DNA of 62,655 nucleotides, filler included. It is 3 parts of 3 records of this genome, joined end to end, with 100 filler letters (N's around TTAATTAATTAA, not from the genome) between each part and the next. Parts side by side here need not be neighbours in the genome. Positions count along the whole stretch, not along the records: positions 26,226 to 46,664 come from SRR31156797_10054; 2 more parts are not named here. One strand, 5' to 3'. The notes under the pieces are model-generated. The model saw only the letters and a program-made list of their open reading frames with translations, did no database searches and was not told the origin of the DNA. The translations under genes were made by a program, and so were the position numbers. Of the stretch, positions 1-62,655 are shown piece by piece; position 1 is the stretch's first letter, and each line of letters begins with the position of its first letter.

Positions 1-71
1 TAAAAATTACGACTTCCGGAGGCTAGTGTTAAATCATGGTAAAATGATTTTAAGGAAACTAATATCAATTT

Positions 72-980
72 TTATGCTTCTATATTTAGGTTTAACCAGT
101 CAATACCCTTTTTTAACCAGGAAAGCGTTTCCTGCTCTGGACTTCCTTCTTCTACTTTAAAATCATATTCCCATTCCGCCATAGGTGGCATACTTACAAG
201 AATTGATTCTGTGTTACCACTGGATTCCAGACCGAACTTAGTTCCCCTGTCGTAAACCAGATTAAACTCAACGTATCTTCCCCTTCGTATATATTGCCAT
301 TTTTGCTGTTGATCAGAATAGGAAGCATTCCGCTTTTTATCCATGATATCGCAATAGATTTGAGGATATGCTAAAGCCAAATCTTTGGTAAAGTTTAAGA
401 ATTGTTCAAAAGCTTCATCACTTTCAGGCTCTACTCTATCGAAGAAAATACCTCCAACTCCTCTTGTTTCCTGTCGATGCTTAATGTAAAAATAGTCATC
501 CGCCCAGGCTTTATAGTCATTATAATAATTGGAATTATAACGATTACAAATATTATTTATCGTTTGATGAAACCACTGTGTTTCTTTTTTATCTAAATAA
601 TGTGGTGTTAAATCAATTCCTCCACCAAACCAATGAATCCCATTATCCAGTTCGAAAAAACGAACATTCATATGAATAATGGGGATAAGTGGGTTATTGG
701 GATGAATAATCGATGAAATCCCAGTTGCCGAATAACGTTTACCTCTAACACCCAATAACTTTTCCATTTTAGGAGAAAACTCTCCTTCAACTTGTGAAAG
801 ATTTAAACCTGCTTTTTCAATCACATTTCCATCCTTCATCACGCAAGTTATTCCAGAACCAATATCTTTACTCCATGGCACTTGTTGAAAAACAGCTTTG
901 CCATCGCCTTCTTCTAACTGACGACACATTTTTTGCTGCAACTCTTTATAAATACCTACAATTCGTTGAGTTCTTTCCAT
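72..980 (-). CDS. hemF: Oxygen-dependent coproporphyrinogen III oxidase
   Basis: Motifs HMNVRFF, WFGGGIDLTP, RGVGGIFFD, RRGRYVEFNLVYDRGTKFGL; last gene of hem cluster. Confidence 0.95.
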   Translation of the reverse strand: MERTQRIVGIYKELQQKMCRQLEEGDGKAVFQQVPWSKDIGSGITCVMKDGNVIEKAGLNLSQVEGEFSPKMEKLLGVRGKRYSATGISSIIHPNNPLIPIIHMNVRFFELDNGIHWFGGGIDLTPHYLDKKETQWFHQTINNICNRYNSNYYNDYKAWADDYFYIKHRQETRGVGGIFFDRVEPESDEAFEQFLNFTKDLALAYPQIYCDIMDKKRNASYSDQQQKWQYIRRGRYVEFNLVYDRGTKFGLESSGNTESILVSMPPMAEWEYDFKVEEGSPEQETLSWLKKGIDWLNLNIEA

Positions 981-997
981 AACAAGAAAATTAGAGG

Positions 998-1324
998 TTA
1001 TTTTGAATTTGTTTCTGCTACCGCATTCTTATCCTTCTTTCTAAAAAATCTTCCAAAGCTTTTCTTCTGAAAATTATAAAAGAATCTAAACTGTCCTAAT
1101 GCTGAACCTATTATTAATAATAAAACCTGATATGATGGAATAATCGTAATGATATACATGGGTATTTTAATCCACAGTGATGTTTCAGAATCAATACCCA
1201 ATAAATCGAAGACTACTTTTTTTACATAAACCGCTGCACTTCCTGTTATTGAAAACACAACCAGAATAATTATCACCTGAAAATTAGACTGTATTCCCCA
1301 TCGTTTTTTTAGCTTACCAAACAT
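998..1324 (-). CDS. Small membrane protein, DUF6787-like
   Basis: KLKKRWGIQSNFQVIIILVVFSITGS and LGQFRFF pattern, two hydrophobic segments; ATG at 1324 chosen over TTG at 1351. Confidence 0.65.
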   Translation of the reverse strand: MFGKLKKRWGIQSNFQVIIILVVFSITGSAAVYVKKVVFDLLGIDSETSLWIKIPMYIITIIPSYQVLLLIIGSALGQFRFFYNFQKKSFGRFFRKKDKNAVAETNSK

Positions 1325-1361
1325 TTCTCTCCTTCTATTCTTAATTTTCAATAAGGAACAA

Positions 1362-2393
1362 CTATCTATTCCAATTTGTTTTCTTTATCCAGTCAGCTAA
1401 AAACTTTGCATTTTCATACGGAATATCCGGCAGAAATCCATGTCCCAGGTTGATTATCCAATTATGGTTTTTACTTCCAAAATCAATATATTTTTGCAAT
1501 GATTGCTCAATTGTAGCTTGATCTGCATATAGCAAGCGAGGATCTATATTCCCTTGTAATCCAATCGCATCATCTACCATATTCCTTGCTACATCAATAG
1601 GCGTTTGCCAATCAATACTTAAGTAATCGCACATTTCCGGTGTTACCTGAGCGATTCCTGTACCTAAATCTTTCGGGAAATAGATAAACGGAATACCTTC
1701 TTCCCTAACCGCTGCTGCAATCCTCTTCACTGATGGAAAAAAGAGCTCTTTATACAATTCAAAAGGAATTAAACCTGCATGTGTTTCAAACAACTGAAAT
1801 ACCTTGATACCATTTTTAATCTGACCTTTAGCGTATATAATAGAAAGCTCGGTAATAGCATCTACCAACTTTTTAATAATATCCTTATGCTGATAAATAT
1901 ATGTGGTAGCTATTGGAAATTCCTTACTACGCCCAATTCCTTGTAACATATAACACAACACTGTTAAAGGAGCTCCGCAAAAGCCAATTAAAGGAATATG
2001 ATCCGGTTTTGTTTTAATTATTTGCTGAATAACCTGATAGATATACTCCAATTTTTCAGGATCCGGATGCAAAGCAGCCAAAGGATCTTTTCTTTCTGCT
2101 AAAGGTACATCAAATTCAGGTCCTCTATCTGTAAATTCAAGCCCCATACCCATGGCATAAGGAATGACTAAAATATCTGAAAATAATATAGCTGCATCTA
2201 CTCCTAAATCGTCAATCGGCAATAACGTTACCTCAGCACCTAATTTAGGATCTTTCATCATATCCCAAAAAGAATACTTTTCTTTCAATTTCATATATGA
2301 TGGCAACACCCTACCTGCCTGACGCATAAACCAAAAAGGAGGTCGTTCCGTCTTCTCTCCTGCCAGTGTTTTTAATAATATTGAATTATCCAT
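1362..2393 (-). CDS. hemE: Uroporphyrinogen decarboxylase
   Basis: PFWFMRQAGR, DAAILFSDIL, LQGNIDP, NLGHG motifs. Confidence 0.96.
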   Translation of the reverse strand: MDNSILLKTLAGEKTERPPFWFMRQAGRVLPSYMKLKEKYSFWDMMKDPKLGAEVTLLPIDDLGVDAAILFSDILVIPYAMGMGLEFTDRGPEFDVPLAERKDPLAALHPDPEKLEYIYQVIQQIIKTKPDHIPLIGFCGAPLTVLCYMLQGIGRSKEFPIATTYIYQHKDIIKKLVDAITELSIIYAKGQIKNGIKVFQLFETHAGLIPFELYKELFFPSVKRIAAAVREEGIPFIYFPKDLGTGIAQVTPEMCDYLSIDWQTPIDVARNMVDDAIGLQGNIDPRLLYADQATIEQSLQKYIDFGSKNHNWIINLGHGFLPDIPYENAKFLADWIKKTNWNR

Positions 2394-2399
2394 TCTTTT

Positions 2400-3692
2400 C
2401 TACAATAACTTTTTAAGTGCATCGTAACTACGATCAATTGTTTCCTGCAAATCTTCTGTTGTATGTGCTAATGAAACAAAACCTGCTTCAAATTGCGATG
2501 GTGCGGTATAAATTCCACTTTCTAATCCTAAGCTAAAATATTTGGCAAATAATTCCGTATCGCATTTCATCACATCACTAAAATTATTTACCTCTTTCTC
2601 TTTGGTAAAGTAAAGTGTAAACATAGAGCCAACTCTATTAATTACTCCGGGAAAACCTAACTCTTCGATATTATTCTGCAATCCATTCACCAAGAATTCA
2701 GATTTCTCTTCAAGTTCCTGATAAATACCTTCTGTTTCATTCAATACTCTTAAAGTAGCCAAACCTGCAGCCATTGCCATAGGATTACCAGATAGAGTTC
2801 CGGCCTGATAAACAGGACCATTTGGAGCTAACATATCCATAATCTCTTTTTTCCCTCCGTAAGCTCCAACCGGAAGTCCTCCTCCGATAACTTTACCAAA
2901 AGTTGTTAAATCCGGAGTAATTCCTAGTATCTCCTGAGCTCCGCCTTTGGCTAAACGAAATCCGGTCATTACTTCATCAAAAATCAACAAAGTCCCATTC
3001 TCAGCACAAGCTTTTCTTACGCCTTTAATAAATTCTTCTGTTGGCTTAACAACACCCATATTTCCAGTTACAGGCTCCAGGATGACAGCTGCAATTTGAT
3101 CTGGGTATTCTGTAAATAAACTTAAAACGGAATCTAAATCATTATACACTGCCGTTAACGTATCGCTGGCTGTTCCTTTTGTAACTCCTGGAGAATTAGG
3201 TGTACCTAAAGTAAGGGCACCTGAACCTGCTTTTATTAAAAAACTATCTCCATGACCATGATAACAACCTTCAAACTTAATTACTAAGTCTCTTTGGGTA
3301 TAACCTCTGGCCAAACGCAATGCACTCATGGTAGCTTCTGTTCCTGAATTAACCATTCTTACACTTTCAGTTGACGGTACCATCTGACAGATTAGTTCCG
3401 CCATTTCGGTTTCCATCAAGGTAGGAGCTCCAAAGCTTGTTCCATCCATAGCCACTTTATTTAAGGCCTCCAAAACTCCATCATAGGCATGCCCTAGAAT
3501 CATTGGTCCCCAACTGGCTACATAATCGATATAGGTATTATCATCAATATCGGTGATTTTTGATCCCTTTGCCTTTTTAATGAATAAAGGATTTCCTCCA
3601 ACTGAGCTAAATGCACGAACAGGAGAATTCACTCCTCCAGGTATATGTTTTACAGCTTGTTTATAAGCTGATATACTTTTATCAATCTTCAT
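2400..3692 (-). CDS. hemL: Glutamate-1-semialdehyde 2,1-aminomutase
   Basis: [43 protein letters not shown] (PLP Lys). Confidence 0.96.
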
Positions 3693-3712
3693 TTTCAAAA
3701 TAAATAGTTGGT

Positions 3713-4681
3713 TTATAATTTGGTTATAACATCCTGTGTGTGGTAAGATATGATCAAATCTGTACCTGCCCTTTTCATCGAAGTAAGAATTTCCAATGTT
3801 ATTCTTTCTTCATCAATCCATCCCTTTTCAGCTGCTGCCTTTACCATAGAAAACTCACCACTCACATTGTAAGCACAGACAGGCATATTAAATTCAGTCT
3901 TTACACGCTGAATAACATCCAAATAGCTCAATGCCGGTTTTACCATAACAATATCAGCCCCTTCAAGAATATCCTGTTCTACCTCACGTATGGCCTCGTT
4001 GGAATTTGCCGGATCCATTTGATATGTTGCTCTGTTACCAAATTGAGGAGCACTTTCTGCTGCGTCTCTAAACGGTCCGTAAAATGCAGACGCATATTTG
4101 GCTGAATAAGCCATGATAGGCATGTTTTGAAACTTATTTTCGTCCAAAGCCTTACGAATATATCCTACACGGCCATCCATCATATCACTTGGAGCAATCA
4201 TATCAACGCCCGCCTGAGCAAGGGATACAGACTGCTTGGCTAATGTCACCAAGGTAGAATCATTATCCACATCTCCATCAATTATAGTCCCACAATGCCC
4301 ATGAGTAGTATATTCACAATTACAAACATCTGCAATAACAAATAATTCTGGCACTTCTTTCTTGATAACTCTGGTTGCCTGCTGTACAATTCCATTATCT
4401 TCACAAGCCACAAGGCCATGCTCATCTTTATGCTCTGGAATCCCAAATAACAGCACAGATTGAACCCCGTCATTATATAAAGCCTTACATTTCTCGACCA
4501 GTTTATCCACAGATAACTGATAGTTACCAGGCATAGAATTGATAGGATTTGCAATTCCTTTACCTGGACGCACAAATAAAGGCATAATTAAATCATTACG
4601 TGTAAGTTGTGTCTCCCGAATCATATTACGGGTTACTTCCGATTGTCGAAGTCTTCTTAATCTTGTAATTGGGAATGCCAT
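3713..4681 (-). CDS. hemB: Porphobilinogen synthase (Zn-binding type)
   Basis: [14 protein letters not shown] Cys cluster, [28 protein letters not shown]. Confidence 0.96.
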
Positions 4682-4708
4682 AATGAATGTTGTTTATATT
4701 TTGTCAAA

Positions 4709-5500
4709 TTATTTTCTAGTTTCTTTTTGATAGTAATCTAAAATCGCGCTTAATATACCCTTTGCACTAGGTTCTTGTGCTATTGCCAAGGGTTTCACCC
4801 CTCTTTTCACAACTGACTTGGCAGTTGTATCTCCTATACAAACCACTTTTAAATTATCCGAATCAACAATAGAATACAAATTATTAAAAGCTGATGGACT
4901 TGCTAAAATAATCATATCGTATTCCTTGCTTTTAATTTTCTCCAATAATTCTTCATTATAATCATTTGGTCTTGAATTCTCATAGATATCAAGGCGCTTA
5001 ATCAAACCAACTTTCTGCACAGATTCAACCAAATGATTTGGTGATAATTGCCCTGTCGGCCATAATACGCTTACTTTTTGATTATTAATATAATTCAAAA
5101 ATTTATTAGAAAACTCTTCTCCTGTTTTTGCTTTAGCATCAAAATCTATTGTTAAACCAAAATCAGAAATAACCTCTGTCGTTTTATAACCAATGGAAGC
5201 AATCTTAATACCTCCCAGAACTTCTTTTGAAATACCAAGTTTCTTTAATTTAGCTATAAAAAATTCAAAAGCATGTACACTCGTAAATATCACATGCGAA
5301 TATGATGTAAGATTTTCGAATTCTTCATTAAGAGAATCACTACAAACTGCTTGCAATTTGATCATAGGAAACTCAAGTAAACTTCCTTTATACGAGGATA
5401 TCAGATTGGCTAACTCCTTTGCTCTACCAACAGGTCTGGTTGATATAAAGGTTTTTCCGGATAACAACGATGATATTTCCTGAACAGATTTATCAAGCAT
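4709..5500 (-). CDS. hemD: Uroporphyrinogen-III synthase
   Basis: STRP, IFTSVHA, ASIGYKT, ASPSA, CIGDTTA motifs; start overlaps hemC stop (TAATG). Confidence 0.88.
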   Translation of the reverse strand: MLDKSVQEISSLLSGKTFISTRPVGRAKELANLISSYKGSLLEFPMIKLQAVCSDSLNEEFENLTSYSHVIFTSVHAFEFFIAKLKKLGISKEVLGGIKIASIGYKTTEVISDFGLTIDFDAKAKTGEEFSNKFLNYINNQKVSVLWPTGQLSPNHLVESVQKVGLIKRLDIYENSRPNDYNEELLEKIKSKEYDMIILASPSAFNNLYSIVDSDNLKVVCIGDTTAKSVVKRGVKPLAIAQEPSAKGILSAILDYYQKETRK

Positions 5501-6426
5501 TATTTTCTTATTTCATTTAAAATAGTGTTTGCTCCTTGATCGATTAACTTTTCGGCTAGTTGCACTCCTAAATTTTCAGCCTTATCTTGGTTTCCTTTAA
5601 GCGTTTCCTTTAAGTAGTTTTTACCATCCAAGGATGCTACAAAACCAGTCAATTTTAATTCTTCCCCAATCCACTCTGAATAAGCACCAACAGGAACCTG
5701 ACAGCCACCTTCCAAAGTTTTCATAAATGAACGTTCAGCAATTGCCATATCCGCAGTTGGTTTATGATGAATTGCATTTAGAATATTTAATACTCTTTTA
5801 TCTCCGGAACGAACTTCAACTGCAATTGCCCCCTGTGCAACTGCTGGAATAAACTGAGAAGGTTCTAAAATTTCAGTTATATAACTTTCTAAACCCAATC
5901 GTTTTAATCCTGCGGCTGCCATAATCATAGCATCACAGTATCCATCTTCCATTTTTTGAAGACGCGTATTTACATTTCCTCTTATATCTACAATGGTAAA
6001 ATCAGTGTTAATTCTTTTTAATCCAGCAATCCTTCTTAGACTCGAGGTTGCTATTTTATGTTTCTCTGTCAAGTCAGACAGTTTCAAGCCATTTTTACTC
6101 ACCAGACAATCTCTGAAATCTGCTCTTTCAAGCACCGCTCCAACAGCAAATTCAGAAGGTAATGAAGTAGGCAAATCCTTAAGGCTATGCACAGCCATAT
6201 CGATTTCGCTTTCCATAAGCGCAACCTCCAGCTCTTTTGTAAACAATCCTTTATCTCCTATTTTAGATAGTGCTACATCTAAAATTTTATCTCCTTTTGT
6301 TTTGATAATTTTAAGATCAACAGTTAAGTCCTGATATACCTTTTCTAATTCTTCTTTTACTTTATTGGCCTGATATAAAGCCAACTGACTTCCTCTTGTT
6401 CCAATAATAATTTTGTCTTTATTCAT
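5500..6426 (-). CDS. hemC: Hydroxymethylbilane synthase (porphobilinogen deaminase)
   Basis: IGTRGSQLALYQ, KGLFTKELE, AVHSLKDLP, RGNVNTRL, LEGGCQVP; start set at ATG 6426. Confidence 0.96.
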   Translation of the reverse strand: MNKDKIIIGTRGSQLALYQANKVKEELEKVYQDLTVDLKIIKTKGDKILDVALSKIGDKGLFTKELEVALMESEIDMAVHSLKDLPTSLPSEFAVGAVLERADFRDCLVSKNGLKLSDLTEKHKIATSSLRRIAGLKRINTDFTIVDIRGNVNTRLQKMEDGYCDAMIMAAAGLKRLGLESYITEILEPSQFIPAVAQGAIAVEVRSGDKRVLNILNAIHHKPTADMAIAERSFMKTLEGGCQVPVGAYSEWIGEELKLTGFVASLDGKNYLKETLKGNQDKAENLGVQLAEKLIDQGANTILNEIRK

Positions 6427-6439
6427 AGGTATGATATGC

Positions 6440-7702
6440 CTAATTATCAAATTTAAATAATTGATTTATGGCATCTAACGAAACCGTTGAACTGCCATTA
6501 TCGGTTACTTCTTTTAAGTTTCGGATGAGATTTCTAATATACTTTTGAGTCAGAAGTCCTGTGTATTTTTCCAATTGAGCACAAGCATCCTCTCCTAAAT
6601 CCTTCCGGTACTCAGCCAACTCAATTTTACTCAACTCTTCCATACTATTAGTAATTGTATTAATTACCGGACGTAAAGAACGTGAATTTAACCACGACAA
6701 AGAATCCGCAACTAAGTCCTGAATTATCTCAGATGCTCTTTCGATACTTTGCTCACGCATATCTTTATGCTCTTCTAATATTTTTTGAAAGTCATCAACA
6801 CAGTACACATCTGCATTTTCAATTTCCTGAATTTCAATGTCTATATTACGAGGCACAGAAAGATCAATATACACCTGTTGTTGTTGATCACGAAGTTCCA
6901 TCGCCACTTCTACATCATTCTGATCGATTAAATATCTACCTGCATCAGTAGCTGTAACAACAATATCAAACTTATATAACTGCTCTTTATAGTTATTGAA
7001 AAGCACTGGAGTAACACCATTTTTTTCGGCAACATCCAAGGCTTTTTTATCCGTTCTGTTTGTTATATAAATATCAGAAACACCTCTCTTCTTTAACCCT
7101 CTGATTGTTAACTCTCCTGTTTCACCCGCTCCTACAATCAATATACTCTTATCAGAAAACTTAGAAAACAATCGACTACACATATCAATCGCTACATAAC
7201 CTACCGAAGTAGCACCCTGCTGAATAGCAGTTTCTGTACGAACTCTTTTGCTACATTCAAATGATTTTTGAAATAAGCGCATTAAAACAGCATCAGTCAA
7301 GTTTGCTTCTGTGGCAAATAAGTATGCTTTTTTCATTTGGTTTACAATTTGGTTTTCACCAATCACCATTGAATCTATGCCTGAAGTCACCTCAAATAAA
7401 TGTCTTATAGCTTCACTTTGCATGTGATAATAAAAGTGATTACTATAATCTGTATCAAACCCTAAGAAATCATGTATTTTTTTTAAGATGTAATCCTTAA
7501 TTACTACATCCGGATCTCCTTTTTTATCAAATGCAAAATATATTTCAGTTCTGTTGCAAGTAGCCAAAACTACTACTCCAGTAATATTTTGATTTAATAA
7601 TAAAGTTTCGGAAAGTGGAATAATGTCCTCCTGCGTTATAGAAAACTTATCCCTGATGTTTAATGATGCAGTTTTGTGGTTTATTCCCAATACTCCTATC
7701 AT
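6440..7702 (-). CDS. hemA: Glutamyl-tRNA reductase
   Basis: GINHKTA, catalytic TCNRTE, SMVIGENQI, GAGETG, DLSVPRNI. Confidence 0.95.
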   Translation of the reverse strand: MIGVLGINHKTASLNIRDKFSITQEDIIPLSETLLLNQNITGVVVLATCNRTEIYFAFDKKGDPDVVIKDYILKKIHDFLGFDTDYSNHFYYHMQSEAIRHLFEVTSGIDSMVIGENQIVNQMKKAYLFATEANLTDAVLMRLFQKSFECSKRVRTETAIQQGATSVGYVAIDMCSRLFSKFSDKSILIVGAGETGELTIRGLKKRGVSDIYITNRTDKKALDVAEKNGVTPVLFNNYKEQLYKFDIVVTATDAGRYLIDQNDVEVAMELRDQQQQVYIDLSVPRNIDIEIQEIENADVYCVDDFQKILEEHKDMREQSIERASEIIQDLVADSLSWLNSRSLRPVINTITNSMEELSKIELAEYRKDLGEDACAQLEKYTGLLTQKYIRNLIRNLKEVTDNGSSTVSLDAINQLFKFDN

Positions 7703-7748
7703 CCAATCGTATTTTAAGATTATTATTGCTTAATTACTATTCACCAGA

Positions 7749-8105
7749 CTAAGCAACAAAAGGAGGAGGTCGTGATGTTATTCTGAAGTATAATCTCTCT
7801 TTAAATTCGAGTTTATTTCCAAAATTACGTTTAACATTTAGATTTAAAACTGGAATTATATTTAAACATGCACCCTTTTCAGTAATTGCTTTTGACACTG
7901 CAACATCCTCTCCATAGAAATAAGAGTTCTCTTGTACAGAATTCTTATCCTGAAAAAAGTTATCGTTAACATGAAGAACCTTACTTTCTTCTTTTATAGA
8001 TAATTCTTTACTACATTTCTGCATATAGGCACTAAAACCCAAAGCATAAATAGCCGCCAGAATTATATACGTTAAATATGAAGAAAAAAGACCTACAACA
8101 ATCAC
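7749..8105 (-). CDS. Hypothetical leader protein with N-terminal TM segment and C-terminal RPPP
   Basis: 118 aa, GTG start, hydrophobic first ~28 residues, ends SRPPPFVA; promoter motif upstream; 46 nt before hemA. Confidence 0.65.
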   Translation of the reverse strand: MIVVGLFSSYLTYIILAAIYALGFSAYMQKCSKELSIKEESKVLHVNDNFFQDKNSVQENSYFYGEDVAVSKAITEKGACLNIIPVLNLNVKRNFGNKLEFKERLYFRITSRPPPFVA

Positions 8106-8131
8106 TGGTTATCTTTAAAAATAAAACTTGT

Positions 8132-8139
8132 CAAAAGTA
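8132..8139 (-). promoter_or_regulatory. Bacteroidota sigma-A -7 element TACTTTTG for leader ORF/hem operon
   Basis: Matches TAnnTTTG, 26 nt upstream of the GTG at 8105. Confidence 0.6.
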
Positions 8140-8207
8140 ATAAATTACCATCAAATTAAACACTCATAATACATCTGAATAATATAAATTGTTCATTTTG
8201 GTTCAAT

Positions 8208-8237
8208 AAAAAAGCGGATATTACAAACATCCGCTTT
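8208..8237 (-). terminator. Intrinsic terminator after DUF349 gene
   Basis: AAAGCGGAT/ATCCGCTTT inverted repeat with U-tract on minus strand. Confidence 0.7.
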
Positions 8238-8258
8238 CCAATTTAATACTTTTTTCTT

Positions 8259-10268
8259 TTAATCTATGTCATCTAGCATTTTAATTTTTTCCTGCAATAA
8301 TTGAATGCTTTTCTTACCATTTTCAATCTTATGCTCAAAATCTCTAATCAACGAATCTGAGCTTTTACTTTTAGTAAAGAAACCAATGTTATTTTCCCAA
8401 ACTATAATATCGTTTTCAAGTTGCTTAAGCTTATTAAGCAATTTATGTCTTTCCTGAGAAACCATATCATCCTGGTGACCACTTTGCTTTATATTTTCCA
8501 GTCTATTCCTGAACTTTTGAACATTCTTATGATACTCATCCAAGTTTAAGCTATCAAAGTGCTTATTAATCTCATTTCTAAACTCCTGATTAACTTTATC
8601 TTTATCTTTAAATGGCACATGTCCGATCTCATTAAATCTTTTTTGAAAACCTTGCAATGTTTTAAAGGTCTCTTCGTTATCTTCCTTATTAACAAACGAT
8701 TTCACCTCTTCAATTAACTCCAGTTTCTTTTTTAAATTATCTTCTTGAGATTCATCAATATGACTAAAGAACTTAGCTTTATTCTCAAAAAATGCATCAC
8801 ATGCTGTTCTAAATCTATTCCAGATTGCATCAGATTGACGACGAGGAACCGGTCCTACTTTTTTCCACTCCTTCTGAATTCTAATATATTCATTAGTTGT
8901 TTCTTTCCAATCTGTGCTATCTTTCATTGACTCAGCTTTTTCACAAAGTTCAATCTTTAATTCAAGATGTTTCTGCTGTTCTCCTTTATAAGCTTTAAAA
9001 AAATCGCGTTTCTTTTCAAAGAAATTATCACAAGCTGTACGAAAACGCTCATAAATAGTATTATTATCTTTTTTGGGAGCAAAGCCAATCGTTTTCCATG
9101 TCTGCTGAAGTTCAATCAGTTTTTTACTTTTTGCCTCCCACTCCTTTGGATTCGATGGTTGATCCTCAATTATAGATTCAGCTTTCTCGCAAAGATCTGT
9201 TTTTAAACGAAGGTTCTCCTTTAACTGATCTTTAAGCCCTTCAAAATATTCCTGGTGTTTATGATTTATTTTAGTAGTGGCCGCTTTAAAACGCTCCCAC
9301 AATTCATCTTTTTGTTCTTTAGGAACAGGTCCAATTTCGCGCCATCTCTCATGATACTTTTGCAAAGTTTTAAAGCTATTTACAACAGATGATTGTTCAA
9401 TAAGCTCTTCTGCCTTTTCGCAAAGCTCAACCTTCTTTTCTAAGTTCTTTTTTAAATCAAGATCTCTTAACTCCTTATTAATCTTTACATAATTGTAAAA
9501 ATTTTCTATATGTAAGTTGTAAGTATCCCAAATATCACGAACTCTGTTTTGAGGTATTGTTCCTATTTCATGAAAACGTTGCTGAAGAGCCCTGAATTCA
9601 CTAAATGTTTCATTTAACGATTCTTGCCTGTTAATCAGATTTTTAATCGCTTCAATAACCTCTAATTTAGCTTCTAGGTTATTTTCTTTTTCCTGTTCTA
9701 TCTTATGATTAAAAGCTGCTTTTTTTAATCTAAAATCTTTAATCAACTCACTAACTTCAACTTCCAAATGATCCACCGGAGGTGCAAAATTCTCTTCTAC
9801 TTCTCCAGATTCAAGAAAGCTCTTTTTCAGTTTGGCTACTTCTTCGTTGTATAACTTATAAAACGCATTTTTAATATTCTCAACCTCATCTTTTATGATC
9901 GTAACATCAAACGTTTTATTAATATACCTTAATCGTTCAACTAACTCTTCCCTATTTAATTTAGATAAATCTATATTATCCAAAACAGGTTTCTCCTCCT
10001 CCACGCTTGTATCTTCAGCCTCAGCAACAGCAGTTTCTCCTTTCAACTCCTCATCGCTTTCGTTTACAGGTAAACTTTCCTGCTCATTTGTTTGCGACTT
10101 TTCTTCTTCTACAGCATCTGCCTCTTCTTTTAAAGAATTAGAGCTTTCCTCGGAACTCTCTTGAGTTTCTGAAACATTTTCATTAGCCTTATCCCCGGTA
10201 TGATTTGAATTATTTAAATCCATTTCTTCATTACCGGTGTTATTTAGATCTTTTGCTTCCATCAGCAT
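8259..10268 (-). CDS. DUF349 domain protein
   Basis: Acidic N-terminus then repeated WxxIGPVP..LWERF..A...F helical units. Confidence 0.85.
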   Translation of the reverse strand: MLMEAKDLNNTGNEEMDLNNSNHTGDKANENVSETQESSEESSNSLKEEADAVEEEKSQTNEQESLPVNESDEELKGETAVAEAEDTSVEEEKPVLDNIDLSKLNREELVERLRYINKTFDVTIIKDEVENIKNAFYKLYNEEVAKLKKSFLESGEVEENFAPPVDHLEVEVSELIKDFRLKKAAFNHKIEQEKENNLEAKLEVIEAIKNLINRQESLNETFSEFRALQQRFHEIGTIPQNRVRDIWDTYNLHIENFYNYVKINKELRDLDLKKNLEKKVELCEKAEELIEQSSVVNSFKTLQKYHERWREIGPVPKEQKDELWERFKAATTKINHKHQEYFEGLKDQLKENLRLKTDLCEKAESIIEDQPSNPKEWEAKSKKLIELQQTWKTIGFAPKKDNNTIYERFRTACDNFFEKKRDFFKAYKGEQQKHLELKIELCEKAESMKDSTDWKETTNEYIRIQKEWKKVGPVPRRQSDAIWNRFRTACDAFFENKAKFFSHIDESQEDNLKKKLELIEEVKSFVNKEDNEETFKTLQGFQKRFNEIGHVPFKDKDKVNQEFRNEINKHFDSLNLDEYHKNVQKFRNRLENIKQSGHQDDMVSQERHKLLNKLKQLENDIIVWENNIGFFTKSKSSDSLIRDFEHKIENGKKSIQLLQEKIKMLDDID

Positions 10269-10457
10269 TTAAGTTCGTGGTACATTAATTTCAGAGTTAC
10301 CCCCAAAAAATATTGATTAATTATTGTACGAATATATCATATATACACAAATTGTCAAATTTTTTAAAGCATTTAATAGATTATAAAATACAGGATATTG
10401 GCCTTAAATAACAATTCTTTTAATTTTCTTTAATTAAGACTAGAAATTCGAAATCAT

Positions 10458-10465
10458 TATATTTG
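10458..10465 (+). promoter_or_regulatory. Bacteroidota -7 element TATATTTG for trmD
   Basis: TAnnTTTG 21 nt upstream of ATG 10487. Confidence 0.65.
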
Positions 10466-10486
10466 CGTTCCAAAAATTCAGGTAAA

Positions 10487-11161
10487 ATGCGAATCGATAT
10501 ACTTACATTGTTTCCCGAAATGTTTCAAGGGCCATTTAGTGAATCTATTATTAAAAGAGCTCAGGAAAAAGGTCTGGTTGAAATTCATACACATAACATT
10601 AGAGATTACTCCAATAATAAACACAAAAAAGTGGATGATTACGCTTTTAGCGGAGGTGCTGGAATGGTGATGAGTATTGAACCCATCGCAATACTTATCG
10701 AAAAACTAAAGCAAGAAAGAACTTACGACGAAATTATATACACGACACCTGACGGACAAACATTAAACCAAGGGATATCTAACAAACTTTCTCTTTACAA
10801 TAATGTGATGATACTTTGCGGACACTATAAAGGTGTAGATCAAAGAGTAAGAGATCATTACATCACCATGGAATTATCTATTGGTGATTATGTATTAACA
10901 GGTGGTGAATTAGCCGCTGCTGTTATATCTGATTCGATCATCCGATTAATACCTGGCGTTATTTCAGATGAAACCTCTGCTCTAACCGATTCTTTTCAAG
11001 ATAATTTACTTTCTCCTCCTGTATATACCAGACCGGCAGAGTATAACGGTTGGAAAGTCCCTGATATATTACTATCTGGAGACAGTAAAAAAATAGAGGC
11101 ATGGAAAGAAGAACAGGCCTACAAAAGAACTAAAGAGAGAAGACCTGATTTATTAAAATAA
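10487..11161 (+). CDS. trmD: tRNA (guanine37-N1)-methyltransferase
   Basis: [45 protein letters not shown]. Confidence 0.96.
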
Positions 11162-11190
11162 AAAAACCGCAACTATAACGTTGCGGTTTG
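11161..11190. terminator. Likely bidirectional terminator between convergent trmD and LytTR gene
   Basis: AAACCGCAAC/GTTGCGGTTT 10-bp inverted repeat flanked by A/T tracts. Confidence 0.7.
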
Positions 11191-11212
11191 TAAATATCTT
11201 AGCTATAAAACT

Positions 11213-11929
11213 TTATTTTGTAATTAAGTTAATATCATTCATTAACTGATCCTTATATGATTTACCGATTGGTATAACTTTAGATCCAGATTCCGTTTTA
11301 ATGACTACTGAGTTGTCCTCAATTACTTTAATTTTACTTAAATTTACGATAAAAGAACGATGTACTCTTACAAACTTATCAGAAGGCATTTTATCAGAAA
11401 TGGCTTTCATAGTAAAATGGATGGTATATTTATCCCTGAAAGTATTCACTACTACATAATTCTCTAAAGCTTCTATCCATAAAATATCTTCATATTTTAC
11501 CCTAACTAAAGACGAGTTATTCTTGATAAAGATTTCGGTATTATTTTTCGTAATATCATCCTTCTTATTATCAAACTTCTCTTTTACTTTATTGATAGCT
11601 TTTAAGAATCTTGGGTAAGTAACAGGCTTTAACAAATAATCTGTTACATTATATTCATACGATTCCAAAGCATATTTTTCTTTAGAAGAATAAATAATCA
11701 CCTGTGGTAAAACATTTAAGGTTTTTAGCAAATCAATACCAGTCATTTCAGGCATTTCAATATCTAGAAACAATAAATCTATTTCCTCAGCACCTTTATT
11801 ATTTAAATAGTTAATGCCATCAACCGCATTTTCGTAGGTATCAATTAGGTTAAGTTCGTCTGTCTTTTCCACAAACTCTGCAATAATCTTTGTTGATAAT
11901 TTATCGTCGTCAATAATTATACAATTCAT
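11213..11929 (-). CDS. LytTR-family response regulator
   Basis: Receiver IIDDD/FLDIEMP/YLLKP plus LytTR FVRVHRSFIVN; TATTTTTG promoter element at 11947-11954. Confidence 0.92.
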   Translation of the reverse strand: MNCIIIDDDKLSTKIIAEFVEKTDELNLIDTYENAVDGINYLNNKGAEEIDLLFLDIEMPEMTGIDLLKTLNVLPQVIIYSSKEKYALESYEYNVTDYLLKPVTYPRFLKAINKVKEKFDNKKDDITKNNTEIFIKNNSSLVRVKYEDILWIEALENYVVVNTFRDKYTIHFTMKAISDKMPSDKFVRVHRSFIVNLSKIKVIEDNSVVIKTESGSKVIPIGKSYKDQLMNDINLITK

Positions 11930-12075
11930 AGAGCCCTTGTTTTTGTCAAAAATAGAAAATTTACTTTAAAGAAGAAGACCCAATTATAGCTTTTAGTTGA
12001 GTAAGTTACTAAAAAAATGAAACTAATCACAATATTAAACACGTTTATCACATGATTTGTTTCTTTCGTCACGAA

Positions 12076-12750
12076 TTATTTTTTATTATAAAATTCCTTT
12101 TCTAATAATGCTGAACTTTTTATGGATTGTCTTAACCAATTTAATTTAATTTCCAGCATTTCATCCACACTAAGTTGCCACTCGATATCTTTTCGTCTAA
12201 TTTCATGAGCCAGATGCTGTAATACAAGGGCGGCAGAAACAGAAATATTAAAACTTTCTGTAAAACCATACATTGGAATTCTTAAAAACTCATCTGCCTC
12301 ATCTTTTACTATATCAGAAATACCTGTTAATTCAGTTCCAAAAACAACAGCTGCCTTTCCTTTTGATACATCAAAATCATACAACTCAACATCATTCGTA
12401 TGTGGTGTAGTAGCAACTATCCGATATCCCTGTTTCTTTAAATTCTGTAACGCCTGACGTGTATTATTTTCCTGATCACTATATTTATTAATGGTTAACC
12501 ATTTAGATGCACCTAAAGCAACATCTTTATTCACATTATAGGTATTACGATTTTCAATAATATGAACATCCTGAATACCAAAACAATCACACGAACGTAA
12601 CACTGCACTTGCATTATGTGATTGATAAATATCCTCCAATACAACGCTTATATACTGGGTTCTATCCTTCAACACCTTATCAAACAGTGCATTTCGATTT
12701 TCAGTTGCATGGTTGGCCAACCATTGAATCAATTCCTCTTTTTTACTCAT
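12076..12750 (-). CDS. trmH: TrmH/SpoU family tRNA (G18) 2'-O-methyltransferase
   Basis: HNASAVLRSCD, FGTELTG, IPMYGFTESFNISV. Confidence 0.85.
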   Translation of the reverse strand: MSKKEELIQWLANHATENRNALFDKVLKDRTQYISVVLEDIYQSHNASAVLRSCDCFGIQDVHIIENRNTYNVNKDVALGASKWLTINKYSDQENNTRQALQNLKKQGYRIVATTPHTNDVELYDFDVSKGKAAVVFGTELTGISDIVKDEADEFLRIPMYGFTESFNISVSAALVLQHLAHEIRRKDIEWQLSVDEMLEIKLNWLRQSIKSSALLEKEFYNKK

Positions 12751-12824
12751 CTAAACAATCAAACATACAGACATAAAAAAAGAGAGCACTGCGTACTCTC
12801 TTATATTTTTTCCTAAACAGAGAA

Positions 12825-13097
12825 CTAGTTTACTGCATCACCTAATTCGCTACCAGCTTTAAATTTAACTACTTTCTTAGCAGCAATTTGAATTTCTTTA
12901 CCTGTTTGAGGGTTTCTTCCTGTTCTTGCGCTTCTCTCAGAAACAGAGAAAGAACCGAATCCAATTAAAGAAATACGATCTCCCTTTTTAAGGGCATCAC
13001 TTGTAACATTAATAAATGAATCTAACGCTTTTTTTGCGTCTGCCTTTGTTAAACCAGAATCTCCGGCGATAGCATCAATTAATTGAGCTTTGTTCAT
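12825..13097 (-). CDS. hup: DNA-binding protein HU
   Basis: [11 protein letters not shown]...GFGSF...RTGRNPQTG; 90 aa from ATG 13097; TATATTTG at 13151-13158 (minus). Confidence 0.95.
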
Positions 13098-13431
13098 AAT
13101 AACTGTTAATTTTTTAGGGTTAACAACTAAGTTCACCAAAATTTGCCTTACAAATATAGATTATTCCTAGTATTAACCAAATCAAGAGCATAATTAATTG
13201 AGTTTTTTTAGCAAAATTCTAGGTATATGATGGTTTTAACTAAAAAAAAGCAGTTCAATTTCACTATACACCCCTCTAATACTGACACATACAACATACC
13301 TACTTCGTTTTTTTTCCAAAAAAGCCAACTTTATCATTTTTTTCACAAAACCCAGCAATATAACACATTACACGCTTATATTATTTATGGATCTTTTTAT
13401 CTGTTTTTATATATTTGCAAAAAAAAATAAT

Positions 13432-14463
13432 ATGGATCCAAATAAAGGAAAGAAACATTTAATCAATTTACTTAGTCCTGAAGCACTAAAAGAAAAGCTA
13501 AATAATGAGAAATTCAGTCGTATTACAGTTTCGTTTTATCGTTATGTTATTATTGATAACCCTGGAGAATTTAGAGATCAACTATTTAAAGAATGGTCTA
13601 AATTAAATTGCCTTGGAAGAATCTATGTAGCAAATGAAGGCATAAATGCCCAGATGAACGTGCCAGAGCAACATTGGAGTGATTTCATAAAGCAGATTCA
13701 ACTACATGAATATTTAAAAGATATTCCTTTAAAAATGGCAATAGAAAATGGAACATCTTTTCTTAAACTTCAAATCAAAATTAAAGATAAAATTGTAGCT
13801 GATGGCTTGAATGATAATACATATGATGTTACCAATGTAGGAAAACATTTAAATGCAGAAGAATGGAATAACGAAATTGACAATGGTGCCATAGTAGTTG
13901 ATATGAGAAACGCCTATGAAAGCGAAATTGGTAGATTTAAAAATGCTATTCTACCAAAATCGGATACTTTTGCCGATGAATTACCTGAAGTATTGGAAAC
14001 GCTTAAAGGCAATGAGAACAAGAAGATTCTACTTTATTGTACGGGAGGTGTACGCTGCGAAAAAACCAGCGCATTTTTAAAGCACCATGGATTTGAGGAT
14101 GTAAATCAATTGCACGGTGGTATCATTGATTACAGAAGACAAATTAACGAAGGTAATCTGGACAATAAATTTGAAGGCAAAAACTTTGTCTTTGACAATC
14201 GTTTAGGGGAACGAATCAGTGATGATATAATAAGTAAATGTCATCAATGTGGTAAACCTTGTGATAATCATATTAATTGTGCTAATATCAGATGTAACTT
14301 ATTATTTATACAGTGTTCTGATTGTGCCGAAAAATATGCCAATAGCTGTTCTGGCAAATGTAAGGAGTATGTTTTGGCTCCTTCTGATGTAAAAAAGCAA
14401 CTTGACAAGATACATCAATATAAACCTACTAAACGATATAATAAGAACAAGCAACTGTGCTAG
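13432..14463 (+). CDS. trhO: Rhodanese-domain tRNA U34 hydroxylase (YceA/TrhO family)
   Basis: GRIYVANEGINAQ, YCTGGVRCEK, QLHGGI, GKNFVFDNR, Cys-rich C-terminus; TATATTTG at 13410-13417. Confidence 0.88.
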   Translation: MDPNKGKKHLINLLSPEALKEKLNNEKFSRITVSFYRYVIIDNPGEFRDQLFKEWSKLNCLGRIYVANEGINAQMNVPEQHWSDFIKQIQLHEYLKDIPLKMAIENGTSFLKLQIKIKDKIVADGLNDNTYDVTNVGKHLNAEEWNNEIDNGAIVVDMRNAYESEIGRFKNAILPKSDTFADELPEVLETLKGNENKKILLYCTGGVRCEKTSAFLKHHGFEDVNQLHGGIIDYRRQINEGNLDNKFEGKNFVFDNRLGERISDDIISKCHQCGKPCDNHINCANIRCNLLFIQCSDCAEKYANSCSGKCKEYVLAPSDVKKQLDKIHQYKPTKRYNKNKQLC

Positions 14464-14622
14464 ATTAATTGTTTTAAATTAGCTTATTGGATTTTTATCA
14501 ATCAAACCTAACTCTAGTTTCTTCCAACATTTCTTAACATTAGTTTTTAAAAGTATTTAAAACTTTATCTATAATGCAGTATGTAATTGTATTATTTTTA
14601 CCCCTCAATAATTCTTTGAAGT

Positions 14623-15837
14623 ATGAGGATATTACACACTGCAGACTGGCACCTAGGTAAAAAACTTGAAAACTTTTCCCGAATTGAGGAGCAAAAACAG
14701 GTGTTAAACGAAATTGTTCAAATTGCATTAGAGCAAAATGTTGATGTGGTTTTAATAGCCGGTGACTTATTTGACACATTCAATCCTTCTTCTGAATCCA
14801 TAGAATTATTTTACAAAACTTTAAAACAATTAACTCGTCAGGGAACATGTCCAGTCATTGCAATTTCTGGAAATCATGATTCTCCTGATCGAATAGAAAT
14901 GCCTGATCCTCTTGCCAAAGAATGTGGAATTATTTTTCTTGGTTATCCTCATTCCTATCCTACATGTATTGAATTGGATAGTAACGTAAAAATTACAAAT
15001 TCGGAAAAAGGATTTATGGAATTGCAAATTCCAAAACACTCTTATCCTTTGCGGATATTAACAACTCCTTATGCGAATGAACATCGCCTAAAACAAGCTT
15101 TACAAGTTGAAAATAAAGAAAGTGACTTACGAACCATCCTTCAATCTGAATGGTCCGATTTGGCAAAAAAACATTGCAATAAAGATGGTGTCAATATGCT
15201 TATGACTCATTTATTTGTAACAGAAGGTACTGATGCAATACTACAAGAACCTGATGACGAAAAACCAATTTTATACGTAGGTGGTGCACAGGCTATCTAC
15301 ACCGAAAATTTCCCTGAGGAAATTCAATATGTAGCTTTGGGACATCTACATCGTTTTCAACAAATTAAATCAGAACAACAAGCCATTTATTATTCAGGAA
15401 GTCCTTTGTCATATTCTTTTGCTGAAGCAAACCAGGATAAATATGTAATCGTTGTTGATATTGAACCCAACAAAAAAGCTATAATTACACCTATAAAACT
15501 TAAATCCGGAAAAAAACTAATTAAACTAAAAGCAGAAGGAATTAAGGATGCTGTAACAAAACTAGAAAAACATAAAAATGACCTGATCGAATTAACCATC
15601 ATCAATGATGAATACCTGTCTGCTGCCGATAGAAAAATATTAAATCAAGCTCATTCACATATCATTACACTAATTCCTCAGATCAAAAATCAAAATAACT
15701 TAACTACTGAGAATCAGATTGATTTATCGAAAAGTTTTAAAGAATTGTTTTCGGAATACTTCACGCACAACAAAGGCGTAAAACCAAATGAGAGAATCCT
15801 TAATTTACTAGACGAAGCTCTTGCTGAAAAAGAATAA
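14623..15837 (+). CDS. sbcD: Exonuclease SbcCD subunit D
   Basis: LHTADWHLG, AGDLFD, SGNHDS, ALGHLH metallophosphoesterase motifs. Confidence 0.93.
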   Translation: MRILHTADWHLGKKLENFSRIEEQKQVLNEIVQIALEQNVDVVLIAGDLFDTFNPSSESIELFYKTLKQLTRQGTCPVIAISGNHDSPDRIEMPDPLAKECGIIFLGYPHSYPTCIELDSNVKITNSEKGFMELQIPKHSYPLRILTTPYANEHRLKQALQVENKESDLRTILQSEWSDLAKKHCNKDGVNMLMTHLFVTEGTDAILQEPDDEKPILYVGGAQAIYTENFPEEIQYVALGHLHRFQQIKSEQQAIYYSGSPLSYSFAEANQDKYVIVVDIEPNKKAIITPIKLKSGKKLIKLKAEGIKDAVTKLEKHKNDLIELTIINDEYLSAADRKILNQAHSHIITLIPQIKNQNNLTTENQIDLSKSFKELFSEYFTHNKGVKPNERILNLLDEALAEKE

Positions 15838-15839
15838 TT

Positions 15840-18800
15840 ATGATCCCTGTTAAACTTATAATTGAAGGACTTTATTCCTACCAAAATAGACAAATTATTG
15901 ATTTTACTAAATTGACCTCTGATCATATTTTTGGAATTTTCGGAAAAGTTGGAAGTGGTAAATCAACCGTTTTAGAAGCCATTACTTTTGCCTTGTATGG
16001 AAAAACGGATAGATTACTTCTATCCGGAGATAATCGTAATTATAATATGATGAACCTTAAATCGAACCAACTTTGTATAGAGTTTGATTTTAAAGCAGGA
16101 GCAGAATCTCAACTATACAGAATTCAGGTTTCTGCTAAAAGAAATAGCAAAAAATTTGAGGATGTAAAAAAGGCTGACAGGATTATTTACAAATATATTG
16201 ACAACGAATATACTCCCATTACAGAAAGTGAATTAGAGCAAACATTAGGTCTTAGTTACGATAATTTTAAACGAACCATTATTATTCCACAAGGAAGATT
16301 TCAGGAGTTTTTGCAGCTAAAAGCAAGTGAACGAACTCATATGATGAAGGAATTATTTGGTCTGGAAAAATACGAGTTATTTCATCAGGTTAAATCACTT
16401 GAAGCTAAAAACAATGGAGAATTACAAAACCTTAAAGGTCGGTTAGAACAAATTGGAGAGTTATCAAGTGAAAACGTTGAAATATTGTCGCAACAACAAC
16501 TAAAAATCAAAGAAGAACTATTAGTAAAAACAAAAAATCAGCATGAGTTAGACTCATCATTAAAAACGCTGGAAAAACAAAAAGAAAACAAATATAAACT
16601 GGAGATTAGTAAAACAAAAATTGAAAAATTAAAGTTTCAGGAAAAAGAAATACAATTATTAGAATTAAACCTACAGCAGTTTGAATATTGCCTTATACAT
16701 TTTAAAAACACGCTTGATTCAATTCAAACTCTCAAAAACAAATATGAGGATCTGCAAATAAAACAACGTAAAGACAAAGATTCGTATCAGATTTTAAAAC
16801 AGGAATTAAGCGATTTACAATCTCAATTAAAAGAAATTGAAAGTGACTTTAAGAATTTAGATGCTTTAAAACTGGAACTGGAAAGCATTCAAAAAATAAG
16901 GGAAATATTTAAAATAGATACGACACTTTCCTCACAATCTGACAGATTAAAGAAAGGAGAAACGAGCACAAATGAGGTTATTTTGAATATCGAATTAGCA
17001 GAAAAAAAGATTGAATCAGACAAAAAAGAACTTGCTCTGATTAAAGCCAATTGTCCTAATATAGAAGAGTTAAGCAGTGCAAAAGAGTGGTTTTCTGAAC
17101 AGAAAAATTTGAGCAAACAAATTAACGAGGTCGAAATCAATAAAAAACAACTTGAATCTCAAAAAACTGAGTATCTGACCAAGTTATTATCAATAACAAA
17201 AGAGTTGGATATTGAATCTGACGATGAGCTATTTTCGAATAGAAAAAACAAGCTTCAAATACTTATTGAAGATTTAAATAGTGAAATTGAATCAAAACTT
17301 AAGCATAAAGAAAATTTGCTTATCAAAAGCGGTTTAAATAATTACGCCCAAAATCTTGAAAATGGAAGCCCCTGCCCTCTTTGTGGCTCTATAGACCATC
17401 CACATCCTTTAAATTCTGAAGATTTAAATGAATCAATTCAAATAACAGAAAAGGAAATTGATTCTTTAAATAAAAAAGCGACCGAATACAAAGCTCTTTT
17501 AATGGAGATTGACAAAACCATTGAGATTTTAAAGCCTCTACAAACTCAAAAAAGCAAGAGCGAGGAGAAACTTAATGATCTTCGTTCAGCGATTGATCTT
17601 CATCAAAAGCATTTTAACAATAAATTCGCTTCAGAAGAAATAATATCTGAGCAACTTAAGCAATACAAAATATCGCAAACTAAAATAACTGAATTAGAAA
17701 ATATACTCGAAGATCAGTCTAAAAAGCTAGATATCTTAATTAAAAACAAAGAGAGATATACTTCAGAATTAAATAAAATTCAAAGAGATATCGATGTAAA
17801 CACCAATTCTAAAAACCTTCTTTTAAAACAAATTACTGACGAAACATTACAAAAATACAATCATATTCCCGAGCTAAAACTTGACTCAATATCTGATGAG
17901 TTAAAACTTAAAATTACCAATATTGAAAAATCATTTCAAACCATTACCAAGCAACTAGAAGAAAAACAAAAACTAGTAGCGGAACTAAGTGGTAAAATTA
18001 ATGCTAACGCAACACATCTGGATCAAATTAACACAGAACTCATTGCTTTAGAATCGAAACTTCAGACAGACATCGACAATTCTGATTTTGAAAATATAAA
18101 GACAATAAAAGGTATTCTTGAGTTAGAGCTTGATATTAGTTCTTCAAAAAATAGAATCAAACAATATTATAGTGAATTGGAAATACTCCAAAGTGAAATT
18201 AAAACATTGAATGAGTTATTATTAAAATCGCCTTATAATGAAGAGAAACATAAATTAATTCAAAATCAAAATGATGAATTAAAAGTACAAATAACTCATT
18301 TAAATAAGGAACTAGGCAGTATTGAAACATCGTTAAAAACATTAGAAGAGAAATTACAACAAAAGAAGACAATTGAAGAGGATGTAAAAAAACTTTCTTT
18401 ACGCGCAGAGGATCTGGAAACTTTAAGAAAAATGTTCTTTAAAAGTGGGTTTGTTAATTATATCTCTACTGTTTACCTGCAAAATCTTTGTGTATCAGCG
18501 AATGAACGTTTTCATCAAATGACCAAACAAAGCCTTAGCCTTGAATTGAATAATGACAACAACTTTGAGGTCAGAGATTATTTGAATGAAGGTAAATTAA
18601 GAAGTATCAAAACCCTTTCTGGAGGTCAGACATTTCAAGCAGCATTATGCCTGGCTCTTGCCTTATCTGATCATATCCAAAGTTCCCATCAAACCAATCA
18701 GAACTTTTTCTTTTTAGATGAAGGATTCGGTTCTTTAGATAAAGAATCATTAGAAATTGTTTTCAATACCTTAAAAGGTCTTCGTAAAGAAAACCGAATT

Positions 18801-18911
18801 GTAGGTGTTATTTCACATGTGGAAGAAATGCAGCAAGAGATCACAACCTATCTTGACATCAAAAAAAATGATGATAATGGTTCTTACATTCAGTTTAGTT
18901 GGAACAAGTGA
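15840..18911 (+). CDS. sbcC: Exonuclease SbcCD subunit C
   Basis: Walker A GKVGSGKS, coiled coil, CPLC zinc hook, LSGGQ, LDEGFGSLD. Confidence 0.93.
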   Translation: MIPVKLIIEGLYSYQNRQIIDFTKLTSDHIFGIFGKVGSGKSTVLEAITFALYGKTDRLLLSGDNRNYNMMNLKSNQLCIEFDFKAGAESQLYRIQVSAKRNSKKFEDVKKADRIIYKYIDNEYTPITESELEQTLGLSYDNFKRTIIIPQGRFQEFLQLKASERTHMMKELFGLEKYELFHQVKSLEAKNNGELQNLKGRLEQIGELSSENVEILSQQQLKIKEELLVKTKNQHELDSSLKTLEKQKENKYKLEISKTKIEKLKFQEKEIQLLELNLQQFEYCLIHFKNTLDSIQTLKNKYEDLQIKQRKDKDSYQILKQELSDLQSQLKEIESDFKNLDALKLELESIQKIREIFKIDTTLSSQSDRLKKGETSTNEVILNIELAEKKIESDKKELALIKANCPNIEELSSAKEWFSEQKNLSKQINEVEINKKQLESQKTEYLTKLLSITKELDIESDDELFSNRKNKLQILIEDLNSEIESKLKHKENLLIKSGLNNYAQNLENGSPCPLCGSIDHPHPLNSEDLNESIQITEKEIDSLNKKATEYKALLMEIDKTIEILKPLQTQKSKSEEKLNDLRSAIDLHQKHFNNKFASEEIISEQLKQYKISQTKITELENILEDQSKKLDILIKNKERYTSELNKIQRDIDVNTNSKNLLLKQITDETLQKYNHIPELKLDSISDELKLKITNIEKSFQTITKQLEEKQKLVAELSGKINANATHLDQINTELIALESKLQTDIDNSDFENIKTIKGILELELDISSSKNRIKQYYSELEILQSEIKTLNELLLKSPYNEEKHKLIQNQNDELKVQITHLNKELGSIETSLKTLEEKLQQKKTIEEDVKKLSLRAEDLETLRKMFFKSGFVNYISTVYLQNLCVSANERFHQMTKQSLSLELNNDNNFEVRDYLNEGKLRSIKTLSGGQTFQAALCLALALSDHIQSSHQTNQNFFFLDEGFGSLDKESLEIVFNTLKGLRKENRIVGVISHVEEMQQEITTYLDIKKNDDNGSYIQFSWNK

Positions 18912-21329
18912 TTATTCATCCTCATAATATCCATGGCCATAGCCATAACCATAGCCATAACCGTATCCATAACCGTATCCATAGCCATAATGAGATCCAT
19001 AGCCTCCTTTTTTGCCATGGATATCATTTAACAATAATCCCACATGCTTATCCAAACCTTCTTCCTTTAAATTAGATATCGTATGTGCAAATACCTGTCG
19101 AATAGTATGATTGTGTCGAACCAGATATACAATAGTATCAGATTGACGAGCTAATATATAAGGATCTGCAACCACACCCATCGGAGGTGAATCTAACACA
19201 ATCGTATCAAACCGTTTTCTCAGCTCTTCGAAAAATACATTTGTTTTATCTGAACTAATTAATTCTGATGGATTGGGAGGTATAGGACCTGAAGGAACAA
19301 TAAACAGGTTGTCTAAACCACATGGAGATGGAATAATAACATCATCTAAGCTTACTTTTCCTATTAAGTAGTTTGAAACTCCATCATAATCATTTAGGTT
19401 TAAAACCTTATTCAACCCAGGCTTTCTCATATCGAAACCAACAATCACCGTTTTTTTGCCAGCCATTGCAAAAACAGAAGCCAGATTAATTGAGCAAAAT
19501 GTTTTTCCCTCACCAGGCATTGATGAAGTCACTGTTATAATAGGAGACTCCTTCTCTCCAACCATATAATCTAAACGAGTTCTTACTCTCCTAAACGTTT
19601 CAGTCACCACTGATTTTGGATGCTTAGCAACTACATTTACTGTATTTTTACTACTATGCACAATCTGTCCAACAACAGGTAAAGAGGTTAATTTTTCAAC
19701 ATCATCCACACTTGTAATTCTGTTATTCAACAACTGACGAATAACGATAAAAACCAAGGGTAATAATATCCCCAGCATGATGGATTTTTGATAATTACCT
19801 TTAATATTAGGAGAAACCATCCCTCCACTTCTTGCAGCCTCCAACACCTGATGATCTGGTGTATTAGATGCTTTCTGTATTTGAGCTTCTGATCTTTTTC
19901 TCAACAAAAAGGTGAACACTTCATTATTTAAATCAAATTTTCGTTCAATGCCTAGTAGTTTTCGTTCCGTCTCTGGTAAAGAATATAAATCATTTTCAAA
20001 CTTCAATCTTTCTTCAATGATTCTCTCTTGCTCCTGAGCTAGTGCTTCCTTTTGGTTTTCAATACTCTTTAATAAGGTATTTACCGCCAATTGTAACTCT
20101 TTATCTTTTTGGCCTGAATAAGGGTTTTTATTATCACCTAGAGGAGCATCAATAGCTAAACGCTCTGTATTTAATTGAACAATATTTTGAATTTGCCCGG
20201 CTAATAATTGATTTTCTACAATATAAATGGCTGGCGCTATAATTTCATTATCAATAGTTTCATTACTAAAATAATTAGTCAGATAATCATAGTAATTATT
20301 CGTAATCTGAAATTGAGCTAACTTTTGTTCTGCACTTTGCAACTGTTTAAACAAATACTCAGCTTTTGATGAAATGCTTTGAATTCGATTTGCTGTTCTA
20401 AAATTACTAAGTTGCGCTCCTGTGTTGCTTAGAGAATCTTTTATATTTGACAATTGCGACTCAATGAAGTTTATTGTATTGGTGGCTATTTGGTTTTTCT
20501 TTTCAAGATTTGAAGCAATAAAAACCTTTGCCAGAGTATTTAAAAACTTTACATTCTTATTTCGATTTACACCGGTAACTGACATTCGAATAATGGATGA
20601 TTCTCCAATTTTACCAGCTCTTAGAAACCTTAAAAACTGCCCTGTGACTTTATTAGGATGATTGAAAACAAAATAGTGTTGGCCATCAGCGCTCAAATTA
20701 CAGCCATTACATATCACCCTGAACCGATACCATTGTGAACTAACCCATTCTCCAAAACGAAATGTCTGGCTAAAATTAGTAATTCCTGGTCCAGATCCTG
20801 AAGCTCCTGATTTATATTGATAAGAGCTACCTCCTTCCGAATTAAAAGTAAGCTCAAAATGCTCTGAGTCGATTTGTTGTATGTAAAAATGCACATTGAC
20901 CAACTGAGCATGCAAACTATCAAACTCAACTCTAAACGAGGTTGCCGGGTATATTTCTGTAGATTTTACATTTCCTTTTGCATAATAACTTACGTCATAG
21001 TCCAACTGATCAACTGCTTTTCTAACCATATCCCATGAAGTAAGCAGAGCAAGTTGATTATCCATATTTCGCATACCAGGAGTAAGCCCAAATCCTTCCA
21101 TCATATTGGATTGTGGCATATTATCCCCTCTCTCCTCCATCAATAATCTCATCGATGCACTGTAAACTGGAACAATCCATCGATGCATCATATATACAGA
21201 AGACAAGGCTATAGGTAAAGTAATAGCGAACAACCACCAGAATTTAAAAAGATCACGAATAATTTTTTTTATATCTAACGAAAAAAAAGAACCGCTATCT
21301 GGAATTCGCTTTGAAAGATTTTCTTGCAT
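18912..21329 (-). CDS. wzc: BY-kinase / polysaccharide chain-length determinant (Wzc family)
   Basis: Two TMs, Walker A PGEGKT, DMRKP, DSPP, C-terminal (YG)n tyrosine cluster. Confidence 0.9.
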   Translation of the reverse strand: MQENLSKRIPDSGSFFSLDIKKIIRDLFKFWWLFAITLPIALSSVYMMHRWIVPVYSASMRLLMEERGDNMPQSNMMEGFGLTPGMRNMDNQLALLTSWDMVRKAVDQLDYDVSYYAKGNVKSTEIYPATSFRVEFDSLHAQLVNVHFYIQQIDSEHFELTFNSEGGSSYQYKSGASGSGPGITNFSQTFRFGEWVSSQWYRFRVICNGCNLSADGQHYFVFNHPNKVTGQFLRFLRAGKIGESSIIRMSVTGVNRNKNVKFLNTLAKVFIASNLEKKNQIATNTINFIESQLSNIKDSLSNTGAQLSNFRTANRIQSISSKAEYLFKQLQSAEQKLAQFQITNNYYDYLTNYFSNETIDNEIIAPAIYIVENQLLAGQIQNIVQLNTERLAIDAPLGDNKNPYSGQKDKELQLAVNTLLKSIENQKEALAQEQERIIEERLKFENDLYSLPETERKLLGIERKFDLNNEVFTFLLRKRSEAQIQKASNTPDHQVLEAARSGGMVSPNIKGNYQKSIMLGILLPLVFIVIRQLLNNRITSVDDVEKLTSLPVVGQIVHSSKNTVNVVAKHPKSVVTETFRRVRTRLDYMVGEKESPIITVTSSMPGEGKTFCSINLASVFAMAGKKTVIVGFDMRKPGLNKVLNLNDYDGVSNYLIGKVSLDDVIIPSPCGLDNLFIVPSGPIPPNPSELISSDKTNVFFEELRKRFDTIVLDSPPMGVVADPYILARQSDTIVYLVRHNHTIRQVFAHTISNLKEEGLDKHVGLLLNDIHGKKGGYGSHYGYGYGYGYGYGYGYGYGHGYYEDE

Positions 21330-21344
21330 AGTTAAATTTAACTC

Positions 21345-22124
21345 CTATTTGGTTAAAGCATAAATTGATAATCCAAAAGCTAAAAAAGATGTAATTATAC
21401 CGAGATTAAATGCTTCTCCAATGCCTAATTGTTTTGCACGCATAGGCCTTACATAAATTATATCATTTGGATAAATATAGTAATACTCAGAACCAATAAT
21501 TCTATGATCTGTAATATCTACATGAAAAGTTTTTGTAGTACCATCTGGATAAGGCCTAATAATTTTTACATCTTTTTTCTTCCCATGCACTGTTATATCT
21601 CCAGAAACTCCCAGAGCTTCAAATATATTCAACTGATCTTTATCCATTCGCTGAACACCAGGACTTCCTACTTCCCCTAGTATAATAAAAGATTTAGTTC
21701 CCAGTTTAACCATAACTTCAGCTTCCTTCACAAAAGGTTTTAAGTCTGCTTCAATCTTTTCTTTGGCCATTGGAAGATTACATCCTTTTAAATTAATCAT
21801 TCCTGCATAGGGAAAATCAATATTCATGTCATCGTCAATCATGTACATAAACATCGTATTTTGCCCAGACGCATTCATGTTTCCTCCTCTTACCTGACCT
21901 GCATTAAAGAATTCTGACAAGTTCGGATCGAAAGTTGAAACTCTGATATACAGATAATCGTTAGGCTGAAGAAAATATTTATTTGTAATCTGCTCCACAT
22001 CTTTAAACTCCATTTCTGCCTCTTTCTCCTGAAAATACAACAACTCTTTTTGTGGAATACATGATGATACAAGCACCAATAATATTAATGGTACTATTAT
22101 ATAGTTTTCTTTAATTCGTTTCAT
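21345..22124 (-). CDS. wza: Polysaccharide export lipoprotein (Wza family)
   Basis: Lipobox-like LVSSC, YFLQPND, ILGEV, PNDIIYV; adjacent to wzc. Confidence 0.85.
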   Translation of the reverse strand: MKRIKENYIIVPLILLVLVSSCIPQKELLYFQEKEAEMEFKDVEQITNKYFLQPNDYLYIRVSTFDPNLSEFFNAGQVRGGNMNASGQNTMFMYMIDDDMNIDFPYAGMINLKGCNLPMAKEKIEADLKPFVKEAEVMVKLGTKSFIILGEVGSPGVQRMDKDQLNIFEALGVSGDITVHGKKKDVKIIRPYPDGTTKTFHVDITDHRIIGSEYYYIYPNDIIYVRPMRAKQLGIGEAFNLGIITSFLAFGLSIYALTK

Positions 22125-22238
22125 GAAACTTTTAATTATGGGCAATTTTCTGAATTAAGTCAAGCAAAAATAATCTTTTTGATGAGATTAAGCGTTATTT
22201 AATCTGATTTTAGCAAATCATAAACCCTGACGCAATCC

Positions 22239-23027
22239 TTATTTTATAACATGACTTTTTATACGATGATATTTGTCGAAAATAAATTGATTTGACAACA
22301 ACATGCTTAAAAACAAATTCATAGTAGTGCCTGTAAAAATAGCCAGCATAATCATCACCTGATATTTAATGGCAACAGCTGGAGAACTTCCTCCTAATAA
22401 TTGTCCAGTCATCATACCTGGCAAAGAGATTAAACCAATCACTGTCATGTTTGCAATCAGAGGATTAAGACCTCTTTTCACTGCCTCATTAATAAAAGGA
22501 CGAATTGCCAGTTTTGACTCTCCTGTATTGGTTAGAATAAAATAAAAGAACTCACTCTTTTCTTTTAAACTATTAAAATAGGTAGACAACCCAACTATAT
22601 TATGATTTAATGAATTACCTAAAATCATACCTGTAATAGGCACAAAATAACGGGCATCAAAAAAGTAATCAGCTTTAACAACTAATCCTAAGAAAAAAGT
22701 ATCAATTATTAATACCGATGTAAGTGCTGATAAAAACAGAGGTAAAGCGAAAAATTTCCAATTGAGCCCCACTCTTTTTATCGAAGTTCCAACTCCAACT
22801 ATAATCATTACAAAAACCCACGCTGAGTTTATCCAAGCATTATTTAGTTCAAAAATCTTTTCCAGATATAAGGCAATTAAACTTAACTGTAAAATCATCC
22901 TTACTAAAGCTACTAATATGCCTTTAACCAGCTTAATTTTAAAGTATAACAGAAACGAAATGGGGATGATCATAATCAAAAAACCCAAAGCTAAATTCCA
23001 AATATTTATATCAATTATTTCTTTCAT
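22239..23027 (-). CDS. ABC permease, UPF0014/FetB family
   Basis: RMILQL, PITGMILGN, GLISLPGMMTGQLLGGSSP..AIKYQ. Confidence 0.85.
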   Translation of the reverse strand: MKEIIDINIWNLALGFLIMIIPISFLLYFKIKLVKGILVALVRMILQLSLIALYLEKIFELNNAWINSAWVFVMIIVGVGTSIKRVGLNWKFFALPLFLSALTSVLIIDTFFLGLVVKADYFFDARYFVPITGMILGNSLNHNIVGLSTYFNSLKEKSEFFYFILTNTGESKLAIRPFINEAVKRGLNPLIANMTVIGLISLPGMMTGQLLGGSSPAVAIKYQVMIMLAIFTGTTMNLFLSMLLSNQFIFDKYHRIKSHVIK

Positions 23028-23620
23028 TTGAGTTCTATTATATGATCTGCACTATGCATCCAGGTAGAATTATGTGAGGCAGAAACGATCGTTCTTCCCT
23101 CCTGCTTTTTTATCGTTTTTATCAGAAGTTGAATTGAATTATCATCCAAGGATGAAGTTGGCTCATCCAATAATAATATCGGAGTATCTATACTTAAGCA
23201 AATACCTATAATAACACGTTGCTTTTGTCCTCCACTTATTTCCGAAAAATCCTTTTTTAAATAACTATCATCTAATCCTAATTGCAAGAAGTATTGTTGA
23301 ATCTGCTTTTTGTTTTCTTCAAGACATAACAACTCTATAAGTTGATGGCCATTTTTTACAGGTAGATTTACATTCTGCGGAATCCAGGTAATTTTACCTC
23401 TTATCGTCTTTATACTTTTTTCACTAACAGTCAAACCGTCTAATTTAACGGCTCCACTATCGGGCAAAACAAAACCCATCATCACTTTTAATAATGTACT
23501 TTTTCCTTTTCCTGATTCCCCGGTAATACAAATATTTTCTCCCTGCTTTATTTGCAAGTTAAATTTTGAAAATATTTGCTCTTGTTGAAAAGATAGGGAT
23601 ACATCTGAAAATTGTATCAT
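23024..23620 (-). CDS. ABC ATP-binding protein, FetA-like
   Basis: GESGKGKST, ISGGQKQR, LLDEPTS; ATGA overlap with permease. Confidence 0.88.
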   Translation of the reverse strand: MIQFSDVSLSFQQEQIFSKFNLQIKQGENICITGESGKGKSTLLKVMMGFVLPDSGAVKLDGLTVSEKSIKTIRGKITWIPQNVNLPVKNGHQLIELLCLEENKKQIQQYFLQLGLDDSYLKKDFSEISGGQKQRVIIGICLSIDTPILLLDEPTSSLDDNSIQLLIKTIKKQEGRTIVSASHNSTWMHSADHIIELK

Positions 23621-23737
23621 AGGCTAATTGTTTTCTTCAATTGATAGCGAAAGATACAAGTTAAAATGAAAAAATTAAGATAGACACCCCGTAATTAACA
23701 ATGGCGTTCAATAATAAACTGTTTTTATATAGGCTAA

Positions 23738-24301
23738 TTATTTTTGAGAAGGGAACAGCATCCATTTATCAGGATTATCTCCAGCCTCTTTCATCGAATC
23801 ATATGCCAACAAAAAAAATAAATCACTCATACGGTTTACATAATTTAAAATGTATTCCGGTATGCCATCTGCCTTACTTAGACTTACCAATTTTCGTTCA
23901 GCTGTTCGTGCAGCAGTTCGAGCCAAATGACATAGAGCAGAAGTCTGATTTCCTCCTGGAAGAATAAAAGCCAGCTTTTCTTCACTTAGCTTATCATTCA
24001 GTTCCACAACCCAATTTTCTAATTTCTGTAAACCTTCTGTTGGATGTTTCTTTTTATTTTCTTTAGGGCAATCTGATGGAGTGGCTATATGACTCATCAT
24101 AGCCATTATATCTCTTTGAATTTGAATGAGTCCAACATGCCAATCATTTTCATCTTTTAGTTGAACTCTGATCATTCCAATTCTGGAATTCAACTCATCC
24201 ATTAAACCATTACATTCTATTCTAATATGATCCTTATCCACCCTGCTTCCCCCAAATAAAGAGGTTTGTCCCTTGTCTCCCGTCTTTGTCGTTATACGCA
24301 T
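23738..24301 (-). CDS. PduO-type ATP:cob(I)alamin adenosyltransferase
   Basis: TKTGDKGQT, DELNS, FILPGG, ARTAARTAER, NRMSDLFF; TATATTTG at 24326-24333 (minus). Confidence 0.92.
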   Translation of the reverse strand: MRITTKTGDKGQTSLFGGSRVDKDHIRIECNGLMDELNSRIGMIRVQLKDENDWHVGLIQIQRDIMAMMSHIATPSDCPKENKKKHPTEGLQKLENWVVELNDKLSEEKLAFILPGGNQTSALCHLARTAARTAERKLVSLSKADGIPEYILNYVNRMSDLFFLLAYDSMKEAGDNPDKWMLFPSQK

Positions 24302-24333
24302 ATTTCTCTTTTGTAAATTCGATCACAAATATA

Positions 24334-25131
24334 TCAGAGTTTTTCAAAAGCAGATTTTAAATGATCAATCCAAATTTGCGCATACTCCTCCATTTCTAAT
24401 GTTCCTTTCAAAATAGGTTCGACTTCAAAACCTTCTTTTATTAAGATATTTTCCCAACTTTCATCATGATCTCCACACATATCATTTTTTACATGATTAC
24501 CTGCAACACTCATAAATGGCAATAGAAAAACTTTACGAATTGACTTTTCTTTTAATTGATTAACAACCTCTTTTATGGTTGGAAATCCTTCAACTGTTCC
24601 CATATAAACCGGTAGTTTATAATGAGACAAATAATAGTTTAGACCTGGATAGTATACATTGTTAATATGAGGCGAACCATGCCCCATTAAAACAACAGCT
24701 TCATCCTGCTTACAAACAGGCACTGAGTTTGAAATAGTCTCTACAGCCTTTTTAATATCCTGATGATGATACAATAACGGTTTACCAATTTCAATTTGCT
24801 CAATGCCTTTAGGTATACTTTCTACAGCCTTCACTGTCTGCACAAGAAAGTCATATTCAACTCCCGGAATAGTATGCAATGATTGTACAGCCACATGCGT
24901 AAACCCATCTTCTGCCAGTCGTGTTAAAGCCATCAATGGAGAATCTATTTCGATGCCTTCTTTTTTTAGCTTTTTACGAATAAAAGCAGAGGTAAAAGCC
25001 CAATGAATGGTGATACCAGAAAATTCTTCCATCACTTTTGCTCCAAACACTGTTAAGCTTTCACGAGCAGAACCAATGGAGGATCCAAACGCGACTAAAA
25101 GAATGGCTTTTTTCTTCGGTTTGTCTTTCAT
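24334..25131 (-). CDS. cbiK: Sirohydrochlorin cobaltochelatase (CbiK family)
   Basis: LLVAFGSS, AFTS, QSLHTIPGVEY, MGHG, GTVEGFP, PFMSVAGNHVKND. Confidence 0.9.
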   Translation of the reverse strand: MKDKPKKKAILLVAFGSSIGSARESLTVFGAKVMEEFSGITIHWAFTSAFIRKKLKKEGIEIDSPLMALTRLAEDGFTHVAVQSLHTIPGVEYDFLVQTVKAVESIPKGIEQIEIGKPLLYHHQDIKKAVETISNSVPVCKQDEAVVLMGHGSPHINNVYYPGLNYYLSHYKLPVYMGTVEGFPTIKEVVNQLKEKSIRKVFLLPFMSVAGNHVKNDMCGDHDESWENILIKEGFEVEPILKGTLEMEEYAQIWIDHLKSAFEKL

Positions 25132-25194
25132 AAAGTTTTATTTCTTAGCAAACACAAAGAAACAGCTATTGTTTGAAGATATTCAACTAAAAAC

Positions 25195-25225
25195 AAAAAG
25201 CTTGTGCAAATCAAAACACAAGCTT
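25195..25225 (-). terminator. Putative terminator after GIN-domain gene
   Basis: AAGCTTGTG/CACAAGCTT inverted repeat with minus-strand U-tract. Confidence 0.55.
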
Positions 25226-25254
25226 AAGTTTTCTTTTTATCTCTTACAACTAAT

Positions 25255-26027
25255 TTAAACCCCGACTATTCTTCCTGATCCATCAATATCAGAAGTAACA
25301 GATGGAGATCCTTTATATTTTACATCGCCGCTACCTTCTATCTTAACGTATAATGTTTCGGACGTATTAATATTTACATCTCCAGAACCATATATATAGA
25401 CTGAAGTTTGGTCAGATTCCATATCATATCCTTTAAATGTACCTGAACCTTCAATTTTGATTGTTTGTTCAGTTGTAGTTCCTGATACTTGTATATTACC
25501 TGATCCTTCAATTTTAGATTCTATTTCATCGGCAGAGATATCATTCAATCTAATATTGCCACTTCCTTCAATTACAATTTTTGCCTTCGAAATATTATTT
25601 AATGATGCCGGAACTAAAAAATATTTCCGCTCCCGTTAAGGATAAATACAATATTGTTAGAATTGGCAGAATAAACTCGAATATCTCCGGAACCTTCCAA
25701 TATTACTCTGGAAATTTCAGGTAATGTGATTTTAATCTTTAACGAAAAGTTAGCATAGCTTCCTTTTGCCAATTTCGCTTTCCAATGACCATCTTCAACC
25801 CAGGTATTAAGTCGTTCTATAATATTTAAATTTCCTGTGGCTTCCACCTTTTGCTCCTCACCATAATTAACCTCAATATCAAATGAGCCTTCGAGAGCAA
25901 AGCTTTCAAATTCATCTAAATCTAATTCCTTGGTTACAATTGGCCCTTCGCCTTCAATTCGATCCAGGCAGGAAAATAATGGAATAGACATTACAAATGC
26001 TACAAATAGGTATATTATCTTTTTCAT
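25255..26027 (-). pseudogene. Head GIN (DUF2807-like) lipoprotein, frameshifted in a T6 run
   Basis: LFSC lipobox and repeated xxGSGxI units in two ORFs (25614-26027 and 25255-25548); one extra T in the run at 25616-25621 restores a 257-aa frame. Confidence 0.75.
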
Positions 26028-26125
26028 CGTCTTATCTTTTAATGTGTTATTAAATTGCGAGCTCAGTTCAAAGACAAAACAAAAATTAAAGAGTTGGGAT
26101 CTCCCGATATTTTTGGGTTTGATTA

Positions 26126-26225
26126 NNNNNNNNNNNNNNNNNNNNNNNNNNNNNNNNNNNNNNNNNNNNTTAATTAATTAANNNNNNNNNNNNNNNNNNN
26201 NNNNNNNNNNNNNNNNNNNNNNNNN
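26126..26225. other. Artificial contig linker N44-TTAATTAATTAA-N44
   Basis: Stops in all six frames flanked by Ns; gene style and lineage signals change across it. Confidence 0.98.
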
Positions 26226-26226
26226 T

Positions 26227-26688
26227 GAAGCAGGAAAAGGTTTTGCAGTTGTTGCCCAAGAAGTAAGAAATCTTGCAAATAGAAGTGCCGAAGCTGCGAA
26301 AGAGATTAAAGAGCTGGTTGAACTTGCTACAAATAAAGCAAATGAAGGTAAAGATATTGCAGATAAAATGATTGAAGATTATAAAGGATTAAATACTAAT
26401 ATCAATGAAACAAATCAGTTAATTGATAGTATTGTATCTGCTTCAGAAGAACAAGAAAGAGGAATTAATCTAATCAATGACACTGTTTCTCAAATAGATA
26501 CTTTAACTCAACAAAATGCCCAAGTTGCAGAAGAGGTAAAAGTTATATCAATACAAATGAATAAAGTTGCAAATAAAAATGTTGAGTTAATCTCAAAGTC
26601 ACAATTTCAAGGAAAAGAAAATCTTCAAATAAGAGAAAAACCAAGAGACAACAATTTTGAAGGTAAAGAGAAAAGAAAAATAACATAA
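26227..26688 (+). CDS. Methyl-accepting chemotaxis protein, C-terminal fragment (5' truncated)
   Basis: Frame open from contig edge: EAGKGFAVVAQEVRNLANRSAEAAKEIK...TQQNA. Confidence 0.92.
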   Translation, partial: EAGKGFAVVAQEVRNLANRSAEAAKEIKELVELATNKANEGKDIADKMIEDYKGLNTNINETNQLIDSIVSASEEQERGINLINDTVSQIDTLTQQNAQVAEEVKVISIQMNKVANKNVELISKSQFQGKENLQIREKPRDNNFEGKEKRKIT

Positions 26689-26761
26689 AATAAACTTTTT
26701 AACTTCCTTTTTAAGCACTTTTGATAGAATAGCACTCATTAAAATAAACACAGGAAATGAG

Positions 26762-27736
26762 ATGCTAGAAAAAAAAGGTTCAATTTTTACAGTAAGAGAA
26801 GACTTGAAAGTTTTTGATTGTACTATTAGAGACGGAGGTCTTGTTAATAATTATTATTTTAGTGATGAGTTTGTTAAAGCTCATTATGAAATGTGTGTAG
26901 CTGCTGGAATTGATTATATGGAAATTGGTAAAAATGTATCTCCTACAGTAATGAGTGAGGATGAATATGGATGCTGGAACTTCTGTAAAGAAGAAGATAT
27001 CAGAAGAATTGTTGGGGAGAACAATACTAACTTAAAAATCGCAGTTATGGCAGATGTTGGTAGAACATTAAAAGAAGAGATTCCACCAAGAAGTGAAAGT
27101 GTTGTTGATATGATTAGAGTAGCTACTTACATTCATCAACTTCCTGAAGCAATTGACTTAATTGAAGATTTCCATAATAAGGGATATGAAACTACATGTA
27201 ATATTATGGCAATATCAAAATCTTTTGATGATGAACTAGATGAAGTATTAGCTCAAGTTAGTAAATCAAATGTTGATGTTATTTATATAGCCGATAGTTT
27301 CGGTTCTTTTTACCCTGAACAAATTAACAAACTTACTGAAAAATACCTTTCTTTCGCAGAAGAAACAAATAAAAAAGTAGGTATCCATGCACATAATAAC
27401 CTTCAACTTGCATATGCAAATACTCTTGAAGCTATGATTTATGGAACTAGTTTTCTAGATGTAACTGTTTCAGGACTAGGAAGAGGTGCAGGTAATTGCC
27501 CTATGGAACTTTTAGTTGGATTCCTTAAAAACCCAAAATATAAATTACTTCCTGTATTAAAATTTATTGAAGAGTTTATAACTCCACTTGAAAAAGAATT
27601 AGATTGGGGATATTCTGTACCATATATGATTACTGGAAAACTAAACGAACACCCAAGACCTGCTATGAAAGCAAGAGATATAGGTGACACAAAATATGTA
27701 AACTTCTACAATAAACTTACAGAAGAATATAGCTAA
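26762..27736 (+). CDS. DRE-TIM metallolyase, 4-hydroxy-2-oxovalerate aldolase-like
   Basis: DCTIRDGG, ADSFGS, GIHAHNN, GLGRGAGNCPME. Confidence 0.8.
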   Translation: MLEKKGSIFTVREDLKVFDCTIRDGGLVNNYYFSDEFVKAHYEMCVAAGIDYMEIGKNVSPTVMSEDEYGCWNFCKEEDIRRIVGENNTNLKIAVMADVGRTLKEEIPPRSESVVDMIRVATYIHQLPEAIDLIEDFHNKGYETTCNIMAISKSFDDELDEVLAQVSKSNVDVIYIADSFGSFYPEQINKLTEKYLSFAEETNKKVGIHAHNNLQLAYANTLEAMIYGTSFLDVTVSGLGRGAGNCPMELLVGFLKNPKYKLLPVLKFIEEFITPLEKELDWGYSVPYMITGKLNEHPRPAMKARDIGDTKYVNFYNKLTEEYS

Positions 27737-27738
27737 AC

Positions 27739-27761
27739 CTAGAGAAGATTATCTTCTCTAG
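27739..27761 (+). terminator. Hairpin after aldolase gene
   Basis: CTAGAGAAGA-TTA-TCTTCTCTAG perfect 10-bp inverted repeat; no clear U-tract. Confidence 0.55.
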
Positions 27762-28064
27762 TTAACTTCAAATTATATTATTTTCTTTTTTATTATAATT
27801 TTTTCAAAGCTTTTCTTAATAACCTAAGGGGTTAGATTAACATACTTAAGATGCTTATACATTAAAGCCTTTTACTATGTACAAAACAGAACAAATACAA
27901 TTAAAGAGACGAAAAAAGGAGTAAGAATAGTAAATAAATTATGTGATGAGTTAGAAAAAGAGTTGAAGAAAAAAATAAGTGTATTTCAAAAAGATACACC
28001 AAGACTTATGGTATATTGATTTAGGTACTGCTTTAATTGGCTTAGAAGTAAGTTAAGTTTTATA

Positions 28065-28093
28065 ATAAAAAAGAGGAGATTCCTCTTTTTTAT
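28065..28093 (-). terminator. Intrinsic terminator ending the fdhF-hyf operon
   Basis: ATAAAAAAGAGGA-GAT-TCCTCTTTTTTAT immediately after fdhF2 stop. Confidence 0.8.
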
Positions 28094-30343
28094 TTATGCA
28101 TGATGATAATCATCATATATGATTTTAGAAGTTTTAAATTTCATTTTTTTGAATGCTATTATATTACTGTACTCCTCTTGGGTAATTTTTTCCATTTTTA
28201 CAGCGGCTTTATAAGTTGGTGTTTTAGTTATATAATCCCAACCACCACTTGTTAACTCATTACATAAACCTTCCCAATAGTGAAATGTCATCTGCATAAC
28301 ATTATCTGGAACAGTTTCTGTAATCTCAACTAACACTGCAATATAACCATATCTACTCTCAACTTTTATAAAGTCGTGATTACTAAGATTATATCTTTTT
28401 GCTAAAGCTGGATTAATCTCAGCACTTGGTCCATGTGCATCACCACCTTGTTCAATAGCTTTTGAGCGTCTAGTCATAGTTCCAACTGTATATTGATATA
28501 CTTTTCTTGTTGTAAGTAAGGTAATAGGAAACTCTAAATCAGTTTTTTCATCTATTGAACCTACCATACAAGGATAATCTTTAGGAAGATTTAGTTTAAT
28601 TCTCAACTGCTCTTGAGCTTCATTTGTATCCTCTTTATTATCTATAAATACAACTGGTACTAAATTTGCTTTTTTGTCTTTTGTAAAGAACTTTTTATCC
28701 ATATATAAACTTGGAGTTCCTGGATGGTCCTCAGTTGGACAAGGCCAAGCAATCCCCTCTTTCCCTTGAAGTCTTTTATAACTAATTCCTCCAAATCTTC
28801 TAGGGTCTGCAACTCTTACTTCATTCCATATCTCTTCTGGCTCTTGATATTCAAAATCAGTTGCACCAAAGCTTTTTGCTAACATACATATGATTTCCCA
28901 GTCTTGTTTTACATCACCTTTTGGCTCTAGAGTTTTATCATTTAACTGAACTCTTCTTTCAGCATTTAAATAACACCCTTGTTTTTCTGCAACACTAACA
29001 GCAGGTAAAACTACATCTGCTTTTAGAGCAGTTTCTGTCATAAAAATATCTTGAACCACATAAAAATCTAATTGTGAAATACCTTTTAGGAAATGGTTAG
29101 TATTTGGTTCAGAGATAACTGGATTTTCTCCAATTGTATAAAACACTTTTACTCTCCCATCTATAATTGCATCAGGCACTTCAGTTTTATGTATACCAAT
29201 TTTTGTACTAAGTGGTTGTTTACAATCCCATAGATTTTCAAAAAATTCTTTACCTTCAGTTGAAGTTACAAGTTTCAAGTTTGGATATACATTTGGTAAA
29301 ACACCCATATCACAAGCTCCTTGAACATTTTGTTGACCTCTAAGAGGTAAATCCCCTGCTCCTAATTTTCCAATATTTCCAGTTATTAGCATAAGGTTTG
29401 AAATATCACAAACATTTCCCACCCCATGATTAAAGTGTGTTACACCCATACCATGTGTTATTGCTGCTGGACTTGTTGTTGCATAAATCTCTGCTGCTTT
29501 TTTTAGTAAATCTCCATCAACTCCTGTCATTTCAGATACTTTTTCAGCAGTATAATCTTTAACTGCTTCTTTTAAATATTCAAAGCCATGAGTATAGTTT
29601 TCAACAAACTCTTTATCGTATAAATCATTCTCTATAATATGCAAAATTAGCATATTTATAATCGGAATATTATACTCAGGGGGTAATTGAATAAATACAT
29701 CCGCTTTTTGTGCAAACTCAGTTCTAATAGGATCTATTACTATAAGTTTTGCTCCTCTTGATATTGCCCTTTGTATATGCATTGCTGCAATTGGGTGTCC
29801 ATTTTCTGGATTTGAACCAATCATTAAAATACAATTTGAGTGTTCCCCAATCTCTGTAAAACTGTTTGTAGCTGTACCATTACCAATTGTTTTAGCCAGA
29901 CCGGCTACTGTTGGTGCATGTCAAACTCTCGCACAGTGATCTACATTGTTTGTACCAATTATTGCTCTCATAAATTTTTGAGCTAAATAGTTCTCTTCTA
30001 AAGTACATCTAGCAGAAAAATTTCCAACTATAGAATCAGCTCCAAAATTCTCTTTTGCTTCTTTCATTTTAGAAACAACTAAACTTATTGCCTCATCCCA
30101 AGAAGATTCTTCAAATGTTCCCTCTTTAGAAAAAACTCCATCTTTTTTTCTAATCAAGGGTTTTGTTAATCTATCTTTTGACTCAACATAATCCCATCCA
30201 TATAAACCTTTTAGACATAGATGCCCTTCATTTACTGGATGACCTTTTACACCTTTTACTTTTACAATTTTATTATCCTGTGAAGTAAGGTTTACTCCAC
30301 AACCTGTCCCACAATAGGGACAGATTACATTTGTTTCTTTCAT
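28094..30343 (-). CDS. fdhF: Selenocysteine formate dehydrogenase H-type alpha subunit (copy 2), 749 aa, Sec141
   Basis: ORFs 29921-30343 and 28094-29824 are in frame across TGA 29921-29923: DHCARV-U-HAPTVAGLAKTIGNG; CPYCGTGC..C cluster; RGQQNVQG. Confidence 0.93.
29893..29907 (-). promoter_or_regulatory. Bacterial SECIS hairpin of fdhF copy 2
   Basis: TAGCC-GGTCT-GGCTA starting 14 nt after the UGA; GGUCU apex as in E. coli fdhF SECIS. Confidence 0.85.
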
Positions 30344-30353
30344 CTTAAAACCT

Positions 30354-31208
30354 TTATTTTTTCATATCAACTTTATGAGACATAAAACCAATAACACCTA
30401 CAAAAAATAATCCACCAACAATATTTCCTAATGTAACAGGTAATAAGTTATTTGGGAAAATTTTTACAAAACTCAATGCTTCTAATTTATCAATTGCCAC
30501 ATGACTATGTGTTGCTAATTCTTGAAGTGAACCTCCAACTTCATTTAAGTAATAAGCTTTAGCAAATAATGCTTCACTAAAAATAAACATATTTGCAACA
30601 ACGTGTTCATAACCAGACCCAACGAATGCTGCAATGATAAATGCTATAGATAACACTTTTCCTGCGGCATCAGAAGCTCCAGTTGCAGACCAAACTGCCA
30701 TACATACAAATACATTACAAAAAATACCTCTAATAAAAGCAGCCTCAAAAGATAGATTAGCTTTTCCAACTCCTAATAAAAGGAAATGGTGTAAAATTTC
30801 ACCGTTATATTTTAAAGGTAACTCTGATTTATAATACATATAAGCAACAATAAATGCACCAACAAAATTAAAAATCCAAACAATAACCCAATAAGTAATC
30901 ATTTTGGGAAAAGTTAATTTTTGATCAATTGTTGAAACTCCTGTCATAAGAGAACTAGTAAAAAGATGCCCTCCAAAGAAAACAACCATCATAAGTCCTA
31001 CTGAGAATGCAACACCTCCAATAAAGTTTGCAATCCCAGGAGAAGATGCTTCGGCAACACCAACTGTTGAATGGGCCCAGAAGATGTCACCCATTGCTAT
31101 TGAACCACCTGCCATAATTGACAAAAATATTACACTTAACATTGGCATGTTAGCTTTATGGTCCATTCCACTAAATAAAGACTTTGCTGTATCTGCTGGT
31201 GATAACAT
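30354..31208 (-). CDS. focA: Formate/nitrite transporter family channel (FocA/FdhC-like)
   Basis: GHLFTS, GIFCNVFVCMAVW, GYEHVVANMF, PVTLGNIVGG. Confidence 0.88.
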   Translation of the reverse strand: MLSPADTAKSLFSGMDHKANMPMLSVIFLSIMAGGSIAMGDIFWAHSTVGVAEASSPGIANFIGGVAFSVGLMMVVFFGGHLFTSSLMTGVSTIDQKLTFPKMITYWVIVWIFNFVGAFIVAYMYYKSELPLKYNGEILHHFLLLGVGKANLSFEAAFIRGIFCNVFVCMAVWSATGASDAAGKVLSIAFIIAAFVGSGYEHVVANMFIFSEALFAKAYYLNEVGGSLQELATHSHVAIDKLEALSFVKIFPNNLLPVTLGNIVGGLFFVGVIGFMSHKVDMKK

Positions 31209-31219
31209 GATTTATCCTT

Positions 31220-31675
31220 TTATATTTTATCCATAAAAATTGAATCAATTTCAAAAACTTTTTCTAAAGCACTTTTTGCTGTTACCTCTGCTTCTTTTGA
31301 TATACTGTCACTTATTCCTAATACATTTTCAATATCAACTGTAAGTCCTAGGAAAAGTACGCTTCCACAAAATCCTCTTAGATAACTAAGAAGTATTGGT
31401 GCAGGAAGATTATGGGTTGAGTACATATAATCTCTATCATCACTTATATCTATAACCTCTACTCTTCCTATTTTTAATCCTGTCATCGCATCGGCAACCA
31501 CAACTAAATCAGGTGCATATTCCCTTATTTTATGAAATTGGCTCTCTGGTGTATCTTCACCATAAAATATTTCCCAGTCTAAAGAACTCTCACCCTCTAT
31601 TAGTTTTCCTAAATATGAAGTGATACCATCATCACCTCTTAATGTATTTCCTATTGTTAGAATTGCTTTTTTCAT
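31220..31675 (-). CDS. hycI: Hydrogenase maturation endopeptidase
   Basis: IGNTLRGDDG, GEDTPE, VADA, STHNLP. Confidence 0.88.
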   Translation of the reverse strand: MKKAILTIGNTLRGDDGITSYLGKLIEGESSLDWEIFYGEDTPESQFHKIREYAPDLVVVADAMTGLKIGRVEVIDISDDRDYMYSTHNLPAPILLSYLRGFCGSVLFLGLTVDIENVLGISDSISKEAEVTAKSALEKVFEIDSIFMDKI

Positions 31676-32019
31676 ATGCTTTTCCTTATTACAATAAAAC
31701 CCTCTTTTAATGATGAAAAAATAGTTTTTAAAGAACAGTCTGGCATTTGAGGTATAAGTTTCTGTGCATGCTCTGGGAAGATTTCAACTTCAAAATATTT
31801 TGTTAAATTTCCTAGTTTAAACTTTGCATACTCTTCACACTCATCAACTATATTTTTATATTTTTCTTCCTCTATTTTTTCTATACACTCCATAAAATCA
31901 ACTGTACCAACTCCATGTCCTACTGACATTGAAAATATTTTTACCTGTTCATATTTTGTAGGTAACTCTTCATTTGTTGGTTCAACTCGTCTTTTTGTTA
32001 ATTTACAAATTTCAATCAT
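31672..32019 (-). CDS. Formate hydrogenlyase maturation protein (HycH/HyfJ family)
   Basis: FSMSVGHGVGTVDF motif, size and position between small subunit and protease. Confidence 0.7.
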   Translation of the reverse strand: MIEICKLTKRRVEPTNEELPTKYEQVKIFSMSVGHGVGTVDFMECIEKIEEEKYKNIVDECEEYAKFKLGNLTKYFEVEIFPEHAQKLIPQMPDCSLKTIFSSLKEGFIVIRKSI

Positions 32020-32029
32020 GATAAACTTC

Positions 32030-32842
32030 TTATATTATAAATTTGTCTTCATCAATTATTTTTGTGAAGTGTTTCATATATTTTAAATATACATCATTAT
32101 GAAGTCTTTTCATACACTCTTTATATCTAGCATCCTCTTCACTGCTATAAATCTCAATTACCTCCTTAGTTTTTTGTATATCTTTGATATCAACACAACT
32201 TTCTAAAGCTGCCATATATTTATCATAAAGTTTTCGCCCAAAGTAGTAGCTCATTAATCTTTTTGCATGGGCTAATACATCCCTTTCAAATAGAATATTT
32301 CCTAATAAAGAAAACTCTATTGTAGGAGATTCATTTGAACCATCTTTATGCTCTTTGTATTGAAGTTTTTGTTCTAAAATACCTAATGCACTAGCTAACC
32401 CATGAACAATAGTTGCAGGATGTGGGGGACAACCTGGAATATAAACATCAACAGGAACTACTTTATCAACTCCACCCCATACACTATAAGCATCATGAAA
32501 AATACCACCACTTGAACCACAAGCTCCAATTGCCACTACAACTTTTGGGTCAGGTGCTACTTCATATGCTCTTAATAAAGGATAATACATCTGTCTTGTA
32601 ACAGGTCCAGAACAAACTAAAATATCTGCATGTCTAGGACTTGCTACAAGTTTAAATCCTAATCTTTCTGGATCCCACATAGGAGTAATGGCTGCAAAAA
32701 TCTCAATCTCACAACCATTACAAGAACCACAATCAACTCTATATACATTAAAACTTTTTTTAATATTTTTTAAATGCTCTAATTTTGCTTCAAGAGAATT
32801 TGCATTTTTAATCTCTTCTGGGACAATATAAGTTTGGCTCAT
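32030..32842 (-). CDS. hyfI: Group 4 hydrogenase small subunit (HyfI/HycG)
   Basis: DCGSCNGCEIE, SPRHAD, GACGSSGG, YIPGCPPHP; ATG 32842 with AAGGAG RBS overlaps hyfH stop. Confidence 0.9.
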   Translation of the reverse strand: MSQTYIVPEEIKNANSLEAKLEHLKNIKKSFNVYRVDCGSCNGCEIEIFAAITPMWDPERLGFKLVASPRHADILVCSGPVTRQMYYPLLRAYEVAPDPKVVVAIGACGSSGGIFHDAYSVWGGVDKVVPVDVYIPGCPPHPATIVHGLASALGILEQKLQYKEHKDGSNESPTIEFSLLGNILFERDVLAHAKRLMSYYFGRKLYDKYMAALESCVDIKDIQKTKEVIEIYSSEEDARYKECMKRLHNDVYLKYMKHFTKIIDEDKFII

Positions 32843-33375
32843 TTTGTACTCCTTGCACAATTTACTACAAGTTTTTCAACTTCCATTGCTCTTTTACAAT
32901 CTGGACAAGTTTTCATATATTTTGTTTTTACATCAATTGTTTTTTCATCCCATCCAGCTTTTTGCAATCTATTTAGATTGTACGCAATAAGTTTTTTTGT
33001 TGTAAAAGGTTTATTACAAACTTCACAATACTCAACATCAAGTTCACCTCTTTCTTTTAAGTCTTTTTTATCAAACTTAACAGCTATTTCAAACTCTTGA
33101 GAAAGAACAACAGCACCTGTTGGACATACCTCATCGCATCTTCCACAAAAGATACATCTTGCAGCATCAAACTCCCAAACAAGTTTATTTTTTCCTTCAT
33201 TTAGTTTTACATTTATTGCATTTGAAGGACAAGCAACTCCACAAGCTGTACAACCTATACAATTTTCATATGTGTATGAAGGTTTCCCTCTAAAACCTTC
33301 ATTTACCTCATAAGGTTCCAATGGATAGGCATAGGTTGCTTTTCCATATTTGTTTGCCATATCAAGTAGTTTCAT
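32839..33375 (-). CDS. hyfH: FHL iron-sulfur subunit (HyfH/HycF, NuoI-like)
   Basis: FRGKP, CIGCTACGVACP, CIFCGRCDEVCP, extra CEVC and CPDC. Confidence 0.9.
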   Translation of the reverse strand: MKLLDMANKYGKATYAYPLEPYEVNEGFRGKPSYTYENCIGCTACGVACPSNAINVKLNEGKNKLVWEFDAARCIFCGRCDEVCPTGAVVLSQEFEIAVKFDKKDLKERGELDVEYCEVCNKPFTTKKLIAYNLNRLQKAGWDEKTIDVKTKYMKTCPDCKRAMEVEKLVVNCARSTK

Positions 33376-33384
33376 CTCTTACTC

Positions 33385-35124
33385 CTACATATTTTTTAAT
33401 GGATGGTTTTTCAAAGATTGTGAATATCTTTTTAAATCCATATGGGTTAATACTTTTGTTTTTTTACTATTAATATCAACCACAGTAACTCTTTCTGTAC
33501 AAGAGTAACAAGGGTCTAATGAGCAAACAATAAGTGCAGCATCTGCAATAGTGTTTCCTCTAAATTGGTATCTTAGTGATGGCCAGTTGTTATATGTAGC
33601 TGCTCTACATCTCCATCTATAAACTTTTTGTGCATTTCCATGCATAATCCAGTGGATATTTTCACCCCTTGGAGCTTCATCATTTCCAATACCATATGCA
33701 CCTGGTTTAATCATAGTTTGTGGTTTTATTACAGTTAAACCACCAGGCATCATCTCAAAACATTGTCTGATAATAGAGATAGATTCTAAAAGCTCTCTAT
33801 ACCTAACTGTTTCTCTTGCAAATACATCACAACCATCTTCAGTTGGGATTTCAAAATCTAATTGAGTTAAAAAGTCATAAGGATGGTCATATCTAGAATC
33901 TCTTTTAAATCCACACCCTCTTACGTTTGGTCCTACAGGTGAAAAATCTCTGGCAACTTGTTTATCTAAGACACCTACACCTTTCCATCTTTCAATTTGG
34001 TTTTTATCATCCATTACTGCATCCCAAACCTCTTTTGTTTGTTGCTCAATGGTTTTAAGTAGTTCCAAACTTTTTTTAATCTCATCTCCTGTCATATCTC
34101 TTCTTAGTCCACCCATAACAACATTTCCGTATGTTTTACGTCCACCTGTTACTAACTGAGCTAACTCCATAGAAAACTCTCTAATTCTAAAGATGTGCAT
34201 AAAAGCGTTTACATTTCCAGTTACTTCACAAGCAAGTCCTATGTTTAATAGATGAGAGTGTAATCTTTCAATCTCTAAACATATGATTCTCATAGCTTGT
34301 GCTCTTAAAGGTATCTCTAACCCTATAGCTTTTTCAGCAGCTTCAATACAAGCAATTGAGTGAGCATATCCACAAATACCACATACTCTTTCTGCTAAAT
34401 AACCCATTTGGTCATAGTTCATTCTATTTTCTGCTAATTTTTCCATACCTCTGTGTTGGTAAAAAAGTCTATAATCAGCATCTATGATAGTATCCCCATC
34501 ACAATATAATCTAAAATGTCCAGGTTCATCACTTGTAATATGTAAAGGTCCTAAAGGTACATCAAGTACCCCTGCTCCTTCAGGTTTTATAAACTCTGCT
34601 TCTGGTTCATCTTTATGGTCAACTGGGTCTGGTCTATGTCTATAATCCATAGAGTCTTTTCTTAAAGGAAATAATCCTTCAGGCCAGTCATCAGATACCA
34701 TTAGTCTTCTTGGGTCTGGTAAACCAACTGCTGTAATCCCAAACATATCATAGGCTTCCCTTTCATACCAAACTGCTGCTGGTACTTTTAGAGTTACTGA
34801 AGGGAAAGTTGGATCATTTGCTGGAAGGAAAGTTTTAACTGTAATCCAACATTTCTCCTCTTGTGGTAACTCATCATCAGGAGTCATTTTTCCACCCTCC
34901 ATAGATAAAACATAATAAAGGGCATAATTTCCATTTATTTGTCTCTCATCATTTGGAATCATAGTTGATAACCAACCACCTAAGTCGTAATATAAAATTC
35001 TTACAGTTTCAGCAAGATCGTTTCTATCAACAGTAATTGTAATTTGATCTTCAGGCTGTCTGTATATATCGTGAATTACTATTTTTTCTTTCACTTTGTT
35101 TATTAAATTGTCACCTATTTTCAT
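33385..35124 (-). CDS. hyfG: Group 4 [NiFe] hydrogenase large subunit (HyfG/HycE)
   Basis: NuoC-like WYEREAYDMFG fused to large subunit; L1 RVCGICGYAH, L2 DPCYSCTER plus cleavable C-terminal tail. Confidence 0.95.
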   Translation of the reverse strand: MKIGDNLINKVKEKIVIHDIYRQPEDQITITVDRNDLAETVRILYYDLGGWLSTMIPNDERQINGNYALYYVLSMEGGKMTPDDELPQEEKCWITVKTFLPANDPTFPSVTLKVPAAVWYEREAYDMFGITAVGLPDPRRLMVSDDWPEGLFPLRKDSMDYRHRPDPVDHKDEPEAEFIKPEGAGVLDVPLGPLHITSDEPGHFRLYCDGDTIIDADYRLFYQHRGMEKLAENRMNYDQMGYLAERVCGICGYAHSIACIEAAEKAIGLEIPLRAQAMRIICLEIERLHSHLLNIGLACEVTGNVNAFMHIFRIREFSMELAQLVTGGRKTYGNVVMGGLRRDMTGDEIKKSLELLKTIEQQTKEVWDAVMDDKNQIERWKGVGVLDKQVARDFSPVGPNVRGCGFKRDSRYDHPYDFLTQLDFEIPTEDGCDVFARETVRYRELLESISIIRQCFEMMPGGLTVIKPQTMIKPGAYGIGNDEAPRGENIHWIMHGNAQKVYRWRCRAATYNNWPSLRYQFRGNTIADAALIVCSLDPCYSCTERVTVVDINSKKTKVLTHMDLKRYSQSLKNHPLKNM

Positions 35125-35135
35125 AGCCTCTCTCC

Positions 35136-36620
35136 TTACATTCCCATGATAATATTTACTGCATTTCTAAGTAGTGTAAACCAAGGTGTTACAGTAAATA
35201 ATCCAAAGATGATTATTAGTGCAGCTAAACCTATTAAAGGTAGATTTGCACTCATTGGTAACTCTTTTCTTAATACTTTAGAGTTACTCTCACCAAATGT
35301 TGCCAAGTTAAAGTGAGAAAAGTCAGCTATAAAGATAATAATAAGTCCAATAATAAATAAAATCACCTCTAGGTTAATTCCATTTATAATAGATTGTTTA
35401 ATCATCATAAACTCACTTACAAATATTGCAAACCCTGGTACACCTACCAATGAACAAACTGCAATACCAAACAATATTGCTGTAATAGGTGCTATTTTTA
35501 TCAAACCACCCATTTTTGTCATATCTCTAGTTCCATATATTTGAATCATATTTCCAGTTACGCAAAAAGCCAAAGCTTTTGTTACTGAGTGAGCTAAAGC
35601 GTGAAATAAAGCTGCAAATAATCCAACTGGACCACCAACACCCAATCCAAATGCTATAACTCCCATATGTGCTATAGAGTGATATGCAAACATTCTTTTA
35701 ACATCATGTTGCATAAGTAGGAAAAATGAAGCTATAAAGATAGTTACTAAACCACTTATTATCATCAATCCTTGTACATACTCAAACCCAGCTAATGAGT
35801 TTCCAGTAACTGCGTAGTATCTAATCAAACCTAATATTGCACATTTTAAAAGAATCCCTGAAAGCATTGCTGAAGAAGGAGCTGGTCCTTCTGAGTGAAC
35901 ATCAGGTAACCAAGTGTGTGTAGGAGCAAGTCCTGCTTTAGTACCAAAACCAATTAGAGCAAATACAAAAATAAGTTTTAGTGCATCTTGGTCTATATCT
36001 TTAGCATGAGCCATTAATGTAGTCCATAACATTGCACTATGGCTATCGTTGATTACATTAAACCCTGCACTATATAAAAGTACAGTTGCATATAAAGCAA
36101 AAGCTAAACCTATACTACAGATAATAATATATTTCCATCCAGTTTCTGTTGATTTTTTACTTTTTTGAACGGCTACCATAAATACAGAAGATAAAGTAGT
36201 AGCTTCAATTCCAACCCACATCAAAGCAATATTGTTTGCTAATACTGAAAAGGTCATAGTAAATACAAAAAGATGGAACAATGAAAAGAATAATCTAGTA
36301 TCTTTTACCTCTAAATGTTTATGTTCAACTTCCCATTGCATATATTTAACAGAATACAAATTTACTAATAATCCTGTTACAGCTATAAGTGAGATAAACA
36401 CTGCTCCTAAAGAATCTATAAAAAACATCTCATCAAAGATAAAGTATGTTTCTCCATCTATTACATTTGATACAGCTAACAATCCAACTATAGTTGTAAG
36501 GATTGAACCAATCACATGTAAAGTACTTAATAGTTTATAATGATTAGGCATCACCCAGATTATTATAGAAGCAACTAAAGGAATAAGGATTAATAAGATT
36601 AATAATTGTTGAATATCCAT
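35136..36620 (-). CDS. hyfF: Hydrogenase-4 membrane subunit F (antiporter-like)
   Basis: WVGIEATTL, GFGTKAGLAPTHTWLPDVH, KRMFAYHS. Confidence 0.88.
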   Translation of the reverse strand: MDIQQLLILLILIPLVASIIIWVMPNHYKLLSTLHVIGSILTTIVGLLAVSNVIDGETYFIFDEMFFIDSLGAVFISLIAVTGLLVNLYSVKYMQWEVEHKHLEVKDTRLFFSLFHLFVFTMTFSVLANNIALMWVGIEATTLSSVFMVAVQKSKKSTETGWKYIIICSIGLAFALYATVLLYSAGFNVINDSHSAMLWTTLMAHAKDIDQDALKLIFVFALIGFGTKAGLAPTHTWLPDVHSEGPAPSSAMLSGILLKCAILGLIRYYAVTGNSLAGFEYVQGLMIISGLVTIFIASFFLLMQHDVKRMFAYHSIAHMGVIAFGLGVGGPVGLFAALFHALAHSVTKALAFCVTGNMIQIYGTRDMTKMGGLIKIAPITAILFGIAVCSLVGVPGFAIFVSEFMMIKQSIINGINLEVILFIIGLIIIFIADFSHFNLATFGESNSKVLRKELPMSANLPLIGLAALIIIFGLFTVTPWFTLLRNAVNIIMGM

Positions 36621-36623
36621 AAC

Positions 36624-37271
36624 TTATCCTTTCAACTGTGTTGCTTTTGATACATCTAAAGAGCCAAAATATTTATAAAATCTTTGTGCAAATATAGATG
36701 TGATAATAACTGCGAAAATTGCATCAGTTAAAATACCTAGTTCTACAATCTCTGGTGAGTTGTATGCCATTAAAGCTAAAGATAAATGAATACCATTTTC
36801 AAAAGTACAATATGCAAGTATTTGTTTTATTGCTGAGTTTCTTAATACAAAACCAAAAACTCCAATCATAAATATTGCTATTGATACTATCAAAGGTATA
36901 TGCTCTTTTATCAATGAAAATTTTAAATACACTGGATATAAAGCCATTGCTATTGCAAGTGAAAATGCAAGGGCAACTATTGGACTTACAAAAAATCCCA
37001 GTACTGGTTCATCTTCATGTACTACATTTAGTTTTTTGATTAATCTTAATAAAATAAAAGGAACAAAAATCACTTTAGTAAAAAATGCAATTATTGCCCA
37101 ACCAGCTAACTCTTCAGCCCCATAAGTGATATATAAAAATAAAAATATCATCACCAATATAAAAGTTTGAAAAGCGTACGCATATGTAGCCATTTTGTAG
37201 TTTCTTATACCAAAAACACAAAGTGAGCTAAAAATCAATACAATTGATAATATACTTAATAAATCATACAT
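36624..37271 (-). CDS. hyfE: Hydrogenase-4 membrane subunit E
   Basis: Polytopic, KQILAYCTFENGIHL, ELGILTD. Confidence 0.85.
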   Translation of the reverse strand: MYDLLSILSIVLIFSSLCVFGIRNYKMATYAYAFQTFILVMIFLFLYITYGAEELAGWAIIAFFTKVIFVPFILLRLIKKLNVVHEDEPVLGFFVSPIVALAFSLAIAMALYPVYLKFSLIKEHIPLIVSIAIFMIGVFGFVLRNSAIKQILAYCTFENGIHLSLALMAYNSPEIVELGILTDAIFAVIITSIFAQRFYKYFGSLDVSKATQLKG

Positions 37272-37272
37272 A

Positions 37273-38196
37273 TCATACTCCTACCACATATAAAACAAGT
37301 GCAATAAATGCAACAATTAGTGGAGGAACTGCGCTTGCTCTAAAACTTGTTAATATTTTGAATCTTGGTCCAAAATTATCAATAAATACTGCTGATACAT
37401 AGAAAATCCCTGCTTTAAGTATAAAAACAATTAAAGCTAGTATTGGGTTTTCAAAATTCCAAGGTTCAAATATAGATAAAAACAATCCAATCATTGCAAA
37501 CTGTTTTAATATCAAAGCTGCATGAGCTAGTGCGAAATCTGAACCCGCATATTCACCTAAAACACCCTCTTGTAACTCTTGTTCTGCTTCAGCTAAATCG
37601 TAAGGGTTTCTTCCTGATTCAACATACATTGCCCATAAAAAAGATATTGATGCTATTGCAAAAGCAGGAGTTTGATAACCAATCTCTCCACTTCTAACTA
37701 AGTGTTGGATCTCTACTAGGTTTGTTGTATTTGCTAATAACATTACAACTAAAAGACTAATCACAATCACAGGTTCTACAAAGATACCAATCACTTGTTC
37801 TCTACTACCACCAACTCCCGCATATGGATTTCCTGAATCTATAGAAGTTGCACCAAATATAAACCTTAATAAAGCACCAAGATAGATAAATACAAATACA
37901 TCTGAATAAGCACCAGCTAAACTATCTGTGCTGTAAGTAATAGGTATAGCTGCTAACAAGGCTGCACCTGCTACAAAAAGTGTAAATGGACCAGTTCTAA
38001 AAATCCAATGTGCACATTTTGGTGCAGTTCTTGCTCTTTTCATAAGCTTGTATATATCTCTATATGTTTGGAAAAAATCAGGCACGCCCTCTCTTGATTG
38101 AAGTTTTGCTCTTAATTTTCTTGCCATACCATCAAATAATGGTGCTACTAAAATTATTGCTATAACTTGAATAAGCATTAAAAATATACTGTTCAT
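37273..38196 (-). CDS. hyfC: Hydrogenase-4 subunit C (NuoH-like)
   Basis: RKLRAKLQSREG, GRNPYDLAEAEQELQEG; ATG 38196 with AAGGA RBS. Confidence 0.88.
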   Translation of the reverse strand: MNSIFLMLIQVIAIILVAPLFDGMARKLRAKLQSREGVPDFFQTYRDIYKLMKRARTAPKCAHWIFRTGPFTLFVAGAALLAAIPITYSTDSLAGAYSDVFVFIYLGALLRFIFGATSIDSGNPYAGVGGSREQVIGIFVEPVIVISLLVVMLLANTTNLVEIQHLVRSGEIGYQTPAFAIASISFLWAMYVESGRNPYDLAEAEQELQEGVLGEYAGSDFALAHAALILKQFAMIGLFLSIFEPWNFENPILALIVFILKAGIFYVSAVFIDNFGPRFKILTSFRASAVPPLIVAFIALVLYVVGV

Positions 38197-38206
38197 AGCA
38201 AATCCT

Positions 38207-40168
38207 TTAAACCATATAACTAAAAGCAATAAAAGCACATAGAGCTAGTAAGATATATAAAGAGTACATATTTACATTTCCATTTTGCATTTTTGCTACT
38301 GTTCTTGCTGTTCGCATAGTTAGATTAATAACCGGTTGATAAAATATATCCCACCACACATCTCTTGCGTGGGTTTTATAAATAACTGGTTTAAAATAAC
38401 CTTGGTCAACAACCTCTGTTTTACTTTTATATAACCAATCAAGTATTCTTCTTAGGTCACCTGTAAAAGGTGAAGCAGTCATTTGCATTCTGCTGTTATA
38501 TTTAAATCCGCAAGCCCAAGGGTCAGTTTCTCTTGGAGCTGTTCTATTTGCATTAGAAAATTTAACAATCATAAGTGGTAAGATAACTGTTACAGCTAAA
38601 ACAACTGCAATCAACAAGGGAGATACCATAGAGCCAATTGGTGAACTTACAACTGCACCATTTACCGCTTCATATTTACCAGAAAAAGTACTAACAACTT
38701 GCATTATGTTTTCTACTACAACATTTGCACCTAAACCAAAAGCTACACATCCAAATACTAAAATAAACATCCCTAATACCATAGAAAAAGGAACTTCTCT
38801 AGCTTTATCAAAGATTTTTTCATCTCTTGGTGTACCACCAAAAATCACTGTATAAACTTTTACAAAACACATTACTGCTAAAGCTCCTGTTAAAGCTAAA
38901 GCAACAACTGCTAATACAAATACTGCACGACTTCCTATATATGGAGCTAGAGCTCCTTGAATCATACCTTGGTAAGTTACCCATTCACTAACAAAACCAT
39001 TTAATGGTGGAATTGCTGTAATAGCTAAAGAACCAATTAAAAAAGCAAATGCTGTAAATGGCATTTTTTTAGCTAAACCACCTAACACATCCATATCTTT
39101 TGTATGAGTTCTATATAAAACACTTCCTGCACCTAAAAAAAGTAAACCTTTAAAGGTTGCATGGTTTAGAATATGATAAAGTCCTGCTAAAAAACCAACA
39201 GCTGCTAAAGTTGGCATATTTGCTGCAATTCCATAAACTCCAGTTCCTAAACCTAAAAGAATAATTCCAATATTTTCAACTGAGTGGTAAGCTAATAAAG
39301 CTTTATAATCGTGTTGTACTAAAGCATATAGTACCCCTAAAAGTGCAGATAAGGCTCCAACTATAATAATAAGTAAACCCCACCATTGCATAACTGGCAA
39401 CCATAAACAAAATTTAATAATCCCAAATAAAGCAACTTTAATCATAACTCCACTCATAAGTGCAGATACATTTGTTGGTGCTGCTGGGTGAGCTTTTGGT
39501 AACCAAACATGCATAGGAAACATCCCTGCTTTTGAACCAAAACCAATAAATGCTAATAAAAATATAATACTTGCTCTTGTTGGACTTAATGTAATATTTT
39601 CAAAAGAACTAAACTCCATAGAACCAGATTGTGCAGCTAACAGTAAAAATGCTGCTGTAATACACATAGCTCCAAGGTGCGCAATTCCTAAATAAATCAT
39701 AATCGCTTTTAATGAACTTTTTGAGTCATTAAAACAGATTAAATATGCTGAGATTATTGTCATACACTCCCAGTAAATTATAAACCAAAACACATCTGAA
39801 GAAGCAATCAATAAAAGCATAGATAAGATAAAGGCATTAAACATACCTGCCATAACAGCAAGGCTTCCTTTTTTCTCATACTCTAGTGAATATTGAATTG
39901 CATACACTGATGAAGCAAAAGCTACAAGTGATACAACAAATGAAAAAAAGTTTCCTAAAGGGTTTAAAGTAAGTTTTGGACTATACAATAAGCCCTCAAA
40001 CATAGTGTAACTTGAGCTTTCACCCATGTTAATTAAAAAATAGAAAACTCCAAAACCTGATGCAACAGCAGAGATAAAAAACCCAACTTTTGCAGCAATT
40101 TTATTTTGTTTATATAATAGTAATGAAATAACACAACCAAAAAGATATAAAAAATACACTTGTGTCAT
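38207..40168 (-). CDS. hyfB: Hydrogenase-4 subunit B (antiporter-like)
   Basis: GSKAGMFPMHVWLPKAHPAAP, LLAYHSVENIG, PPLNGFVSEW, PWACG. Confidence 0.9.
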   Translation of the reverse strand: MTQVYFLYLFGCVISLLLYKQNKIAAKVGFFISAVASGFGVFYFLINMGESSSYTMFEGLLYSPKLTLNPLGNFFSFVVSLVAFASSVYAIQYSLEYEKKGSLAVMAGMFNAFILSMLLLIASSDVFWFIIYWECMTIISAYLICFNDSKSSLKAIMIYLGIAHLGAMCITAAFLLLAAQSGSMEFSSFENITLSPTRASIIFLLAFIGFGSKAGMFPMHVWLPKAHPAAPTNVSALMSGVMIKVALFGIIKFCLWLPVMQWWGLLIIIVGALSALLGVLYALVQHDYKALLAYHSVENIGIILLGLGTGVYGIAANMPTLAAVGFLAGLYHILNHATFKGLLFLGAGSVLYRTHTKDMDVLGGLAKKMPFTAFAFLIGSLAITAIPPLNGFVSEWVTYQGMIQGALAPYIGSRAVFVLAVVALALTGALAVMCFVKVYTVIFGGTPRDEKIFDKAREVPFSMVLGMFILVFGCVAFGLGANVVVENIMQVVSTFSGKYEAVNGAVVSSPIGSMVSPLLIAVVLAVTVILPLMIVKFSNANRTAPRETDPWACGFKYNSRMQMTASPFTGDLRRILDWLYKSKTEVVDQGYFKPVIYKTHARDVWWDIFYQPVINLTMRTARTVAKMQNGNVNMYSLYILLALCAFIAFSYMV

Positions 40169-40178
40169 AACTTATCCT

Positions 40179-40745
40179 TTATAAATATTTCGCTCTTTCT
40201 TGTACTAAAGACTCAACAGCTAATTGTGCTTTTTCTTCTATATAAGTGTTGTTTGAAACATTTTCAAAAGATAAAGCACCAGTAGGACAAACTTCGACAC
40301 ATGAAGGTCCATCCTCTCTTCCTAAACATAAATCACATTTAACAGCTATACTTTTTGCTCCTGCTTGTGATTCGACTCCTAAGTTATATTTTGGTTCCAT
40401 CGTGTAATCAACCGAAGGCATTAATTCTGCTTCAGGTCTAATTGCTCCAAAAGGGCAAGCTAATGTACACATTTTGCAACCTATACAAATCTCTTCATGT
40501 AATAAAATAGAATCTTTACCAAACTCTAAAGCTCCAACGGGACAAACATTTGCACAAGGAGCATCATCACATTGTCTACATTGGTTTGGCATTGTTCCAC
40601 TTTTTGTTCTTGTTACCACTAATCTTGGAACCGCTAATTTTCCTCTTTGGTATGCGGACTCATAACATGCTGCCATACAAGTTGCACACCCTATACAAGT
40701 GTTTGGATTAGCAATTACATATTTGTTGTTTAATGCTAAACTCAT
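40179..40745 (-). CDS. hyfA: 4x[4Fe-4S] ferredoxin subunit (HyfA/HycB)
   Basis: CIGCATCMAAC, CRQCDDAPCANVCP, CIGCKMCTLACP, KCDLC..CVEVCP. Confidence 0.9.
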   Translation of the reverse strand: MSLALNNKYVIANPNTCIGCATCMAACYESAYQRGKLAVPRLVVTRTKSGTMPNQCRQCDDAPCANVCPVGALEFGKDSILLHEEICIGCKMCTLACPFGAIRPEAELMPSVDYTMEPKYNLGVESQAGAKSIAVKCDLCLGREDGPSCVEVCPTGALSFENVSNNTYIEEKAQLAVESLVQERAKYL

Positions 40746-40747
40746 AA

Positions 40748-42985
40748 TTATCTCCTTACAGTACGATATAGTTCAGATGGATGCATTTGCATATCTGTAT
40801 GGTTACGAATCTCTATAAACTCTTGTTCTGTTATTTTTTTGATATTAGCGATTGTCATTTTTAATGGATTCATACCAGATAAAGGATCTTTATCTTCTGC
40901 ATTTGCCAACTCATTTCCATCTGCTTCTGCATAATGGAAGGTTGTAAAAATAGTTCCATGTCTTAAATCATGGTTGATATTAACTTTTGCAGCAATTTTT
41001 CCTCTTTTATTTTCAACAACAGCATAACACCCCTCATCTAGTTCTCTTTCTCTTGCAATATCATCACTAACTTCAATTGCAGCTCCCATAAAATCTGAAC
41101 CTAGTTCTAAGGGTTTACACTCTCTTGTCATTGTTCCTGTGTGATAATGATAAACTTTTCTACCAGTTGTAAACAAACAAGGATAAAGCTCATTTACTTT
41201 CTCACTCATTGCACCTGAACCTATTGGGTAATCTTCAGGCATATTAAATTTATTTACGAATTCTTTTTCAAGATTTGCTCTTTGATTTTTATCATCTGCA
41301 TAAATTACTGGTACTAATTTAAATTTTCCATCAGGTAACATAGATTTTTTATCTTCATATAATACAGGTGTTCCTGGATGTTCATTGGTTGGACAAGGCC
41401 AACTAATACCATTGTTTTCTTCCATTCTTTTATAAGATATTCCACCAAAGAATTTTGGGTTTACTTCTCTTACTTCATTCCAAATCTCTTCAGAAGTTTT
41501 AAAATCAAAACCTTTCAAACCTATCTCATTTGCAATATTTGCTACAACTTGCCAATCAGATACAAGGTTTTCATTTGGTTCAATTGCTTTTTTAATAAGT
41601 TGTACTCTTCTTGAAGTATTTATAAAAGTTCCATCTTTTTCTGCCCATGATGCAGCAGGTAAGATTACATCAGCTTTTTGTGCTGTTTCAGTTAAAAATA
41701 TATCTTGAACAATAAATGTTTCTAATTCACTTACTGCTTTTACGAAGTGTTCTGTCCAAGGGTCACTCATAACTGGGTTTTCACCAAACACATAAAGTAA
41801 TTTTAGTTTTCCCTCTTCAATTTTTTCTGGAGCATGTGTTAAAGAATATCCCACTTTATCACTTATCTCATAGCCCCAAACATCTTTTATATGTGCTCTA
41901 ACTTCTGGATTTGTTACCATCCCATTTGGTACTACATTTGGTAAAGCTCCCATATCACAAGAACCTTGTACATTGTTTTGTCCTCTTAAAGGATTTACAC
42001 CTGCACCTTTTTTACCTAAGTTACCAGTTAAAATAGCTAAGTTTGATAATGAAAAGATATTTGATGTACCATCAATAAATTGTGTCATACCCATTGTATA
42101 ACATATTGCTGCGGCACTTGCTTTTGCGTATGTTCTTGCAGCTTCTTTTACAAGCTCTTGAGAGATACCAGTTTCCTCTTCTACTCTTTTGGGAGTAAAC
42201 TCTTTTACTGCCTCTTTTACATACTCAAAACCTACAGAGTAGTTTTCTACAAACTCTTTGTCATATAATTTTTCTTCAATTATATAGTTTATCATTGCAT
42301 TTAAAAAAGGTATATTGTAACCAACTGGTGTTTGGATATAGAGGTCTGCTTTTTTTGCCATATCTGTTCTTTTTGGGTCAATAACAATCATTTTTGCCCC
42401 TCGTTCAAGACCTCTTAACATCTGCATCGCAATTATTGGGTGGCACTCACTTGTATTTGTACCAATTAAAACTAATACTTCACTATGTGTAGCAAACTCA
42501 ACCAAGTCATTTGTCATAGTTCCATTTCCAAGAGTTTTAGTCAGACCGACTACTGTTGGACCATGTCAAAGTCTTGCACAGTGATCTATATTATTAGTTC
42601 CTAAAGTTCTAAATAGTTTTTGGAAGACATAGTTATCTTCATTTGAACATCTAGCTGATGAGAATCCCATCATACTATCTGCACCATATTTGTCCACTGT
42701 AGATTTGATTTTTGAAGCAACAAAACTATAAGCTTCTTCAAAACTAACCTCTACTAATTTACCCTCTTTAGAAAAAACACCATCTTTTTTTCTCATCATA
42801 GGTTTTGTTAGTCTTCTTGGTGAGTGAACATACTCCCAACCAAAAAGTCCTTTTAGACAAAGTTCTCCATCATTAATATGATGTCCTACTGTTGGTGTTG
42901 CTTTTTTGATTTTATTGTTTTCTACATGTAAATCAAGATTGCAACCTGTTCCACAATAGGGGCATGTAGTCTGAATTTTTTTCAT
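40748..42985 (-). CDS. fdhF: Selenocysteine formate dehydrogenase H-type alpha subunit (copy 1), 745 aa, Sec140
   Basis: ORFs 42566-42985 and 40748-42517 are in frame across TGA 42566-42568: DHCARL-U-HGPTVVGLTKTLGNG; CPYCGTGC..C; RGQNNVQG. Confidence 0.94.
42538..42552 (-). promoter_or_regulatory. Bacterial SECIS hairpin of fdhF copy 1
   Basis: TAGTC-GGTCT-GACTA starting 14 nt after the UGA. Confidence 0.85.
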
Positions 42986-43090
42986 AATTTCTCCTTCATG
43001 ACCTGTATTAATCTTAAATTTATAATTAAAGATTTAATTTAATAAAAAATTAATATCATTGAAATACTAATATAAAAATAATCTTTTTTC

Positions 43091-43106
43091 TGTCACGAAT
43101 GTGACA
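43091..43106. promoter_or_regulatory. CooA-type operator box 1, TGTCA-CGAATG-TGACA
   Basis: Palindromic half-sites with 6-nt spacer in the fdhF1/regulator intergenic region. Confidence 0.75.
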
Positions 43107-43197
43107 AATGAATAAATATTCATTTATTTAATTATTTTTTATAAATTTCTGATATTTTTTTGATTATTGATAAAATCGAATCCAGAAGAGTAAAAAG

Positions 43198-43213
43198 TGT
43201 CAGATTTCTGACA
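43198..43213. promoter_or_regulatory. CooA-type operator box 2, TGTCA-GATTTC-TGACA
   Basis: Same half-sites and spacing as box 1; core of an 18-bp perfect inverted repeat 43187-43224. Confidence 0.72.
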
Positions 43214-43374
43214 CTTTTTACTCTATATAAAATTATAAATAATTATTTAAGGGGTTAAATTATTAAAAAATAACTAATTTTTAATAACTTGATTAATAAA
43301 TCATTTTAAATTTATTTTAAAAAAAGTATAAAATTGTTAATATAATTTTAATGCTAGCTCAAAGGGGTTTAAGT

Positions 43375-44013
43375 ATGGAATCAAATAGGTTAAGAATAGA
43401 CTCTGTTGACTTATCTAAAATTCTATCTGAAGAGCAGTTCTCTTCTTTAAAAATTAAAAAGTTTAAAAAAGGTAGTTTAGAATATGAAAATGGCTCATTA
43501 ACCCTATATGTTTTCAAATCAGGAAAAGCAAAAGCTTTAATCTATGAAGATGGTGAAGAGTTTGTATTATATTTTTTGCAAGCTAATAATATAATCATAC
43601 CTGAGACCTCATGTGCTATTGAGTTTGTTGAAGATAGTGAAGTTTATTTGATAGATGCTGAAAAGTTTAGCAACTTATTTTCTAACAAAGAATTTTCAAC
43701 ATCTGTTATACACTCACTTAAACACAGAGCTGAACTTGAAAGAAGTATAATAAAAAATCTTGTATTTAAAAGTTGTAAAAAGAAGATTGCATCATTTCTA
43801 CTTGAAATAGCTATAACTCAAGATAATATTGTTAATGGTAAATATGTAATTGAACTAAATATCTCAATAAAAACCTTATCAAGCTTTATTGGTTCTAAAA
43901 GACAAACTGTTTCAACTATAATAAATGAACTATTAAAGAAAAAAATTATTGAAAAAATAGATAAAAATAGATATGTAATAAATAAATATGAAGAGTTAGA
44001 AAATTATGATTGA
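43375..44013 (+). CDS. CRP/FNR superfamily regulator, CooA-like
   Basis: FKSGKAK..EDGEEFVL beta-roll, IIKNLVFK hinge, HTH IGSKRQTVSTIINEL; AAGGGG RBS and TATAAT at 43341-43346. Confidence 0.88.
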   Translation: MESNRLRIDSVDLSKILSEEQFSSLKIKKFKKGSLEYENGSLTLYVFKSGKAKALIYEDGEEFVLYFLQANNIIIPETSCAIEFVEDSEVYLIDAEKFSNLFSNKEFSTSVIHSLKHRAELERSIIKNLVFKSCKKKIASFLLEIAITQDNIVNGKYVIELNISIKTLSSFIGSKRQTVSTIINELLKKKIIEKIDKNRYVINKYEELENYD

Positions 44014-44016
44014 TTT

Positions 44017-44045
44017 ATAAGTAAAGAGAGTTTCTCTTTACTTAT
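44017..44045. terminator. Hairpin between convergent genes
   Basis: ATAAGTAAAGAGA-GTT-TCTCTTTACTTAT 13-bp inverted repeat. Confidence 0.65.
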
Positions 44046-44233
44046 TTTAGCTTTCCTAAAAATGATTCTAGCCATTTTTCTGCATCTTCGATAGTATCAA
44101 ATCTTTTTGATTTTGCTACTTGGTCTTGACCTTCATAAAATCTAACTCTAATACCATCTTCAACATGGTCAATCTTAGTTCTAGTGATTTTTGCCATATT
44201 TAAGTAAACTCTTTCATTTAATTTAACAAACAT
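44042..44233 (-). CDS. Small hypothetical protein (63 aa)
   Basis: GAGGAG RBS, ATG start, 16 nt after YedF-like gene, globular composition. Confidence 0.75.
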   Translation of the reverse strand: MFVKLNERVYLNMAKITRTKIDHVEDGIRVRFYEGQDQVAKSKRFDTIEDAEKWLESFLGKLK

Positions 44234-44249
44234 TTTTTCTCCTCTTATA

Positions 44250-44603
44250 TTAAAATGATACTACATTTTCATTTAACAGCATTGCCACAGTATCAATAGC
44301 ATTACCAGGCTTACCAACTTTTAGTTCATCTCTTACTTCATAATAATCTAAACAAGTTCCACAAGAGAAAATAGATACGCCCTTCTCTTCAAGAATCTTT
44401 AGACTATTTAAAACTTCAATATTTTCATCTGAGTCTGATGTTGTTAGTAAAACTGCACTATTAACACATATAATAGTTGCAGGCAGTTTTTCTTGTTCTG
44501 TCATAGCTTTTAGAAAACCGTTAATTAACATTGAACCTAATTCACCCTCACCTATTTTACTAGATTTCAAGAAAACAGTTTTACCTTTTGTTTCATTACT
44601 CAT
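44250..44603 (-). CDS. DsrE-fold protein, YedF selenium-metabolism-like
   Basis: IGEGELGSMLINGFL, NSAVLLTT, SCGTCLDYY. Confidence 0.78.
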   Translation of the reverse strand: MSNETKGKTVFLKSSKIGEGELGSMLINGFLKAMTEQEKLPATIICVNSAVLLTTSDSDENIEVLNSLKILEEKGVSIFSCGTCLDYYEVRDELKVGKPGNAIDTVAMLLNENVVSF

Positions 44604-44798
44604 ATATTACCTTTTTTGAAGAAATAAATAAACTTTAAATAATTTTTATATTTTAACCTTTATTTAATAAATAACTAATCAATTTTTTTAAAAAAAATCT
44701 TATATTTAATATGCAATTTAAGCATATTTTTATTAAATAAAAATGAAATTATAATTTAGCTAAAAAGTAATTACTAGAGATAATAATAAAAATATTCT

Positions 44799-45821
44799 TT
44801 ATATCCAATGTACATTTTTAGTATTAATGTTTACAAAAATCTCATCTGCTGGCAAAAATCTTTGTATTTGCATCTCTTCTCGTGTAACTCTACAATTAAA
44901 ATATATATCTGAAATTGTAAACTCAACCAACATATGCTCTTTGGATTTTTGTTGAGAGATTGAAGTTACTATTGCTTTTAAACTTTTTTCATTTTTCATA
45001 TCATCGCAATTAACTCTACAAATATCAATATCTATTGAATCAATCATTACCACTGAATCTCTTTTTTTGCTTTGACTATTTTCTATCTCTAGAGTTTGTG
45101 AATCAGTGAATGTTTTTACAAGATTTCCCTTTTCATTTTTTTCCCAAGGAGAAAAAAGTAGATTTACACTTCCACTATCTATTAAATGCCCTTGAAATAA
45201 AGCAATTTTTCTATCACAAATATGGTTTAACCAGTTATGGTCATGACTTGAGATTAAAATTGTTGTATTCCATCTTTGTTTTGCACAAAGTATCGCTTCT
45301 TTTATAAGTTGAGCTGAGTTTGTATCAACTCCTGTTGTTGGCTCATCTAATATTAATACCTTTGGTTTTAGTATGAGTCTTACTGCTAGAGCAACTCTTT
45401 GAGCTTCCCCACCTGATAGTTGACTCCATTTTCTTTTTGCAAAAGATTTATCTAAACCTACTAAAGACAAAGCTTCATAAACTTTCTCTTCTATATTATT
45501 TTCTTCGTTTCTTATTTTTAAACCATATGCAATATTTTCATAAACAGTTCTTTTTAATAAATAGGGATTTTGTGGAACTATTACAATACTTTGTTTTAAT
45601 TCATGAGATAGATGCTTATCATCAATCCCTTCAAATAATATTTGCCCTTTTGTTTGCTTTTGCATAAAAGACAATAGTGAGAATAAAGTTGATTTCCCAC
45701 TTCCATTTGGTCCAAAGAAGCCGATGATTTGACTATCTTCTAATATAAGTTTATCTATACTTAGTACTTTTCTTCCATCATAATACTGTTCAATATTGTT
45801 TAATTCATATAATGTAGCCAT
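44799..45821 (-). CDS. tupC: Tungstate ABC transporter ATP-binding subunit
   Basis: GPNGSGKST, LSGGEAQRVALA, LDEPT; TAATG coupling to tupB. Confidence 0.8.
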   Translation of the reverse strand: MATLYELNNIEQYYDGRKVLSIDKLILEDSQIIGFFGPNGSGKSTLFSLLSFMQKQTKGQILFEGIDDKHLSHELKQSIVIVPQNPYLLKRTVYENIAYGLKIRNEENNIEEKVYEALSLVGLDKSFAKRKWSQLSGGEAQRVALAVRLILKPKVLILDEPTTGVDTNSAQLIKEAILCAKQRWNTTILISSHDHNWLNHICDRKIALFQGHLIDSGSVNLLFSPWEKNEKGNLVKTFTDSQTLEIENSQSKKRDSVVMIDSIDIDICRVNCDDMKNEKSLKAIVTSISQQKSKEHMLVEFTISDIYFNCRVTREEMQIQRFLPADEIFVNINTKNVHWI

Positions 45822-46516
45822 TATTGATTCCATTTTCCTCTAAGTATAGATAAAGATATATTTATCATAAGTGCGATTGAGATTAAAACCAAACCAAGTG
45901 CAATACCAGTAACAAACTCACCCTTTCCTGTTTCAAGTGCAATTGCAGTAGTGATTGTTCTTGTATGGTATTTGATATTTCCACCTACCATCATTGAAAT
46001 ACCAATCTCAGTCATAATTCTTCCATAAGCAGTCATAGCGGCTGTCATAAGTCCAAATCTAGCTTCTATTAATGTTGCAACTAATATTTGCTTTGAACTA
46101 GCTCCTATGCCTTTTAAAGAGACATAAAGTCTTTTATCTACTGCTTCTACTTGTATAGCAGTTAATGCAACAATAATAGGCAGACCTAAAACAATCTGTC
46201 CTATTATTATCGCTTTTTGAGAAAAAAGTAAACCAAAACTACCGAAAGGTCCCACTTGTGATAACATTGTATAAGCGATAAGTCCAATAACCACTGTAGG
46301 CAATGCTAATAAAGTATCTACTATTGTTCTTATTATGGCTTTTCCTGGGAAATTATAATATCCCAGAAAAAAACCTAAAGGAAGTCCTATTAATAAACTT
46401 ATCAATAAAGACCAAGAAGATACTACAAGTGTTGTAGATATAGCAGAGTAAACACTTTCATCTCCAGATGCTAGTAGCTTAAATGCTTCATTAAAACCAT
46501 CGGTAAATAGATTCAT
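45821..46516 (-). CDS. tupB: Tungstate ABC transporter permease
   Basis: LPTVVIGL, GRIMTEIGISMMVGGNIKYHTRTITTAIALETGKG. Confidence 0.88.
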   Translation of the reverse strand: MNLFTDGFNEAFKLLASGDESVYSAISTTLVVSSWSLLISLLIGLPLGFFLGYYNFPGKAIIRTIVDTLLALPTVVIGLIAYTMLSQVGPFGSFGLLFSQKAIIIGQIVLGLPIIVALTAIQVEAVDKRLYVSLKGIGASSKQILVATLIEARFGLMTAAMTAYGRIMTEIGISMMVGGNIKYHTRTITTAIALETGKGEFVTGIALGLVLISIALMINISLSILRGKWNQ

Positions 46517-46531
46517 ACTTTTTTATATTCC

Positions 46532-46664
46532 TTATTTATCTGCGTTTGGAATAAATAATGCTTTGTCTAATAATCTAAAGTCAGCAATAAATTTTTGAGT
46601 CTCATCACTTACAATCCAATTAGTGAATTTAGTTGCTAATTCAGGTTTAACATTTGAACATTTT
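46532..46664 (-). CDS. tupA: Tungstate-binding protein C-terminus (5' truncated, not in ORF track)
   Basis: Manual translation KCSNVKPELATKFTNWIVSDETQKFIADFRLLDKALFIPNADK*, directly upstream of tupB. Confidence 0.75.
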
Positions 46665-46764
46665 NNNNNNNNNNNNNNNNNNNNNNNNNNNNNNNNNNNN
46701 NNNNNNNNTTAATTAATTAANNNNNNNNNNNNNNNNNNNNNNNNNNNNNNNNNNNNNNNNNNNN
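46665..46764. other. Artificial contig linker N44-TTAATTAATTAA-N44
   Basis: Identical to first linker; GC rises after it. Confidence 0.98.
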
Positions 46765-48036
46765 TATTTCCTGAAGATCGTAAGTGACTCTGACAGAAGG
46801 TTTATCGATCTTGATAACACGACGCAGGTCAATGGGCGTACCAATGATAACCGCATCGCAATCGGTTTTTTTGATCGTTTCTTCCAGGTCTTTCATCTGC
46901 TGTTCGCCATAGCCCATAGCGGGAAGGAGAACACCGATCTCAGGGTATTTTTCAAATGTTTCTGTGATGGAACCGACTGTGAAGGGGCGAGGATCAACAA
47001 CCTCTTCTGCACCGAACTTGACAGCGGCAACCATTCCTGCGCCATATTCCATTTCACCGTGAGTCAGGGTCGGACCGTCTTCAACGACCAGAACCTTTTT
47101 ATTTCGGATCACTGAAGGATCTTCAACGGAAATGGGTGATGCACCATCAACAATAGCAGCATTCGGATTGGCTTCAACAATACTCTGGCGAACCAATTCG
47201 ACATCTTCATTATCTGCTGTGTCGATCTTATTGATGACAACGATGTCAGCCATCTTTAGATTTGTTTCACCGGGATAGTAAGTGACTTCGTGGCCCGGGC
47301 GGTGAGGATCGGCAACCGTAATGATGATATCGGCATCATAGAATGACGTATCATTGTTACCGCCGTCCCAGAGGATGACATCCGCTTCTTTTTCAGCTTC
47401 GCGAACGATAGCCTCGTAATCAACACCGGCATAAATGACTGAACCCATGGCAATATGCGGTTCATATTCTTCCATTTCTTCAATGGTACACTTATGCTTT
47501 TTAAGATCATCAATACATGCAAAGCGTTGTACCGCTTGTTTTGCAAGATCTCCGTAGGGCATTGGGTGACGGATAGAGACAACTTTCAGGCCCATATCCT
47601 TTAGAATGTTGACCACACGACGTGTGGTTTGCGATTTGCCGCAACCGGTTCTAACTGCGTTAATAGCGATAACGGGTTTGGTCGATTTGACCATTGTCCG
47701 TTTTCCGCCCATCATGATGAAATCAGCGCCACAAGCATTTACTAATGCTGCTTTATGCATAACTACTTCGTGAGGAACGTCGCTATATGAAAACACAACC
47801 TGGTCGACATCATTCGCTTTAATGAGTTCCGGCAGTTCAGATTCATCCACGATCTTGATACCTTCGGGGTAGAGGTCACCCGCTAGTACAGCCGGATATT
47901 TTCGGCCGTCGATATCGGGGATCTGTGTTGCGGTGAACGCAACGACATTGAAGCCCTCGTTACCTCTGAAAAAGGTATTGAAGTTGTGGAAATCTCTTCC
48001 TGCGGCACCCATAATGATGACGTTCGTTTGTTTCAT
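46765..48036 (-). CDS. Cyclic 2,3-diphosphoglycerate synthase-like P-loop NTPase (3' truncated)
   Basis: IMGAAGRDFHNFN, AVRTGCGKSQT, RHPMPYGDL, WDGGNND, EDGPTLTHG. Confidence 0.8.
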
Positions 48037-48071
48037 ACAAACCTCCTATTAAGTAATTAAACGTTTCTTAT

Positions 48072-48148
48072 GGTAAGTAGTGAGTAGTAAGTGGTGAGTG
48101 GTCGTAAACTGTTTACGACAGTTCACTGTTCACCGTTTACTGTTCACT
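48072..48148 (+). repeat. Heptamer-repeat hairpin element
   Basis: 4x RGTRAGT, GTCGTAAAC-T-GTTTACGAC palindrome, 4x GTTYACY. Confidence 0.85.
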
Positions 48149-48183
48149 AATATGCAGTGTGTCAAAGAGCTATAAATAATTTA

Positions 48184-50523
48184 TTATTTCACTAAAACCA
48201 AGTCAACAATATCAGAAAATTTATCGACAAAAACAAAGGAAATACCTTTCTTGACCATATCCGGGACCTTTTCAAGATCGGACTGATTAGCCAGGGGCAA
48301 TATTACCTTTTTGATCTTCATTCTTTTAGCTGCAGTGACCTTTTCACGAACGCCACCGATCGGCAGGACGCGTCCTCGCAGAGATATTTCACCTGTCATA
48401 GCTACCGTATGCTTTGCCTTTCTACCGGTAAGGCAAGAAAGCAGAGCTGACGTAATGGTCACACCGGCTGATGGACCATCTTTAGGTATGGCTGCTGCCG
48501 GAAAATGTACGTGAATGTCATGATTCATAAATTGTACCGGTTCGATCCCGAATTCATCGGCAGAAGCTCGCAAAAAGGAGATCGCCGTTTCAACAGATTC
48601 CTTCATTACATCGCCCAGGAGTCCTGTAGTTTTATAATTGCCTTTGCCGGGCATTAATGTAACTTCCACCGGTAATACGTCACCACCGCTTTGGGTGTAA
48701 GCAAGTCCTACTACAATACCCAATTCGTTCTCAGTCGGGAGCTTATCTTTAAATATTTTTTTCGGGCCAAGGAATTGTTCAAGATTATCTTTATCTAGAA
48801 CGATCTTTTCATGGTTTTCATTTTTGGCAAATTCCCGAGCTGATTTTCTACATACCTTTGAAATCTCCCGTTCAAGTGAACGAACTCCGGCTTCCATGGT
48901 GTATGCGTCAATGATGTTTTCGATGCTTTTGGGTGCAAAGCGAAGTTGTTTCTTGTTCAATCCATTTTGCTCGAGTTGGCGGGGGACAAGGAATTGTTTT
49001 GCGATCTGGGTTTTTTCCGGTGTGATATAACCCGGCATGGAGATCAATTCCATCCTGTCCAATAATGCAGGTGGGATACTGTGAGTACTATTCGCTGTAG
49101 CGATAAAGAACACCTTGGAAAGATCGAATGCGACTTCAAGATAATTATCTCTGAAATCTTTGTTTTGTTCGGGATCTAAAACTTCCAAAAGGGCTGATGC
49201 GGGATCTCCACGGAAATCGGCTCCGATCTTATCAACCTCATCCAGCATGATCACCGGATTTTGCGAACCGCATTTTTTAATGTATTGAATGATCCGTCCA
49301 GGCATTGAACCAATATAAGTACGGCGATGACCGCGTATTTCAGCCTCATCACGCATACCGCCTACTGAGAACCTTAAAAACTCACGGTGCATGGCACGAG
49401 CGACACTCTTGCCGATGGATGTTTTGCCGACTCCCGGAGGTCCAACAAGGCATAAGATCGGACTTTTTGCATCTTTTTTAAGTTTTTGAACAGATAGGAA
49501 TTCCAGAATGCGATCTTTTACGTCATCCAAACCATAATGATCATCATTTAAAATATCATTTGCTTCATTGATATCAAGCTGATCTTCGGTGAATTTGCCC
49601 CAAGGCAGGTCCAGCATCCAGTCGATATAGGTTTTGCTGACAGTGTATTCCGAAGAAAAAGGTGACATTAATGCCAGTCGCTCGATCTCTTTCTCAACAG
49701 CTTTTTTGGCTTCTTTCGTAAGATTTGCATTATCAAGTTTCTTGTTCATATCTAAAACATCAGGATCGTCATCATCGGATTCACCCAATTCTTTTTTAAT
49801 GGCTTCAAGTTGCTCGCGGAGAAGAAATTCGCGCTGTTGTTTATTCACCTCTTTATTAACATGCTCATTGATCTTGGCATTCAACTCAATAACTTTGAAT
49901 TCTTTTTGTAGTGCAATAACAAGTAGATCAAGCCGTTTTGTAATATTCAATTCATTCAAGAAATTATATTTTTCAGATATCTGAATATTCAATGAGGATG
50001 CGATCAGATCAGATAATTTTGAGGGATCTTCAATCGAAAAGATCACATCCTGGATCTCTTCGGGGAAGATAGGTGAAATCGAGATAATTCTTTGAAATAG
50101 ATCTGAGATTGTCCTGATGTATGCTTCTGCTTTTAATTTGGGTGCAGAGATTTCACTTAATTTATTAACGATAGCAATGCGGTAATCCAATTCTGTTTCC
50201 AGCTCTCTGTCAATTGAGATCCTGTGAAGACCTCTCAGAAGGACGCGTGTCGACCCGTCTGCTGACTGCATGATCTTTAAGATCGAGCAAGCTACTCCGA
50301 TATCAAAGATCTTATTATCATCTTCATCTGGATCATCACCCAATATTTTTGCGAAAACACCGATGGTCTTATCTGATTTCAGGGCATCGTTGACCAGTTG
50401 ATGATGTTTGTCTTCACGAAGTAAGACCTGAAAAATAATATGAGGCAGCGGCATGATCCCTTCTACAGGAAGAATCCTCATGGTGGGGGGCATCAGATCG
50501 ATATTATTTATTTTTTTTGTCAT
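48184..50523 (-). CDS. lon: ATP-dependent Lon protease
   Basis: GPPGVGKTS, GHRRTYIG, LDEVDK, PKDGPSAG, PIGGVREK. Confidence 0.96.
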   Translation of the reverse strand: MTKKINNIDLMPPTMRILPVEGIMPLPHIIFQVLLREDKHHQLVNDALKSDKTIGVFAKILGDDPDEDDNKIFDIGVACSILKIMQSADGSTRVLLRGLHRISIDRELETELDYRIAIVNKLSEISAPKLKAEAYIRTISDLFQRIISISPIFPEEIQDVIFSIEDPSKLSDLIASSLNIQISEKYNFLNELNITKRLDLLVIALQKEFKVIELNAKINEHVNKEVNKQQREFLLREQLEAIKKELGESDDDDPDVLDMNKKLDNANLTKEAKKAVEKEIERLALMSPFSSEYTVSKTYIDWMLDLPWGKFTEDQLDINEANDILNDDHYGLDDVKDRILEFLSVQKLKKDAKSPILCLVGPPGVGKTSIGKSVARAMHREFLRFSVGGMRDEAEIRGHRRTYIGSMPGRIIQYIKKCGSQNPVIMLDEVDKIGADFRGDPASALLEVLDPEQNKDFRDNYLEVAFDLSKVFFIATANSTHSIPPALLDRMELISMPGYITPEKTQIAKQFLVPRQLEQNGLNKKQLRFAPKSIENIIDAYTMEAGVRSLEREISKVCRKSAREFAKNENHEKIVLDKDNLEQFLGPKKIFKDKLPTENELGIVVGLAYTQSGGDVLPVEVTLMPGKGNYKTTGLLGDVMKESVETAISFLRASADEFGIEPVQFMNHDIHVHFPAAAIPKDGPSAGVTITSALLSCLTGRKAKHTVAMTGEISLRGRVLPIGGVREKVTAAKRMKIKKVILPLANQSDLEKVPDMVKKGISFVFVDKFSDIVDLVLVK

Positions 50524-50597
50524 GAAATATTTTCTCCAAAATTCATGGATAATTTAAAGAGGAAAGTGAGAATAAGAAAGGGGAATCGTATATGGGT

Positions 50598-51572
50598 TTA
50601 TTCCGAAAAAAAGGCTTCAGCCAATTCTCTGATCTGGTCAATATCCTTGGCGCGATTGATCTCGAAACGCATATGCGCTGCGCCATCCATTCCGCGAATA
50701 TAAGCGGCAGCATGAGGTTTGAATAAATTCCCGGCATACATCAGGGAATAATGAGCTTTTTGCAGTTCAAGATGTTTAAAAAAGCTTTCTGAGATCGATG
50801 CTTTGGTGACTTCCGGGGGAATCTCACCCTTATTTAAATAATTGATCACATCTCTGAAAAGCCAGGGCTTACCCATACTTCCACGACCGATCATAATACC
50901 GTCACAACCGGTCTCCTTGATCATTCTTTCCGCATCTTGTGGTGTATGAATATCACCGTTCCCGATCAAAGGGATCTTGATAGTTTTTTTAACATCGCCG
51001 ATAATGGACCAATCGGCTTCTCCGGTATATCGCTGTTTTGTTGTGCGGGGATGAACCGTCAGTAAAGATATACCTTGCGCCTCTAATCGTTTTGCAGCTT
51101 CCACGGCTACAATACCACCTTTGTCCCAACCGGAACGGATCTTGGCGGTGACAGGCAGATTGACTGCCCTGACGACCCATTTTGCGATCTTCTCAAGCTG
51201 ATCCAGGTCTTTAAGAATAGCCGATCCGGCACCCCGTTTAACTACTTTGGGAACAGGACAACCGAAATTCAGGTCAATAATATCCGGTTTTAAGTTTTCT
51301 TCAATATATTGAGCTGAGCGGGCAAGAACTTCAGGGTCATGACCAAATATCTGGATACCGACCGGACGTTCACCTTGATCAAATTTCATGTAGTTGATAG
51401 TCTTGTCGTTCTCCCTGACAATTCCTTCCGCCGATACGAATTCCGTGTAAACAGCACCGGCTCCATGTTTTTTGCACATAGTCCTGAACGGGCTATCCGT
51501 TACACCCGCCATGGGTGCTAGAAGGACCGGATGTTCGATCTTAAGACCGTCGATGTTCAAGGGTTTTAACAT
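50598..51572 (-). CDS. dusB: tRNA-dihydrouridine synthase B
   Basis: LAPMAGVTD, DLNFGCPV, KIRSGW, HPRT, GNGDI, MIGRG. Confidence 0.92.
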   Translation of the reverse strand: MLKPLNIDGLKIEHPVLLAPMAGVTDSPFRTMCKKHGAGAVYTEFVSAEGIVRENDKTINYMKFDQGERPVGIQIFGHDPEVLARSAQYIEENLKPDIIDLNFGCPVPKVVKRGAGSAILKDLDQLEKIAKWVVRAVNLPVTAKIRSGWDKGGIVAVEAAKRLEAQGISLLTVHPRTTKQRYTGEADWSIIGDVKKTIKIPLIGNGDIHTPQDAERMIKETGCDGIMIGRGSMGKPWLFRDVINYLNKGEIPPEVTKASISESFFKHLELQKAHYSLMYAGNLFKPHAAAYIRGMDGAAHMRFEINRAKDIDQIRELAEAFFSE

Positions 51573-51591
51573 GTTTGAATATAGTTAAACA

Positions 51592-51626
51592 AGGTAAGAG
51601 GCAAAAGTAAAAAGGCAAAAGTGAAG
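51592..51626 (+). repeat. Degenerate heptamer tandem repeat
   Basis: AGGTAAG AGGCAAA AGTAAAA AGGCAAA AGTGAAG. Confidence 0.6.
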
Positions 51627-51712
51627 TTATGAGTGGATGAAGATTTAAAATAGTTCTTGGAAAGATGAGTATTTCTGGCGAAAATTTATTCATATCCAAC
51701 TAAGGAGTTCTA

Positions 51713-52555
51713 ATGAAGCGATCATTTATTTTCTTGATCTTGACCTTATTACTTGTTTCCTGCGCATCTTTGCCCGAATCAATAACATATGAATTGGAAA
51801 ACGCACCTTTTCCTCATCCGGAGAGAGCAAATGGACATACCTATAAAGGAAAGCTTTACCCTTATGAAAAGCATTATGCTGATTCTTCTGTTCTTGTCAT
51901 AATACCGGAAGCATATGAAAAATCCGAAACTGTAGATTTAATGATCTTTTTTCACGGTTGGGGAAATTCAAAAGATACATGTAACAAGAAATTTGATCTT
52001 TCTGTTCAATTGGAAAAAAGTGAACGGAATATGCTGCTTGTTATTCCCGAAGGCCCAAAATTTGCCCCGGATTCCTATAATGGTAAAGTTTGCGATGAAG
52101 GTGGTTTTAAACGAATGATCGATGAAATACTGCAAAATTTAAAGCAAGATGGGATCATTAAAGATAAACAGCTTGGTCGCATTCTGCTTTCAGGTCATAG
52201 TGGTGGTTACTATGCCATGGCGCATATCCTGCGTTGGGGCGGATACACGGAAAAGATTTCCGATGTCGTAATTTTTGATGGATTATACTGGTTGGAAGAG
52301 GATTACTTGAATTGGATCATGGATTATGATGGTCGCTTGATCAATATTTATACCGAAAATGGCGGGACGAAAGATAATAGCGAAATGTTCATGTCCTGGT
52401 GTGACTCACTGAATATTGATCATTATGTCGGAGAAACAGCAGGGCTTGGAAAAATGCCAGAAGACAGGATATTGATGCTATACAGTGATCTGGGACATAG
52501 CGATGTGATGCATAAAAGAAGTAATCTATTGAAGATTTTAGAATCGATGAAGTAA
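51713..52555 (+). CDS. Alpha/beta-hydrolase fold lipoprotein
   Basis: Lipobox LVSC, FFHGW, nucleophile GHSGG; AAGGAG RBS. Confidence 0.72.
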   Translation: MKRSFIFLILTLLLVSCASLPESITYELENAPFPHPERANGHTYKGKLYPYEKHYADSSVLVIIPEAYEKSETVDLMIFFHGWGNSKDTCNKKFDLSVQLEKSERNMLLVIPEGPKFAPDSYNGKVCDEGGFKRMIDEILQNLKQDGIIKDKQLGRILLSGHSGGYYAMAHILRWGGYTEKISDVVIFDGLYWLEEDYLNWIMDYDGRLINIYTENGGTKDNSEMFMSWCDSLNIDHYVGETAGLGKMPEDRILMLYSDLGHSDVMHKRSNLLKILESMK

Positions 52556-52573
52556 GAAAGTGAAACGTAAAAT

Positions 52574-52674
52574 AGCGCTGAGCTCTGGGCGCTGAGAAAA
52601 ATATTCCCCAGTGCTCCCCCTCTCAGTGCTCATTGCTTATTTCGAATGCTCTAATGTTCATTATTCGATATTCA
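52574..52674 (+). repeat. Heptamer-based inverted repeat between convergent genes
   Basis: AGCGCTG/AGCTCTG/GGCGCTG facing CAGTGCT x2 and CATTGCT, then TGTTCAT TATTCGA TATTC. Confidence 0.6.
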
Positions 52675-52682
52675 AAGGAAAC

Positions 52683-53858
52683 TCAAACCGATGATTTCAA
52701 TATCACTCTTATACAGGTCCCTTTTCCCTCCGCAGAGTGCAGAACAAATATTTTACCATTGTGATATTCTTCAATAATACGTTTTGTAAGTGATAGGCCC
52801 ATGCCCCAACCACGTTTTTTGGTACTGAATCCGGGTTTGAAAATGGTTTTCCATTGATTGTCCGGAATGCCTTTCCCACTATCTTCAACATCGATCACTA
52901 CCGATGAATTTGATTGTGAGAAATCAACCGATATTTTTCCGGGTTTGCCTTCCAGCGCATCGACGCCGTTCTTAATAAGATTTTCCAAGGCCCATTCCAG
53001 CAATTCGGAATTGGCATCGATCTTGCCTTTAACGTCCATCCCAAAGCTCAATTCAACCAATTTGTTCTTTTGCGGAATTCGTCTTTCAATGTAGCTCTTG
53101 ACGCTTTCAAATAGTTCTGCTGTTTCGATAGATTGTAGTTTTACCTTAGCGCCGATCTGTGAAAAACGGTTAGAGACCTTTTCGAGACGCTTGATATCAA
53201 TATCCATTTCAGTTGCGATCTCATTATCTTTTCCGAGTTTCAAACGCACCATTTCAAGCCAGCCCATCAATGAAGATATAGGTGTTCCAAGTTGGTGTGC
53301 GGTTTCTTTAGCAAGGCCGACCCAAATAAACTGTTTTTCACTGCTTCGGATATATTGGAAACCCATGAAACCCGCGAGAATGATCACAAAAGCCCCCAGG
53401 ATCTCGATAAATGGCAACCAGGTCAATTGCTTAATGGTCCAACTGTCTCCATAATGGATGATACCAACTGCATCATCATTGACCATTAAGGGTACCGCTT
53501 CGTTATTTTCATCCATGCGTTTTGAGATCGCGAGCAGTTTTTCTTCCAATTCGGGTGTAAGGTTCGCGGTATCTTCAATACTTCTGACATTTTTCCATGC
53601 ATTGATCTCTTCGGTTTCCGGAACCGTGATTATAATTGGGAAGGAGATTCTGGGTATGATCTCTTCAAAGAAAAAGCCGTAATCGGAAAATTCGGCATCT
53701 CCTGCCAGTCGGGCATACAGCTCGGTGTAGAAGATCAAGGATTGTTCGGACTCCTCCCTTAGATCGCTAACGATGGAATTTGAATAAAAAAGAACGCCTC
53801 CGGCAAAAATTAGAGCAACCGCAATTAATATGAATTTGATCCGGGATGTATTGAACAT
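52683..53858 (-). CDS. Membrane sensor histidine kinase (PorY-like)
   Basis: Two TMs, H-box KETAHQLGTPISSL, ENLIKNGVDA, DSGKGI, GWGMGL. Confidence 0.88.
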   Translation of the reverse strand: MFNTSRIKFILIAVALIFAGGVLFYSNSIVSDLREESEQSLIFYTELYARLAGDAEFSDYGFFFEEIIPRISFPIIITVPETEEINAWKNVRSIEDTANLTPELEEKLLAISKRMDENNEAVPLMVNDDAVGIIHYGDSWTIKQLTWLPFIEILGAFVIILAGFMGFQYIRSSEKQFIWVGLAKETAHQLGTPISSLMGWLEMVRLKLGKDNEIATEMDIDIKRLEKVSNRFSQIGAKVKLQSIETAELFESVKSYIERRIPQKNKLVELSFGMDVKGKIDANSELLEWALENLIKNGVDALEGKPGKISVDFSQSNSSVVIDVEDSGKGIPDNQWKTIFKPGFSTKKRGWGMGLSLTKRIIEEYHNGKIFVLHSAEGKGTCIRVILKSSV

Positions 53859-53950
53859 AGATGATTCCTTGTTGTTTAGAGAAAATAAAAATATATTTAT
53901 CCAGTAGCAAAGGTTTATTAATGTGAAAAAACATGCAAGAGTTTCCCAAT

Positions 53951-55102
53951 ATGAAAATTTTAAATAAAATATTGATCGTATTTTTATCTCAAATAATTTT
54001 GCTTTGCGCCCAGTCTTTGACCACTTGGGAGATAAAAGTAGCGGTTCCGGATAATACTCCCGATGATGCCGGGATTTATATTGCGGGTAATTTCAATGAA
54101 TGGGATCCCGGTAATGAAGAATATAGATTAACATCAATTGGAGATGAAACTTATTACATAAAATTAGATCTACCGGCAAGCAGGGTGGAATTTAAGTTCA
54201 CAAAAGGAAGCTGGGGAGAAGTTGAAGTCATGAATGACGGAAGTAATATTGATAATAGGAGTGAAATTCTATCCGAACCGATGATCAAAAATAATTACAA
54301 AATTCAAGCCTGGTCAAGTCCAAGGCAGATAAAAAATATTGTCGGTAATGTAATCGTAATTGAGGATTTCGACATCCCTCAATTGAACAGAAACCGAAGG
54401 ATTTGGATTTATTTGCCGCCGGGTTATGAAGAAAGCAATAAAAGATATCCTGTGCTTTATATGCATGACGGTCAAAACCTATTTGCAGATTCCACTTCCT
54501 TTTCAGGTGAATGGGGGGTAGATGAGACGCTTGAGCGTATGATCGCAGAAAAGAGCATCTCCAAAATGATCGTGGTGGGAATTGATAATTCCATTCATCG
54601 CTTAAGTGAGTACTCACCCTTTGATTTTGAATACAAAGGTGTTCATAAGGGGGAAGCAGTTCAATACGGACAATTTATTGTAGAGACCTTAAAACCTTAT
54701 ATTGATGAACAGTACCGTACAAAATCCGGTAGAAAATATACCGCGATATCGGGTTCGTCAATGGGTGGTTTAGTTTCGGTATATATTGCAGTGGAACATC
54801 AAGAAGTATTTTCCAAAGTCGGGGCTCTGTCATCGGCTTTTGGAGTATGCCGGGATGACCTGCTTGATTATATTAATGAACATCCTAAACGATATCCCAT
54901 CCGTTTCTGGCTTGATCTGGGTTCTTTTGAAGGCGAAGAAATGGAATATGATGTTAATCAGAGTCCGGTAATCGAGGCGTTGATAGAAGCGGGCTGGAAA
55001 GAAAAAAAAGAAGTTAAATTTACCATGTATGAGGGTGCAAGACACCATGAAAGGTATTGGCGGGAGCGCTTTAACGAGGTGCTTCTGTATTTGTTTAAAT
55101 AA
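53951..55102 (+). CDS. Secreted CBM20-like domain plus esterase (alpha/beta hydrolase)
   Basis: Signal peptide, IYIAGNFNEW..EFKFTKGSW, YPVLYMHDGQNLF, GSSMGG. Confidence 0.82.
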   Translation: MKILNKILIVFLSQIILLCAQSLTTWEIKVAVPDNTPDDAGIYIAGNFNEWDPGNEEYRLTSIGDETYYIKLDLPASRVEFKFTKGSWGEVEVMNDGSNIDNRSEILSEPMIKNNYKIQAWSSPRQIKNIVGNVIVIEDFDIPQLNRNRRIWIYLPPGYEESNKRYPVLYMHDGQNLFADSTSFSGEWGVDETLERMIAEKSISKMIVVGIDNSIHRLSEYSPFDFEYKGVHKGEAVQYGQFIVETLKPYIDEQYRTKSGRKYTAISGSSMGGLVSVYIAVEHQEVFSKVGALSSAFGVCRDDLLDYINEHPKRYPIRFWLDLGSFEGEEMEYDVNQSPVIEALIEAGWKEKKEVKFTMYEGARHHERYWRERFNEVLLYLFK

Positions 55103-57183
55103 TGTATAAAGATCCCAACATCAATGTGATCGATCTTCCCTTGATCGGTGAAAAAAGACGCCAGGCTTTGGCGACTGTTGGAGTACATACTCTTGAAGAT
55201 CTGCTATATTATGTGCCTAGAGCTTATTTGGATAGGTCCTCTGTAAAACCCATTGGTCAATTGCTTGTCGGAGAAGAATGCACAGTGGTGGGTGTTGTTC
55301 AGCGCATAAGGCTGATACCAGCTAAGAAAAGAAAGATACTGAAGATCGAGATCATGGATAGTTCCGGTATTTTAACCTTGAACTGGTTTCATGGCAGTGA
55401 ATGGATACAAAAGACATTTCAACCGGGTGATATGGTATCGGTTTTCGGCAAAGTGGAATTCTTTCGTGGAAATACGATGACGCATCCTGATTTTGATATA
55501 ATAGACCCCAATAAAGATGCTTTAAATACCGGCGGGGTCATACCTGTATACTCTTTAACTCAGGATCTGCGTAAATCGGGCTTTACATCCCGGTCTTTCA
55601 GAAAACTTTTTGCGGAGCTTCTGGATAAATTGCATCCGGAATATCCCGATCCATTGCCTTTGAATATTATAGAAAAAGAGAAATTATTACCCTTTATAGC
55701 GGCTATTCGTCAAATGCATTTCCCTGAATCTGCAGAAATACTTCACACAGCTCAATATCGTTTTAAATATCAGGAAGCATTGATGCTTCAGACCCTTGTC
55801 TCGATCAAAAGGATGAAGATCAAAGAGCAAAACAATAAAGTGAAATGCGAAAAAGCCGGTGAGATCCTGAAAGACATGTATGAAAATCTGCCCTTTGAAC
55901 CGACCGATGCTCAAAAACGGGTCTTGAAAGAAATATTTGCCGATCTGAAAACCGGTACACCTATGAATAGATTATTACAGGGTGATGTAGGAAGTGGAAA
56001 AACATTGGTTGCCGCCATGGCTGCTGCGATCATGACCGCCAACGGATATCAGACTGCCATTATGGCACCCACCGAGATCTTGGCGAACCAGCATTACGAG
56101 CATTTTAAAAGCGAGTTTGATCGGCTTAGAGTCCCTTGTTGCCTCTTAACCGGCAAAACAACGAAAAAGCAACGGGAAAATTTACTCAAAGCCATAAAAG
56201 AGGGATCGATCCCTATCGTGATCGGAACTCATGCTCTTATCCAGGAAGATGTAGAATTTAAACATCTTGGACTTGTTATTATTGATGAGCAGCACCGCTT
56301 TGGTGTTGACCAAAGAGGGGCATTGATCAAAAAAGGACCACCGCCGCACACCCTGGCTATGACGGCTACTCCTATTCCAAGAACCTTGAGCATGACGCTT
56401 TACGGCGATATGGATGTTTCCATCATTGATGAAATGCCCAAAGGTAGAATACCTGTCAGGACAAAGGTGGTTTTGCCTTCACGTTTGCCGGGGGTTTACG
56501 ATTTTTTTGAGAAGGAAATGGATGTAGGTAGACAAATATACGTTGTATATCCTTTGATCGCCGAATCGGAAAAAATGGATTTAAAAGCTGCCGAAAAGGG
56601 ATATGAAGAATTAAAAGAACGATTTATAAAATATAAGATCGCTTTATTGCATGGTAAAACAAAAAAAGATGAGAAAAAAGCGATCATGCAGAGCTTTGTT
56701 GAAAATAAGATCAACTTATTGGTCAGCACGACCGTTATTGAAGTTGGGGTGAATAATCCCAATGCATCGGTGATGTTGATAGAGAATGCCGAGCGTTTCG
56801 GACTGAGTCAATTGCACCAGCTTCGAGGTCGTGTGGGCCGGGGGAGTGAGGCTTCGTGGTGCATTCTGGTACAGGGGAATCGATCACCTCTGTCAGAAGA
56901 ACGCTTAAGGATCATGGAGATGACCCATGACGGATTTTTGATTTCCGAGGAAGATCTTAAACAAAGAGGTCAGGGTGATATTTTCGGTTCGCGGCAGCAT
57001 GGTATGCCGGACTTAAAATTTTTGAATATATATTCCGATCAGATGATCGTGGAAGAAGCAAGAACACAGGCTATGATAATGATCGAAAATGATAAGCAAC
57101 TGCAAAAGTCCTCGAATGCTGAATTCAGGAGGTTTTTTCTGGAGCATTACTCGAATAAGTTAGATTACGCTGATATTGGATAA
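55102..57183 (+). CDS. recG: ATP-dependent DNA helicase RecG
   Basis: LLQGDVGSGKT, DEQHRFG, MTATPIPR, QLHQLRGRVGRG. Confidence 0.96.
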   Translation: MYKDPNINVIDLPLIGEKRRQALATVGVHTLEDLLYYVPRAYLDRSSVKPIGQLLVGEECTVVGVVQRIRLIPAKKRKILKIEIMDSSGILTLNWFHGSEWIQKTFQPGDMVSVFGKVEFFRGNTMTHPDFDIIDPNKDALNTGGVIPVYSLTQDLRKSGFTSRSFRKLFAELLDKLHPEYPDPLPLNIIEKEKLLPFIAAIRQMHFPESAEILHTAQYRFKYQEALMLQTLVSIKRMKIKEQNNKVKCEKAGEILKDMYENLPFEPTDAQKRVLKEIFADLKTGTPMNRLLQGDVGSGKTLVAAMAAAIMTANGYQTAIMAPTEILANQHYEHFKSEFDRLRVPCCLLTGKTTKKQRENLLKAIKEGSIPIVIGTHALIQEDVEFKHLGLVIIDEQHRFGVDQRGALIKKGPPPHTLAMTATPIPRTLSMTLYGDMDVSIIDEMPKGRIPVRTKVVLPSRLPGVYDFFEKEMDVGRQIYVVYPLIAESEKMDLKAAEKGYEELKERFIKYKIALLHGKTKKDEKKAIMQSFVENKINLLVSTTVIEVGVNNPNASVMLIENAERFGLSQLHQLRGRVGRGSEASWCILVQGNRSPLSEERLRIMEMTHDGFLISEEDLKQRGQGDIFGSRQHGMPDLKFLNIYSDQMIVEEARTQAMIMIENDKQLQKSSNAEFRRFFLEHYSNKLDYADIG

Positions 57184-57190
57184 TACAAAA

Positions 57191-57227
57191 AATAAAGATT
57201 GAGCCAATTATTGGGTCAATCTTTATT
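57191..57227 (+). terminator. Hairpin terminator after recG
   Basis: AATAAAGATTGAGCCAAT-T-ATTGGGTCAATCTTTATT (one mismatch) followed by T-rich tail. Confidence 0.7.
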
Positions 57228-57351
57228 GTTCTTTTGGAACACTTCTCATTTAAATAGCATTTATAAGCAGTGTTTTCACATAGTTTTTATTGTTATACTT
57301 TATAATTAGAATTAAATTAACAATCTGGAAAGAATAATTGGAGAAATTAAG

Positions 57352-57693
57352 ATGAACGATAAGATCACCAGCGGACAATTGTTTATGGGTTTAGTATACA
57401 GTTTAACCCAATCCGCATTCATTTCATTGGGTAAATTACCCGATCCCATGACCGGAAATATTGAACGCAATTTACCTCAGGCTTCTCAAACGATCGATCT
57501 TCTTGCTGCATTGGAAGAAAAGACCAAAGGAAATCTTGATGAAGAGGAAGATAAGTTTCTTGCTCGAACCATTTCCGATCTTCGTTTGAATTATGTTGAT
57601 GAAGTTAATAAACCGGAGGAATCACCCTCTGCTGAAGCTTCGTCTGAAAAGGAAGAAAAAGAGTCTGAAGAAAAAACAGACGATTCAAAATAA
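57352..57693 (+). CDS. DUF1844 family protein
   Basis: LGKLPDPMTG, IDLLAALEEKTKGNL, LRLNYV. Confidence 0.8.
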   Translation: MNDKITSGQLFMGLVYSLTQSAFISLGKLPDPMTGNIERNLPQASQTIDLLAALEEKTKGNLDEEEDKFLARTISDLRLNYVDEVNKPEESPSAEASSEKEEKESEEKTDDSK

Positions 57694-57709
57694 TATTTGA
57701 AAAAGGATT

Positions 57710-60358
57710 ATGATGTTAATTGACAAGATCAAACAAGCGAATAAAATGAAATTGGGCTTTGGGCTAGCCTCTTTGATCATTTCATTTATAGTTTATATGT
57801 TAACAATGGCACCTACCGTGTCATTTTGGGATTGCGGTGAATTTATCGCATGTTCCGCAACCTTATCTGTACCGCACCCTCCCGGTGCACCTCTGTTCCT
57901 GCTATTTGGCAGGATCTTTGCAATGATACCTTTTTCATCGGACATTGCATTCAGGACGAATGTATTTTCAGTTCTTGCATCTGCAGCAACGATCATTCTC
58001 CTCTATTACAGCATTATTTTGCTGATAGAACGCTTTCGTGGAAAATCTGAATCAGTTAAAGATCAATTTATTGTCTATGTCTCTGCCTTTATCGGTGCGA
58101 TGGCTTTTGCTTTTTCAGACAGTCATTGGTTCAATGCAGTAGAAACCGAAGTTTATGCAATGAGTACCTTGTTGACAGCTTTGACGGTATGGCTGGTATT
58201 GAAGTGGGATGCAGCGGATATCCAAGGAAAACACGGAGAAAAATACCTTTTATTCTTGTTCTATTCACTTGGCATTGCTGTTGGAATTCACCTTCTAAAT
58301 ATTCTGGCGATACCCTTTATCGCATTGATCATTTATTTCCGTTATTCGAAATTTGAAGTAAAAAGCTTTGTTGGTGTTACCGCGCTTGCCGGGGTCATTT
58401 ACCTGATCATCCATAAAGGTATTATTGACGGCACTCCGGAGATCGCAAAAATGATCAATATCAATCCGGCTGCCGTATCTTTCCCCTTGGCCTTATTGGT
58501 CCTGGCCGCAATATTAATAGCATTTTTCTTTATTTTTGGCCGGGCTTTCCGCTCACGACCCATTGCCGCAAAATGGAGCCGTTTGGTCACTCTTGGCCTT
58601 ATTTTGATCTTAGTGGGTTATTCTAGCTATGAAATGATCTTCATCCGTTCCTTGAAGAATCCCGGAATCGATGAAAATGATCCCGAAACCGTTTCTGCCG
58701 CCGTATCATATTTGCATCGTGAACAATATGGACAGCATTCATGGGACAGAGAAGATGCAATGGCTCAGAATAAAAGCAATGTACAATACAAAAACTCATT
58801 TGACTTTTTCTGGCGTTATCAGTTCAAACGTATGTATGTCCGTTATTTTAATTGGCAATACATGGGACGTGCAGAAGGTGGCGGAGTCGGCTGGAGTGGT
58901 GCCGAAGTTGATATGCGGCAATTACTGGCCCTTCCATTCCTCTTTGGTATGATAGGAGCGTTTTTCCACTTCTCAAGGGATTGGAAGCGGGCATTGCCTG
59001 TACTTGCGCTCTTTGTAATGACGGGATTGGCCATTGTGCTGTATGTGAACAATCCCGATCCGCAGCCCAGGGAGAGGGATTACTCCTATGTAGGAAGTTT
59101 TATGACCTTTGCGATATGGATCGGATTGGGCGCATTTGCGCTATTCGATACAGCCGACAGATTTCTTAAAAAAGAAAAGCTCAAAAAGATCCTGATCCCG
59201 ATTATTTCTGTTCTTCTACTTGTTGCACTTCCTCTTAATCTTTTGCTTGCGAACTACGAATCACACAGCAGAAAAGGAAATTACGTTGCATCCGATTATG
59301 CATACAATCTTTTGAACTCTTGTGAAGAGGGAGCGATCCTGTTCACTAATGGTGATAACGATACCTTCCCCTTATGGTATATGCAAGAAGTGGAAAAATT
59401 TCGCAAAGATGTTAAAGTTGTAAATCTCAGTCTTTTGAATACACCTTGGTACATTAAACAGCTTAAAAATGCGGATCCTAAATTGCCTTTACGCTGGACT
59501 GATGCGCAGATCAATACCATCAGGCCAATTCCCTGGAAAACACAGGAATTTTCTACAGCCGGCTTGACCTTTACGGTTAAACCGACATATGCCGGTCAAT
59601 ATTTGAGAGTGCAGGATCTAATGATCCTTGAATTGATCAGAATATCAAATTGGGAAATACCCATTTATTTTGCTGTGACGGTTTCGAAGAATTCCAGAGT
59701 TGGACTTGATAATTACATGTCCATGGAAGGTCAGGTGATGAGATTATATGATCATAAAGTTGAACCGATCGATGAAGACAAGATCCATGAGAATTTCACA
59801 TCAAATTACAAATTCAGGAATTTGAATAATCCGGAGATCTATTTTAGTCCGAACACCCAACGTCTCATGCAGAATTACCGTACTGCCGTATTGCAGGCGG
59901 CAATGAAATTCATTGACGACGGTAAAGAAGATAAAGCCCGGGAAATACTTGATGCTATTGAAGTAAAGATCCCTGAAGCGATCATTCCACAATATCATCC
60001 CGAACTAAGCTTGCAAACCGGACGTTTACTGTATCAACTGGGTGATACGGCAGAATATCAACAGCGTATTGATGATGTGTTGGGTCAGGAGAATCTTGAT
60101 CAACGGACATTAATGTTGATCTCTCAGGAATTGGTCTACACACTTGGTGAATATGATAAAGCCGAAAAGATATTATTACCTATGTATCGCCAGGACCCCT
60201 ACAATAATTGGGTAGCCGGTACACTGGTAAGATTATATCGTGATACCAAAGATTACGCAGCAGCTCTGAATATTCTTGGAAGCTGGCTGAAAATGGCTCC
60301 GAATGATCATCAGGCTCAAGCATTGAAAGTACAGATCGAAGCAATGGCAAATGAATGA
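57710..60358 (+). CDS. DUF2723/TMEM260-like GT-C membrane glycosyltransferase with TPR-like C-terminus
   Basis: WDCGEFI, HPPGAPLF, ETEVY, RERDYSY, NGDNDTFPLWY; many TMs. Confidence 0.85.
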   Translation: MMLIDKIKQANKMKLGFGLASLIISFIVYMLTMAPTVSFWDCGEFIACSATLSVPHPPGAPLFLLFGRIFAMIPFSSDIAFRTNVFSVLASAATIILLYYSIILLIERFRGKSESVKDQFIVYVSAFIGAMAFAFSDSHWFNAVETEVYAMSTLLTALTVWLVLKWDAADIQGKHGEKYLLFLFYSLGIAVGIHLLNILAIPFIALIIYFRYSKFEVKSFVGVTALAGVIYLIIHKGIIDGTPEIAKMININPAAVSFPLALLVLAAILIAFFFIFGRAFRSRPIAAKWSRLVTLGLILILVGYSSYEMIFIRSLKNPGIDENDPETVSAAVSYLHREQYGQHSWDREDAMAQNKSNVQYKNSFDFFWRYQFKRMYVRYFNWQYMGRAEGGGVGWSGAEVDMRQLLALPFLFGMIGAFFHFSRDWKRALPVLALFVMTGLAIVLYVNNPDPQPRERDYSYVGSFMTFAIWIGLGAFALFDTADRFLKKEKLKKILIPIISVLLLVALPLNLLLANYESHSRKGNYVASDYAYNLLNSCEEGAILFTNGDNDTFPLWYMQEVEKFRKDVKVVNLSLLNTPWYIKQLKNADPKLPLRWTDAQINTIRPIPWKTQEFSTAGLTFTVKPTYAGQYLRVQDLMILELIRISNWEIPIYFAVTVSKNSRVGLDNYMSMEGQVMRLYDHKVEPIDEDKIHENFTSNYKFRNLNNPEIYFSPNTQRLMQNYRTAVLQAAMKFIDDGKEDKAREILDAIEVKIPEAIIPQYHPELSLQTGRLLYQLGDTAEYQQRIDDVLGQENLDQRTLMLISQELVYTLGEYDKAEKILLPMYRQDPYNNWVAGTLVRLYRDTKDYAAALNILGSWLKMAPNDHQAQALKVQIEAMANE

Positions 60359-61431
60359 TATATGCCTGTCGGGATAAAACGGAAATTCAGGTAAAGGAAA
60401 AAGTGGCTGTTGTGCTGTTAAGCTACAATAGCCGGGAGTATTTGGAACGCTTTCTGCCTTTTGTTCTAAAAACGGACTATCAAGATTATCGCTTGATCAT
60501 CGTTGATAATGCTTCCACAGATGATACGCAGGATTTTCTAAAAAAAGAGTATCCCGATATTGATATTTTGGAAATTGACGTTAACCGCGGATTTACCAAT
60601 GGTTTCGTTGAATCTTTGGCTTGTATCAAAGCTGAATATTATGCTTTATTGACATCTGATGTTGAGGTTTCACCCAATTGGTTGGGACCACTTGTAGAAG
60701 CTATGGATGCCGACAAAGATCTTGGCGCTTGTCAACCAAAGATCAAAGCATATAAAGAACGAGATGCTTTTGAATATGCGGGTGCCTGCGGCGGTTTTAT
60801 GGATAAATTTGGCTATATGTTCTGCCGTGGCAGGATATTTGACCAAGTTGAAAAAGACACCGGTCAATATGACTTACCTCTAGATGTATTCTGGACCAGC
60901 GGAGCAGTTTTTCTTCTTCGCTCGGAAGTATATCATAAGGTCGGCGGTTTTGATAATGACTTTTTTGCACATATGGAAGAAATTGACCTATGCTGGAAGA
61001 TCCAGCGTGCGGGATACGGACTTAAAGCCATCCCCGCATCAGAAGTCTATCACGTAGGCGGTTCGGTTATCCTGTATGGCAGTACTGAAAAGACCTACCA
61101 TAATTACAGGAATAACTTGATCATGTTGACAAAACATCTTCCTGCCGGACGTCTGATTTGGATGATCCCGTGGAGATTGCTGCTTGATCTGGTATCAGGT
61201 TTTCAAGCTCTGCTTTCCGGCAAGAGTGCCGATATGGGCGCGATCTTAAAAGCGCACAGGCATTATTGGAGATCATGGGCTAAGTGGCTTGGAAAAAGGA
61301 AAGAAATTATTTCCAATGTACCTTATAGAAAACTAAAAGGTATTTATAACAAGTCAATCGTATGGCAGTTTTTTGTAAAGGGAAGAAAGAAATACTCGGA
61401 ATTGCCGGGTAATTTGAATAAAGGAGAATGA
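60355..61431 (+). CDS. GT2 family glycosyltransferase
   Basis: VDNASTD, FEYAGACGG, FFAHMEEIDLCW, YHVGG. Confidence 0.88.
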   Translation: MIYACRDKTEIQVKEKVAVVLLSYNSREYLERFLPFVLKTDYQDYRLIIVDNASTDDTQDFLKKEYPDIDILEIDVNRGFTNGFVESLACIKAEYYALLTSDVEVSPNWLGPLVEAMDADKDLGACQPKIKAYKERDAFEYAGACGGFMDKFGYMFCRGRIFDQVEKDTGQYDLPLDVFWTSGAVFLLRSEVYHKVGGFDNDFFAHMEEIDLCWKIQRAGYGLKAIPASEVYHVGGSVILYGSTEKTYHNYRNNLIMLTKHLPAGRLIWMIPWRLLLDLVSGFQALLSGKSADMGAILKAHRHYWRSWAKWLGKRKEIISNVPYRKLKGIYNKSIVWQFFVKGRKKYSELPGNLNKGE

Positions 61432-61432
61432 A

Positions 61433-62206
61433 ATGAAAGTGGTCATTTTTGCCGGCGGTAAAGGAAGTCGGATATCTGAAGAATCGGTACTTAGACCCAA
61501 ACCAATGATCGAAATTGGGGGCAAACCGATCTTATGGCACATAATGAAGCATTATGCAGCCTATGGTCATAATGAATTTGTGATATGCCTGGGATATAAG
61601 GGCGAAATGATCAAAGAATTCTTTCTTAATTATTTTGCGCATCATTCCGACCTGACCATTGACATGAAAGACAATAAGGTCAAGATCAGTGATTCCTCAT
61701 GTGAGGAGTTCAAAGTAAGTCTGGTTGATACGGGTTTAGAGACCATGACAGCCGGCCGTTTGAAAAGAGTGAAAAAATATCTGGATAATGAACCCTTTAT
61801 GCTCACATATGGTGATGGTGTTTCAGATGTTGACATTAATAAGCTGATCGAATTTCATAAAGAAAAGAAAAGCATGGTCACCATGACCGGTATTCAACCC
61901 CAAAGTCGATTTGGTATTCTGGATATTGATGATGAAGATATGGTCCTGACCTTTCAGGAAAAACCCAAGAACGAGAATGTTTGGATCAACGGTGGTTTCT
62001 TTGTGATCGAACCCGATGTATTTGAGCATTTATACGAAGATGCTGATGATATCATGTGGGAAAGACAACCGCTTGAGGATATTTGCGAAAAAAGACAATT
62101 AACCGTTTATAAGCATTATGGTTTCTGGAAATGCATGGATACCATGAGAGATAAGATCGAATTGAATGATCTGTGGGAAAAAGATCCGAAATGGAAGAAT
62201 TGGTAA
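61433..62206 (+). CDS. rfbF: Glucose-1-phosphate cytidylyltransferase
   Basis: AGGKGSRISEE, PKPMIEIG, TYGDG, FWKCMDTMRD. Confidence 0.93.
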   Translation: MKVVIFAGGKGSRISEESVLRPKPMIEIGGKPILWHIMKHYAAYGHNEFVICLGYKGEMIKEFFLNYFAHHSDLTIDMKDNKVKISDSSCEEFKVSLVDTGLETMTAGRLKRVKKYLDNEPFMLTYGDGVSDVDINKLIEFHKEKKSMVTMTGIQPQSRFGILDIDDEDMVLTFQEKPKNENVWINGGFFVIEPDVFEHLYEDADDIMWERQPLEDICEKRQLTVYKHYGFWKCMDTMRDKIELNDLWEKDPKWKNW

Positions 62207-62655
62207 TGTTTGAAGAATTAAAGTCATTTTATCAAGACAAAAAAATTCTACTGACCGGTCACACGGGCTTTAAAGGTTCCTGGATGCTGGTCCTTTTAAA
62301 TGAGCTGGGCGCTAAGGTTACGGGTTATGCCTTGGATCCCGAAAAAGAAAAAGATCTTTTTAATTTGATCGAAGGCAATACCTTATGTGATTCACATATT
62401 GCCGATATACGCGACAGGAATTCTATTCATCAGGTAATGGAAGAAGTACAACCTGATATCGTGCTGCATTTTGCTGCTCAGGCTCTTGTGCGAGAGTCAT
62501 ACAGAATACCCGTTGATACCTTTGATACGAATGTTATGGGTACGGTAAATGTTTTAGAGGCCATGCGAAAGCTTACAAAACCTTGTACCGGTGTTATGAT
62601 CACGACAGACAAAGTTTATGAGAATATGGAATGGGAATTCCATTATAAAGAAAAT
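62206..62655 (+). CDS. rfbG: CDP-glucose 4,6-dehydratase (3' truncated, not in ORF track)
   Basis: Manual translation MFEELKSFYQDKKILLTGHTGFKGSW...HFAAQALVRESY...TTDKVYEN; TAATG overlap with rfbF. Confidence 0.92.
   Translation, partial: MFEELKSFYQDKKILLTGHTGFKGSWMLVLLNELGAKVTGYALDPEKEKDLFNLIEGNTLCDSHIADIRDRNSIHQVMEEVQPDIVLHFAAQALVRESYRIPVDTFDTNVMGTVNVLEAMRKLTKPCTGVMITTDKVYENMEWEFHYKEN

What the first reader, a model, noticed from the sequence alone, without database searches (positions are those of the whole stretch)
43375..44013. Heme-less CooA-family regulator divergent from formate hydrogenlyase: candidate new formate sensor
Seen: recognition helix RQTVS, hinge IIKNLVFK and N-terminus RLRIDSVDLSKIL. 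From my recollection of CooA sequences (C. hydrogenoformans and R. rubrum) these align well, but the heme-ligand segment F-C-x-H reads I-I-P-E, and the C-helix heme/CO pocket L-G-x-x-L reads L-K-H-R-A. There is no FNR-type Cys cluster and no CO dehydrogenase on this contig. Inference: a CooA scaffold that kept its DNA specificity (matching boxes adjacent), lost heme and gained basic pocket residues suited to an anion such as formate, replacing FhlA/HyfR. I know of no description of such a regulator.
Basis: partly seen in the sequence, partly recalled or inferred. Interest (0 to 1): 0.85.

Follow-up and report, generated by a model that had tools for sequence, protein, structure and literature searches.

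The report
CooA-like regulator beside formate hydrogenlyase genes
A regulator gene related to the carbon-monoxide sensor CooA, but without the residues that hold CooA's heme, sits next to the genes that turn formate into hydrogen and most likely switches them on; the signal it senses is still unknown.

Summary
Window 43375-44013 (+) encodes a 212-aa CRP/FNR-type regulator. Its closest solved relatives are the CO sensors CooA (E 2.5e-20 and 8.7e-15; the next family is at 1e-6).

Profile alignment puts Glu77 where all 34 sampled CooA-type proteins have the heme-ligating His. Several small pocket residues of CooA are bulky here. The CooA recognition helix (RQTVS) is kept.

Two exact TGTCA-N6-TGACA boxes lie in the intergenic region shared with a divergent Sec-fdhF-hyfABCEFGHI-hycHI-focA-fdhF operon. 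They are the only two in the window (0.07 expected).

In 13 related loci from Arcobacteraceae, Sulfurospirillum and Sulfurimonas, all 11 informative loci place the gene beside fdhF/hyf. All 14 operon-proximal boxes sit exactly 21 nt upstream of a TAnnnT hexamer, which is class II activator geometry (centre -41.5).

The protein belongs to a Campylobacterota-only clade that groups with CooA (100/99). Whether that clade is sister to CooA or nested inside it is unresolved.

Best reading: a CooA-derived, probably heme-free, dedicated activator of formate hydrogenlyase. I found no published description. This is a new variant of a known kind.

The parts
43375..44013 (+). Regulator gene, 212 aa plus stop. 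CRP/FNR fold of the CooA-like subfamily. Glu77 stands at the His-ligand position. RQTVS is the recognition helix.
43091..43106 (.). Operon-proximal operator TGTCACGAATGTGACA. Its centre is 113.5 bp upstream of the fdhF ATG.
43064..43069 (-). Predicted -10 hexamer TAGTAT of the fdhF-hyf promoter, exactly 21 nt downstream of the box. This puts the box centre at -41.5 and the predicted transcription start near 43057.
   Evidence: TAnnnT at this offset in 14 of 14 proximal boxes; background frequency 0.099
43198..43213 (.). Distal operator TGTCAGATTTCTGACA, 107 bp from the proximal box centre. It lies inside a perfect 18+2+18 palindrome at 43187-43224. Its role is unresolved: autoregulation or cooperative binding.
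43317..43346 (+). Consensus-like sigma-70 promoter (TTAAAA-18-TATAAT) just upstream of the regulator ATG. It is a candidate for the regulator's own basal promoter.
   Evidence: pattern match only
44017..44045 (+). Intrinsic-terminator-like hairpin directly after the regulator stop codon, so the gene is monocistronic.
   Evidence: 1 found against 0.1 expected
40748..42985 (-). fdhF copy 1, a selenocysteine formate dehydrogenase-H type. TGA at 42566-42568 is Sec140. It is the first gene of the divergent operon.
   Evidence: SECIS_3 match at 42513-42571, E 1.3e-5, below the gathering score
31220..40745 (-). hyfA (40179-40745), hyfB (38207-40168), hyfC (37273-38238), hyfE (36624-37271), hyfF (35136-36620), hyfG (33385-35124), hyfH (32839-33375), hyfI (32030-32860), hycH (31672-32019), hycI (31220-31675). 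This is a group-4 [NiFe] hydrogenase of Hyf type.
28094..31208 (-). focA formate channel (30354-31208) and fdhF copy 2 (28094-30343, Sec141).

Best explanation
The gene encodes a homodimeric CRP/FNR-type transcription activator that shares its origin with the CO sensor CooA. It is dedicated to the divergent formate hydrogenlyase operon (Sec-fdhF, hyfABCEFGHI, hycHI, focA, second Sec-fdhF).

Shown:
- It keeps CooA's recognition helix.
- Its operator type (TGTCA-N6-TGACA) occurs only in the regulator/FHL intergenic regions.
- The operon-proximal operator always sits so that its centre is at -41.5 from a conserved -10 hexamer. That is the geometry of class II activation.
- The gene-operon pairing is conserved across Arcobacteraceae and Sulfurospirillum.

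Inferred:
- The sensor domain no longer binds heme the way CooA does. The axial His is Glu/Val/Gly, the distal-pocket Gly is Lys/Val, and Ala/Ser/Thr pocket positions are Phe/Tyr.
- In its place stands a clade-invariant polar set: Arg5 on the N-terminal arm, Tyr37, Lys53, Glu/Gln122 and Arg123 on the C-helix.
- This set binds a small anionic effector, most likely formate. Formate would enter through FocA or accumulate in the cell, and binding would reposition the C-helices and the arm as CO does in CooA, turning on FHL.
- The protein thereby fills the role that the sigma-54 activators FhlA/HyfR play in enterobacteria.

Sub-probabilities: dedicated FHL regulator about 0.85; activator rather than repressor about 0.8; no CooA-type heme about 0.75; formate as effector about 0.35-0.4. 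The confidence figure below is for the whole chain, formate included.
For: Relationship to CooA:
- PDB phmmer gives 2hkx 2.5e-20, 2fmy 1e-19 and 1ft9 8.7e-15. The next hits are at 1e-6 or weaker.
- hhalign of family against CooA profile: 99.95 %, E 1.2e-37 over 214 columns.
- The careful tree of 63 rows puts the family with His-bearing CooAs at 100/99 against 12 long-loop CRP/FNR outgroups. The anchors are P0077 (ChCooA-like, 1.3e-75) and P0091 (RrCooA-like, 4.9e-80).

Pocket changes, CooA-type rows (34) against FHL-linked family rows (17):
- Position 77: His 34/34 against E12 V2 G2 S1.
- Position 116: G30 against K10 V4.
- Position 84: A31 against F17.
- Position 57: A15 S11 against Y16.
- Position 66: A13 T5 against Y15.
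- Position 123: hydrophobic against R17. It is also R in 12 of 12 of the Campylobacter-type subclade.
- Position 5: Arg in all 33 clade rows.
- The protein has no Met beyond Met1, and its two His are not conserved.

DNA side:
- R176 Q177 T178 V/I179 S180 in 17 of 17 family rows. In CooA the counts are R34 Q34 T26 V22 S31.
- Published CooA operators are TGTCGGCnnGCCGACA (PMC545781, passages) and TCTGTCAGC-N2-GCTGACAGA (PMC5371261, passage).

Boxes:
- 2 in the window against 0.07 expected.
- 22 exact boxes in 291,369 bases of window plus L001-L013. All 22 lie in regulator/FHL intergenic regions.
- L009 has one box before each of its three FHL promoters.

Geometry: TAnnnT starts at offset 22 after the box in 14 of 14 proximal sites. 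The next best offset has 7 of 14, and the background is 0.099. The spacers are only 19-95 % identical to each other.

Linkage: 11 of 13 loci have fdhF or hyfA next to the regulator. The other 2 are cut by a contig end 114 and 297 bp upstream of the gene.

No competing regulator: no sigma-54 activator domain and no sigma-54 promoter-like site beyond chance (230 matches against 214.6 expected).

Physiology: Kruse et al. (PMC6242987, passages) report that Arcobacter, Caminibacter and 4 of 15 Sulfurospirillum genomes carry the fdh- and formate-transporter-linked hyf cluster and lack pyruvate formate-lyase. External formate is thus the expected substrate.
Against: - No experiment or ligand computation bears on formate.
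- The bulky substitutions may leave no cavity at all.
- Position 121 is Leu/Met/Ile in the family, where CooAs have Asn/Ser/Gly. It aligns with the N127L change of the 2hkx variant, which I recall to be CO-independent. This fits an effector-independent protein as well as it fits anything else.
- K53 is ancestral (Arg in CooA), so it is not a gained anion site.
- Heme binding in this superfamily can use other ligands and sites. HcpR uses Met68 (PMC12750200, passages). Absence of CooA's ligands is therefore not proof of absence of heme.
- Cys80 is conserved in 14 of 17.
- The distal box has no conserved promoter geometry.
- The loci are related by descent, so the 14 of 14 and 11 of 11 counts are not independent events.
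- Only about 20 kb around each gene was searched, so the regulon may be larger.
- In C. concisus the one annotated CRP/FNR gene (13826_2145) is far from hyfB (13826_1914) by locus tag (PMC6155014, passage). I did not establish whether it belongs to this clade.
Confidence: 0.4

Rival explanations
1. Effector-independent activator. The collapsed pocket and a more hydrophobic C-helix zipper lock the dimer in the DNA-binding form. FHL expression is then set by how much regulator is made (its own promoter, possibly the distal box) or by thiol oxidation of Cys80/Cys134 under oxygen.
For: - Small-to-bulky changes at positions 57, 66, 84 and 116, and Leu/Met/Ile at 121 where CooAs have Asn/Ser/Gly.
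- Position 121 aligns with the N127L change of 2hkx.
- The AlphaFold model (pLDDT 89.4) superposes best on 2hkx_A (TM 0.87) and poorly on the off-state entries 2fmy (0.54) and 1ft9 (0.53).
- Cys80 and Cys134 are each present in 14 of 17 family rows.
- Five loci have a second box nearer the regulator.
Against: - Structure predictors tend to give the DNA-binding form for this fold.
- Strict invariance of Arg5, Tyr37 and Arg123 across a clade with 25-45 % identity suggests a functional site, not a plug.
- The Cys residues are absent from the Campylobacter-type subclade and do not co-vary.
- A dedicated regulator with no input is unusual.
Confidence: 0.2
2. It senses a different small anion or cue tied to FHL. 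Candidates are tungstate/molybdate (cofactor supply for FdhF), bicarbonate/CO2, another organic acid, or H2/redox state.
For: - An oxyanion ABC transporter lies on the far side of the regulator in 6 of 12 loci with that flank: TupB/TupC-like in the window and in L003 and L005, and PBP_like_2 or TOBE-containing systems in L006, L011 and L012.
- A YedF-like selenium-metabolism gene is next door in the window.
- Invariant Arg/Arg/Tyr/Lys would suit any oxyanion.
- I recall that E. coli hyc expression depends on molybdate.
Against: - No box precedes the transporter genes.
- Transporter adjacency is not conserved (absent in L001, L002, L004, L008 and L009 within 10 kb) and is expected anyway next to a W/Mo enzyme.
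- Only the fdhF/hyf linkage is universal.
Confidence: 0.2
3. It is still a heme-based gas or redox sensor that ligates heme through other residues (for example Cys80 or the N-terminal arm).
For: - The CooA-type shortened loop, which CooA uses to make room for heme (PMC12750200, passage), is retained.
- The N-terminal arm is retained.
- Basic residues at 51 and 53 are shared with CooA.
- Two clade members (P0056, P0059, the latter from Caminibacter) keep His at position 77.
- HcpR shows non-CooA heme sites exist.
Against: - There is no conserved His or Met.
- The Gly116 equivalent is Lys.
- Ala84 is Phe, and Ala/Ser57 and Ala/Thr66 are Tyr.
- There are no CODH genes on the contig or in the loci.
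Confidence: 0.07
4. It is a repressor of FHL, or the boxes belong to another CRP/FNR paralogue and the adjacency is incidental.
For: - The box overlaps the -35 region.
- A simple scan can also read GTGACA-16-TATATT as a promoter that uses the box half-site.
Against: - The -41.5 spacing is kept in 14 of 14 sites, whereas the alternative offset is kept in 7 of 14.
- The family's relatives (CooA, CRP, FNR) activate from this position (established knowledge).
- The boxes travel with the gene in 12 of 13 loci and match its CooA-type helix.
Confidence: 0.05

Closest known systems
CooA (CO-sensing heme activator of the coo operons; R. rubrum 1FT9, C. hydrogenoformans CooA-1 2FMY/2HKX)
   Same: - Closest sequence and fold.
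- Shortened beta-loop.
- N-terminal arm.
- RQT(V)S recognition helix.
- TGTC(A/G)-N6 palindromic operator.
- Promoter-proximal site overlapping -35.
- The target is a group-4 energy-converting [NiFe] hydrogenase operon.
   Different: - No axial His (Glu77), and no Pro2-type terminus.
- Distal Gly is Lys, and pocket Ala/Ser/Thr are Phe/Tyr.
- Invariant Arg5, Tyr37 and Arg123 are gained.
- The partner enzyme is a Sec formate dehydrogenase plus a formate channel instead of CO dehydrogenase.
- The clade is confined to Campylobacterota among named members.
FhlA / HyfR (formate-responsive sigma-54 enhancer-binding proteins of E. coli FHL-1/FHL-2)
   Same: The presumed job: a dedicated activator of an fdhF-hyc/hyf regulon, encoded beside it.
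   Different: An unrelated protein family. There is no GAF or AAA+ sigma-54 activation domain and no sigma-54 promoter here. It is at most a functional analogue, and the formate response here is untested.
NtcA (2-oxoglutarate-sensing CRP-family activator) and CprK (chlorophenolacetate sensor)
   Same: - They are CRP-family members whose effector is an organic acid rather than a nucleotide or a metal cofactor.
- NtcA is the best NCBIfam hit (29.2 bits, far below its cut-off of 244.95).
- CprK and NtcA are the next PDB families after CooA.
   Different: - Much more distant (E 1e-6 to 1e-5).
- Long loop, different operators, different regulons.
HcpR / DNR (heme-based NO sensors of the CRP/FNR family)
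   Same: Same superfamily. They show that heme sites in this fold are not predictable from CooA's ligands alone (PMC12750200).
   Different: Not close in sequence. Long beta6-beta7 loop. Different operators (TTGTGA-N6-TCACAA in PMC545781).

Membership tests
CRP/FNR superfamily | C-terminal Crp-type winged helix-turn-helix | tested here: met
   PF13545 HTH_Crp_2 scores 45.9 bits against a cut-off of 27
CRP/FNR superfamily | N-terminal cNMP-binding-like beta-roll followed by a long dimerisation helix | tested here: met
   PF00027 scores only 23.5 bits, below its cut-off of 27.5. The AlphaFold model (pLDDT 89.4) has eight strands followed by helix 105-131. It matches CRP-family structures at TM 0.7-0.87.
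CooA subfamily | Closest relatives are CooA; forms one clade with bona fide CooAs | tested here: met
   The clade has 100/99 support in the careful tree. Sister versus nested placement is unresolved (AU p 0.70; the constrained tree is 8.2 lnL units better).
CooA subfamily | Shortened loop before the ligand strand (room for heme) | tested here: met
   The alignment shows the same 8-residue gap as CooA-type rows relative to long-loop relatives. The meaning of the loop comes from PMC12750200.
CooA subfamily | Axial His (His77 in R. rubrum, His82 in C. hydrogenoformans) | tested here: not met
   Glu77. In alignment A1, 0 of 26 family members have His. In the sampled CooA-type rows, 34 of 34 have His.
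CooA subfamily | N-terminal residue as second heme ligand (Pro2 or the free amine on a flexible arm) | tested here: inconclusive
   The arm is present and aligns. It begins Met-Glu-Ser-Asn-Arg and carries an invariant Arg5 that CooAs lack. Ligation cannot be read from sequence.
CooA subfamily | Small distal-pocket residue on the C-helix (Gly117 in R. rubrum; importance recalled) | tested here: not met
   Lys116. Gly is in 30 of 34 CooA rows, against K10 V4 S1 D1 in the family.
CooA subfamily | Recognition helix R-Q-T-(V/T)-S and TGTC(A/G)-N6-(T/C)GACA operator | tested here: met
.
CooA subfamily | Encoded with and controlling CO dehydrogenase (coo) genes | tested here: not met
   No CODH is present in the window or the loci. 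fdhF-hyf is adjacent instead.
CooA subfamily | Binds b-type heme and responds to CO | not testable with these tools
   Needs purified protein and UV-vis measurements
FhlA/HyfR | GAF sensor plus sigma-54 AAA+ activation domain acting on a -24/-12 promoter | tested here: not met
   No such domains. The sigma-54 pattern occurs at chance level.

The most novel reading that the evidence does not exclude
A gas-sensor scaffold was converted into a metabolite sensor while keeping everything downstream. The proposal is as follows.
- A heme-free CooA descendant uses the N-terminal arm (Arg5), Tyr37 and the C-helix Arg123 to bind formate.
- The carboxylate does what CO does in CooA: it releases or re-docks the arm and repositions the C-helices.
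- The same operator type, the same -41.5 promoter design and the same class of target (a group-4 hydrogenase) are retained.
- Only the electron-input enzyme changes, from CO dehydrogenase to formate dehydrogenase.

If true, it would be the first one-component, sigma-70-type formate-responsive activator and the missing FHL regulator of Campylobacterota.
Probability: 0.3. Interest if true: 0.8.

Novelty: new variant of a known kind. Interest (0 to 1): 0.6.

Why it matters
Regulation of formate hydrogenlyase is understood only in enterobacteria (FhlA/HyfR). A review of respiratory regulation in Campylobacterota names no FNR/CRP-type regulator with a known role there (PMC6682613, passages).

This locus gives a concrete and easily testable candidate, with its operator and promoter already mapped by comparison.

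For the heme-sensor field it offers a natural series on one scaffold:
- His-bearing CooAs.
- Caminibacter-type members that keep His but have derived pocket residues.
- Nautilia-type members with a C-x-C motif.
- Asp77 and Glu77 forms.

That series could show how an effector pocket is rebuilt without touching the DNA-binding and polymerase-contact parts.

It also warns against automatic 'CooA' labels. A Nautilia profundicola member is named 'putative CooA-1'. A Sulfurospirillum bin was reported with cooA and hydrogenase genes but no cooS (PMC5518199, passage).

Tried and rejected
- My first His/no-His labelling on the quick tree was wrong because I mis-numbered the residue by two. It was corrected to position 77 and redone.
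Organism names therefore come only from the name columns, and most rows have none.
- A homologue search with P0073 returned 3 unnamed proteins.
- The ESM Atlas search gave only generic Crp/Fnr clusters.
- The Rfam scan of 42400-44300 found no riboswitch or leader. It found only a sub-threshold SECIS_3 and a chance miRNA match on the palindrome.
- A sigma-54 promoter search was at chance level.
I therefore do not use the resemblance to 2hkx as evidence for my reading.
- I considered a Cys80-Cys134 redox switch. Each Cys is present in 14 of 17 family rows, they are missing in different members, and both are absent from the Campylobacter-type subclade. It is kept only as part of one rival.
- I considered class II autoregulation from the distal box. 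Its hexamer offsets differ among the 5 loci that have it, so it is left open.
- Loci L014-L016 (Bacteroides, Porphyromonadaceae, Pedobacter; 24-40 % identity over 54-88 residues) were dropped as unrelated CRP-family fragments.
- No complex-prediction job was sent.
- The supplements of Kruse et al. (distribution table and cluster maps) were not opened.
Full report
1. WHAT IS THERE

Window 43375-44013 (+) is a real gene.

- The ORF listing reports 43351..44013 (220 aa). The ATG at 43375 (212 aa) is the start that the aligned homologues share. It has an AAAGGGG ribosome-binding-like run 7 nt upstream.
- A terminator-like hairpin follows the stop codon at 44017-44045 (1 found, 0.1 expected), so the gene stands alone.
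- The protein has two Cys (80, 134), two His (113, 117) and no Met other than Met1.

The window is not one piece of DNA.

- N-runs flanking a TTAATTAATTAA linker at 26126-26225 and 46665-46764 split it into three contigs.
- The third contig has 41 % G+C against 32 % for the rest.
- The regulator's contig is 26226-46664. Genes outside it are not context.

2. FAMILY

- Pfam finds the Crp-type HTH above its cut-off and a weak cNMP-binding-like match.
- No NCBIfam equivalog comes near its cut-off.
- Against all PDB sequences the three best full-length hits are CooA: 2hkx 2.5e-20, 2fmy 1e-19, 1ft9 8.7e-15. The next families (3dv8, CprK, NtcA, CRP) start at 1e-6.
- A family profile (A1: the window protein plus 25 of the 54 hits) aligns with a profile of 28 His-bearing CooA-type representatives (A3). 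Probability is 99.95 %, E 1.2e-37, over 214 columns.
- An AlphaFold model built on A1 is confident (mean pLDDT 89.4). Its best structural match is 2hkx_A (TM 0.87).

3. THE SENSOR DOMAIN

The pairwise alignments and the profile alignment agree. Glu77 stands where C. hydrogenoformans CooA has His82 and R. rubrum CooA has His77. Passages of PMC12750200 state that His77, together with the N-terminal Pro2 of the other subunit, coordinates the heme.

In A1, position 77 is Glu in 21, Val in 4 and Gly in 1 of 26, and never His.

I compared 34 His-bearing CooA-type representatives with 17 members of the FHL-linked family:

| Position | CooA-type (34 rows) | FHL-linked family (17 rows) |
|---|---|---|
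| 77 | H34 | E12 V2 G2 S1 |
| 116 | G30 A3 C1 | K10 V4 S1 D1 |
| 84 | A31 T3 | F17 |
| 57 | A15 S11 | Y16 F1 |
| 66 | A13 T5 F4 S4 | Y15 |
| 123 | F14 I7 M4 T3 | R17 |
| 122 | S15 T8 A6 | E15 Q2 |
| 37 | F13 S11 A4 Y2 | Y17 |
| 5 | mostly gap or variable | R17 |

- Arg5, Tyr37 and Arg123 are also kept in the 12-row Campylobacter-type subclade. In the 4-row Nautiliales-type group, position 123 is R or K.
- Lys53 is not new, because CooAs have Arg there in 32 of 34.
- Position 121 is Leu/Met/Ile in the family but Asn/Ser/Gly/His in CooAs. It aligns with the first of the two Leu substitutions that distinguish 2hkx from 2fmy.

Taken together, the CooA heme site looks filled in and replaced by a conserved polar/basic set. 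That is inference from sequence. No coordinates were available to measure a cavity.

4. PHYLOGENY

- A profile search of 1.84 billion representatives gave 3046 hits at E <= 1e-3, 233 at <= 1e-10 and 13 at <= 1e-30.
- From the 150 listed hits plus family members I kept those of 185-260 aa (146). I thinned the weaker ones to every fourth, giving 96 rows for a quick tree, then 63 rows for a careful tree.
- With 12 long-loop CRP/FNR proteins as outgroup (100/99), all short-loop proteins form one clade (51 rows, 100/99).
- Inside it the window's protein belongs to a 26-row clade (100/100) on a long branch (1.32).
- The remaining 25 short-loop rows include close relatives of both solved CooAs: P0077 (1.3e-75 to 2fmy) and P0091 (4.9e-80 to 1ft9).
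- The free tree nests the 26-row clade among CooAs (83/94). A tree with all CooA-type rows held together is 8.2 log-likelihood units better and is not rejected (p-AU 0.70). Sister versus nested placement is therefore open.
- His is lost at least once more inside CooAs (P0098, P0111). It is kept at position 77 by two members of the 26-row clade (P0056, and P0059 from Caminibacter mediatlanticus).
- These two facts, plus the retained short loop, make an ancestral heme site likely. They do not prove it.
- Every named member of the 26-row clade is from Campylobacterota: Malaciobacter, Arcobacter, Sulfurospirillum, Sulfurimonas, Campylobacter, Caminibacter, Nautilia. Most rows carry no name.

5. 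TARGET GENES AND OPERATOR

The operon. Divergent from the regulator, starting 389 bp away, is a 15-kb minus-strand operon:

- fdhF with Sec140 (a SECIS_3-like hairpin over the TGA, E 1.3e-5, below gathering).
- hyfA, B, C, E, F, G, H, I, then hycH and hycI.
- focA.
- A second fdhF with Sec141.

The boxes in the window. The intergenic region holds the window's only two exact TGTCA-N6-TGACA palindromes.

- The half-site matches published CooA operators: TGTCGGCnnGCCGACA in Desulfovibrio and R. rubrum (PMC545781, passages and tables) and TCTGTCAGC-N2-GCTGACAGA in Citrobacter (PMC5371261, passage).
- The recognition helix R-Q-T-V/I-S is present in 17 of 17 family rows, as in CooAs.

Related loci. 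The genome scan returned 16 loci. Thirteen (L001-L013) encode full-length relatives with 37-84 % identity.

- In 8 of them fdhF is the divergent neighbour.
- In 2 (L001, L002) hyfA is the divergent neighbour.
- In 1 (L013, the most distant) the regulator is co-directional just upstream of fdhF-hyf.
- L007 and L010 are cut by the contig end 114 and 297 bp upstream and are uninformative.

Box distribution. Across the window and these 13 loci (291,369 bases) there are 22 exact boxes. All of them are in these intergenic regions. L009 has one before each of two fdhF copies and one before hyfA.

Promoter geometry. For the 14 boxes nearest a structural gene, a TAnnnT hexamer begins exactly 22 nt after the box in 14 of 14.

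- The next best offset has 7 of 14.
- The background frequency is 0.099.
- The 21-nt spacers are 19-95 % identical between sites.
- This places the box centre at -41.5 from the predicted start, the class II arrangement from which CRP, FNR and CooA activate (established knowledge).

The sites descend from common ancestors, so these counts show conservation, not independent events.

No rival regulator. No sigma-54 activator domain and no sigma-54-type promoter is present.

6. MECHANISM

Shown: the identity of the fold, the CooA kinship, the missing ligand residues, the conserved operator, the promoter geometry and the gene linkage.

Inferred: that the protein activates FHL from -41.5 (high confidence), that it has no CooA-type heme (fairly high), and that it answers to a small anion, most likely formate (modest).

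Formate is favoured for four reasons:
- The only conserved regulon consists of two formate dehydrogenases, a formate channel and the hydrogenase.
- These organisms are reported to lack pyruvate formate-lyase, so they would use external formate (PMC6242987, passages).
- The clade-invariant Arg5/Tyr37/Arg123 (with Lys53) is the kind of set that binds a carboxylate.
- The family has precedents for organic-acid effectors (NtcA, CprK).

Against it:
- No test was possible.
- The pocket may be closed.
- The hydrophobic 121 hints at a constitutively zipped dimer.
- Oxyanion transporters sit beside the gene in 6 of 12 loci.
- Heme sites in this fold can be unconventional.

The distal box is present in the window and in L001, L002, L004 and L005. 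It lies 104-116 bp from the proximal one and has no conserved hexamer offset. Its role is open.

7. COMPARISON AND NOVELTY

It works like CooA on the DNA and polymerase side, and presumably like FhlA/HyfR in physiology. It fails three defining tests of CooA: the His ligand, the distal Gly and CODH linkage. It is unrelated to FhlA.

I found no description in print with these searches:
- CooA / formate hydrogenlyase / Sulfurospirillum / hyf.
- CooA with Campylobacterota names (none of the 20 listed papers contains 'CooA').
- 'CooA homolog' / heme / lack / CRP FNR / formate.
- CooA + TGTCA.
- Formate-sensor terms.
- CooA with heme-free or heme-less terms.
- Nautilia profundicola + CooA.

The library lacks most subscription journals, so this is not proof of absence.

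Two traces of automatic annotation exist:
- 'Putative ... CooA-1' for a Nautilia profundicola member.
[quoted passage not shown] This may be the same kind of locus.

Verdict: a real, conserved and so far undescribed variant of the CooA branch of CRP/FNR regulators, wired to formate hydrogenlyase. The formate-sensor claim is a good hypothesis, not a finding.

Noticed in passing
window 26126-26225 and 46665-46764: Two artificial joins, each a 44-N run, TTAATTAATTAA, and another 44-N run. The window is three contigs. The third (46765-62655) has 41 % G+C against 32 % for the rest, so it may come from a different genome region or organism. A partial gene at 46520-46664 is cut by the join.
   Followed up: partly
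L010:75-170: In a Sulfurimonas MAG contig, six abutting 16-bp copies of the operator (3 exact, 3 with one mismatch) form a 96-bp tandem array about 130 bp upstream of the regulator ATG. The contig ends 74 bp further on.
   Followed up: partly
window 43187-43224: The distal operator is embedded in a perfect 18+2+18 palindrome. This extension is not seen around the distal boxes of L001, L002, L004 or L005.
   Followed up: partly
window 44250-44603 (-), 44799-46516 (-): A half-size YedF-like selenium-metabolism protein (it matches positions 81-192 of the 194-position model) and TupC/TupB-like tungstate transporter genes lie beside the regulator. This fits cofactor supply for the two Sec-containing FdhF enzymes. 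Similar oxyanion ABC systems flank the regulator in L003, L005, L006, L011 and L012.
   Followed up: partly
proteins P0056, P0059 (Caminibacter) and P0218, P0221, P0227 (Nautilia): Sister groups of the family differ at the ligand site. Caminibacter-type members keep His at position 77 with derived Phe84 and Lys123. Nautilia-type members have a C-x-C motif there, a Cys4-Arg5 arm and a changed recognition helix (S-R-Q-R-F-S). The N. profundicola protein is labelled 'putative CooA-1'. Their gene neighbourhoods were not examined.
   Followed up: partly
proteins P0098, P0111: Two representatives inside the His-bearing CooA radiation also lack the His (Ser or Gly at position 77). This is an independent loss. 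Their origin and context are unknown.
   Followed up: no
window 72-7702 (-): A run of heme-biosynthesis genes: coproporphyrinogen oxidase, URO-D, aminotransferase class III (HemL-like), ALAD, HemD, porphobilinogen deaminase and glutamyl-tRNA reductase. It lies on the first contig, not the regulator's.
   Followed up: no
window 25255-25548 and 25614-26027 (-); 26368-26688 (+): Two adjacent ORFs match consecutive halves of DUF2807 (profile positions 2-99 and 103-181), which suggests a split gene. A 106-aa ORF matches only the C-terminal end of methyl-accepting chemotaxis proteins. Both lie next to a contig join.
   Followed up: no
L009:4589-9719: This Sulfurospirillum MAG has two tandem fdhF copies upstream of hyfA. 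Each of the three intergenic gaps carries its own operator at the class II spacing.
   Followed up: partly
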